From: Haliotis rufescens
Taxonomy: Eukaryota
Assembly: GCF_023055435.1 (NCBI RefSeq)
Contig: NW_025963813.1
Coordinates: 25,420,001 to 25,484,000, forward strand
Reading direction: 5' to 3'
DNA length: 64,000 nt
Positions within the stretch are counted from its first letter, which is position 1. The number at the start of each line of letters is the position of its first letter. Shown here one piece after another: positions 1-64,000 of the stretch. Under the pieces are notes generated by a model. That model worked only from the letters and a program-made list of their open reading frames with translations, did not search any database and had not been told where the DNA came from. The position numbers and the translations under genes were made by a program.

Positions 1-79
1 CCCCTGGAACTCCCTCTCGGATTATTTCTCCTCTGATGAGATCTTCCTTGAGGTGACGGGGCTACCCCTCTCTCCACAT
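1..79 (-). CDS. Downstream coding exon (partial, runs off window) of the unidentified low-complexity protein gene
   Basis: Minus-strand acceptor ttccttctag|ATGTGG at 80/79. Phase 1 matches the donor at 4617/4616, and the frame is open: (D)VERGVAPSPQGRSHQRRNNPRGSSRG. Confidence 0.75.
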
Positions 80-825
80 CTAGAAGGAAGTCAAGGAGAC
101 AATGATAATCACCACACATTAACTTGATGACTAAAAAGAATAATTTTTGCTATTAACAAATTGACAAAAAGGTTTGTACTACAACATTATTAATTTATTA
201 TTATTACGAATTGTTAGACAAGAGCTGTTTTGACCTTCAGCCATATTATTTCACTGCAAATTGAAAGGATAAAGAAAACATGTTTATTTAGCAACTGCCA
301 TGTTGGCTGACAACAATATCATAGTCTCTTCAGTTAACATGGCAGCACAGCTAAGTCAAGGGAAGACATCTCTTCCATTCAATTCTAAAATGAGATTTTC
401 AATGCTTCAAAACCAAAAATGAGAGCCACATGGCACTGTAGCTCACCTGTCTATTTTTCAGAATATATAAAATGTAAGTAATTCCATGCCATGATGGAAC
501 ATTTCCTGCTGTTGTGTAAGCTATACCAATTTAGTATCTAGCCAGTGAGTGGCCCTGTGCTGGTGATGGTAATTCAATAAACATTACACAATGGCACAAT
601 GGTTTGCTTCTGCTTTTTAAAAGCCACATAAACACTTTTAACCTTGTGTTGTTCAATGAGGAGATATTCAGAAGGTAATTATCGGGAAATTCTGTGACAG
701 TAAACCTGGGTGATATATGAAAAATATTCTGAATAGTATAGATAACTTTTAGGCAGATTCTTCTTATTCTTATGATATATGTCAGAAAAACTTCTTAACA
801 ATCTTGCTACAAAGGTTAAACAAAG

Positions 826-3035
826 GCATGAAGTCAATGGGGCACATATGTTTACATGTGGTGATCAATGGGGCACATATGTTTACATGTGGTGATCTAT
901 AAGGCACATATGTTTACATGTTGTGACCAATAGGGCACATATGTTTATATGTGGTGATCTATGAGGCACATATGTTTACATGTGATGATCAGTAGGGCAC
1001 ATATGTTTACATGCTGTGACCAATAGGGCACATATGTTTACATGTGGTGATCAATAGGGCACATATGTTTACATGTGGTGATCAATAGGGCACATATGTT
1101 TACATGTGGTGATCAATAGGGCACATATGTTTACATGTGGTGATCAATGGGGCACATATGTTTACATGTGGTGATCAATAGGGCACATATGTTTACATGT
1201 GGTGATCAATGGGGCACATATGTTTACATGTGGTGATCAATAGGGCACATATGTTTACATGTGGTGATCAATAGGGCACATATGTTTACATGTGGTGATC
1301 AATGGGGCACATATGTTTACATGTGGTGATCAATAGGGCACATATGTTTACATGTGGTGATCAATGGGGCACATATGTGTACATGTGGTGATCAAAGAGG
1401 CACATGTTTACATGTGATGATCAAAGAGGCACATATGTTTACATGTGGTGATCAATGGGGCACATATGTGTACATGTGATGATCAAAGAGGCACATATGT
1501 GTACATGTGGTGATCAAAGAGACACATATGTTTACATGTGGTGATCAAAGAGGCATATGTGTACATGTGGTGATGAAAGAGACACATGTGTACATGTGAT
1601 GATCAAAGAGACACATATGTGTACATGTGGTGATCAAAGAGACACATATGTTTACATGTGATGATCAAAGAGGAACATATGTTTACATGTGGTGATCAAA
1701 GAGACACATATGTGTACATGTGGTGATCAATGGGACACATGTTTCCAGGTGATGATCAAAGAGACATATGTGTACATGTGATGATCAAAGAGGAACATAT
1801 GTTTACATGTGGTGATCAAAGAGACACATATGTTTACATGTGATGATCAAAGAGACACATATGTGTACATGTGATGATCAAGGAGACACATATGTGTACA
1901 TGTGGTGATCAAAGAGACACATATGTTTACATGTGATGATCAAAGAGGAACATGTTTACATGTGGTGATCAAAGAGACACATATGTGTACATGTGGTGAT
2001 CAAACAGACACATATGTGTACATGTGGTGATCAAAGAGACATGTGTACATGTGATGATCAAAGAGGAACATATGTTTACATGTGGTGATCAAAGAGACAC
2101 ATATGTTTACATGTGATGATCAAAGAGACACATATGTGTACATGTGATGATCAAGGAGACACATATGTGTACATGTGGTGATCAAAGAGACACATATGTT
2201 TACATGTGATGATCAAAGAGGAACATGTTTACATGTGGTGATCAAAGAGGCACATATGTGTACATGTGGTGATCAAAGAGACATATGTGTACATGTGGTG
2301 ATCAAAGAGACATGTGTACATGTCGTGATCAAAGAGACACATATGTGTACATGTGGTGATCAAAGTGACACATATGTGTACATGTGGTGATCAAAGAGAC
2401 ACATATGTGTTCATGTGATGATCAAAGAGGCACATATGTGTACATGTGGTGATCAAAGAGGCACATATGTGTACATGTGGTGATCAAAGAGACACATATG
2501 TGTACATGTGGTGATCAAAGAGGCACATATGTGTACATGTGGTGATCAAAGAGACACATATGTGTTCATGTGATGATCAAAGAGGCACATATGTGTACAT
2601 GTGGTGATCAAAGAGACATATGTGTACATGTGATGATCAAAGAGACACATATGTGTTCATGTGATGATCAAAGAGGCACATATGTGTACATGTGGTGATC
2701 AAAGAGACACATGTGTTTACATGTGATGATCAAAGAGACATATGTTTACATGTGATGATCAAAGAGACACATATGTTTACATGTGGTGATCAAAGAGACA
2801 TATGTGTACATGTGATGATCAAAGAGACACATATGTGTACATGTGATGATCAAAGAGACATATGTGTACATGTGGTGATCAAAGAGACCTTTGTTTACAT
2901 GTGATGATCAAAGAGACATATGTTTACATGTGGCAATCAGAGAAGCGCATATGTTAACATGTGATGATCAATTGGGCACATATGTTTTTATGGGATGATC
3001 AAAGAGGTATGTATCTTTACATGTGGTGATCAAAG
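826..3035. repeat. Intronic 29-31-bp minisatellite (~70 copies)
   Basis: Unit gggcacatatgtttacatgtggtgatcaata changes to gagacacatatgtgtacatgtggtgatcaaa after ~1385. Confidence 0.97.
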
Positions 3036-4616
3036 GCCACAGCAAGTTGGAAAATACACCAACACATGTATTTGATATACCAAATACTTACTGTTTATCA
3101 GATGACATCATACAGCAATTTAGAAAAATGGGAATTCTGTGAGCAAATTGTAGAGATATTATTGCAGTCTACGACTTGTCTGAAGCACATGTCTTGTGAA
3201 ATAAATGTCTTCTGGCCTAGCAAGATTAGCTATTATACTGGTAATAATTTTAAGACTAAAATATCAAGTTTGGGCCAGTCGACTTAACATTTTGGCACAA
3301 AGTGACAATGGAAGGATCATCTATCAGTACCACCTGTATTCCGGGTCAAAAGTATAAATTCTGCAACCACTTTTTGATAATTTTGCACACAATTCTGTGA
3401 ACTTTTAAGCCTGGTTTTCGTGTTGCACCTGTTTGACTTGTGGCTGGCATGTTTCGGACAAACTTATTCATGCCTAGTATAGCTTATTAAAGTGAATCTG
3501 GCTATCACTAATGTAAACATATAGACGAGTTCACTTCAAAAAGAAATCTGGATATTGATTCCATTTAACTATTTTTCAAAACGTAAAATGCTTAAAGATT
3601 GATTGTAATTTTTTTTCCATGTAACACAAACGCCTCAAATAATTATTTGGAATGATTTAATTAATACAATGCACAATTCAGATAATGACTGTTCGTTTCA
3701 GCAAACTTATGCAACCTTTACACATTTAAAAACATCGCTCAATCTGTAAGTTAGAATGCTGTACATTTCTGCTTGAGTGGACATTTCTGCAAATATTCCG
3801 TGACCGCAGAATCACAAAATACAGCGGGGACTGATCCTTACAAAATGCGATCATCATAGGCGTGTATCTACAGTGGACAATGGCGAACCATGGACAATGG
3901 TCAAGATGTTTACAACAGACAGGCAGACAGCATGCCATGACACTGGCTCACTTGAACCTTCTTCCGTTCAGGTGAGTTGAAAATGGCTGACCACCCTCAA
4001 TGCAAAACCATTGTGTTCACATCACTTGCAAGCCAAATTGTTTTACTACTACACCCGTAGAGCAAAGCATAAAATGATGGAGATATGAGCTGCTCTACAG
4101 ACTTACAATAAATTCCACAAGGTCAATATAAATTCTTAAACAAGAAATTACAGAGAAATAAACTAAAAGCAAACAAAACATCAATAACCAAACAAAAGAT
4201 GTTAGTCAACCCAAAATACAAATAAAAAACAATTATCTTTAAAGAGATTTCCCGAGATATATCTGACAATGATATTAGCTAGAATAAAGCACTACAGTTA
4301 AAAGCCCAAGCTAAGCTATGCATAATATGACTACAGGACTATGGTAGACCACCCATCATTGCCAAAAGTCCAAATGGAAATGTTACCTGTGAGATATTTT
4401 CAGATATCAAAGTAACTTATATCAATCTCTAATTTAACAGATAGATGAATGATATATCCTATGATATCATGAGAATAAATTATCCATATCCATGAGAATA
4501 TGATCCAATCACATATAATAAGTTTATGCAGATAATATTGATAGAAACTGAGGATATTAAACTGAAAAAAGGACTACTTGGCCCCCATATCAGTGTGTTT
4601 CTCCCCTCCGACTCAC

Positions 4617-7575
4617 CAGCCAGCCCTCTGTCACTTTCCTCAACATGGGATTTCCTTTCTTTCTGTGGGGACTGCTGGACAATCTGACCTTCAGAGTCAT
4701 CTGGGAATCTTTCACGTTGGCCATTATCCTCATACGTTATGTCTGCAAACTGATGGAATCTGCCTGAATAGCCATAGTCCTTACTCGGTTTACTTCTGTC
4801 CTGTAATTCTTTCTGATATCTTTGTTTTTTCTTTTGTTTCCTGGACTGTTTTATTTTATGAGAGTCACTGCTAGCAGCATCTCCATCATATTTCTGATCC
4901 TGATCATGAAAGCCTCCTTCTACAAAATGTGGACTGTCCTCTGCATACTGGAAATTAGTCATATTACCATCCCTTTCACCACAATCCTTCTTCTTGTGCT
5001 TCTTCAATTTGTCTTTCTTCTTGAAAGGAACATCAACCTGCTCTTCCCACCGGCCCTCTCTGGGCCCTCCTTCAGGACACCATCTGTCTTGATACTGAGC
5101 ATGCATGTCATCCACGTCCTGAAACCTTTCATCTTCTCTTGTCTGGTTCCCATAACTGCTTTTCTTGTTCATTTTCTTCTTATTGTCCTGTCTTCTACCA
5201 CCAGCGCCAACACTGTTTACAAAACTACTGTAGCAGTCAGTCTCAACATGTCGTGTCCCATCTCCTGTGGCAGTAATTGTCAGATTCATGAACCCTCTGT
5301 CCTGCACAGTTTCAAATGACCCGCTATCTTCAAGCATATGCATACTCTGATTAGAGGACTCGGACTCAGAATGAGATCTTCTGACATCTTGCGTAGAATA
5401 TTCTCCTGGCTTTTGTCCACTATGACTGGAGGAATCTGATCTGTCTGTCCTTGACCTCCTGAATTCCCTTGATCCCCGCGCTCGCCCCCTTCCTCTTCCT
5501 CTCCTGCTACCCTCATCAGAAACTTGACCTCTACCACGACCTCTGGTCCTTCTCTGATTCCTTATTCTGTATCTCTCTTCATTATTATCTTTATCATCAT
5601 CATCAACATCATCCATAAACTTGCCTGACATCCCAGTGTTGTCATAATAAACATGCCTTGAACTGTTACCATCATCTAATTCATTCCTAAAATATGCCAG
5701 TGCACCTTCTACAAGAGCATCCTCTTCTCTACTTCTCTCATGCCTATCAAATCTATTGAACTTTTTACCCTCCCTCTTTCTCCTGCCAACCTGATGCCGC
5801 AGATCCCCTGGGTCCTCATCTACACTCCCATCATCAAAATCCTGAAGTTGTTCCACGTGCTCCTCGTCAGCGGCGTCTCTCGCAGGGAAGTCTTTGTTCT
5901 GCCTCTTTTTCTTCTTCCTGTTCTTCTTTCCTGGTTTAGTATTTCCTGCAGCAGCATCCTCTCCTCCCTGTTCCTCCCCCTCCCCTTTCACCTCCCCTTT
6001 CACCTCCCCCTCCCATTTCACCTCCCCCTCCCCTTTCACCTCCCCCTCCCCTTTCACCTCCCCCTCCCCTTTTACCTCCCCCTCCCCTTTCACCTCCCCC
6101 TCCCCCTCCCCTTTCACCTCCCCCTCCCCTTTCACCTCCCCCTCCCCTTTCACCTCCCAGTCCACACTTTTCTCTGTGGTCTTCCTCAGCAGATCACTGT
6201 AACCCATTCCCGGAGGATTCCTTGACCCTCTACCAGACCTTTTCCGGACACATTTTCCTGGTGAAACAGATCTGACACTGCTTGAAGACTTTGGTCTTAC
6301 ATCGCTATCAGCACCTACAACAGCTTCCTCCAGTTCACCTTCTCCACAAGTGTTGTGCTTTTCTTCAATTTTCTTTTCTGGTGTAAAACCATCCAGTGTT
6401 AGAAGTGTTTCACTTTGAATTTGTTTTGCAGAATCTGATATGTTTATCTTGTCAGTATGTGAGGACTCTATTTGTTTTAATTCAGTTGTGTTCTCTGTGA
6501 CAAGTTCTTTGGCTTTGCCCTCTTCAACAGGAAGTATTCTCAAGGCATCCACCTTGGAGTCACACAAAACATTGACTTCGTCTCTGGCATCAGGAACATA
6601 ATCTGGTTGTTGGCTCTCCTGAAGTAAAAGGGTGTCAGAAATGATTTCAATCTCAGATTCCTCATTCATTTTAGTCCCCACCATGACCGACGTCGTCTCC
6701 CCTGCAGATTCATTGAGTGCTGCATCCTTTGTACTGGACCTGACTTCATCCCCATCACATGCAGACGCAGCAGCAGGAATGTGGAGATCAGTTGTCGTCG
6801 CGGGCCCAGTTCCAAAGGTCCCTTCTGCTTCCACATCCACATCATGTCCAACATCAGCAGGTAATAGCGATGTTGAAGAATGTATATCAATCTTGGTGAC
6901 ACTGTGCATGACTGTGCATGTTTGTTCTGATGATGGAGGGCAATGAGGGTCAAACTGGGCAGATGTGTCTGGTGCAGCACCATCACCCTGTGTAACCTGG
7001 TCTGTGGTGACACCATCAGTGACAATCACTTCTTCTCCACTGTTGCCCTCACACTTCTCTTCATCCCTTACTTCCTCTCTTCCTGAGTCTTCCGTCTCTA
7101 GACCATCACCTTCCTTACCATCCATTTCTTCACTTCTTAAAATTGTAGGCTGATCATCTACTATTTCTTCTGTAACAGTATGTGGTTGTGATCCACCTGC
7201 GGCACAAATGTTGTTATTACCCCGGCATTCTACATCGGCAGTGTTAGTTGCATCAACAGAACTCACAACAGGGTTATCTCCCTTAGCATGCACGTCACAG
7301 TTATGGTCCTCAGGTCCATGCAATAGGGTTGTGTGTCCATGCAAACTTGTGGTTTCAGAGTTACTGGTTGATCCATCATCAACCACATCAGACATCAGAT
7401 CATCATTACTGTCCTTACCTGATCTTGCTGATGTATCCAGCTGGGATTTACCTGAGACATCTTGGATATTTTTCCCTGTCTTGCTTGACTCTCTAATACT
7501 GATAGATTTAAGTTGCTCCTCCACATCTTCAACATCAGCTATCACTTCTGGCTGGTCACTTTCAGAGGATGCCAT
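4617..7575 (-). CDS. Large first coding exon (~986 codons) of an unidentified, probably disordered acidic/Arg-Gly/Lys-rich protein
   Basis: 1033-aa ORF. Acceptor ttttttcag| at 7615/7614, an in-frame TAA upstream of ATG 7575 (tccATGG), and a strong donor G|GTGAGT at 4617/4616. The ORF tail beyond the donor turns hydrophobic and AT-rich, i.e. intronic. Contains NLS-like KKNRKKKKR and RGRGRG tracts. Confidence 0.85.
5969..6160 (-). repeat. Coding 18-bp tandem repeat (GEVKGE)n, ~10 copies
   Basis: cacctccccctcccctttt-type units on the + strand. The translation shows repeated GEGEVK. Confidence 0.95.
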
Positions 7576-7839
7576 GGACACTTCTGGATCTTATCTTGTT
7601 GACACTTAAACAGTCTGAAAAAAAGAACAGTCAATATTTAATAGAACTACAAGGCTTTGCCACTCACCTGAATTTAGGATTTACTACATAATGACAACAA
7701 AGGGTTATCAACTCAACTCATAGCGTATTCCAGTGAGTTATTTTATAATCAACAGCCAAATATGATTTGTTTCTAAAATGTCAGGAAGACAAAATTTAAA
7801 ATGTAGATGTAACATGCTTTATCCATGTGAAAAGCAGAT

Positions 7840-9260
7840 AGCTAGCCAGCATACACGTAGAAATGGGACAATCTATGAAGCTAGCCAGCATACACGTAGA
7901 AATGGGACAATCTATGAAGCTAGCCAGCATACACGTAGAAATGGGACAATCTATGAAGCTAGCCAGCATACACGTAGAAATGGGACAATCTATGAAGCTA
8001 GCCAGCATACAGGTAGAAATGGGACAATCTATGAAGCTAGCCAGCATACAGGTAGAAATGGGACAATCTTTGAAGCTAGCCAGCATACACGTAGAAATGG
8101 GACAATCTATGAAGCTAGCCAGCATACAGGTAGAAATGGGACAATCTATGAAGCTAGCCAGCATACACGTAGAAATGGGACAATCTATGAAGCTAGCCAG
8201 CATACAGGTAGAAATGGGACAATCTATGAAGCTAGCCAGCATACACGTAGAAATGGGACAATCTATGAAGCAAGCCATCATACAGGTAGAAATGGGACAA
8301 TCTATGAAGCTAGCCAGCATACAGGTAGAAATGGGACAATCTATGAAGCTAGCCAGCATACAGGTAGAAATGGGACAATCTATGACTCTAGCCAGCATAC
8401 AGGTAGAAATGGGACAATCTATGACGCTAGCCAGCATACACGTAGAAATGGGACAATCTATGAAGCTAGCCAGCATACTGGTAGAAATGGGACAATCCAT
8501 AAAACAAGCCAGCATACAGGTAGAAATGGGACAATCTATGAAGCTAGTCGGCATACAGGTAGAAATGGGACAATCTATGACGCTAGCCAGCATACACGTA
8601 AAAAAAATGGGACAATCTATGAAGCTAGCTGGCATACAGGTAGAAATGGGACAATCTATGACGCTAGCCAGCATACAGGTAGAAATGGGACAATCTATGA
8701 AGCCTGCTAGCATATAGGTAGAAATGGGACAATCTATGAAGCAAGCCAGCATACACGTAGAAATGGGACAATCTATGAAGCCTGCTAGCATACAGGTAGA
8801 AATGGGACAATCTATGAAGCTAGCCAGCATACAGGTAGAAATGGGACAATCTATGAAGCTAGCCAGCATACACGTAGAAATGGGACAATCTATGAAGCTA
8901 GCCAGCATACACATAGAAATGGGACAATCTATGAAGCTAGCCAGCATGCACGTAGAAATGGGACAATCTATGAAGCTAGCTGGCATACACGTAGAAATGG
9001 GACAATCTATGAAGCTAGCCAGCATACAGGTAGAAATGGGACAATCTATGAAGCAAGCCATCATACACGTAGAAATGGGACAATCTATGAAGCTAGCCAG
9101 CATACAGGTAGAAATGGGACAATCTATGAAGCTAGCCATCATACAGGTAGAAATGGGACAATCTATGAAGTTAGCCATCATACAGGTAGAAATGGGACAA
9201 TCTATGAAACTAGCCAGCATACACATGGAAATGAGACCTTGTATGAAGCTAGCCAGCATA
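7840..9260. repeat. 39-bp minisatellite (~36 copies)
   Basis: Unit gctagccagcatacacgtagaaatgggacaatctatgaa. It explains the long periodic ORFs on both strands. Confidence 0.97.
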
Positions 9261-9282
9261 CTTTGTTTGTTTGTTTATTTAA

Positions 9283-11238
9283 AGGGGCACTGATCTAAAG
9301 CGATTCCCCGGGACTGGTTGTTGCCTTTGTTATTGTTTTTTACCCGGATGATACGCAACGCAACTGAGTGTGACAAGAGACTGGGCTACCGTCTGCAAGG
9401 ACAGCTAAAGAAACTTGGAGGCAATATTTGTTTTACCTATTTTTGAACACTGATTGGTTAACCGTGATCTATAAAGATTTCGACAAAGGGCGCATGTTAA
9501 TTAATTTCTTCAGCCTAAAAAAACGGTGGAGTTCATCGGATGTTGTCATTTGGAAATACCCCTAATTGTTATAGTCTAATAATTAAAAAAAGTATCCATG
9601 CAGTGAAAGTATTTTCGGATTTCGGATTGCGTCGATAATACGATTACAACTCCCTTGTTGTCATCCACGTTTTCTGGTATAACCCTACACTTGTGTATTT
9701 GATGCTCAGTTAATGAATGTATTACGGGTATTATTAGAGGTAGCACCACTCAGATTACCTGACAAAGGTTCCCATTTGGCATTTATAGTGTCTGGGGTAA
9801 TTATTCAATTTAAATACAGGTTTGAAGTGAAGTGAAATGTGTGTTATGTAATATGCACGTGGCAGCCCAGCAAGAGATGAATGATCAGTTGATTTACTTT
9901 TTTGTAAATTAACAGATCATTCCTAGTCATCAAAGTATTAACAGAAATACATTGATTGATAAATCACTGTTATCTTGCACAGTGGATATGTCAAAAGTAA
10001 ATGTTTACATGTCTAGGTTTACTAAAACAAAGGGAATACAGTCATATCGTGGCGTGAAGTGCCGATGTAAAAACACCATACTTTGTTCAAAGGGTTAACC
10101 GATAATCCGTTGATTGATTGTTCATTGTTATCTAACTCAATGAATTTCTTTAGGAACCGTGGAAGTTATGAAAATAGTTGTCACATGGGTTTTCTCAGCC
10201 GACCTTTGAGACTTGACACCTATGTGAAACACCTGAAACAATCTAAGTGATAAGTTGAGAAACAAACACAGGTTATAATATCTGAAACGATATATTTATT
10301 TTAAAATATTTGATTGTTACAGAGACACGTGACATCAAATAGGTTTCTTTGTACAGCTGCAGACGTGTGGGATATTGTTCCTTTGTGTGGATATTCACAG
10401 ATACATTCCTCGAACAAGGAAGCTGCCTAAAATTACACACATAAATTTGGTAGGTTGCAATTATGATATTTGCATTTTGTTTTCCTTTATTTGCTGTAGC
10501 ATTGGACAGATTCATTCTTGTTCCTCTACGTCTTGGTTGGGAAATTCTTCGATGTGCGATAGACAGTGTTTTCACAAGTCTTTTCCTTTGTAAGCGTGTA
10601 TATATTACAGTCAATTTGTAAAATGTGATTCTCTCAGGCAATTTATAATTTCATTTTGACTGAAAAATCTGTCCATTTCTTTAACAGATTGACTAAAATT
10701 GATTAAGACGATCAAAAGGGCCTAAAAACATCACAATAGATTATTATGTAGGATTAGAAGCCAAACAATATAGAAATGTACTTTTCATCGAAACAATTTC
10801 AGTCTCTTGGAATTCGTTGTCATAATAATACAGATGGATATATTTTTCAGTCAATTTGTAAAATTACTGAATATTCCGGCGTTTAATAAATTTCCAAAGT
10901 GAAAATTTTGCACATTTTGACTGTAAAAATATAAACACGATAAAATAAGCAATGCTCAGGAGAAATATTTACTTTGTGTTGCAAGTCAAAATAGTGTAAA
11001 CGAAATCGTGCTACCCACAATAATACCTACATTTCCTTATTATTTCCAAAACTGTATTTCATTTTGTCGATCAATGTGACCACACGCCCTTATACTATCA
11101 ATAAAAGTGACAAATGCGCTTACGAATTGCGCAGCACAGATAGTGAACTAGTCTGCTCTATCATCCGGTTACTCACGGGAAAAAACAATAACAAAGGTAA
11201 CAACCAGTCCCGGGGAATTGCTTTAGATCAGTGCCCCT
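9283..11238. mobile_element. Non-autonomous Kolobok-type DNA transposon with TTAA TSD
   Basis: TTAA|AGGGGCACTGATCTAAAGCGATTCCCCGGGACTGGTTG... and ...CAACCAGTCCCGGGGAATTGCTTTAGATCAGTGCCCCT|TTAA give ~60-bp TIRs. AG termini with a TTAA TSD are typical of Kolobok. Confidence 0.85.
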
Positions 11239-11242
11239 TTAA

Positions 11243-11410
11243 GCACTCAGCAATATTCCAGCTGTATGACGGAGGTCTGTAAATAATCGAGTCTGGATCA
11301 GACAATTCAGTAATTGACATCATGAGGATTAATCCACGCAATTGGGATACGGATGACATGCATTAATCAAGTCAGCGAGTCTGACCACCCAATCTTAAGA
11401 GTCACCTCTA
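11243..11410 (-). mobile_element. SINE (V-domain-type family) fragment; its (TTTG)n tail lies at 9262-9278, split off by the Kolobok insertion
   Basis: Reverse complement of the family seen at 28839-29173 and 63236-63490 (gcactcagcaatattccagct...aataatcgagtctgga). Confidence 0.8.
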
Positions 11411-11820
11411 ACTATCCAACATAAATATTTACAAATACCAAACTGTATTCTTTTAACGCCTTGCTGCAAGAGAAGGCCAACGTTTAAAGAAATTCAGTAA
11501 TACAGGTTTGAATTATTATTTCTTGACAAATATCTTGGGGATGAAGCTTGCGCTTGAAGTGATGTGTTTACACTCAGACACAGGCGATGGCAGCTTGTTA
11601 ACAGCGTAACTATCCTATAAGGCCGGTATGCCCCTTATTGTTGATTAGCGTAGCAATGTCACAAGGGAGAAAACGCATCTCAGAACACAGGAAAGTAGAC
11701 TTTTCGTAAACGTTCCTCACTCTGAATTAACAGACCTGAAGCTCTGAAGTGTTCAGTCTCCCTGTCACTATATAATGTATTGCACCACCAAAACACATAA
11801 TCACAATCCACCACACGCAC

Positions 11821-12030
11821 CTCACTCAGACTCGGTACCAGGCCTGTAATTTTGTCACGATTGTAAACTTATAGTCAGCAAGAAGACGGAAGATGGGGCA
11901 AAATAATACGCCTAAGTACTTGACGCGTGTGTGAGCATAAACATACCGGATTATCAAATTATGCACCTTCGTTTCAGGAAACGTCAAAATTGCCCTCTGA
12001 TTTCGCTGTCACGCATTCTGCTGAACTGCT
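11821..12030 (-). promoter_or_regulatory. Candidate promoter / non-coding first exon of the minus-strand gene
   Basis: Locally CpG-richer, with an ETS-like CTTCCG and a possible donor GAG|GTGCGT at 11821/11820. The gene needs an upstream exon because its first coding exon begins with an acceptor. Confidence 0.3.
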
Positions 12031-12876
12031 TTCAGTTTACATATACCGCGATATTGCACGAGATTAACCAAGGGAAGCCACTCCAACATAACTTGGACAA
12101 AGGATAACATGTCATTTGTTATTTTACATGAACGGCTTGAACAGTGTTCGTACCCACATTTTTTTTATTTTTTGTATGCAGGTGTTATAATATCTACGAT
12201 CAAGAAGTATAAAGCATGAACTAGTAGGTGTGTGTGGAGAGTGGGAATTGAATCCACCATGTACAGACATATATCAGGTAGTGATCAATTTCAAAGAATT
12301 CTTATTTCAATCTCATATATATATATATACAAAACACAAATATTGTGTTTCAAAGGTTCGGACTTGCATTATTATCTAAGTGGAAGGTGGAGATAGGAAT
12401 GGGTGTTGTTTGTCCGTCCGACCGTCACGTTTCGTGTCCGGAGCAGAACTAAAAAAACATGAGAGATATCTTAACACACTTGGTACATAGATAGGTCTAG
12501 TGGTGAACTGGTGCTTTTTGATAGTTTGGGGTTTTTAAAAAATATATAGTGTTCGAGGTTCCATGGCAACGACTTTGACTTAGACTGAAAGTGGCGGTAG
12601 TGCTCGTTTCTGGAGCAGATCTTGAAAACCGTAGAATATAACTTCACCCAACTTTGGCACACGGTCTAGTGGTGAACTGGTGCCTTTTGACAGTTTGGGA
12701 GTTTTTCAGAATGTTTCCTTGGCAAGAAAAATACGTGTAGCATTCGTTGCCGAAGCATAACTCAGAAACCGTTTTCACATTCTACAAAAACATCTATGCA
12801 GGGTTGTCTGAGAACCGTTACCATAATTACCTAATTGAGATGTATACCACTTGACAAGAAATTTAAAGCCCAACCT

Positions 12877-12972
12877 GGGCCCACTTGATCAAAGCGATCT
12901 TAGCGCTAAGATAATCGTAACTCACATACTTTAACATAGGCTTACAATAGATCGCCTTTTGCAAGTGGGCCC
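12877..12972. mobile_element. 96-bp MITE inserted in the Helentron PGQAY motif
   Basis: TIRs GGGCCCACTTG...CAAGTGGGCCC, with internal palindrome atcttagcgctaagat. Confidence 0.75.
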
Positions 12973-13720
12973 TCGTCAAGCGTATACAATGCTCAGTAGG
13001 GCCTAATCAAGGAAAGGCCTAAAACTTGTAGATTTTGATGAACAAAAAACTGCAGTAAACGAAAAACCATTGAAGTTGTTGACGAAATTGCGGAATGAAA
13101 GACTGTTCACCTGGACACACTCTGTAGAGAACAGTCATGGCGATGGACTGAAGGTGGCTCACTTGAATGTTCGATCACTCAACGCTCATTTTGAAGATGT
13201 GAAGAATGATAAGTTCGTCTGTGTGGTGTATGTTTTGTGTTTCAACGAAACACACATCAATGATTACAGTGAAAGAGACCTCCAAGGATATCAAGTCTAT
13301 ACAGGAGACACTACACATGGTTTAGCTGTGTATGTGTTTCAAGAACAGTGTCAGCTATGTGATGTAACCTCATCTCGCAGTACGGAATACATTTCCTTTC
13401 TTGTTGGAAAGTTCTGCATTGCTTGTGTGTATATGTCGGTTGTCGCATTCACTTACTCTATTCATGCAGAAACTTCAGGATCTCTCCGAGCAGCTTGAAT
13501 GTGAACATGTCCTAGTTACTGGGGATTTCAACTGTGATTTGTGTAAAAAAACAAATATTTGAAGATTTTTTTAATGTGCAGAAATGACTCAACTCAGTCA
13601 CTCCCCAAGCCACTGTCTTGCAGCTACACTAGACTTCTTGTTTACTGATCATGCCAGTGCTGTAGCATTCCAGACTCCAGTCTAAGACTCAGATCACCAG
13701 ACTTTGGTGCTGTACTTCCC
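12973..13720 (+). pseudogene. PIF1-like helicase motif VI followed by exonuclease-endonuclease-phosphatase domain, disrupted
   Basis: QAYTMLSRA*SRKGLKLVDFDE at ~12977. ORF 13070-13498 carries HLNVRSL and ETH; GDFN at ~13521 and SDH at ~13689 follow frameshifts and stops. Confidence 0.8.
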
Positions 13721-14261
13721 AGTACACCTCATGATAAACCCTACTCTCAATGATCTCTAAGTAAAGTATGAACTCCCTTACTTCTCTGATTATTGTTTAA
13801 GTAATAACACAACTCATCACAAATACAGTCACATATTCTTTCATAAACTGCAGATGTCAAGAAACACTAGTAATAACTTTTCTTAGTGTTTGCAATTAGG
13901 CCATTTACAAAAAAGTCCAGTGAACATAGATCACAGAGGCTTGCACACAACCGGACATGTCATATTGGCGGGGGACATGAGTATTTCAAGCTTGCTCTTT
14001 TATAAATTTGGAAAAGATTCAAAGGATGTGCAGTTGTATTTGTGAATGAAACCTGAAATGTTCAATTACAAATAACATTAGTTTTGTCTCGATAACTATT
14101 CGACAAACTAAATGGAGACAATGGTCAAATTCAACACCCCAGTCAAGAACAATAATAGACCTCGACATAGGGCATCGGTCCCTTCTTCAATTATCCAAAC
14201 CAAAATAATCATATTGCCCACAATGTCGTTTGCAACAAAGTCGTTTCTTAATGTACAGTAC

Positions 14262-14263
14262 TG

Positions 14264-14327
<64 letters not shown>

Positions 14328-14333
14328 TAATAA
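14262..14333. repeat. Compound (CTA)n(ATA)n microsatellite
   Basis: Direct reading. Confidence 0.95.
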
Positions 14334-14459
14334 TACGTTCTATAAATTATGACACTTATCATCAATATGTATTTATGGTTTAACAAAAGAAGACCTCAAG
14401 TACAATGTTGTATATAATAACTGCTCTGATATCAATACCTATCAAATAGTTAATACATA

Positions 14460-14610
14460 GAGATTAGTGTTCGAGCATGTGCGTCAAACTGATTTTACGA
14501 AACAAGTGTCAGAAATGTTATATTTCCCGAGTGAGAGCGAGGGTAATACATGAATTCTTACACGAGGTTCGTTAAATCAGTATGACACACATGCAAGTGT
14601 AATACTTTCT
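14460..14610. repeat. Imperfect inverted repeat, probably a non-autonomous DNA element
   Basis: gcatgtgcgtcaaactgattttacgaa pairs with ttcgttaaatcagtatgacacacatgc. Confidence 0.6.
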
Positions 14611-14840
14611 TTTTTACCCATTATGTCGTCATCATGTTGAGCTGTCCTTTACTAAAATGCACTGATCACGATCACCGTCTTTAAAAAAACAATTGTCGAA
14701 TGACATCAACAATCTTCACCTATGACGTTGTTTCTAGTGCTACGTCATTCCGACCTTATGTCACAATAAGATTCGAATTCGGTTTTTATTACCCATAGGG
14801 TTAGAAATAACCCGATTATTATGAAGTCGCTTCCTACAAG

Positions 14841-15017
14841 GAGGCGGTGGGGTACCCAAGTGGTTGAAGCGTTCGCTCGTCACGGCAAAGACCTGGGTTC
14901 GATTCCCTACATGGGTACAATGTGTGAAGCCCATTTCTGGTGTCCCCCGCCGTGATATTGTTTGAATATTGATCAAAAGCGGCGTAAACCCATACTCCCT
15001 CGCTCACTCACTCACGC
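14841..15017 (+). mobile_element. tRNA-derived SINE with (ACTC)n tail
   Basis: A-box-like gtggggtacccaagtgg, B-box GGTTCGATTCC, ggcgtaaac 3' motif and ACTC tail. A second degenerate copy lies at 56655-56791. Confidence 0.8.
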
Positions 15018-17097
15018 TTACACAAGCATAATGCGCTGGGGGCCTATTCTGACCAGGCATGGTCAAGATGTCGTGATTCGTAAAGTGAAGTTCGTGAAGG
15101 GGCAGGTACAATACATTCTTTAGGTGGTGGGATCTTAAGCCAAAACGAGATAAAGCAGGGGCGTCAGTCAAACACAATCGAAGGATACGTCCGCCAAGAT
15201 GGCTATGTTGAAAGGGTGTGCTCTTAATTGGCACCACAGTAAGGCGGTTTGCGTATATATAACCCTAACCATATAAAATGTTGATAAAGTATGGGATTAT
15301 AAATAAAAATACATGCATGTGGCATTGTCACTTATTATTTTCATCTTGATTGTGATTGGCATATATTTACATGATGGCTACCGCGAGGGACATGTGTTTA
15401 CAATATGGCTACCGTGATTGCCATGTTTATATTAAGAATTTAGTGAATATATATGACATATTATTCTTGCATGGATTTAGTTTTAAAAGCGTTGTGACTT
15501 GAACTTTACCAAGTTCGGCATACCAAAATATGTTAAAAGATGGTACTTGATGTTACCCTGCAACAAGTAAGGGCCTGCTCCGTGTGTTTGGGGTGTGATG
15601 GGGGGGGGGGGGCATAGTGTCAAATGATCAGTATGTGTTTACATTATTAATTATTCCCATTTTCCAATGTGTGGTCCAGTAGCATTGTTCATCTTAATAC
15701 TCTGAATCAAGTATAGAAATATGCCGTCTCCCTCTGTTTGTTGCAGCAAATGTCTAACACTAATACTGTACTGTATTTGTGAACAAATAAATAATTTAAC
15801 AATGCATGTACATGCATTTCCTATTCACTTACCCATTACCCATAAGCAACCAGACATGTCACACACCAGTTGTAGATGAGGCAACGAGGCCCCTCTCCAC
15901 AGCCAAACATTATCAGAGGGAAGGAAGCTGTATAAGTCCTTAACTTGTAGTGATCATTTGTTGGGAGAAACATTAGGTGGCAGCATTTAGCAGCCCTCTT
16001 CAAGTCTATCACAGCCAGAAGTCAACCCTGAAAGAATCCCTGGAACCCCCTGAATACAATCATCACTATAATGTGTAGGAGACAATCCTTATTGTGGACC
16101 TTTACATTCCAACATAATCAAAAGCAGCCATAAGTCTCCTCTGGAGCTCAACTGATTTAGGGTGCAATAATGGCAGCCATGTTTTAAGTCAGATTTGAAT
16201 TTTATGTTCCAATTTTTAGAGATGTCATACCTGGGATCATTCACACAAAGTTTCGTCTCCATAGGCCTAGTAGTTGGAGAGATGTCATAGCTTGATCATA
16301 TATCAAAATATGCCAAAAAGAGTATACCAGTATGATATTCTGCATGCCCCATAGTTGCTGCCTATCAAATTCCATAATGACACATGAAGAGATGGCTGAG
16401 TGATCGGCAAACATTACAATGTCAATATGGTCGCTGTCTGCCATGTTAAAGATGGATTGGAATTCTGTGAGCACTTTTTAGAGACATCAGTGCTGGGATT
16501 GTTCATCCAGTTTCAGAGCCATAGGCCTTGCAGTCTCGGAAATGTTGAAAGTACAGTAATACAGTAGAACAGATTGACAAAAATCGAAACATGCCAATAA
16601 CCGTGTACACTCAAGCAAACTTTCAGTTTCATAGGCTTTGTAGTTTTAGAGAAACCTAAGAGTTAATGAAGGACAGAGAGACAATACGCCTTGACATAAG
16701 TTCATTTGACTTTCAACCAGGTGAGCTAAAAATGTGTGCATGTATGCACATACATGCAATGTGCTCAATTAATGGAAATATTTGTGATCATGGTGACACC
16801 ATCTGCTTTGGTAGCTGTTATCTTACTTGAAACATGATGTGAACTCCTATGCACAAACTCAATGTGTATAATTTCTGATTACTGCTGAATATTTTTCACA
16901 TCTTTAAACAACATCCCACACAGTTTTCATTTTATTCTCTTCATAGTACATGATTGGACAGATTCTCATTTCAATGTCTCACTTAATTTGGATAAGGGGA
17001 AAGAAATTGAAAGTTTAACCTCAAGTCACGGATGTATAAGTTACCAATTCATTATTTTGGAAAGCTCTCATGGGAATTCCAGTTAAGAGTGACAGAT

Positions 17098-17350
17098 TTG
17101 GGTTTAACACTGCTTTTAACAGTATTCCAGTTATGTAATGGCATGTCAGCTTAATGTGGGAGGAAAGTCCGAAATGATGCAGGTCTCAGAAATTTACCAT
17201 TTTGGTGAAACCCACGAGAGCTTCGGTATGGTGCTGACAAACCTAGAAACATAATCGGGGCTAACCAAGATTCAAAACCACAATCACTGGTTTATGACAT
17301 GCCCAAGGGACACAACTCTGCACAGCGAATTGTGGTGCCTTTGACGCCCC
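17098..17350 (-). mobile_element. SINE, degenerate copy of the 55786-56045 family
   Basis: Shares tgtcagcttaatgtgggaggaaag, gtgctgacaaacctagaaacataatcggggc and catgcccaagggac. Confidence 0.8.
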
Positions 17351-17369
17351 ATGCCCCTCCAGGTTAGAA

Positions 17370-17980
17370 CTGGTCCACAGCAAACATTGCTAGAAGCAAC
17401 AGGCAACATATCAATCAGGCGGTCAGGTTCAATGACTTTGTGTCAATGTGCTCCAATGCTCACAATATCAATCAATGGATTGTCTGGTTCAGACTCGATT
17501 ATTTACAGGCCAACATCATGTATCTATTGTTGAATGTCCCATTAAAATTTCTTTTTGAAAGACCTTGGTATGCTAGCAACAAGGAATTTGTAAATATTGT
17601 ATTCTTGCCCTTAACTGGAAAGATTCCTATCTTGAATAGGATGAATGTCGAAATTACTTGCATTGTCATTATGTGCACAAACAAGGATTATATGACCAAA
17701 CTATTCATTTATACATTCAGTATTGCTCAAATGTTGCCTTACAGGAAAAAGATGTTTTTGTCATTAATGCCCTCGATATAGAAGTGGTAGAAGTGTATAA
17801 GTGAAATTAGTCCAAAGCAGCCCATATGCATGTTGTACAAAGCGGGTAAGTGGAGCAGCAGGTCATGATTGGTGACTTGGTTGATAATGTGTCATTGTAC
17901 CCTGACAGCGTGTTCCCTTAATGTCAACCACTGGTTTATCTGCCCCAGACTTGGGTGAAGCATCAAACAACAAACAAAAT
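17370..17980 (+). mobile_element. Two degenerate V-type SINE fragments (~17370-17530 and ~17815-17980)
   Basis: ggattgtctggttcagactcgattatttacag and related segments match 63236-63490. Confidence 0.6.
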
Positions 17981-19282
17981 ATTAAGATCCATATTGGGTC
18001 AAAACCTATCAATCTTTGATTTTAAATTTGATCGGGATAGAAGAATGCTAACATGATTAAGCAATAGCGGAGCCTTATTGGACAAGAGAGGGCTGCCCTT
18101 GTATAAATAATACTTGTATCAAACCAACTGAGCTGAGCAAATGTAAGGAACAAAAGAGACAAGAAGACTACAGAACTTCAAATATAACACATTTTCCTTA
18201 AGTCTTCCGACATGAACATCAATTTTCTTTGACTTTAATTCTGCTTGCATTTTAATTTAGATTTACATCATTTAGTTCTCATGAACAATATTCTATTTGA
18301 AGCGCATTTCCTGGCGTAGTGCAGTCTGTGGTCCTAGTTACTGATCCTAAGCCCAAATCTATCAAAACTCTCAGTGTACTGTCGAGATATTGTATGACTG
18401 GGAGCAGTGTTCCCCTTGTACTATATAAATGTGGACATTAATGTGACAATCATGACAATAGGGGCCTTTGAAAGATGAAAATGACCAACAGCTTTGGTAT
18501 GTAATTCAAGCATATCCTTTACCTTCATCAGAAATGCTTTAAAACAGTCAGTGAACCAAAATATACCTAAAATGATGTTAAAGCCCTGTTCATTCTTGTT
18601 CTCACAGGTATTTTTCCCAAAGATGAATGAAATACAAAACACAATTATCAAAGTTCAATATAATGGTGTGCACTGTTTATTTGCAAGCATAATGTCAATT
18701 GTAATTAAGTCAGCAGCTTAATAATAACAGTTCTAATTTTAAATTAGAATCCCTGGTCATGTCTAATGATTCCAGAGTTTTCTTTGTTTATCTATCAGCA
18801 TTGCAATTTGTTTGACTGTTAGCACAATAACTAAGAATATATATCCCTAGACATATTTACTTTGTAAATTGTTCAACCAATGTCACTATACATTACATGT
18901 TTACAACTGTTCAGCCGACTGGGGAGATTGTGTATCTGCTAACATAGAATTTGATCTAAATTGGTCGATGGAATACAGGCAGGGCTTGGGCATAAGGTGA
19001 TACCATTATTTAGGCCAATGAGTGAAAGTGCTATCACTCTCCACTTGGCAAATTGCAAAAGTCAAGCTTTCAGTAGAGCCTTGTTTCATCACTCAAACCT
19101 TTTGCTCTCTTGAGGTGGTAGTAGCTAGTTAACAGAACAGTTTGATACACAACTGCTATCTGAGAGATGGTATGTTGATGGAATCAAGTCTGGAAACCAA
19201 TGTCTCTTAGTCTTACTTCCAATATTTGAAGTTCAAAACCATATTTTATTCACTTTCTTGGCATGTCCCAAGTCAAATATTA

Positions 19283-20748
19283 TATTACTGACACAAAATA
19301 AGGGAAGTAATTATTTTAATGTAGCTATCGTTGAGGTGTACAATTTACAATACTGTGGCATCGCATGTGAACGCAACATCTAATCACAATGAAATTTTGA
19401 TTCATGCAAGAACAGCATGCCAAAGTACCTATGGGGGAACTCACAATTACTAATACAAATGAGCGAAGCACATGCTTAGAAATGCCTCCAGTATCTCAAT
19501 GACCAGACCAAATGGCGAATGGTGGGTACAACAGAGGGGCGGACATCAATATCCCAAGTTGCCCAAATGTTTGGCAAATCAAATAGTTTAATTTCTCAAC
19601 TGTCAGACAAGTACCGTCGAATAGGTGAGGCCAAAGAGACCTGGGTGTTGCAGGCCTAAAATGTCGAGACTTAGACAAGACTGTCTCATTACATTAATTG
19701 CACTACACAACCGATTCAAATCCGGAAAGCCAATTTCAACAGCTACCATCAAAAACTGTTTCTTTGAAGCCCGCCTGAAAGCAAAGCATCCTGTGAAGGG
19801 TGTGACCCCAGTAGGTTACCATAGGCGACAAAGACTGGGGTGGGCTAGGCAACACCAGGGCTGAGCATCAATGTCATTACCCAATATTTACAGACAAATC
19901 AAGATTTTCCGCCCAGTTCTGAGATGGTACAAAACGTTGGTGACGCAGCAAGTGCAGTATGCAAGGGCAACAATTCTTGACCACGATTTGTATGGGGGCG
20001 GTACTGTTATGGTGTGGAGCAGCATCACACTTGACAGGCGAACTGATTTGGTTATTGTGAGTGGGCATTTAACTGTCCAGCTATATCTTGACGAAATTTT
20101 GTGTCATGTCGTTGTTCCAATTGCTAGAATTATCAGCAGAAATTTTGAACTGCAAGATGGCAATGCCTCACCACATCATGCCCAGGTCAATTGATCATCT
20201 CTGACAAGAAGGCATATGGGCATTGGACTAGCCAGCTAAGTCCCCTGACGAGTCCCCAATAGAGCATCTGTGGGATGTACTCACCCGGAGAGTGTATGCG
20301 ACAGACCCAACACCAACTAATGTGGTCCGACTTGGGGTAGCTCGTCAGTCAGATTGACGGGCAATAGCATGGAAAACATGCACAAATTCATCAACAGTAT
20401 GCCATCAAGGTGTCGACATTGATCGAAGTAAGGATAAGATTTATGGATGAACAACTTCTTTATTACAATTAGGAGCGACACCGTTATCAACCAAGTGAGA
20501 GACATTTCGGTGTAGGTTCTAACACTGTTATTAACCAAGTGATCACTTGCTTGATAACGGTGTAAGAACCTAAACTGAAAAGTTGCTCCTAATTGTAATA
20601 AAGAAGATGTTCATCCATAAATATTATCCTTACTTAGTACTCAAACTTCTATATGCCTCTCAAAGAAGATATTGAACCTACACGCATAAAAAAGTGTCAT
20701 TACACCTTCATTATCATTTCATCAGTTCCCTTATTTTTGTCGGTAGTA
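19283..20748 (+). mobile_element. Full-length but decayed Tc1-family transposon
   Basis: TIRs ta..actgacacaaaataagggaa / ttcccttatttttgtcggtagta with TA flanks. Transposase remnants: GGGTVMVWSSI, YLDEIL, LQDGNASPH, PAKSPDESPIEHLWD. Many stops and frameshifts. Confidence 0.9.
20424..20637. mobile_element. Palindromic MITE nested in the Tc1
   Basis: aagtaaggataagatttatggatgaacaacttctttattacaattaggagc pairs with gctcctaattgtaataaagaagatgttcatccataaatattatccttactt. Confidence 0.8.
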
Positions 20749-22082
20749 TAATTTTGTGGCATTTGATAAAATCCTTCAGAAATGTTGTATTCTTGGTAGA
20801 ACACTTTACTCGGATTTTATACAAAATAATCCATATATCATCACAAATATCTATCTGATATGATGAGAAAGAGACAAGTTCAAGCTGATATACTCCAATG
20901 TTTATGGCTAATACTGGTAATGTTACCATTGTTAAGTTGTTAATTCCTAATTAGCATGATTAGGCTACAAAGCTACTTGAAAGTGGTCAACATACAGAAC
21001 AGGTTAAATTTGATTTAAATGCCAAAGGCAAGTTACCATATGAGCATAGATGTCCCAGATAAGTATTGTTTGCAACTTTGCATGCATTTCCATGGAGAGG
21101 GTAATAATAATCAACAAAATACAGCTTGTGTTTCATAACAATCCTTGTTGCCATGAGAGTGGAAGGTGACAAGGTTTATAAAAAGTGTCAATTTACATCA
21201 AATTCAAGATTAAAATTCTCAAAAACTTAGAAATGGACATGAAAATCACTTTAATTCAGATGCCAATACATATCATAGATGAAGTCAATTTGTAAATGGA
21301 AAATTGTACAAATTTATGCCACAGCCAAGATTAACAGCAGAATTACACTAACTAATCTAAAAACAGTCATGATTTATCACAAATACTTCAATCATTCTCA
21401 GTAAATAGACATTTAGCCATATCTGGATCACCCTAATCATTCAAATGTGGTGGTGACCTAGCACATGCACTAGACAAGGGAGGTAACTCCAATTGAACAG
21501 CTGGAACCAGTGCTTGCAGATGTTATATTTATCTAGTCCTTATTAATTCTATGGAAAACATAAACACAAGTTATTTCGGTGGATGTATGATGGAGCTTTA
21601 ATATTTATCAAGATTACATAACAATTTAAGACATGTTGCTTATCTAGATATTATCAAGCACTTAAAAAATTGTTAGCCTATTTTTCTTTCTGCATTTAAA
21701 GGATAGAACTTAAAAATTCTGACAAAACCGTCACTACCTGTATGACACTAAAATGTCCAGTGTTATTAAAATGTCAACAAACTATCCTCACAGATATCAT
21801 ATTATAACTTTGGACAAGAAAAAACATGATATGAAGAGTCAGTACTCAGTAGTATGGGTGTCCAAGCTTTCTCAAGAGGAAACAAGCAAAATACGAAAAC
21901 TCTTTCCTGGCACAACTCGATTGTAATTCATACATGATACTGTCATTTTGGAGAGTGTGCAAGCAGCAAATTCAACTAGTCCAAGCTTTGGAGTCCGTGG
22001 GACAAACGAGAGAACAAGAGTGACTATTGAGACTGTTCCAACTTCACATTCAACCGTTTCTCGCACAGTTTGTGTTTACTGT

Positions 22083-22832
22083 TCACTCCTGTGTCTGCCC
22101 CTGTTCGTCTTCACAGGCAGCATCAGACGTCCACAGTGTCAGGTTGTCACGCAGGAGTTGCATTATAAGTGAACTGTCCTTATATTCCTCACTGCTAAGT
22201 TGATCTATCTCTCCTATGGCGTCATCGAAGGCTTCCTTAGCCAAAGCACATGCTTTGTCTGGTGAATTTAGAATTTCATAAAAGAAAACAGAAAAGTTCA
22301 GTGCCAAGCCTAAACGGTTAGGATGTGTTTTATCCATTTTTTCCTTTGCGATTTTGTATGCTTCTTCATAAGCATGTTGAGCTTTCTGCTGGACCTCCGT
22401 CTTGCTGTCGCCTTCGGAGAACTCAGCAATATACCTGTAGTAGTCGCCTTTCATTTTCAGGTAAAATACTTTTGCTGCTTCGTCCTCTGCTTTCTCGATG
22501 AGGTGCTTATCCAATAATTCCAAAACAACGTTACATGTCTTATTCAGTTCTTTCTCTATACTTTGTCGAAACTCCTTGGCAATTTCCTTCTTCCTATCCG
22601 CTGTTTCTGGCTTGTTTTCGATCATACAAACAACCCTCCATGACGATCTTCTAGCGCCGACAACATTCTTAAATGCCACTGACAGCAGATTTCGCTGATC
22701 GGCGGTTAGCGGTTTCTGATCACGCTCTGTCACTAGTCTCATCGCCTCGGCCATATCGTCGTACCTTTCAGCTTGCTCAGCCAGTCTGGCCTTGTACACC
22801 AACTCATCAAACTCTTTCGCCTGGTCAGTCAT
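22083..22832 (-). CDS. 14-3-3zeta: 14-3-3 protein (non-epsilon / zeta-like), intronless, 249 aa
   Basis: Motifs [78 protein letters not shown]. The first ATG is at 22832. Exact orthology is uncertain. Confidence 0.97.
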
Positions 22833-22919
22833 TCTGGCAATCTCTACCAGAAGTGTCAAAGTGTGAAGCGATCGGCGATTCTTCAACAACTAGATTCGAT
22901 TTGAAAAAGGAAGGGCCTG

Positions 22920-23020
22920 AGCGGCACTTTCCAAAATGGCGGATGCTGAGTCTGGCTGTTGCTTCGTGATCCCTCTGCGAAATGAATCATTAGCTCGTGT
23001 GCAAAAGCGGTGTTGCGCTT
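22920..23020 (-). promoter_or_regulatory. Probable 14-3-3 core promoter / 5'UTR with YY1 motif
   Basis: AAAATGGCGG at 22933-22942, ~100 bp upstream of the ATG, in a locally GC/CpG-rich stretch. Confidence 0.5.
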
Positions 23021-23659
23021 TCTTATTTACCCATGAAAATAAGATCCGATGTTAGGGACCGATTCAAGAAGGATGTGGTGGACTTTTCTTATAGGCAGTT
23101 ACCAACCTGTCATCATCAATACAAATATTATTGTTATGTGCTAAACATAATAGAATTGATATAATATCCTTACTTATATATGTGTTGGGGGGATATTAAA
23201 GTTGTTAATCGCAATTCAGACAATATTGATAATAAAAGTGTTTTGTGCATTTGATAGGTTCCCTAAAGTAATTTCTGAAGAAAATCAATGGCAAGGTAAT
23301 GCAGCATTACAGCTTTGAGCCCGCTTGTGAATGACGCACTCTTTGTTGACCGAATGTAGTAACCTGGCAACTAATTTCCTGGTGTAAGTGCCGCATATGT
23401 GTGCGAAATATTGAATATTTCACCACCTCATGAAAATCGAGGTCGTGCATGCACAAGCATGTACTTTACGATCTATATTTGACATTTGACCAGTATCAAT
23501 TGAACAGCCTCGTGTAATCAATATGACACTCGCACCGTGACAACTGTACACTTAAATAACGCACGCGGCTGTAGCTTAGCATCATATCTATACACAATGA
23601 AATATAAACGAAGTCTAGCTCTCCATTGACATGCAAATTACCAGCATAGGTATAGGTAT

Positions 23660-23662
<3 letters not shown>

Positions 23663-23707
<45 letters not shown>
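23663..23707. repeat. (TA)n microsatellite
   Basis: Direct reading. Confidence 0.95.
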
Positions 23708-23711
<4 letters not shown>

Positions 23712-24421
23712 ACCCCACAAGGCATGACAAAATACACAAAACTCATTTCAAATGCCATACAGCTGTCATTTATATTGGATGCTTGGCGCGTGTAATACAA
23801 TGCGCTACGGTTATAGTGTTACCCAGCAATGTCACACGTGTCGTGGAAGAATATACAGTGAGGTAGGGACGTGAAGAAGATTCTCCATAAAATGTAGATG
23901 GGCTCAATTATCATCGTCACCAAATACGTTTTCGATGTAATATTACTTTATATGCATGCCATGATTTATATCAGGTGTAACGTATGTTGTTGAGAACACA
24001 CTTGCCTATGAAGAAGACACCTTGGTTTTCAATACTTTTGTGTTTCCATGGTAACAAGTTCAAATGTGTCTGTGATGATCGTTTTTACATTACTGGCAAA
24101 TTGTACTAGCTCACAAGAGAGTTGTCCGACGTGTATGTAGGAGTTGCGTGTGTCTGTTTCCTCCCAGTGAGGGACTGTATAGGCGCGATGTGTAAACGAG
24201 GAAACATTATATTACGTAGAAATACACATTTAATGTTCTGAGTGGTACGATTAGAACTCGCGAGATGTCCGTATACCGAAACTGAGTATATTCCTGCATA
24301 TACCGAAACTCGAGCAAGACGCTTGTATAGCGAAACTGAACCATCCGTATACCGAAACATACTGTACATACAGCATTGATGTCAAGCTATCCAACTTTAC
24401 CTTGTGTTATTGAGTACATAA

Positions 24422-24494
24422 TGTGTGTGTGTGTGTGTGCGTGCGTGTGTGCGTGCGTGCGTGCGTGCGTGCGTGCGTGTGTGTGTGTGTGTGT
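24422..24494. repeat. (TG)n/(TGCG)n microsatellite
   Basis: Direct reading; alternating purine-pyrimidine. Confidence 0.95.
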
Positions 24495-25234
24495 TTATTT
24501 ACATGCATCCAACATATTATATGCATATTATATATTCATCGCATCCAATGTAAAATCGCACTTTATATACTGATTAAGCTGAGAGAAAGAACTTCCTATT
24601 TTGTATGCACAGTTCTATACTCGGAGCTTATAGGGAAGCATATGTTTTGTAGATTCGTAATTACAACAACGGCGTAGGAGATAACGTTTTCCGTCCTATC
24701 CCATATATTCGAATAGAACATGTAACTTGGTATATGTAATTATTACATTAAGTCCCAAATGCATGCAAGACAAGCATCAACACACCAGCCTTCGACCATG
24801 GGAGATACAAAATGATAAAACCCTTTGACGCTTTTCCATGATCTACTTACAAGGCAAGACGATGACCTGTAGTATCACGTTAAGAACCGACCGAAAACAT
24901 ATCAGTAATCTTGAGTCAATCAACAATAAAGACTCTTTCACATTCGACCAGAAGACAATGTTGTTCTCCTTCATACGAAAAGATGTATTAATATACACAT
25001 GTATTGTCATTCATCGACACGCACTATACCTCGGATACTGCACTAATTGCAGGAACCCGAGATGTACGAATAGACTAGCTGTCACTATATTTGATATTGA
25101 CATCTTGATATTATAATTCTGGCAATTGATGGTGTATATAAAAGCAAACTTCCATAACTTTGTTACATGTTGTTGAAATAATTTCGCACGATTAAACTTG
25201 TCATTTTAACACCCTCTGCCTCAATCACGCGGTA

Positions 25235-27476
25235 CACTCTAAACCCAAGTGTTCCACTTCTGAACACTAGACAGAACACATGGATGTAACACTTTTAGAA
25301 CGCGTCCATGTGTTCTGAAAATATTCTGAACGTTGATGTTCTCGACCCAGAACAGGAGTGTTCTACAAACATATTTAGAACGCTTCAACGTGTTCTGACG
25401 ATGTAACGCTTTTAGAACGCCTGTAAAGTGTTCTGGACCGAGATTCAGAACACTACACGTTCTCGGACACGTACTTCCACATTACTGAAACGACAACTCA
25501 TCGTGTGTGTCGAATACAATTTACCCGATGTTTTTCAAGGTGTAAGAATTTACACCATACACCCATGCATATTCTCTGGCATAAAATCACACGGACGAAA
25601 TTCTGAACTGCAACCATGAATTCTTTATTATATTTGTTTGGGATGATCATGGATATTCAAGTCACTTATGAGTCAGAGTTCTTCATGAAACATTACAAAC
25701 TGTCGTGTAGCAAATTGAAGCATACTTCCATACTCAAGTCTTTCACGAAGCGCATGTACTTCGCAGATGTTTCTTGTGGGTAAATATCCCCAAAGGACGA
25801 TGTTCGTAACAGCGACATGACCATCGCAGGCTTCAGGAAACTTCATGTCAAATATGACTCCCCAACATCCTACAACACAAAACATTTATTTGATCATAGT
25901 CATATAGTTATCAAACTCGTACATATTACATAGGACATTCTAACAAATGTTCGTTAGTAAACCCAAGATTACCGTGACATTTGTTTCATTATTTATAGGT
26001 TGCAAAATGTTTTGCCAAAAATGTCATTTGACTAACAAAGTTACCACTTACTTGGATAAAGGTTAGAGCAAAATATACACAAGTACCTTCTTATTTGATC
26101 TGCAAAACCTTGTGTCTTTTCCTCCTTTGTGTAGACGTGTGCCCTGTGCAATAGTTTCCATGGATGGTACTGATTATCTGCAATGCACCCTGAAACCTGA
26201 AATAGAAACAACAAGACTGATTCTCTAAAATATTTCACATAAAATAGCCAAAAACATGTCCTGTGAAGGTTTAGTTCTTTTTGTTCATTACATACTTACA
26301 CTACTCTCTGCTGATTTCGATGCATTGTCGATGCTTGCTGATCATGCCCTCGGATCCCAAATTTAGATGTTCAGAGATTTGTTGCATGTAGCCCGCTTCG
26401 CACTTTCAGGCGATTCATATAGAACCTGAAATATATATTCATTTTATTTGAACATCATTCAAATAAACGGAAACGTTCAAATAGTGACACTTGCAATTTG
26501 GATTGGAATTTCATCTCATAATTTATAAATAAAGCGTGTGGAACAATGGCAGAAATGACGGTCAAAATGGCGAGTAATATGTCGTCTGCTATGCGTTTTG
26601 TAAGGGGCCGGTTATACTTCGTTGGGATCAGCATATGAATATATCGCCGAAATATTACATTATTTTAGGTACGTATTAAATATGAAACAAAAGTATTCCT
26701 AGATGGATACTTACCACAGACACACCTCAGATCATAGGAAATTGTAGCGCCAAATACATGCGACGTCACGCCAGTTTCTCACATAACGGATGTGAATCAC
26801 AGAGCATGGACAGCTTTGAATGCTTGTTAGAAAAACAGAACACCGATGTTCTATTAATGGAACACGTGTTCTCGCATATAACATTATAGAACACAGCAGA
26901 ACACACGCGTTCTAGGAGAGAACGCAGGCGTTCAGCAAATAGACCGTATATGTTCCAGAGCACCCATTAAAGATCCAGCTAAAATTAGCCATCAGAATGC
27001 CAGTGTTCTGATACACGTAAATGTCCCCAATGCAAGCAAGTTATTTCCATGTATTAGCAATGAGTTGTATTTCAGTAATGTTTCTTGTTGTATTTATTCA
27101 GGCTACATATGAGTTGTTATTAACACAAAGTATGCCATGTTTATAAACTATTTATTATTCATCAAACTCAAAATATAACCCTTCTTATACACATTTTCTG
27201 TTTGACATACCAATCTACCAGCCTCTCTTCTTCTCAAAAATAAATATTCCGAAAACACAAATATGATGGTCGAATTTAAATTTGTCTAACAGCATTCAGC
27301 ACATTAACTCTGCTAATGTGCATGGACTTCTCCCAGGAGAGAACACACGCGTTCTACATCAGATCACAGGCGTTCAGCAATAGCACACGTGCTGCACGAA
27401 TTAGAACATTCGTATTCTGTGGCAGAACGTATGGACGCGTCCAGTGTTCTATATTAGAACACATAGATTTAGAGTG
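25235..27476. mobile_element. Non-autonomous DNA transposon with CACTCTAAA termini, TA TSD and AGAAC/GTTCT subterminal repeats (EnSpm/CACTA-like)
   Basis: TA|CACTCTAAA...TTTAGAGTG|TA. Clusters of gttct/agaac occur at both ends and at 26820-27010. The superfamily assignment is inferred. Confidence 0.75.
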
Positions 27477-28838
27477 TACGTGTTGTGACGGGTCATGAAC
27501 TCCATATATTACAGCAACCTCACTATTTATAGACCTGACTCATTAATACCAAGGAGTCCATATATATCTTTGTAAAATCTCCTTGTTAATACTGATATCT
27601 GATCATGGTAACAGAAAGAAAAGGAATGATTATGTTAACTGGACCATATGGTGTTATTTCATCAAGTAAAGACAATGCAACACACTTAGGGATTATCTTC
27701 GTGGATTTTTAAAATATTTTGTTTGTATTTTAGATTGTAATCAAGTACTAAATATCCCTGGAATAACAAACGATCAACATATTATTGTAAATCTGGCTGA
27801 CATTTTGACTCCGGAAGTGTTTGACTACGGAAATGAGGTCACTCGGCCACCTGCACCCCCGAACTTGATAAATGCATCAGATAAGTCTATGTAAGGTGTC
27901 CAAGCCTGTGAGATTAATCATTATCAGAGGTTCCAAAGATAACATGAACTGCATGAAGCCAGTTACTTTAGTGGTTATCGTTATAAACTACACGAGCATT
28001 AAGTATATGAGACAATCGGTCGTTATACGTGTGTTTTCAGTTTTAAAAAAGAGGAAATTGTTTGATCGTTTTTGTATCTGAAATTTCAGATTTGGAATAT
28101 CTTTTTTGTTTTGTACTTCTTACAAGTGGGATGATGCATGGAGGCAACATATGCCAACAGACATGAACTTGACAACAAATAACTGTGCCTATATATAAGA
28201 TGGCATCATGTTAATTCCTAATAATTGCTTTCATTACCGTGCACATTTTGGGATATACCGAAAGCATTGTAGGATTACATACTGGCATGGGTGGGAATCC
28301 CAAACCATTTCGTTATGTCATGAAAAGTGGTTAAATGACCGACACGTGCACACGCGGAGCTCGTTATCCAGCATTGGACTGTGTAGCATAATACCGCTCG
28401 TCAACACCTCACGGAGCATGCGCAGTGGCGGTGTCCGGAAAGTCGCTTACACTACTTAGCAGGGGATATCTGTGTATTGCATAACGTAATCAATACAAGA
28501 GGTCGGTGGCCATGGCGACTGCTACCCTCGAGCGCCACAAACACAAATTATGACCGATTGACAGAGGTTGATAATCAGCCATGTAGCAAATCTGTTGGGA
28601 CTTCTGGTCCATGCGGGTATGCGGCTTTGCATGAAGAAGCCATCATTAATGTCCCAGCTCCTGGAAAATAAATCTATATTTCGGTATATGGTCTCTGAAA
28701 ATGCACAACTGGGTTTTCTGATGTGGGCTGGGAACATCAAAAATATATTCCGTACATATTCTGTCCTATATGTTCACCCTGAAACAACTTACAATTATAG
28801 CACAGACCATACACCGATGGAGTCTTCCTACTTGTCCA

Positions 28839-29173
28839 GGAGACCCGTGAAGATCCAGGTTAGAATAGGTCTTCAGAACCCATGCTTGTCGTTTGTTTGT
28901 ATGTTGTTTGACGCTGCACTCAGCAATATTCCATCTATATGACGGCGGTAAATAATCGAGTCCGGACCAGACAGGCGACTATGCTTGAAGTAAGAGGCGA
29001 CTGACGGGATCGGGTGGTCAGGCTCGCTGACTTAGTTGATACATGTTATCGTATCCTAATTGCGTTGATCGATGCTCATGATGTCAGTCACTGGATTGTC
29101 TGGTCCATACTCGGTTATTTACTCGTCATATAGCTGGAATATTGCTGGGTGCGGCGTGAGGCAACAAACAAAC
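28839..29173 (+). mobile_element. V-domain-type SINE containing an inverted copy of its own 3' end
   Basis: gcttgtcg/taagaggcgact core, gggatcgggtggtcaggctcg, (CAAA)n tail. An antisense insert occupies 28892-28972. Confidence 0.85.
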
Positions 29174-29544
29174 TTGTCCAGTACCTATTGTTATAGGTAC
29201 TAATTTACCCAAATACCAGTATATGGTTTCTGCAATTAGTTGTGACAAAATAGATGTTATTAAATCTGGTAAGAACACTCGGGATCAAGCGAAAGACTTT
29301 GGCCATTACATATGTGTGGAAGTAGAATACCCCACATGTACAACTGTTAAATATTCATTAATACATCTTTACACATACAATGTAATTATTAGTTCCCAGC
29401 TTCGTCACATGCATCGTGTAGGAATATGTGTTCTAACTTCAATCGGGAGCTATATCTACATCTATGCATGTCTTTGGTTGGAGAAAGTCAAAAGAGAGTT
29501 GAAAAAAAACCAGGACAGGTTCTCGAGGAGGGTACGAATTTTAC

Positions 29545-30172
29545 AGTGCACTTGACGTGTCAATAAAGGGAACATCACGCTATAGAGCGAACACCGGTGT
29601 GCTTGTCGTGTTAATACAGGGGGACCTCACGCTATAGAGCGAATACTGGTGCACTTGCCGTTGGATTACCGGGGACATCACGCTATAGAGCAAACATTGG
29701 TGCAATTGCCGTGTTAATACAGGGGACGTCACGCTATAGAGCGAACACTGGTGCACTTGACGTGTTAATACGGGGGACGTCACGCTATAGAGCAAACATT
29801 GGTGCAATTGACGTGTTAATACAGGGGACGTCACGCTATAGAGCGAACACTGGTGCACTTGACGTGTTAATACGGGGGACGTCACGCTATAGAGTGAACA
29901 CTGGTGCACTTGACGTGTTAATACGGGGGACGTCACGCTATAGAGCGAACACTGGTGCACTTGACGTGTTAATACGGGGGACGTCACGCTATAGAGCGAA
30001 CAATGGTGCACTTGACGTGTTAAAACGGGGGACGTCACGCTATAGAGCGAACACTGGTGCACTTGACGTGTTAATACGGGGGACGTCACGCTATAGAGCG
30101 AACACTGGTGCACTTGACGCGTTAATACGGGGGACGTCACGCTATAGAGCAAACACTGGTGCACTTGACGTG
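29545..30172. repeat. 51-bp CpG-rich minisatellite (~12 copies)
   Basis: Unit cacttgacgtgttaatacgggggacgtcacgctatagagcgaacactggtg. Confidence 0.97.
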
Positions 30173-31119
30173 AAGTCGGGAGTTGGAACAAATTACCCAT
30201 ACCAGAGCGCGAATGTACTTTTTGTCATCTATCCGATATTGCAGTTGAATACCATTACAATTATTTGATTCCGTATTTAAACTCAGAACGTAAGATATAT
30301 CTACCAACATGTGATTCAGCTAGACCGAATATATATTATTTTTTCAATCTCTCTTTCAATGTACAAAACTCGGAATCATGAAAAACTCAGCAAATTCTGT
30401 AATATTGTCATGAAATATGTTAAATCCTCATGCAAACCCTCTTACGCCATCATGCAATTTGTATTTGTCGTGCGCCGAGTATGTCGGCCTGGGAGCAAAT
30501 AAAGTTATGTTCTTTTATGTCACACAACTGGTTGTTGCTGAGAACACTCAACATTCTGATGCTCATTGGTGTCTTGAAATAATCCCACTCTCACCAACCC
30601 TTATCACATTCAAAGAATTTATTTATAAGAAGGAAGGTGCGTTCCTTTCTTCGTGCGACGAGGCGTTAAATACATGTGAATAACTGCATCTGCATGACTC
30701 GGCGACGAGTGTAGCGACACAAGTGCTTGTAACGTTGTACACGCTGTGTGTCACGTGCTGACCCCGGACAACCTGATATGGTCATAACGTGCTGCCTGGG
30801 TCTCGTCATATAATCTGGAGCAATGTCGTTAATTAGAAATAGCTGATTATATAAGAAAACGTGCGATGCAGCTGATTAGTGCGCTTATGAGTGTTTCACA
30901 TACAACCGACATCGCTAACCCCCCCCCCCCCCCCCCCCCATCTTCCTGTTACAAAGTACAGATTGTTAACAATCAGTTTTAGATAATATGTCGATGAGTC
31001 ACCTGACCCAAATATACAAGCAGGTGAAAACTACATCACAGTATCCATTGAATAGGCCTGCGCCTATATCTCCCTCCTTCAGCCACGAGAGTCACCTTGA
31101 GTACCGGGTCTAGTATCCC

Positions 31120-34100
31120 CCTACACAGGTGTCTCAACAGTCGAGTCATGCTGCTTTATACGTTGTCACCTTGACAACCGGGGCTTGTCTCCTAACACAC
31201 AGGTGTCTCAACAGTCGAGTCATGCTGCTTTATACGTTGTCACCTTGACAACCGGGGCTTGTCTCCTAACACACAGGTGTCTCAACAGTCGAGTCATGCT
31301 GCTTTATACGTTGTCACCTTGACTAAAGGGGCTAGCCTCCTAACACACAGGTGTCTCAACAGTCGAGTCATGCTGCTTTATACGTTGTCACCTTGACAAC
31401 CGGGGCTTGTCTCCTAACACACAGGTGTCTCAACAGTCGAGTCATGCTGCTTTATACGTTGTCACCTTGACAACCGGGGCTTGTCTCCTAACACACAGGT
31501 GTCTCAACAGTCGAGTCATGCTGCTTTATACGTTGTCACTTTGACTACAGGGGCTTGTCTCCTAACACACAGGTGTCTCAACAGTCGAGTCATGCTGCTT
31601 TATACGTTGTCACCTTGACAACCGGGGCTTGTCTCCTAACACACAGGTGTCTCAACAGTCGAGTCATGCTGCTTTATACGTTGTCACCTTGACTAAAGGG
31701 GCTAGCCTCCTAACACACAGGTGTCTCAACAGTCGAGTCATGCTGCTTTATACGTTGTCACCTTGACAACCGGGGCTTGTCTCCTAACACACAGGTGTCT
31801 CAACAGTCGAGTCATGCTGCTTTATACGTTGTCACCTTGACAACCGGGGCTTGTCTCCTAACACACAGGTGTCTCAACAGTCGAGTCATGCTGCTTTATA
31901 CGTTGTCACCTTGACTAAAGGGGCTAGCCTCCTAACACACAGGTGTCTCAACAGTCGAGTCATGCTGCTTTATACGTTGTCACCTTGACAACCGGGGCTT
32001 GTCTCCTAACACACAGGTGTCTCAACAGTCGAGTCATGCTGCTTTATACGTTGTCACCTTGACAACCGGGGCTTGTCTCCTAACACACAGGTGTCTCAAC
32101 AGTCGAGTCATGCTGCTTTATACGTTGTCACTTTGACTACAGGGGCTTGTCTCCTAACACACAGGTGTCTCAACAGTCGAGTCATGCTGCTTTATACGTT
32201 GTCACCTTGACAACCGGGGCTTGTCTCCTAACACACAGGTGTCTCAACAGTCGAGTCATGCTGCTTTATACGTTGTAACAATGACTACAGGGGCTAGTCT
32301 CCTAACACACAGGTGTCTCAACAGTCGAGTCATGCTGCTTTATACGTTGTCACCTTGACTAAAGGGGCTAGTCTCCTAACACACAGGTGTCTCAACAGTC
32401 GAGTCATGCTTCTTCATACGTCACCTTGACTACAGGGGCTAGTCTCCTAACACACAGGTGTCTCAACAGTCGAGTCATGCTGCTTTATACGTTGTCACCT
32501 TGACAACCGGGGCTAGTCTCCTAACACACAGGTGTCTCAACAGTCGAGTCATGCTGCTTTATACGTCACCTTGACTACAGGGGCTTGTCTCCTAACACAC
32601 AGGTGTCTCAACAGTCGAGTCATGCTGCTTTATACGTTGTCACCTTGACTACAGGGGCTAGTCTCCTAACACACAGGTGTCTCAACAGTCGAGTCATGCT
32701 TCTTCATACGTCACCTTGACTACAGCGGCTAGTCTCCTAACACACAGGTGTCTCAACAGTCGAGTCATGCTGCTTTATACGTTGTCACCTTGACTACAGC
32801 GGCTAGTCTCCTAACACACAGGTGTCTCAACAGTCGAGTCATGCTGCTTTATACGTTGTCACGTTGACTACAGGGGCTAGTCTCCTAACACACAGGTGTC
32901 TCAACAGTCGAGTCATGCTGCTTTATACGTCACCTTGACTACAGCGGCTAGTCTCCTAACACACAGGTGTCTCAACAGTCGAGTCATGCTGCTTTATACG
33001 TTGTAACATTGACTACAGGGGCTAGTCTCCTAACACACAGGTGTCTCAACAGTCGAGTCATGCTTCTTCATACGTCACCTTGACTACAGCGGCTAGTCTC
33101 CTAACACACAGGTGTCTCAACAGTCGAGTCATGCTGCTTTATACGTTGTCACCTTGACTACAGGGGCTAGTCTCCTAACACACAGGTGTCTCAACAGTCG
33201 AGTCATGCTTCTTCATACGTCACCTTGACTACAGCGGCTAGTCTCCTAACACACAGGTGTCTCAACAGTCGAGTCATGCTGCTTTATACGTTGTAACATT
33301 GACTACAGGGGCTAGTCTCCTAACACACAGGTGTCTCAACAGTCGAGTCATGCTTCTTCATACGTCACCTTGACTACAGCGGCTAGTCTCCTAACACACA
33401 GGTGTCTCAACAGTCGAGTCATGCTGCTTTATACGTTGTCACCTTGACTACAGGGGCTAGTCTCCTAACACACAGGTGTCTCAACAGTCGAGTCATGCTT
33501 CTTCATACGTCACCTTGACTACAGGGGCTAGTCTCCTAACACACAGGTGTCTCAACAGTCGAGTCATGCTGCTTTATACGTTGTCACCTTGACTACAGGG
33601 GCTAGTCTCCTAACACACAGGTGTCTCAACAGTCGAGTCATGCTGCTTTATACGTTGTCACCTTGACTACAGGGGCTAGTCTCCTAACACACAGGTGTCT
33701 CAACAGTCGAGTCATGCTGCTTTATACGTTGTCACCTTGACTACAGGGGCTAGTCTCCTAACACACAGGTGTCTCAACAGTCGAGTCATGCTTCTTCATA
33801 CGTCACCTTGACTACAGCGGCTAGTCTCCTAACACACAGGTGTCTCAACAGTCGAGTCATGCTGCTTTATACGTTGTAACATTGACTACAGGGGCTAGTC
33901 TCCTAACACACAGGTGTCTCAACAGTCGAGTCATGCTTCTTCATACGTCACCTTGACTACAGGGGCTAGTCTCCTAACACACAGGTGTCTCAACAGTCGA
34001 GTCATGCTGCTTTATACGTTGTCACCTTGACTACAGGGGCTAGTCTCCTAACACACAGGTGTCTCAACAGTCGAGTCATGCTGCTTTATACGTTGTCACC

Positions 34101-34190
34101 TTGACTACAGGGGCTAGTCTCCTAACACACAGGTGTCTCAACAGTCGAGTCATGCTTCTTCATACGTCACCTTGACTACAGCGGCTAGTC
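31120..34190. repeat. 74/71-bp minisatellite (~42 copies) with higher-order structure
   Basis: Unit cctaacacacaggtgtctcaacagtcgagtcatgctgctttatacgttgtcaccttgacaaccggggcttgtct. Confidence 0.97.
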
Positions 34191-34650
34191 TGTCTCACAG
34201 ATAACGTATGTAATATATTTGTCTGCATATCTGTCCATATGTATGTTACAGGTGTTTCTTGAAGAGGTCATACAAAAGTGATAATATGAAACGTGAACAT
34301 AATAATAATACCAATGACGACGATGGCAACAATACGAATATAAGGCGTCATCTGTTTATGGTGTGCAAGACACCTGGTGTCAGTGGTCTATGCCCAAAGC
34401 AGCACATTTGTGTCCCGGCCAAGGGATCAGTGTGCCTTCAGACTGCAGGCTCAGCGCTCAGGGCTAACGCTGTTGGTGAAGCTCGGGACTTGCGTCAGCA
34501 CGCGAGGCCTTGGGCTCAAAATTGAAGTCCACCAGTTCACATTGTGACCCATATGAACGTGATTACCCATTGACCCCACTGTTTAAATGGTAGCATAATG
34601 CAGTTAAAAAGGAAAACGCCATGCATTGCATCAGCTCACAAATCTTATAG

Positions 34651-34806
34651 ATGACATTCGCGGAACTGAAGACAATTACACGGCATATTTTCTTCTCAAC
34701 CATGCTGAAGTTGAAAAAAGTGCAGAACCATCCTCATGCCGTGAAGCCATTGTATCGGAAAGAGGACACATAACAGTGGGCCGACTGCCGGTGAAGATGG
34801 GTACAG
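34651..34806 (+). other. Orphan exon-like segment (156 nt, phase 1-1, open frame)
   Basis: cttatag|AT...ACAG|GTTATG; translation DDIRGTEDNYTAYFLLNHAEVEKS...VKMGT. No partner exons identified. Confidence 0.3.
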
Positions 34807-35567
34807 GTTATGTCTCAGACAGGGTATACGCATCACAGTGGGGCGACTGCCGGTGAAGATGGGTACAGGTATGTCTCAGACAGGGTATACGCATCACAGT
34901 GGGGTGACTGCCCTTGAAGATGGGTACAGGTATGTCTCAGACAGGGTATACGCATCACAGTGGGGTGACTGCCCTTGAAGATGGGTACAGGTATGTCTCA
35001 GGCAGGGCATACGCATCACAGTAGGACGACTGCCCTTGAAGATGAGTACAGGTATGTCTCAGGCAGGGTATACGCATCACAGTGGGGCGGCTGCCCTTGA
35101 AGATGGGTACAGGTATGTCTCAGACAGGGTATACGCATCACAGTGGGGCGACTGCCCTTGAAGATGGGTACAGGTATGTCTCAGACAGGGTATACGCATC
35201 ACAGTGGGGCGACTGCCCTTGAAGATGGGTACAGGTAAGTCTCAGACAGTGTATACGCATCACAGTGGGGCGACTGCCCTTGAAGATGAGTACAGGTATG
35301 TCACAGACAGGGTAAACGCATCACAGTGGGGCGACTGCCCTTGAAGATGGGTACAGGTATGTCTCAGACAGGGTATACGCATCACAGTTGGGCGACTGCC
35401 CTTGAAGATGGGTACAGGTATGTCTCAGACAGGGTATACGCATCACAGTGGGACGACTGCCCTTGAAGATGGGTACAGGTAAGTCTCGGACAGGGTATAC
35501 GCATCACAGTGGGGCGACTGCCGGTGAAGATGGGTACAGGTATGTCTCAGACAGGTTATACGCATCA
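34772..35567 (+). repeat. 61-bp minisatellite (~13 copies), each unit with a CAG|GTATGT-type donor
   Basis: Unit catcacagtggggcgactgcccttgaagatgggtacaggtatgtctcagacagggtatacg. Confidence 0.95.
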
Positions 35568-35689
35568 GGGTATACGATTGTGTGGTACGAACTCAATTAT
35601 TTACAGTCCGCCGTCACACACACACATATATATATACACACGCACAAACACGCACACACACAATACTATTGTGCAAAAAACATAACTCG

Positions 35690-35960
35690 CCTTGGTATTA
35701 CCACGAATCCCAACGTCATTGTGAAACTACGATCTATCTCCTCGATACATTTACGAATCCCAACGCTATTGTGCAACTAGCACCTCTCAAAATGTTACAA
35801 CCACGAATCCCAAAACTATTTGACAACCAACAATCCTCGTATTGGTACTGCCACGAATCCCAAAGCTTGTGTGCAGCCTCTGTCTTGGTAATTCCAAGAA
35901 TACCAACATTTCTGTGTCGCCTGAATCCTTAACATTCGTGTAACCACGAATCCCTTTACT
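35690..35960. repeat. Degenerate tandem repeat with ccacgaatccc core
   Basis: The core recurs about 5-6 times at ~50-bp spacing. Confidence 0.65.
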
Positions 35961-37839
35961 AATAGGCAACCAGTAATTGGCGATATGTTGCATTGTATAG
36001 TTAAGTATATATAACTTAATCCAAATAACAGCCACATAAGTTCGTTCATAGTGACCTATCCGACAAAGACTCACGGACTAGATACAGAGAAGATACTCAA
36101 CATTCGTCCGATTCCTGGATGTGTTGCAGGGCAAGTTGGCATGTTGTGTGGGTAACATAGAAATCCACTGAACCAATCCAGGATATGGATGCGTGGCGGC
36201 TGCAGCAGGTGCCACATTCACACCATCTTTAATACTGTCCGTATGAAATAAGATAGTTGGATGGTTATTTTAAAAGATAGCCAAGGTAATATATTTGTTT
36301 AAATTCCTACCATGACTTTTGAAAATGCTCGCTTCCGGTCTCCGATCGATACAGCGTACTTCCGGATTCATTGTATGGTGTATGTCCTTTAAACCCGAGT
36401 GAGGAAATATATCGGGTTAATCATTATTACCACTCATAGTCTTCCTCTTTGTCAGATTAAAACATAAAGGAACTATATAATTCCTCTACAATAATTAAAA
36501 GGAAATTAATATATTGTTTCATAATTAGCACCGTAGACAAGCTACCTGCACATAGAGACCTGATGTCTCTCCTAGTCCAATATACCTAAACCTATGTATA
36601 CTTGGTGACTTAAGGTTCGTGTTTTTCAATATCAATGTGATATCACTATACGCCAGTGCATTTGAACATGTAGACGAAATATAGAGTGACTATGTCTATG
36701 CTCTCAACAAGTGCAGGTCGCTTCAGTTAACGTAAAACACGGAACGGTACTGTAAGACTTTTCTAGGATGTTCTTGAATCGGGTACACAATTCCTCCTGT
36801 GAAGGAAGAACACTGCGTATGGAGAGAACGGGGCGGGGAGGTTGGGGAAGGGAGGATGAGGTTACGGTTGACAAAGAAAGTTGAGGTGAAGGGAGGGAGG
36901 TTGCCTTCGCCGTCTGCGATATACACATTACTATACATTGTGTGTATAGTTACCACATTGGGTTTGCAAACGTCATACAGTTGAGCATGCACAGCCTTAT
37001 TTGTCAGAAAACTTCCATCTAAACAAACGCTTCGTGAATATAGAGATATTATTTTATGATTTTTAAATGTAGCCTCAACGATATAATATGAGTCTAATAT
37101 CACACACGCACACGCGCGCACGCACGCACGCACACACACACACACACACACACACGCGTCAGGCCCAAGTATTCAGAAAACTGTACATAAGCATTACGGC
37201 ACCTCTACACGAGGATGTATTGCATGTTTAACAATTAAGTCAGGGCGTGGCACTTAAAACTTAAACACGCCAATAAACACACATGGAAGATATCTGTCCT
37301 GTACAGCCAAGTTAGTTAGGAGAAGATCGATGTTATATTATAATCCAGCAGACAACAAGATATAACGCTTAATCTGTTCATAGGATATCACTTGTTTGTG
37401 TATATAAACAAAGTTTGACATCACAGACGCTATATTGGTGTATGATCTTGAAAATAATACCCGATACTCTTGAAATCTTGCAACCAGCAGTAAGTTGGGA
37501 CGTCGCTTCGCATTACCAGGTAGTCTATATAAGACTTACATTGACACCCTGGCTAAATCGTAAATGTACGTAACATATGAGTCCTCTTTACACAAATTTC
37601 CACATCAATATTCTGTGCTCTGGTTAATCATAGTATACTTCAAGTGATTCGGAATTCTGCATTACAAATAGGAGCATAAGTAATACAATACAAGAAACAG
37701 GAGATTGTGTTACTCTGACTCAGTGTCTGATATCGATGAAGAATTGTTATGACGATGAAGCCATCATTACAGTAGAAAGAATGTTATGCTGGAGGGTTAC
37801 AAATTTGCTGCGACACCGCCAAGAGACATTATCTCCCTT

Positions 37840-38126
37840 GCAAATAGATGGCGCTATTATACCAGGAAGTGCGTCGATCACGAACCAGCCGGCTGTCCCT
37901 CGTCATGCCTGACTCATTTCCGTTTATCATACATCTAGGTCCTGGCAACTGGGCTTCCCGGTACGATATTGGGCGAGTTTGAATTACGAAGCACACCGAC
38001 AACGTACAACAGTGCGCTACGCGTCGCACAAATAGGGGTGTGTACACAACTTGTCATTAGAGTTACACATACTGTCAGTTGTTAGTGAACGAGAACCAAA
38101 GAGAGCACTGATTCTATCCCAACATT
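37840..38126 (+). promoter_or_regulatory. Candidate promoter and non-coding exon 1 of the SLC35C1-like gene
   Basis: CpG-rich stretch with AGATGGCG (YY1-like) and CAGGAAGTG (ETS). Donor ATT|GTAAGC at 38126/38127. The coding exon at 44501 starts with an acceptor. Confidence 0.5.
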
Positions 38127-41100
38127 GTAAGCATGGTTTAGGCCTATGATATCAACAACATATCTAGATCTATTATTCTTGAAACTTTTGAAGGCGTCAT
38201 ATTTTTTTTATCTCCGACCAATAGATACAGCAGACGTGTACACGGGTCCTTTTGTCGTTGCTTAATATTTCTTGATCTATTAATATCACGAGTATCAGAA
38301 ATGCGCTATCCTGTTGAAACTGTACATTGTAAAGATCTGTAGGATAGACCTAGGCCGATTGAATTTATCGATCTAGAAATAAAGGCCTCATTCCTGTACT
38401 CTCAAGTGCATGGTAAATTGTGAAATTCACAAGTTTGGTTGACCTCTGGTACAAGAAGATCTAATAGATCTTGATTGAGTCTGTTGAAAATTGGATACAG
38501 CTCGTGTAGCTTTCCTGTTTTCATCTTCAAGCACCTAGGCAGTGAAGCCATAGTAATATTTCCCAAAACTTACAAAGACCTGAACATAGTCTTCAAACCC
38601 CTAAATAAACAACTGTGTTCAACATATTATATGTAAAGTAATGATCCACTTGTACCAGCTTTACATTTTACTCTTTGCATTTGCAAAGTAGGAACATTAA
38701 TTTCAGATATAGATATCTATTCAGTTGTTATAGATCCATTTATATGTTTATCCATAAGGCGACATGGTTATTGGATATGCTGATTTGCCCATATAACCTG
38801 GTAACTTCCAACTTGTGAATAGAAAGTGCATAGTATGCAAGTTAACTGGGTAGGTTGTTTAGTTCATGGAGTTGGGTCCTCAGACATATATATGCATACC
38901 CTCAATCTTTGTTTGCCCCTAAGCTTGTTTAGTAAATAGAATCAATTCATGTGAAACATATGTGCTGAAATGCTGTATATTAGAAGAAAATACACATTAA
39001 AAAATTGATGGGGAGGTCCTGGGGTGCTTGAGGTCTTCTCCAGCACTATTGAAAGGTAGGGCAGGGGCCAAACTACCGTTGTAGCGGAAAAGCAGTTGCT
39101 TACACCTAAATAAAACCCACATTTTTTTAAAATAAGTAAACCTCAAATTACCATCTATGCAGTAAATTATTTATTCAAATTCTACACAGCCAGTCATGAT
39201 ATTTATTGCCTAAGTTGAAAATTGGAGTCTTTACTCACATGAGGATTTTAGTGGTAGATGTGATGTAAGCAAGCCACGCTCTCACAATTATTTTCATTTT
39301 AATAATAGGCCGGCTCGCCTTAAGATATAAGAAAATAAATATCCATCACATACTACGATGAAGGAGATGTAAAAAGTAATATTATTGATTCGTTTTCAAC
39401 ATGTTTTATGTCCAAATTTCATTTGTCATCATAGATGTTTCTTGAATGAAAGTCGAAATATGTAGCTTAAACGCATATAATTAATTATATATATAATTAC
39501 AAATAAAAAAAATTATGATATAACAATACCCAAATCTAACATGAACAGCCCCCAAATGCAGGAAATAGCGTTAAAGAGCATCTAATTTTTTTTAAATTCT
39601 TGGTAAGCAAGCCCTTGAACCCTCCCGAATGGGTATGCTTATGCTTAAAATCAGCTTAGTCGCGCCCCTGTAGAGACCCCTAAATCTTAATCATTAAACA
39701 TTAGGGTTATGACAAGGAGCCCTTGACTTTCAAGCTTAATTTTGAACACTGAAATACATATCTCTAGCAGGCTCCAGATACAATGTAATTGCTTTCCTTA
39801 GTATTTACTTACATGTTTTCATTAACTTAAGTTTTAATTTTGTTTGGGTATTCTATATAGTTGTACACCCTTTGGTCCAGTTGGTTAGGTATTTTGTGCC
39901 AATGTGAGAACTTCTTTAAATGCCTATAGAAGTTGGTATGATGAGCAAGGGAGATAGTTCTAGGGATATACAACTTCTTTATTACAATGAATGCAGTTCA
40001 ATGAGGCAACCTTTGTCAAGCATAATTCTACTTAAATCACTGTTTCAGGTGACTTCTAATGTGTGTCTGTCCATGTGATGCCTCATGTGTCATATATTGC
40101 AGAAGCTCACAGCAGTGTTACATGTCTGAAGTTACAATAAGCAAGACAGCACGTTCTTGCAATATTCACTGCAGTAGAGTTCATGTAAATGTAGTGCCTG
40201 CATTTGATCAGTAAATAAAGGTCTGTAAGGACATATTGCTACATTGGGTAATATGCAGTGTCATACTATTTGGTTTTTAGGGTTTTTTTCATACTTATTT
40301 GTATGCAAGCAAATCAAAATTAATTGAGTTTTGGTGTAATGTTGTATGTGACCTTCACAAATATGCAGTTTATTTTTTGTTGAAAGTTATGGATTTTCAT
40401 GATTTCTGGACAAGCTTGTGAAATACATCAGTGCAGGAAGCTATCCAACAAACAATTACACAATTATCAAAAAAAAGATTACTATTTGCCCAAAGGATAC
40501 TTTCAAAATAGGTTGATGCCTTCAGGCAAATGCTTGATGCTGGTGTTCTTTTGCAACAAATAATGTGGAATGACACAAAGTTATAAAGTATCCTGAATTA
40601 TTGTGAAACCCATGGATTAAAGGCTATGATAATGAAATGGGCTGTGAGAAAGATTCCTGCACAGTGGTATCATGTGGGCATTGCTTGTAAATGTATTCTG
40701 TTTCAAGTTTAGAGATAACTTACTTACATTTTATACCTTTCCATTTTGATAGGAGACTGATCAATTTCTTCCTTCATTGACAGTCCAAAGACCCTACTTA
40801 GCAATGAATTTTAAGACAGTTTTTTTCATTTATGATTGTGTTTGTTCTTGTTTGGAATGTAATAAGTCAGAGAAAAATCTTTTGTAAACAACAAATGATG
40901 AGTGACACACAACTCGCTGGGGCGACTCATGATGTGTCGGGTACAGTACATTGTTCTGTGGAATTCAGAGTTACTTAACATGTTTAATTTAAAAGGTCAA
41001 GTAGGATATCACATAGGCTAAAACATTATTAAGCACACCAGTCATGTTTGGTGTCTTTGTAGTGAATATGGCCGAGTGCCCTTATCCCTCTAACTTAATC

Positions 41101-42794
41101 TGAGTATTATTATTGACCTTACTGAATGCTTCTTAGGAGGATTTGGTAATTTCTTGATGGTGAAAGTTCTCACGCTGAAATGGATAACATGCCAAGCCTG
41201 TCTGTATCTTTTTCTGTGTTTCCCATCTCCCGCCCACCCTGAATTTCCATTCTGACATGAAATAATTAAAAAGATTTTGTCTCACAATTTTCCCTGCCAC
41301 TGGAATATTATGCCCCAGTGTGATAGCAAAATAAGCACTACCATTCCACGCTCCTAAAAACACCAGGTCAGCCTGATCTTTCTTCAGCTATGTTTATTAA
41401 AAATTCATTTACGAAGCAAAGTGACTCGATTCATCGTCATAAATTAATTAGTTCGTTAAACTTTAAACTGTCACAAAATAAGTTACACAATTAATGAGAA
41501 ACAGAGTTGTTTATATTTTTAATTTTTATTTTATTTCGGCTCTCTGCCAGCTCTCTTGATGGTTGAGATTTGAGATGAGAAACACAAAAAAATATGAATG
41601 GTGCAAGCCTAGATCTGATCTCAACAAAAATGGACAATATCATCTGAATAGCAGTATATAAGGGAGACAACTCATTCAGACTTAGTGCAGCTGAGTGCTT
41701 GATGTTTGTTTATCCAGTATTTATTGCTGGTAGGTTTGTCATGTGTCTATTCATATGTGTTTATTTCGTTCACATTGAGGAAGTAAGTATTTATGACCTG
41801 TTTATTTTATCCTTATTTTTCACATTTGTCATGATTCATCCATACCAGGAATATGAGAAAAGGAAGAAATTCATGTCATAAATAATATCTAAATAACAGG
41901 TTCAACACAGATCTATTTATGCTGTAACTGATATATATTTAGGATAACAAGTCTTTGACAACACTCACACTTTGCACAAATTGTAACAAGGAATTTTATT
42001 TACAAGAAAGTGTACTATTCAATCAACTCCTATCATTTCTTACTATGAGCAGAGTTGCAGATGACAGTCCGTCCCACCAATTTCACCAAGGACAGGTGAC
42101 ATACAAAATCTACTTACCGTGTCAATGGTCATATTTTTTTCTGTCAATTAGTAATCGCCATGATGTGTATTGTGTATAAAACTAAACAACCCTAATTCAA
42201 GTTCAAAGTTATAGACAACAGAAAAAGATCTGCATAAAATGTTTGCATTGGCAACTTTTGACAAGGACAAGATTTTCGAGTAGCCAGTTCTGTGGTCTGT
42301 TCAAAATTTATTTTAAGTCTGCAACACTGCTGAGAGTATAAAATGACACCCATATTTTCACATGCAGATGACTGTTTGGTCATCTGAAATGTGATTTGGA
42401 TTTGTTAATTGCATTGAAACTTTTAATTTTGAACTGTACTTGTAGGCAACATATTTCATGAATATGGAAATGGAAGGTCTCAGCTGTACAGTGTTTCTAG
42501 TGTATGCAGGATACTGACCAGTAAATTATGGCTTGGGCCAGTGAAGTCAAGGCTAGTATTGGTTTTCTGAAGAAACATGGTGTACTGTTTGAGTTGTTTA
42601 CATTATCTGAGCCTTACAGTTTACATTCCTTCAGTTAGACTTAAGTCTTAATGTAAGTGGAACACCAAGCTAAACTCTGATGTGTAGACATGTATATAAA
42701 GTGATGTGACATTGATCGTGGATTTCTGTACTTCTGTACGAACAGATGAGTTGTCATTGTGGTAGTTTCAACTGTTTGGTATTTCTGATAATCT

Positions 42795-43150
42795 CAAATG
42801 CTCTGCACCATGTGGTTGTAGTGTGTCAAATGCTCTGCACCATGTGGTTATAGTGTGTCGATTGCTCTACACCATGTGGTTGTTGTGTGTCAAATGCCCT
42901 ACACCATGTGGTTGTTGTGTGTCAAATGCCCTACACCATGTGGTTGTTGTGTGTCAAATGCCCTACACCAAGTGGTTGTTGTGTGTCAAATGCTCTACAC
43001 CATGTGGTTGTTGTGTGTCAAATGCTCTACACCATGTGGTTGTTGTGTGTCAAATGCCCTACACCATGTGGTTGTTGTGTGACAAATGCTCTACACCGTG
43101 TGGTTGTTGTGTGTCAAATGCCCTACACCATGTGATTGTAATGTGTCAAC
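42795..43150. repeat. 32-bp minisatellite (~11 copies)
   Basis: Unit tcaaatgccctacaccatgtggttgttgtgtg. Confidence 0.95.
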
Positions 43151-43429
43151 ATTATCCAACTGAGCCATGTGTGACAAAAAACTGACATTCATGAACATGG
43201 CAACTGGCAGACAGCAGTTCTGTCCTTTATATTTAAGGATGCAAAAGGTAAAAAAACAACTTTTCAGCAAAATTTAGAACAGTGCAGTATATTTTCTATA
43301 TTTTGCAATAGCCCAACTACATGCATATGACAGCAGTCTGTACATAATTTAGTCTAGACAAAATGTTTGAACTGTTATAATAATCGTTTGGATTCCATGA
43401 TTTTTATTTGTTCAAGGCATAGATTTGGA

Positions 43430-43966
43430 CATCTTCACGATCAAAGTAGTTTACTCACTGTAAAAGTCCAGTTTCCACCCTTGCTGATCTCGGCTGGAAT
43501 TTCTGGGCTCGATCGTAGTGCCACCAGTGGCTATTACGGGTTATGTCCCTTCTATGTTCCTCCTATCCTCCAATCAGATTCCACTTCTCATATCACTTGT
43601 ATTTGCTTCAAACAAAATGGTGGCACTCAGTGAAGACGATCTGATCGATAATCAATATCTATATTGTAATAAAACGGGTCTTACTTCGCGAAGTGCATCC
43701 CATTATGTGAGCACCTTTATTAAAAACATGAAAAGGTTTTGAACGTATCTGTTGATGCTTAGTTGACGGTACACATGCATTGCAAATCCTGCAATTTACT
43801 GAAATCTGCAATCCATTTTACGAACAGGACGTTGATTTCATTTTGCCATTTTGATTGGACTATACATCGACTCATTCATCCAGCCAAACTATAACTCCAT
43901 AATTCCAGCCTAGTTCGGCAGGGGTGGAAACTGGACTTTTGTAGTCAGTTCACTCCCTTGACGCGG
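43430..43966. mobile_element. ~540-bp MITE, copy 1 (9-bp flanking direct repeat AGATTTGGA)
   Basis: Colinear with 46452-46989. TIRs contain aaaagtccagtttccaccc / gggtggaaactggactttt. Confidence 0.85.
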
Positions 43967-44522
43967 AGATTTGGAAAATATAGTTATATATAGCCATGGA
44001 AAATGTTGCATTATTACATCATCATCATCATCATCATCATCATCTTCATATTTTCAGTTTCTGGTTTCATTTAATTCCCTTGCCAAGGCAGGGTTAGAAC
44101 AAAATTGAAAAGATTTACTAGACTGGGTAAAGATAATATATTAGTTTTGCATCACTGTCTTCACTAACTATGGCAGTTGTTCCTGATGTTTCAGAAATTA
44201 GGATAGGTGATGTTGGAATCTGCTGTACCAAATGCTGTAATATTTTGTATGAGTGTTTGTAATGTAATAGATAGAGGACAAGTGGGAGTAGTTCAATGAG
44301 ACTTATAGGTACAGTTGCAAGCAGCCATATTGAAAATGTTTGTACTAGCACCGAATACAGTTATTACATATTTAGAAATAGTGCATATGCTTACTTAGTG
44401 AAATATCCTCAAATTGGTTCAGAGTAGGCTGATATTGTATAACAAATATATTGTTCAGCTTCTAAACAACACATTTACAATGTGACTTTTCCAACTTCAG
44501 TTTGTCCTCCCAACACTCCAAT

Positions 44523-45554
44523 ATGGCCGAGGAAAAGAGACGCAGCCCTCTCAAGGTGGCTGCAGTGGTGGCCATGTATTGGAGCATCTCTATATCCATG
44601 GTGTTTATCATGAAACATTTGCTGAGTGGTAGCTATGGCAACCAGGACCTCACCATCTTCGTCACATGGTACCAGAGCGCTTCTGTAGTTGTGCTCATCT
44701 TGGCTATGTCATCAGCATCAAGACTCCTTAAGTTTGGATTGAGTATTCCATCCCTGGACAAAGAAACTATCCTAAACAGTGACATGCTATCACTTAGCTT
44801 TTCATTTGTGATCAGTCTCACCATGAACAATCTGATGTTGAAACATATCAGTGTGTCGTTTTATCAAGTTGCACGATCACTGACGCTTATCTTCTCTATA
44901 CTGTTGTCATTCTGTATGTTGGCAAAAGCTCCCTCTTACAAGGTAGTGTTGGCCTGTTTGCTCATCATCGCTGGGTTTGTTATTGGGGTGGACCAAGAAG
45001 AGGCTTCAGGTAGTATCACAATTTGGGGAATTATCTACGGACTACTGGCAAGTCTTACATCAGCTTTAACAGGTATATATTTCAAGAAGGGGGAATATGC
45101 AGTCGGTGGAAGTGCTCTGAAACTGGCTTACATCAATAACTTCAACAGCATGATGATAATATTTCCACTAGTGTTGAGCACAAATCAGCTGTCACATATC
45201 ATGAACTCGGACATAGCTACCAACCCACAGCTGTGGTTGTTCCTAACAGCTTCAGGAGCTCTGAGTCTGGCAATTGGTTGGGCAAGTGCATTACAGATTC
45301 GCTACACTTCCCCAGTTACTCATCAGATCAGCATCAACGCTAAGTCCATTACTCAGACAGTCATCGCAATCTTATGGAACAACGAACTTAAAACTGTATT
45401 CTGGTGGTTTGGCAATGTCCTTGTGTTGTTTGGAATAGGCATCTACACCTTTGCTAAATATCAAGAGAGCAAGACCCAAAAGGTTGAGACTTCACCAATG
45501 CCCACAAAGAACAATTCCAGTAGCAGCTCTTCACCTGAGAAGCCAACTGTGTGA
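44523..45554 (+). CDS. SLC35C1: GDP-fucose transporter-like nucleotide-sugar transporter (SLC35C1 family), 343 aa, single coding exon
   Basis: Motifs YWSISISMVF, IFVTWYQ, NNLMLKHISVSFYQVARSLT, GFVIGVDQE, LQIRYTSPVTH, QTVIA, WW.GN match SLC35C1; about 10 TM segments. Acceptor ttccaacttcag| at 44500/44501, ATG at 44523. Divergent, so possibly a paralog. Confidence 0.92.
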   Translation: MAEEKRRSPLKVAAVVAMYWSISISMVFIMKHLLSGSYGNQDLTIFVTWYQSASVVVLILAMSSASRLLKFGLSIPSLDKETILNSDMLSLSFSFVISLTMNNLMLKHISVSFYQVARSLTLIFSILLSFCMLAKAPSYKVVLACLLIIAGFVIGVDQEEASGSITIWGIIYGLLASLTSALTGIYFKKGEYAVGGSALKLAYINNFNSMMIIFPLVLSTNQLSHIMNSDIATNPQLWLFLTASGALSLAIGWASALQIRYTSPVTHQISINAKSITQTVIAILWNNELKTVFWWFGNVLVLFGIGIYTFAKYQESKTQKVETSPMPTKNNSSSSSSPEKPTV

Positions 45555-46451
45555 AGGCACTGAGAAAATAAGACTTTTATTGTGTTAATGTTTTACCAGT
45601 ATCTGAAACTATCATTCTAAAAATAAGGTCTTTGAATATGTTGCCTGAATCTGAATATTTTTCTGTCTTGTCATATTTAATTATAACCGTTTTGCGTTGC
45701 TTGATCCCAGAGTGGGGCTTACATTATGGTGCTATGTTTATGCATAAGTTCTCTTCCCAAGTAGTCTTTGTCATTGGAATCGTCTCACAGAGCAGAAGAA
45801 AACCGCTTGAAAACCAAGCACCATGACAAATGGCATAATATAGAAAACTTCAATATTTACTCTTCTTGAGAATAATTCTGGTGAAGATAAGGACTGGCAG
45901 TTATGCCATATATCCTGGATAATGTATTACTGTCAACCTTTATACACATAACACCTTTGTATTTATTAAATATTGCTCAGTATATTTTGTATTCCAGGAC
46001 CAGGGTTTGCACAGTATTGTCCACAGCTACTGATTCAGGTTTTGCGGTAAACCAGAGAAATACTAGTATTCACAAACAAGGAATGGCTGGAGTTTTTCTG
46101 TTTCTATTTCCAATTTTGAAATAAGAACTTGTTAGTATTATGAATCTCAGCATGTCTCTGCAGTGTCTCAGGATTGCTACAGCTATTACTTCACAAACTT
46201 CAGAGGTGACAGAGGGGTTCAGGTCGTGTGGACTATATCACTGGGTTGCTTGTTATTGTTCCCACACAAGGGGGATAACTCCTCATTATGACCACACTGC
46301 CCTGATGTGGATGTACAATGTATTGCCCCTTGTACATTACTACACGAGCAACCCATACAGTTTATGAGTTTCAAAATGTATCTAGTAAGCTAACACTTTG
46401 AAATTTGTTTGGAAATACACAGGTGGAAAACAAGCAGTATCTGTCGAGGAC

Positions 46452-46989
46452 CATCTTCCCGAGGCAAGAGAGTTAACTGACTTTAAAAGTCCAGTTTCCA
46501 CCCTTGCCGAACTAGGCTGGAATTACTGGGCTGGACCATAGCGCCACCAGTGGCTATTACCAATTATGTGCCTTCTAAGCCTCTCCTAAGGACCAATCAG
46601 ATTCCACCTTTCGTATCACTTGCGTTTGCTTCACACAAAATGGTTGTGCCCGGTCAGGACATTCTGATCGATAATTAATATCTATATTGTGATAAAATGG
46701 GTCTTACATCGCAAAATGCATCAAATCACGTGAGCTCCTTGATTAAAAACATGAGAAGATTTGGAAAATATCTGCTGACAACGAGTTGGTGGTGCACATG
46801 CTTTGCAAATCCTGCAATCGACCGAAATCTGCACAACAGTTTACGAACTGGATTTCAATTTTGCTGCGCGCTTTTGATTGGACTATGCATAGACTCGTTA
46901 GTCCAGCCAAAAAGTAACTCCATAATACCAGCCTAGTTCGGCAAGGGTGGACTTTTATAGTCACTTAACTCTCTAGCCTCGGGAAGATG
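46452..46989. mobile_element. ~540-bp MITE, copy 2 (long TIRs, 9-bp TSD GTCGAGGAC)
   Basis: GTCGAGGAC|CATCTTCCCGAGGC...GCCTCGGGAAGATG|GTCGAGGAC. Confidence 0.9.
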
Positions 46990-47012
46990 GTCGAGGACAA
47001 ATGTAGTAATTA

Positions 47013-47060
47013 TTATGTCTCCCCCAGAATGGAGGGAGACATATTGTTTTTGGCACGGTT

Positions 47061-47101
<41 letters not shown>

Positions 47102-47990
47102 TCCCACCGTTTCCGGACCATAACTCAGAAACCGTTTAATATTTTTTCGCGAACTTTGTATACACATTAACCCAGCACTGAAGTGGTGCCTTTTGCTATT
47201 TAGAGATTTTTGACATTTTTATTTTTTCTCGTTTCCATGGAGATAACTTGAACATAGACTCTGAATGGGGGTAAACTTGGTTTCCGGACCATAACTCGGA
47301 AACCGTTTAATATTTTTTCGCGAAACTTTGTATACACATTAACCCAGCACTGAAGTGGTGCCTTTTGCTATTTAGAGATTTTTGACATTTTTATTTTTTC
47401 TCGTTTCCATGGAGATAAGTTGAACATAGGCTCTGAATGGGGGTAAGCTTTGTTTCCTGACCATAACTCAGAAACCGTTAAATATTGTTTCGCGAAACTT
47501 TGTATACACATTAACCCAGCACTGAAGTGGTGCCTTTTGCTATTACAGTTTCCATGACATCACATATGTCATTGTGTCGAAGACCTGCAGAGTCAGATAC
47601 ACGGGCAATTACATCACAGAGACTTTCCTTTGTGCCATATAACATTGCTACATCATTTCTGATATGTTGGGGATATTAATATATTTGTGTCCAAACTCTA
47701 TTAGTACTTAAGTGGATTTTCTATAAATACTTCAGTAACAAGAAAACTGTGCTACTTAGATGACTACACTGTCAGGTGGGTAAATGATTGAGGGATTAGT
47801 GGTGTTGATTAGACGCTGAAGTGGTGCCCATTAGTTGTTTGAAATTTCTAGGAGTTCTATTTTTGTCTCTGTTATTAAGTAATGGAGGGTGGGAATGAAG
47901 AGATGGGGTTTAACGTGAAGTAAACGAATGAATGGGGGTTAGGGGAGTGGGGGGAGACATATGTTTTTACGAGTAAAAACACTTTCTAGT
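47013..47990 (+). mobile_element. Complete HINE (Helentron-associated non-autonomous element)
   Basis: 5' subTIR ATGTCTCCCCC with nearby IR GGGAGACAT, a (CGTCGG)n microsatellite, ~2.5 tandem ~171-bp core repeats (47110-47545), 3' subTIR GGGGGAGACAT, hairpin TGTTTTT-acgagt-AAAAACA, and a CTAGT end in T-rich target. Confidence 0.9.
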
Positions 47991-48161
47991 TTATTACTCA
48001 TGTTAGTAAGCATTAAAACATTATAACGTCACTGATGAAATCATAGGGTGACAACAAATCAGGTGACAGTACTTGTAATTTACATTCCCTGAAACTATTG
48101 AGCATTATTCTTTACAAATTTTACTGAACAGTGAACATGCCCTTAAAATTTTATCAGTCAT

Positions 48162-48397
48162 TTGTATCCCCTGGCTTGAAAAACTCCCAAACCATTGAAT
48201 ATTTCTAGATGAAACTTGCTATACAGATCAGTCTAGTGGTGAACTGGTGCCTTTTGTCATTTGATGATTTGGGATTAACATTATGTTTTTCTTCACAGAA
48301 CTAAAAGTAATCCATTGGCAATAAACCAAAAGTTGGGTATAAGGAGCCAAACTCCACTCCGGACCTAGGGGATATGTCATCTCCTGATGACTCTTTT
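48162..48397 (+). mobile_element. Short HINE
   Basis: TATCCCCT...AGGGGATA subTIRs, a GTCATC-tcct-GATGAC hairpin, and core gtctagtggtgaactggtgcctttt shared with 12370-14000. Confidence 0.7.
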
Positions 48398-49421
48398 TTG
48401 TCACCTTGATTAAGATATTCTCATTTTAACATAAGAAAATCCACACTGACCACAGATATTCCTTTGACGGTACATCCATTTAAGTGTAGTTGCCATGGTA
48501 ATCAGAAATGACTGGGTGTATAAAATATCCATAACAATATAATGGTACATCCTTTATTATTTCAATTCAGAACAAGCCAATTATAAAAGTTTCTGAGATA
48601 CCCGGTGTTGTGGTCTGAATGCTCAACTCACTCATACCAAGAAATACTATACCTTGATTCTGATTGGCTTTTTAGAAACTTCACCTGACATGACCTATGG
48701 AGGGGTTTGGGGTTCACGCTGAGAGGTCATGATCGGAGTGAAAGATGTGATATTGATGAGATTGGTCTACACTCATATTATGTTAACCTAACAACACAAC
48801 TCCTGTAAGCAGCTCTTCACCTCCTTTCCCCAACACTTACAGTGCTGTCTGCACTGTTCCATGAGGTACACTTTACCACATACTGTGAGAGTTAGGAGAT
48901 TGTGAACTGTAGCATGTTAGTTTCCCTTCTCACGACTCATTGTAGTGATGAACTGACCTACTGATCCCTTTCAATTCATTCTTTTGTTTGCCTCAGTGAT
49001 ATATTGCTGCAAACCTACTTCATTACTCTTCATGTTATGTTCATTCGCACCATGTATTCAGCAGCCATTGTTTATCATGCTTGATAGCATGTATTTTTTA
49101 CATTTACTTGCCATTGGTTGACATTTAATTTTAAATATGTTCCTTGCCCCTTAACTGTGATATTTGTTTACATGTATTGAAGCATATACATGTATACTTT
49201 GGACTTGTGAAAATGGTTATTGTAAAAATAATTATCATGCATGTTGTTTTTGCAATATTATATACAGATTAAAATTTTAAAAATGCAGCAAAGAGGGTTT
49301 GGCACAGTCGGGCTGGTTTGGCTCATCATCAAGCTCAGGGCCCTTGCCCCCTCTACACGCTGCTCAGACAGTGAATTGGACTTCTCCCAGGAAGCGCTGC
49401 CTGGTCAAACCCACCCAGAAC

Positions 49422-49461
<40 letters not shown>
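49422..49461. repeat. (ATT)n microsatellite
   Basis: Direct reading. Confidence 0.95.
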
Positions 49462-49462
<1 letters not shown>

Positions 49463-49813
49463 TCTTGCCAAAGAAAAATACACCTTCATACACCTTGTCT
49501 TTGAAATTTGATGAACAGCCTTTGACAAATATCTCACACAACATTTCCTACATGTTAGTCCCAACATAACTAGCTCTGATGCGGACCAGGGCTAGAACTT
49601 TATAGTAGCCCGTTAGCCTAAGCCTAGTACAAATTCCTGCACGCCGTACAAATTTCCCTATTGTTTTAACATTACAAGGGCATTATATTTCTATCCAGGC
49701 TAGTAAAGCTTTTGAGGTTAACTCTAAGCCTGTTAGCACTATCAGAAATAACATGAAACTGTCTTTTTTAGCAATGTAGGAGGTATGGCTGCACAGTATA
49801 TCTCTCACAACTG

Positions 49814-50978
49814 AATGACTAGCTTGAAGTAGTTCGACCACCAGCACTCTGCTAGCTGCCCTTCACAGCAGTGTAAGCAATGACTAGCTTGAAGTAGTTA
49901 GACCACCAGCACTCTGCTAGCTGCCCTTCACAGCAGTGTAAGCAATGACTAGCTTGAAGTAGTTAGACCACCAGCACTCTGCTAGCCGCCCTTCACAGCA
50001 GTGTAAGCAATGACTAGCTTGAAGTAGTTAGACCACCAGCACTCTGCTAGCCGCCCTTCACAGCAGTGTAAGCAATGACTAGCTTGAAGTAGTTAGACCA
50101 CCAGGACTCGGCTAGCCACCTTCACAGCAGTGTAAGCAATGACTAGCTTGAAGTAGTTAGACCACCAGCACTCGGCTAGCCGCCCTTCACAGCAATGTAA
50201 GCAATGACTAGCTTGAAGTAGTTCGACCACCAGCACTCTGCTAGCTGCCCTTCACAGCAGTGTAAGCAATGACTAGCTTGAAGTAGTTAGACCACCAGCA
50301 CTCGGCTAGCCACCTTCACAGCAGTGTAAGCAATGACTAGCTTGAAGTAGTTAGACCACCAGAACTCTGCTAGCTGCCCTTCACAGCAGTGTAAGCAATG
50401 ACTAGCTTGAAGTAGTTAGACCACCAGCACTCGGCTAGCCACCTTCACAGCAGTGTAAGCAATGACTAGCTTGAAGTAGTTAGACCACCAGGACTCGGCT
50501 AGCCACCTTCACAGCAGTGTAAGCAATGACTAGCTTGAAGTAGTTAGACCACCAGCACTCTGCTAGCCACCTTCACAGCAGTGTAAGCAATGACTAGCTT
50601 GAAGTAGTTCGACCACCAGCACTCTGCTAGCCACCTTCACAGCAGTGTAAGCAATGACTAGCTTGAAGTAGTTCGACCACCAGCACTCTGCTAGCTGCCC
50701 TTCACAGCAGTGTAAGCAATGACTAGCTTGAAGTAGTTAGACCACCAGCACTCGGCTAGCCACCTTCACAGCAGTGTAAGCAATGACTAGCTTGAAGTAG
50801 TTAGACCACCAGGACTCGGCTAGCCACCTTCACAGCAGTGTAAGCAATGACTAGCTTGAAGTAGTTAGACCACCAGGACTCGGCTAGCTGCCCTTCACAG
50901 CAGTGTAAGCAATGACTAGCTTGAAGTAGTTAGACCACCAGCACTCTGCTAGCTGCCTTCACAGCAGTGGAAGCAATG
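49814..50978. repeat. 64/65-bp minisatellite (~18 copies)
   Basis: Unit aatgactagcttgaagtagttagaccaccagcactctgctagctgcccttcacagcagtgtaagc. Confidence 0.97.
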
Positions 50979-51917
50979 AGATATTGATCAGTTCCGGCTC
51001 CAGACAGGATACCTGGTTATTACACACAATTCTCAAACAACTTTACTCACAAGGGAAATCAGTTTTTATTATTTTTTGTGCAAACCAACCGAGATTTACG
51101 TACTGACATGGCTGCAGCCCCTATGCCAACATTGTACAAGTAAATATTCTTTTTGTGACATGTTTGTTTATTATCTTTTGAATGCCAAATAAGGTAGTAA
51201 GGTGTTGTTTGGCTATATAGGTTTTATTGTAATGCCGGTTCTTGTTTTATATCAAAGCCACAGCATTTTATATTTTCATTGATATGCAGACACTATTTTT
51301 TACATACTTTTTGTTATACCTACATATCAGGCAGAAGCCGGATAGTTTAAGGCACCTTGTGGTTTAAGCATGTACTCTTTTATGCTGTTTTTTTAGCTCC
51401 ATGATTCTTCACAAGAATAGAGTCTGGGAAGCCCATTCTTGACAACTTAACCATGATGTTTATGGCAGTCTATGTTTGGCACCTCTAACCAAATAAACAC
51501 AAATGGGGATTTAATTAGTTTTTAGCATGCACATTTCAAAGCAATTCACAGTGCAATTTCAGATGTGATTTGTTTTGTTTTATGCTATGTCATAACTACT
51601 TGTATGGAACATCTTGACATGGCACACTTCAGTGGGGAGACTCTTAGAGTATTTCAAATAATCATAAAGCACTGGCATGATGAAAATGCTAAAAGGACTT
51701 TACTTTCTGTGCAGACTGAACCAGATCCACAACCTGACAGCATATTCTGCAGGTATCAAACTTACTAGGTATGCTCTGCTCCAACTCCAACAGCCATCCA
51801 TGCGGACATGGGGCTCATTCCTTTGCCGCTGTTAAGGAAAGAACCGTCTGGTAAGAAGTATGCAAATGATGATGATGATGATGATGATGATGTCATTTCT
51901 GCTGTGGAGGACTTTGA

Positions 51918-52600
51918 CACCAGCAGGAGGAAGTCTTCTACCCCAGCAGGAGGAAAGTCTTCTACCCCAGCAGGAGGAAGTCTTCTACCCCAGCAGGAGG
52001 AAGTCTTCTACCCCAGCAGGAGGAAGTCTTCTACCCCAGCAGGAGGAAAGTCTTCTTCCCCAGCAGGAGGAAAGTCTTCTACCCCAGCAGGAGGAAGTCT
52101 TCTACCCCAGCAGGAAGAAGTCTTCTACCCCAGCAGGAGGAAAGTCTTCTACCCCAGCAGGAGGAAGTCTTCTACCCCAGCAGGAAGAAGTCTTCTACCC
52201 CAGCAGGAGGAAAGTCTTCTACCCCAGCAGGAAGAAGTCTTCTACCCCAGCAGGAAGAAGTCTTCTACCCCAGCAGGAGGAAAGTCTTCTACCCCAGCAG
52301 GAAGAAGTCTTCTACCTCAGCAGGAGGAAAGTCTTCTACCCCAGCAGGAGGAAAGTCTTCTACCCCAGCAGGAGGAAAGTCTTCTACCCCAGCAGGAGGA
52401 AGTCTTCTACCCCAGCAGGAGGAAAGTCTTCTACCCCAGCAGGAAGAAGTCTTCTACCCCAGCAGGAGGAAAGTCTTCTACCCCAGCAGGAGGAAGTCTT
52501 CTACCCCAGCAGGAAGAAGTCTTCTACCCCAGCAGGAGGAAAGTCTTCTACCCCAGCAGGAGGAAAGTCTTCTACCCCAGCAGGAGGAAGTCTTCTACCA
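51918..52600. repeat. 23/24-bp minisatellite (~29 copies)
   Basis: Unit ccccagcaggagga(a)agtcttcta, preceded by (GAT)n at 51866-51892. Confidence 0.97.
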
Positions 52601-54037
52601 GAGCAGGTTCCAGGCTCTCCAGCGGCTGGCACAAGGGTGTGGACCTCGGGGAGTATTTCGTGGAAATATAATTAGCAACCAACTCCAAACACAGTCCGTC
52701 GTAGTTAAACTCAGGAAGCCCCCTCTTGTAGCTTTGAGATACAGTGGATGTTAACCAAAGGGTGATTCCACTGTGTACTTTTAAGCCATCTGTGTCAACA
52801 GTTGGAAATATTTTCTGATTTGTTTATAGTTGAGATCTGTTCTATTTATGCTGGTGTGCTTAAACATGTATTGAGGTTACTAGTTTGGTGTAGTTACTTT
52901 CTGAGGAAGATCAATATTACAGCAGTTTTAAAATTTTGTTTTAGTCCTACAGTGAAGTAACAGTATGTATAAGATTGTAATGGGATTTGTAGGACACAAT
53001 GACGCAATGAAATGGGAATGTTGGATTGCGAATTACTGAAATCTGTTTGTCATTATGAAATACTTCACCACTCTGACATTCCACTCGGCCTTGTAGCCTC
53101 CATGTACTCATGTACATTCTCATATTGTTTTTGGTTTCTTGTTTAATGTTTATGTATTCATTGGTTGCATATATGTGATAAGCTGTTATTGTAGTTTGGT
53201 AGACGTTACAATGGGTATCAGGCAGAAGATAACAAAATATCAGATCAAATTCTTTGTTAATGAAGGTTTGTATAAAAGATGTATATTGATATGGTATGTT
53301 TTCATATGGCTATTCTGTGAAAAGAATTTCTGGTCCACAGGAATTCTAAATATATTTGTTTCACTAAAATTGTATCACAAGATATGCACATTTTGCAATT
53401 CAGTGATCAATTGTGAAAACAAGTGATAGCTGGACTGTGATTGTGGCCCAACTGACAAGCCATTCCTGCCTGTTGGTGGTTGTGCAGGATGTGTTCCCAC
53501 AGGGATGTGTTCAGGGAGGGTGGGAACAAAATCATAATTTATTTATACTGTCTTGTCCCAAATGGAAACTTGATGTATACCGGGTATACGTTCAAATATA
53601 TCCTGTCTATGGTGCATTGTTGATGTTAGATCTGGTTGTAGTTTACCTTTGTTTCCTAGCAGGTGTGTTGTAGGCTATTGAAACTCCATGACCTGTGATA
53701 GTGAGTCTTACTGCTTTCTCCAGTTTGATAAAGTAAACATTTTGAGTTTGAAATTAAATAGGATATTATAAATCTCAGTGAAAAGAAAGGGACATTTTTT
53801 CTAAATTACAGCTGAACTGCATATTATCTACCTCAAGTTAAAATGACATTCATTGAGTTGCATTAAAATTGATGCATTAAAATTATTATTATCAGCACAC
53901 TTAAAAAAGTATGTATCTATTTGTAAAGTATGATTTGAAATAACAAGTATTTGGTGTCATGTCTGCCACACAATTTAATGGTACCGGTACCGGTAGTTGA
54001 GGGTTGTTCTTAGAAGCAGGTTTGCACTATTTGCCTA

Positions 54038-54370
54038 TTATTCCCCGCCACAAAGTGGAAGGGGGATATAGGAATGGGTGCTGACCGTCTGTCATGTTCC
54101 GTTTTGTTTCCGGAGCAGAACTAAAAAACCATGAGATATAGTTTCACCAAACTTGGGATATAGGTCTAGTGGTAAACTGGTGCCTTTTCATAGGTTGGGA
54201 TTTTGAAAAATTTATTTTATGAGTTTTCATAGCAACGACTTTGATTTAGACGGAAAATGGCGATAGTGCTCGTTTCCGGAACAGATCTTGAGAACCGTAC
54301 AATATTTCTTGCCTTTCACACAACCGAACATGTCATACTGGCCGGAGATAGGAGTATTTCATACTTGTTT
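54038..54370 (+). mobile_element. Internally deleted HINE of the same family as 12370-14000
   Basis: Shares both 5' and 3' ends with the long copy. Its 5' subTIR TCCCCGCCA is complementary to TGGCGGGG at the 3' end of the long copy. Confidence 0.85.
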
Positions 54371-54954
54371 TCAACAATGATGATGAACAAATGTTTGTTC
54401 TGGGGGTATAATGCAATGGAAATGTTTTGAAAATGGTTGTGAATGGAGTGTCAAATAAAACATTTTTCACTCTGCACATCTTTGTGTTTTACAGTCCAGC
54501 ATGGGATCATCTGCAAGAAGTAGTTCTAGTCATCAGTGCCTTCGTCCTTCAGGTGGGGAGGATTGGCTGGTGTTATCAGATTTAAGGTTGCAATCTCCTC
54601 ATGTGTTTTAACTTGGAATTTAAACTGTTTATGAAATACATGAAACAGGAATCAATTCTTGTATAATTTTGCACAGTAAATTATATTTGAGGGCATCAGT
54701 TACTTCCCCTTACTTTAGTATACTGGATGTATACTGGATGTGGATGTGAATATTCTGGGAACTGGTCAAGTTACAAATAACTTTAATACATGGATACAAC
54801 TATAGATTTCTTCTGCAATCTTTACACAAATAGTTATTAAAGGTTCTGTGAGTTGAAAAGATTTTGTGCAACATGGGGTTTGAAGATTAATTTCGAAAAA
54901 ATCTGAATGTTGTTTCAGAAATGTTGGTAAAATATAATTATAACTTGATGTTTT

Positions 54955-55156
54955 GGGACTCTCCGTGGTCTAGTGGTAGCAAATCCGCCCGGAGAGCAGA
55001 AGGTCCAGTACCAAAAGACGTTAAAAAAATGGTACTTGTTGTCACCCTGTCTGGCGCATTATGGGGCTAAAACAAGGACTGGTCGGCTTGGAGTCAATAT
55101 ACTGTTTCTGAGTATGGTATCTCAGTGAGCTCGCACTATAAATTGACATCAGTCCG

Positions 55157-55222
<66 letters not shown>
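54955..55222 (+). mobile_element. tRNA-derived SINE with Nin-domain-like core and (CTA)n tail
   Basis: A-box GTGGTCTAGTGG and taccaaaagacgttaaaaaaatggtacttg core. A related fragment lies at ~15520-15560. Confidence 0.65.
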
Positions 55223-55785
55223 CACACACACACACATATTCAATTGATCACTGAGGATGAACACTCTTATCTACATCAGAGTTCTACTAAAGTCAGTGGC
55301 TGAAAAAGGTAAACAAGTTGGGTGTCAGAAATAAGTTCTTTATTTTGTTCAGGTTTTTCTTCTGCTTGGTTATCACCATATTCACAAACAAAACCGGTGA
55401 TGGTATCTTCATAAAACAACATTTATAGAATATGAAGGTACCATTTCTTCCCATTTCTTCCTTTCAAAAACAAATATGCTGAGACATTTGGAATATTGCC
55501 ACTTTAAGTGGAAATCCATTCTAATAAAAAAATAATTTGAATAAGGATTGTCCAGCAAGTTTAGACATGAGGTAGTGTAAGGGACCCTACATAACATATT
55601 AAATCCCCTACCATGACAGTGCTCTGCACCTTGGTGTGTTCATTGTACACTATTACAAATCAATAGGACACTAAAGACATAAACTAATATCAAATATTTT
55701 TCAACATTTGTCAATGATAAAATGGTAGCTATGCCAATTTTGAGAGGCAGTGATATAATCTCTGGTTGACCACCTGATGATTGCT

Positions 55786-56045
55786 GTGAGTGAGTTTGGT
55801 TTAACGCCGCTTTTAACATTATTCCAGTTATATCACGGTGTGTCAGCTTAATGTGGGAGGAAAGCCCGAAGTGATGAAGGACTCAGGCGTTTACCACGAG
55901 CACGGGTATTGTGCTGACAAACCTAGAAACATAATCGGGGCGAACCGGGATTCGAACCCACAATCAGAGGTTTCTGGCATGCCCAAGGGACGCAGCTCTG
56001 CACATCGAATCGCGGCGCCTTAGACGACTGGGCCACCCGTGCCCC
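55786..56045 (-). mobile_element. SINE with tRNA-Leu-like head, Meta-like core and ACTC tail
   Basis: Minus strand reads GGTGGCCCAGTCGTCTAAGGCG...GGGTTCGAATCCC. A second copy lies at 17098-17350. Confidence 0.8.
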
Positions 56046-56076
56046 TATTGCTGTGAACTAGTTGTAACATAACAAG

Positions 56077-56655
56077 GGCATCTACATCTGGATGGATCTG
56101 ATGGAAACAAGGGAACACATCTACATCTGGATGGACCTGGTGGAAACAAGGGAACACATCTACATCTGGATGGATCTGATGGAAACAAGGGAACACATCT
56201 ACATCTGGGTGGACCTGATGGAAACAAGGGAACACATCTACATCTGGATGGATCTGATGGAAACAAGGGAACACATCTACATCTGGGTGGACCTGATGGA
56301 AACAATAGAATACACCTACATCTGGGTGGACCTGATGGAAACAAGGGAACACATCTACATCTGGGTGGACCTGATGGAAACAAGGGAACACATCTACATC
56401 TGGATGGATCTGATGGAAACAAGGGAACACATCTACATCTGGATGGATCTGATGGAAACAAGGGAACACATCTACATCTGGGTGGACCTGATGGAAACAA
56501 TGGAACACACCTACATCTGGGTGGACCTGTTGGAAACAAGGGAACACATCTACATCTGGGTGGACCTGTTGGAAACAAGGGAACACACCTACATCTTGAT
56601 GGACCTGATGGAAACAAGGGAATACATCTGGGTGGACCTGATGGAAACAGGGGAA
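56077..56655. repeat. 39-bp minisatellite (~15 copies)
   Basis: Unit catctacatctggatggatctgatggaaacaagggaaca. Confidence 0.97.
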
Positions 56656-56791
56656 CGGTAGGTTAGCCCTGTGGTTAAAGTGTTCTCTTTTCACGCCAGG
56701 GTTGATTCCTCACATGTGTTCAATGTGTGAAACCCTGGTATTGCTTGAATATGGCTAAATGTGGAGTAAAACAATACCCACTCACTCACTC
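56655..56791 (+). mobile_element. Degenerate copy of the 14841-15017 SINE
   Basis: gtggttaaagtgttc...gattcctcacatg...caatgtgtgaa...actcactcactc. Confidence 0.7.
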
Positions 56792-56999
56792 CAATTGCGG
56801 GTGTTTTTATCTTGTTATCAGTAGTATATAACAACACTGGTTGGCATCCACTCAACACTCATGCAGGAACAAAAGCATCTCAGATGAACATAAGCATTTC
56901 TGATCAACGTAAGAAAATATCAGATGAACAGAGACAAATCTAGACCTGCTAGATTCAGCCTCAACACTGAATTAATTGTCAGTTTCGTATCTTAGATTG

Positions 57000-57340
57000 A
57001 AATGATAATGGACGAGCTCATCGTGCCAGGATTGTGATCCAATTCCTCCAACAGCAAAACATCCATGTCATGCCATGAAGACCAGCACTCGGTCCTGACC
57101 TATTTGCCTAATATTATGTCTGGAACGTCAGTGGCAGACGTACGTCAACGTCGAATACACCAACCATCATCAGAAGCATGCCTCAAAGAATTCGTGCATG
57201 TCTCATCTCACCACACCAACCACCAGAACCCAGTACTCCACAGCAGATATGATTATATCATTTCCTTTTGCCAGTACTGCATATAGATCCACATATGTGT
57301 CTTCATGATTCCCACTATCCCCTACATTTTGGCACAATAT
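57000..57340 (+). mobile_element. Tc1 transposase C-terminal remnant
   Basis: DNGRAHRARIVIQFLQQQNIHVMP, followed by degenerate PDL / VWN segments. Confidence 0.65.
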
Positions 57341-58227
57341 ATATATCTGTGTCTGCTGGTGATATGACATTTGAACATTTGATTTTTAGATATATACTTC
57401 TCTTTATTTCAGTAAATGTCCCCGCTTGACAGCGGTATAAGGATCTATACCGAAAAGTAACTTTTTACAGTATTTAAGAAGTTGTTATCCATGTAATTGT
57501 GTCTACCTTGGCACCCGAAAACTTCTAAGTAATGCCTATGGATCAAGTTTATTTCGGCAAATGTAGGCCAATGACCCATGTTTACATTCGATTGCATGAC
57601 GTGTAGAATACATACAACATATTTATAGAAAATAGTTTTTCTGTCATTACATCCTCAGAATTATTTTATGTAGGAGCATAGCATGATAAAGGTACATAGC
57701 TAGATTTTGAACACACGTACCGCTTCCTGTGGCCATTAAAAGGGAAAAATTATTCTTATTAGTAAGGAGGCTATAGGTTTCTTGTATATATTTTGTACGT
57801 AGATGTTTGTAAGCAGAGCAAATTTGTAGGAATTAAATGATATTCATTCTCGATATAGCCAGAATTGCAACATTAAAATAGTCGACCACTTTGCGGTATA
57901 TGAACATATCTACCAGTTGACCCGTGAAAAACGTCGAGTCAGAATTTCTCCTCGGATTGGCTACGTCAAAACAATGTACCTTGGCGAACTTAAGTTTCAG
58001 GTATATCGATGACGTAATATATCGGTCAAACCTGCCAACCTGTGTTCCACCAGATTCAACCTATTAACGTTTTGATCACGTATTTTTGTTGGGTTAAATC
58101 CAAACTTTCTTTTGCCCCGCAGTTTAATGAGTTGACACGAGCAGAATCCATCACGTGTACATCATATCTTAAATATCAAACCAACTGTATAATGAATGTT
58201 TGTGCCATTTGTTGCGATACGTCATAA

Positions 58228-58727
58228 AGGGCCTCACCACAAACACACATCTTCAAAATCTAAGCCTGTTTTGAAGGAAAGGTATAGTTAATGGGGGCCA
58301 TCTTCAGTTTGCTAGTCAAAATGAGGTATGTATATACTAGTATATGTTTATAGGGATCTAGCTACTGTCGTAACGATCGTTTCTATCAAAATCGCGAGTA
58401 GTCTTGAAGTCACATTCTTATCTTTATAATTGCCTCCAATTAAAACCCGTTTAGACATAAAGAATTGATTCTCTGAATATTGTATCATGTTTTGATAAAT
58501 ACAGCAGCATGCAAAAGTCATGGATTGTAGATATGTATTTATTTCAAAAGACATGTTCAACTTGGAAGCCCTTGTGTTGACGTTGTTTTATAGTGTATCA
58601 TCGCAGAGCAGAGTATACCCGGCGAAAATGTTTATCATGAATATCGATAGAAGTTTGGTTCTAAACGCGAGTAGATTATGAACTATAAACTAGAGAATTA
58701 AAATTATTTCTTCAATGGGTAGGCCCT
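58228..58727. mobile_element. Possible degenerate Kolobok-type MITE
   Basis: ataaAGGGCCTCACC...GGTAGGCCCttaa; short imperfect TIRs only. Confidence 0.4.
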
Positions 58728-59129
58728 TAATAACTCTATATTTGGCGTCCTGGAAAATACTATCAGGAATTAATATGATAGATTTTGCGAGAAACGGAAA
58801 TGTAATTTTCTTAAACTAAACTGACAGGAAGAGATATATGGGTTTTGGGGTTGTTTTTTTAAAGGGGTATAATTATTCCCCTTCCCTCAACCCACCACGT
58901 ACAAAACGAAACACATATATTATACACACATATAGTTTTTCCATCCATGATCCCCCAAAGACGTATATACGTCCGTGATCCCCCGTACACACCTCCCTTG
59001 AACAGAATTAAATTGGATGTGCAGATACTGTTGTTCAAAGTAACCTAGTATCTATGGTTTTGTTTCGGGTAAACATGTGGCACGGCCATGCACAATTTGT
59101 AGCATTACAATATTTACAGTCATCCTTTT

Positions 59130-59214
59130 CCGTTTCAGAACGGTAACCCCTTTTCTACTCAACCGATAGAAAGCCGCACTTCCGTAACCTACATATTCCC
59201 GCGAAAACTTCAAG
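59130..59214 (+). promoter_or_regulatory. Candidate promoter / first exon of the CARD gene
   Basis: CACTTCCG (ETS), CCCGCGAAAA (E2F-like), and donor AAG|GTAAAT at 59214/59215. The next exon has acceptor ttttcttgcag| at 61076/61077. Confidence 0.5.
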
Positions 59215-59861
59215 GTAAATAATTTGATAAATATGACAAATGTTGAAGTTGATACCCATGTAGGTATGGAGAAATCTTTAAACTATTCGCCAATTATGTC
59301 TGAGTAGCAGTAAGTAGGTCACATTATGTAGATAAACGTTGAAATCGTGGAACTCGAAGTCCGTACACGATTTTCCTGAATTGCTGAAACGAAATTATGG
59401 TAAAAAATCATGAAAAAAGCGTTATTTGATTTTTCGTAACCGCACAAATTCCCCTCCAGATCTTTATCCATACAAAAATAGGTTGAGACAATCTGATCAT
59501 TGACATCATGACTTTATTATGAATATGCGTGAATTTGAGAAATAGCTGAATTCAACAAGTGTTTCACCATGGTAACTGATCACGTGAATGTTCTATTTAT
59601 AGCTCGGGAAACCCTTCTGACTTGTCCAAACTTGCACAGAGCTTATTCAAAACAAAAGGAAGCCATGAGTGTTTAGATACTCCACTTTCGAACAATTGCT
59701 GTGAGCACGGTCAGACTGTTAGATGCGATTGCTCGTAGACGTATACATCAATATGTCATCATCTGCATTGCACAACAGTACTTGAGCCCAAATGGTCAAA
59801 CTATCTTATCGAACTCAATGAGTTATGAGAATCGTACCTTGAGACACAGCATTATTACAAC

Positions 59862-59891
59862 CAGAGACCATATACCGGTATATGGTCTCTG
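59862..59891. mobile_element. 30-bp perfect palindrome with 7-bp TSD (TIR-only transposon remnant)
   Basis: TTACAAC|CAGAGACCATATACC-GGTATATGGTCTCTG|TTACAAC. Confidence 0.75.
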
Positions 59892-61119
59892 TTACAACTG
59901 ATGCAAGCCACAAGAGATGCATCACAATCTAGCCATGAAATAAGCACCAGGATAACTATGGTGCTAGAAAAGATTGGACCACAGTCAGAAATGGAAACAG
60001 TCGCTTCATTATGAACTAAACTGAAGGCCATTTGCTTGTGGTGGTGAAGCGAATAGGTTAGAACTTGGGGATTAAGTGTATGATAGAGCCTCATCAGTGC
60101 ATCGATTGAGTCCAGCTCCCTGGTCTTGTACACTTGTGCTATCTCCGATGAGGACAGCCACAAGGGAAACATTGGACTCATCCGTCTTCACCACATAGTT
60201 TGATGTATATATTGAAAAGTAAATTCGTTTCCCCATGGAGTATAAAACTGTCCATGATATTCTTTAATGTGTACTGTACAGCGCTTGTGAAGGCTGAGAA
60301 TGAAACGCTGTGAGAGTGTACCAGGAGTAACTATATAGGTATTAGTGAGCAGTAGATGGCAGATAGAACTTTTAAGCAACATGCAAAGCATATGGATTTG
60401 TTCAACTGCAGGATTTCTATTGAGTTGAGAGCCCCACCTATGGAATGAAAACAAGAAGACAAGTAAATATCACCATGCTCTTGAATCTAAGTGTATGTCA
60501 TATACCTGATTGATCCCATGAAAGCCTTCATATTCTGACTGAAAGGCTATAGAATTGAATGTCTAGAAATTAATCAGAACACAGAAAAGACAGCATTGCA
60601 TTGGCACACTACTGTTTATGGATTGTGTGTTTATTTATGTTAAGAGTGACAAGCAATATCTTATTCTAACCAGCTTTGTATTCTTCCATGAAACCCAATC
60701 ACTTTAGTGTTTACAATAAATTCTAAAGTTATATGTTGGGTGCCTTGAATATATGCCTAGTCAACTGATGCTAATGACATGAATGTCTGCCTTGAATATA
60801 TACCTGGTCAATCATTAGATGTGAACAAAATGATTACATGATTAGATTCTGTTGTTACCTATTAAAAATTTAATGTAACTGTAATCATGGTGAGATGTCA
60901 CTCTCAAAAGAGTAAATGCCAGCCTCAAGTAATAAAAAACCTTCATGGCTTTAGAAATACATCAAACCCAACTCACTCACTCACTATTGATAATCAAAAC
61001 AGATTATTCCATGGCCATGTATTGTAGTTGGTGGTCATTTGATTCAGCCATGAAGATCTTGCTGCTTTTCTTGCAGATGTTACATCCTCTGGGCACACAT
61101 TAGGAAGCAGGAGAGCAAG

Positions 61120-61254
61120 ATGGAGAAGAAACATAAAGAAATTTTGATAAAGCAGCGTGCCAACCTTGTGGAAAACATCAACCCCAGAGATGGCTTGTTT
61201 ACCCAGCTGATATCCCAGAAAGTCCTCAACCCTAGAAGTGTTCGTACCATCCAG
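61120..61254 (+). CDS. CARD-domain protein (caspase-2/RAIDD-like), first coding exon (N-terminal half of the CARD)
   Basis: MEKKHKEILIKQRANLVENINPRDGLFTQLISQKVLNPRSVRTIQ is a typical CARD start. Phase-0 donor CAG|GTTAGT. Confidence 0.88.
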
Positions 61255-61552
61255 GTTAGTGCTGTTATGTGCACTCTGTCATCTGTAGTGCTGCAAGATA
61301 TGTAGTGTCCTTGGGCCCTAGAGGTGTTTTGTTCAGTTTCATTCAAGGACCTAAACAATTCGAAATATTAGATTCTTAACATAAAGGCAAGACAAGAACC
61401 CTTCGACACTTTTCTGTCTTGAGCAAACAAAGGTGGCAATTCTTGTGTGTACGTACACTGTTACTATTGCTTTGAGTTAATGAACAAAAGTCAGCTTCAG
61501 TATTTGCAGAAATCAAACACGAACAATTTATGTAGGAAATTTGAGATTCCAT

Positions 61553-62240
61553 CTGTTGTGTTTCTGTTTCAATACGATCGTCCCCCTGTCCAGCAGATTA
61601 TCTAAGTGTTCCTTGTGTTTCTGTTCCAGTACAATTGTCCCCCTGACCAGCAGATTATCCTTGTGTTTCTGTTCCAGTACAATCGTCCCCCTGACCAGCA
61701 GATTATCCTTGTGTTTCTGTTCCAGTACAATTGTCCCCCTGACCAGCAGATTATCCTTGTGTTTCTGTTCCAGTACAATCGTCCCCCTGTCCAGCAGATT
61801 ATCTAAGTGTTCCTTGTGTTTCTGTTCCAGTACAATTGTCCCCCTGACCAGCAGATTATCCTTGTGTTTCTGTTCCAGTACAATCGTCCCCCTGACCAGC
61901 AGATTATCCTTGTGTTTCTGTTCCAGTACAATTGTCCCCCTGACCAGCAGATTATCCTTGTGTTTCTGTTCCAGTACAATTGTCCCCCTGACCAGCAGAT
62001 TATCCTTGTGTTTCTGTTCCAGTACAATCGTCCCCCTGACCAGCAGATTATCCTTGTGTTTCTGTTCCAGTACAATCGTCCCCCTGTCCAGCAGATTATC
62101 CTTGTGTTTCTGTTCCAGTACAATCGTCCCCCTGACCAGCAGATTATCCTTGTGTTTCTGTTCCAGTACAATCGTCCCCCTGTCCAGCAGATTATCCTTG
62201 TGTTTCTGTTTCAGTACAATCGCCCTCCTGACCAGCAGGT
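61553..62240 (+). repeat. 48-bp (two units 57-bp) minisatellite composed of the 3' splice site plus first exon codons, ~14 copies
   Basis: Unit attatccttgtgtttctgttccag|tacaatcgtccccctgaccagcag. Confidence 0.97.
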
Positions 62241-62731
62241 GGAGGAGCTTCTCAATGTTCTTCCAACAAGAGGCCCTGAAGCTTTCTCCAAGTTCTGTGA
62301 AGCACTGAAAGAAGATGATCAAGAACATGTGCTGGACTTCCTTAAGTGTGATGAAACTAAAAGTGAAACAACGAATGATGGAACGACACCAACTTCAGAA
62401 TCGGGCGAGTGTTCACGTAAACGAGCTCATTCTCCGTCCCCCCAGGTCTTGTGTATCAAGGACAAGGATAGTCAGAATTTAATGATCAAGTATTTAGCCA
62501 GTGAGGAACACTCAGATGCAGAGAAGAAGAGACAAATGTTTACAGATGGACACAAAGGTTATGAACAGGGAGAGCCACGGCACACATTCAAACACTGGAT
62601 ATCTGAACCTGGGGTCGTTCACATTGGTCGGTTTGTGCCGGTGGACCACCTTGAAAACTACATGGCCGCCCCATCAAGCTTGTCAGGGGGCAGATGTACC
62701 CCCTATGATCTTTCCCGATGTGATAGCCTAG
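62215..62731 (+). CDS. CARD-domain protein, second coding exon (C-terminal half of the CARD plus linker)
   Basis: YNRPPDQQVEELLNVLPTRGPEAFSKFCEALKEDDQEHVLDFL contains the LL..LP.RGP.AF..F..AL CARD signature. Phase-0 acceptor and phase-1 donor G|GTGAGA. Confidence 0.88.
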
Positions 62732-62970
62732 GTGAGAACCTGATTTGAGCTGAATGAAACTATGTATTTATCGAGGTATTAATGAAGTTAAGACCTCCAT
62801 GGTTTGCAGTGACTGACTGCACATTCATTCATTGTTTGAAAGCCCTTGTAAATATTAACGGACAACAATTCTTCAATCAGGGCCCCATATTAGGTTAACA
62901 GAGATTGTTCTTGAGGAGAATGTTATCAAATTAGGGGTTATATTATTCCTTTGAACTCTCAATTTTTCAG

Positions 62971-63033
62971 ATGCCATGACCAAGAGGCCTGTCCAGTTGT
63001 CCTCACCACACCAGCCGTCCAGTGATACAATAG
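62971..63033 (+). CDS. CARD-domain protein, third coding exon (63 nt); gene continues beyond window
   Basis: tttttcag|AT...ATAG|GTGACC, phase 1-1, open frame: (D)AMTKRPVQLSSPHQPSSDTI. Confidence 0.7.
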
Positions 63034-63235
63034 GTGACCACTCTTGTCTGGAGCTCTGTACCGCTGGCTTCCTTAATCACATGTTTCTTATACAAGGATT
63101 CTCTCTGCTGTGTTCATGCTAGAGGGAGGAAGTGTGACATCTATTTCAATTATAATGCAAGAAATATTGCCTTCTCAAACTTTCCATTTAGAGTTCAGGG
63201 AATGAGATTTCTCAGTTGGGTGCTTTGTTGCTAAG

Positions 63236-63490
63236 CTTAGAATAGGTCTTCAGCAACCCATGCTTGCCGTAAAAGGCGACTATGCTTGTCGTACGAGATG
63301 ACTAACGGGATCGGGTGGTCAGGCTCGTTGACTTGTTGATGCATGTCATCGATCCCAATTGCGTGGATCGATCCTCATGATGTCAATCACAGGATTGTCT
63401 GGTCCAGACTCGATTATTAACAGACCGCCGTCATATAGCTGGAATATTGCGGAGTGCGGCGTTAAACTACAAAAAAAACACAAAAAAAAA
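63236..63490 (+). mobile_element. V-domain-type SINE, intronic
   Basis: ttagaataggtcttcagcaacccatgcttg...gggatcgggtggtcaggctcg...ggaatattgcggagtgcggcgttaaac, then an A-rich tail. Confidence 0.85.
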
Positions 63491-64000
63491 CATTGTCTGT
63501 GCAAATGTCAAACGTAATGGTGAATATTGACTGAAGCACAGTCAGAAATGCTAGAAAAATGCTTTATCCCCTTTAAATAATTTTAGCACTTAACACACAA
63601 TTCTACACTTGAAACCTTATAAACTGGCAGTCAACTGTTTGTCGAAATTCAAATTGGTGTCTGACTAACTCTTACTTTTCCACACAACAAGGGTCTTTGA
63701 ACATAGTGAAATCCTCTTAAGCTTCATAGACCATACAACATCATTAATACCTGGGTTATATGTAATTTGTCTTCCTTTCTTGGGCTTGACATCATCAAAC
63801 TGTGGGTACTTCAAGATTATGTGCACATCCTATTTCGTTTTCACAGCAATATTTATGCAAAATCATGACAATCATCAGAGATCTGAGATTGATTTATGGG
63901 ACAAACATGCAACCTTATTTTGTATGTCGCAACTAGGTTTCATGTCAACATGCACCTGGTGCAAGTAAAATGAAGTTCTTAAATCAAGCCCTGACCTGTG

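Follow-up and report, generated by a model that had tools for sequence, protein, structure and literature searches.

The intron that divides the CARD domain of a caspase-2-like gene of Haliotis rufescens ends in a tandem array of copies of its own 3′ splice junction, which raises the question of which of these near-identical acceptors makes the protein, and whether the remaining copies have any role of their own. The window analysed here is a stretch of 64,000 nt (G000:C35:25420001-25484000), to which all plain positions in this text refer, and it was read together with further stretches of the same contig. The array is probably a minisatellite of the ‘mirage’ type, in which the unit next to the exon makes the protein and the 12 upstream copies are intronic by-products.

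The host gene is encoded on the + strand. Its first coding exon has a coding part of 45 codons (61120..61254), which translates from an ATG at 61120 into CARD helices 1-3 and ends in phase 0 at 61254, where the gttagt donor follows. The intron that splits the CARD domain is 960 nt long (61255..62214, +; donor CAG/gttagt at 61254/61255), and the exons on either side of it abut in the public protein. Exon 2 (62215..62731, +; acceptor AG at 62213-62214, donor AG/gtgaga at 62731/62732) supplies CARD helices 4-6 and a linker, as judged by identity to that protein, Pfam and the sequence itself; in Pfam, exon 1 covers CARD profile positions 3-34 and exon 2 covers positions 47-82. The protein in question, here called P0165, is the public H. 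rufescens caspase-2-like protein of 538 aa, represented by three XP accessions and retrieved as part of a cluster by a protein search with a Solemya orthologue. It has a CARD at residues 8-88 (Pfam, E 1e-11) and a Peptidase_C14 domain at 291-527 (E 7e-56), and the N-terminal CARD together with a Peptidase_C14 domain bearing a QACRG active site identifies it as a CARD initiator caspase. The 30 kb downstream of the window contain the p20 and p10 exons of the caspase, and with them QACRG; exon translation places the QACRG-bearing exon at L009:3530-3751 (L009 being a contig stretch downstream of the window). All coding exons of the gene were found intact by tblastn with mollusc orthologues.

Tandem Repeats Finder reports the minisatellite at 61610-62238, with a period of 48, 12.9 copies, 94% matches and a score of 1100. 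When the copies are listed by their exon-like starts, direct reading of the sequence gives 14 head-to-tail units at 61549..62238 (+), each of 48 nt apart from units 1 and 5, which are variants of 57 nt. In each unit, the terminal 24 nt of the intron (pyrimidine tract and CAG) are joined to the first 24 nt of exon 2. A preliminary description of this locus, made from the letters alone, had likewise defined the unit as a polypyrimidine tract, CAG and the first eight codons of the CARD exon, and the unit table confirms it. The exon-like starts lie at 61573, 61630, 61678, 61726, 61774, 61831 and 61879 (units 1-7) and at 61927, 61975, 62023, 62071, 62119, 62167 and 62215 (units 8-14). Units 2-14, 13 in all, have pyrimidines at 14 of the 17 positions from -20 to -4, followed by CAG, so that each of the 13 possible exon starts proposed earlier between 61630 and 62215 is borne out. 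The most 5′ copy had been called AG-dead, and its acceptor is indeed CAA in place of CAG (61570..61572, +). The 14 units therefore comprise 12 intact decoys, one dead copy and one authentic site, 62215, at which the terminal unit is continuous with exon 2 and forms the authentic junction. Each of the two 57-nt units contains an in-frame TAA, at 61804..61806 (+) in unit 5 and at 61603-61605 in its twin, unit 1. A search of the 1.33-Gb genome showed the caspase-2-like acceptor array to be confined to this one locus.

Because the spacings between the array acceptors are all multiples of three and exon 1 ends in phase 0, the fate of a transcript spliced to a decoy can be read from the frame. The four decoys at 61630, 61678, 61726 and 61774 (61628..61775, +) would meet the TAA at 61804-61806, and the eight at 61831, 61879, 61927, 61975, 62023, 62071, 62119 and 62167 (61829..62168, +; 313-aa open frame) would stay open, adding 128, 112, 96, 80, 64, 48, 32 and 16 residues, respectively. 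An exon initiated at a decoy would span 565-1102 nt. The frame consequences set out in the preliminary description were correct in each respect: eight in-frame sites from 61831 to 62167 that would insert one to eight repeat copies (16-128 residues by frame arithmetic), four more 5′ sites that run into the TAA at 61804 in a 57-nt variant unit, and an intact CARD from 62215 only. The peptide encoded by the frame-keeping decoys is strongly hydrophobic. The AlphaFold model of P0165, which has a pLDDT of ~90 over the CARD, contains helices at residues 3-11, 13-19, 26-32 and 38-45; residue 45 closes helix 3, and residues 46-49 lie in the loop preceding helix 4. According to this model, decoy use would place a hydrophobic peptide in the loop between CARD helices 3 and 4.

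As to which acceptor is used, P0165 matches exon 1 over residues 1-45 and exon 2 over residues 46-217, in both cases with 100% identity, and therefore the public model joins 61254 to 62215. In these comparisons each exon was searched individually, and P0165 served for the analyses of the whole protein. The junction is read straight across in public proteins of H. rufescens, H. cracherodii, H. rubra and H. asinina, and two H. rubra isoforms differ at the N-terminus only. P0165 was also compared with 24 mollusc orthologues, including those of three other Haliotis species and 20 further ones, and in the alignment of these 25 mollusc caspase-2 proteins residue 45 is followed by residue 46 with zero columns of insertion. 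The public cluster for the four Haliotis species contains no protein isoform with a different structure at this junction, a resource built by annotation pipelines that may overlook minor isoforms and NMD targets. The repeat-containing open frame (61807-62730, eight units) had no protein match in a database of 5.8 billion clusters. The canonical junction 61254/62215 rests on the public gene model and on homology, and public proteins and orthologues all point, albeit indirectly, to 62215 as the acceptor in use.

Over the interval -26..+24, the decoys are equal in quality to the authentic site, from which three differences separate them, and a plausible branch point of its own precedes each decoy by ~20 nt, free of any AG in between. 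Neither an inverted-repeat search nor an RNA fold of the intron revealed a structure that would hide the decoys. Downstream of the acceptors, over +1..+60, the authentic site has a purine fraction of 0.48 and every decoy one of 0.33-0.35. The authentic acceptor is followed by real exon sequence with a strong donor 517 nt away, whereas a decoy acceptor is followed by the next pyrimidine tract. We infer that the exon-adjacent copy wins through exon definition, because it alone precedes a purine-richer real exon and a strong donor.

Arrays of this kind have precedents. The name ‘mirages’ was given to tandemly duplicated exon/intron boundaries in amphioxus Adh3 (PMC3087553), and later amphioxus examples involve the globin (BflGb6/BflGb9), troponin C and PGBD5 genes (PMC3087553, PMC3902484); RT-PCR of amphioxus mirage genes showed regular splicing (PMC3087553, PMC3902484). 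Like these, the abalone array consists of head-to-tail boundary copies that include a splice signal, with the authentic junction at the end. Unlike these, it belongs to a gastropod mollusc and not a cephalochordate, sits inside a CARD domain and has a 48-nt unit that happens to keep frame. Our literature search found reports of mirages in amphioxus only, and none in molluscs.

Two human genes provide further parallels on the question of splice-site choice. The 37-bp VNTR of F7 intron 7, whose first unit spans the exon boundary, carries 5-9 identical donors, of which the exon-adjacent one alone is used; the pseudo-sites are silent even where they are in frame, and become functional after removal of the authentic site (PMC1557585). 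The abalone minisatellite similarly spans an exon boundary and yields many near-identical splice sites, but F7 duplicates a donor, not an acceptor, and was tested with minigenes. By analogy with F7 IVS7, the abalone decoys are probably competent but latent, and usable if the authentic AG were lost. In CBS, the c.844_845ins68 allele duplicates the junction between intron 7 and exon 8, and the distal copy is strongly favoured (PMC2630376). It is, like the abalone array, a tandem duplication of a 3′ intron/exon junction, but it has two copies and a phenotypic effect, the rescue of a linked mutation. The CBS 31-bp VNTR at exon 13/intron 13, c.1444_1467+7(16_21), is a splice-junction VNTR too, but on the donor side (PMC2630376); it was the example given in the preliminary description. 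Lievers reportedly linked it to enzyme activity in 2001. Older duplication experiments gave conflicting rules on which copy wins (discussed in PMC1557585). The preliminary description had offered, as an alternative, that the spliceosome skips 12 near-identical decoys; this is the reading that fits, and such behaviour is known for the repeat class (PMC3087553, PMC3902484, PMC1557585, PMC2630376).

The arrangement probably arose by tandem duplication of a short segment across the 3′ splice junction with which the intron in the CARD region ends, followed by amplification to 14 units through unequal exchange or slippage, with a four-unit, 201-bp step as the latest event. On this reading, the rightmost unit has stayed continuous with the exon and acts as the protein-making acceptor, and the 12 upstream copies lie in the intron and are removed together with it. 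Within the array, a higher-order repeat (61573..61974, +) consists of two 201-bp four-unit blocks, 61573-61773 and 61774-61974, with a 1/201 difference on block comparison. Because units 1-4 and 5-8 differ at this single base, the blocks indicate a recent four-unit duplication. Inner units differ from one another at 0-2 positions. Divergence is greatest in the leftmost and the authentic unit, which share a T at -4, in contrast to the C of the inner units. This is the pattern of concerted evolution within an array with diverged boundary copies, and the abalone edge copies escape homogenisation as do those of the amphioxus globin array (PMC3087553). Among the three differences between the authentic copy and the decoy consensus, both exonic ones are synonymous. 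Two variants segregate among the decoys and are non-synonymous (R/C, D/V); because both change the encoded residue, the decoys appear to be free of coding constraint, small as these numbers are.

The CARD intron is not the only place on this contig (G000:C35) where acceptors have been multiplied. The same caspase gene contains a second acceptor array, recognized from the repeat and by reading of the sequence, with a 46-bp unit repeated 18 times (L010:7908-8738, corresponding to G000:C35:25501908-25502738). Its unit comprises ~36 nt of intron ending in CAG and 9-10 nt from the start of the p10 exon, at L010:8730, and P0165 reads through the last copy. As 46 is not a multiple of three, use of a decoy in this array would shift the frame. 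A third acceptor array, recognized from its repeats and an open exon-like frame, lies ~13 Mb downstream (L020:2413-2873), with a 73-bp unit in ~6 copies; it duplicates the acceptor and ~24 nt of the exon-like sequence after it, and ends at the acceptor. Lastly, a 45-bp unit repeated 43 times, with a 135-bp higher order, carries an acceptor-like ttgtag/GTGGAG in each unit (L021:1687-3987, ~12.7 Mb upstream). With units of 48, 46, 73 and 45 nt, a frame-keeping unit length is not preferred.

Minisatellites make up ~19% of the window, 48% and 22%, respectively, of the two 10-kb stretches that follow it, and ~23% of the 84 kb examined overall. In introns so rich in minisatellites, seed duplications will now and then straddle an exon boundary. 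On a rough estimate, 0.16 further boundary arrays would be expected by chance in the caspase gene (P ~0.15 for the second one observed), and we therefore claim no enrichment. A shared recombination-type motif (CAGG or chi-like) was considered for the units of ~16 arrays, and its excess was unconvincing.

Set against these observations is the main proposal of the preliminary description, a splice rheostat that draws on several of the acceptors, the length of the array determining how much intact caspase-2 is made relative to isoforms with a CARD insertion or targeted by NMD. The ingredients are present, with twelve intact decoys of which eight preserve the frame, and VNTRs reportedly can affect splicing in other genes, such as ABCA7 and TERT. 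However, the predicted isoform is absent from the public proteins of four Haliotis species, P0165 and its three accessions use 62215 only, no orthologue has an insertion, and the sister arrays, with their units of 46 and 73 nt, are incapable of preserving frame. By our own estimate, a stop-free 48-nt unit is ~15% likely to arise by chance. The altered residues in the two decoy variants, hence the lack of coding constraint, and the strongly hydrophobic character of the inserted peptide also count against a rheostat, which we find unsupported and consider very improbable.

Noisy leakage is a further reading: the exon-adjacent site would dominate, a few percent of splicing would pass via the decoys, and the array would be mildly deleterious, the products of the four 5′ decoys being cleared by NMD and the in-frame decoys yielding a little defective protein. 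The decoys closely match the authentic site, and F7 pseudo-sites work once unmasked (PMC1557585), but those same pseudo-sites are unused even at low efficiency while the authentic donor is in place (PMC1557585), and we regard leakage as unlikely. Misassembly, finally, might lie behind the length of the array or its existence. The two 201-bp blocks differ by one base only, and one draft genome contained an amphioxus mirage in misassembled form (PMC3087553). The abalone array, however, has internal variants in a definite order, edge copies that have diverged and flanks that are unique; together with the similar arrays elsewhere on the same chromosome-scale contig, this leaves an artefact barely credible. 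Under the mirage reading, which we prefer, the array would be neutral or slightly costly, and not a regulator.

A broader conjecture is that junction-directed mutational seeding explains the frequent boundary arrays of abalone, and that in-frame arrays measurably lower the output of functional caspase-2 in some alleles. We think this improbable. If true, in-frame arrays would be a latent, copy-number-variable source of insertion isoforms or NMD decoys. The caspase gene holds two boundary arrays and possibly a third seeded array. Behind the exon at L009:4301-4432, an array of a 19-bp unit repeated 122 times (L009:4442-6709) starts 10 nt past the donor. This unit is similar to the terminal ~17 nt of the exon and contains a pyrimidine run and CAG, without a GT donor; the array may have been seeded from the exon end, but it does not copy the boundary in the strict sense. 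Another array, of a 50-bp unit repeated 46 times (L009:1023-3335), lies in the intron that follows the first p20 exon, from ~100 nt downstream of the donor, and its unit includes a donor-like ctgtgagt that is loosely similar to the real donor region.

As a single locus, the CARD-intron array is an ordinary boundary minisatellite; minisatellites make up about one fifth of this genome. The abundance of mirages in a mollusc widens the phenomenon beyond amphioxus. With 13 near-identical acceptors set against one donor, the array is a natural substrate for the study of 3′ splice-site choice, and an acceptor counterpart of the F7 donor model.

Several other features were noted in the window and on the contig. 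Further minisatellites in the window, whose units measure 23-145 bp and occur in as many as 72 copies, lie at 834-3035, 7840-9261, 29546-30172, 31091-34191, 34769-35567, 42794-43149, 49814-50979, 51920-52607 and 56079-56656, and donor-like CAGGT motifs occur in several of them. The intron after exon 2 contains a SINE-like element of ~165 bp (~63238-63400), which has >40 copies genome-wide at 91-96% identity. Retrotransposon fragments with integrase core, RVT_1 and RVT_2 domains are found in the long caspase intron at L009:8073-9932 (-) and L010:4295-6404 (-), the latter with an internal 156-bp tandem repeat. Three ORFs in the window are intron-less: one for a 14-3-3 protein (22083-22889, -; Pfam E 4e-96), one for a TPT/EamA-type sugar-phosphate or nucleotide-sugar transporter (44502-45554, +; E 4e-13), and one for an acidic, low-complexity protein of 1033 aa with no family (4480-7581, -), which includes an 18-bp coding repeat at 5991-6158. 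A distant CARD-like match ~10 Mb away (G000:C35:35920002-35920151, -), with 42% identity over 50 residues, may be a candidate paralogue.
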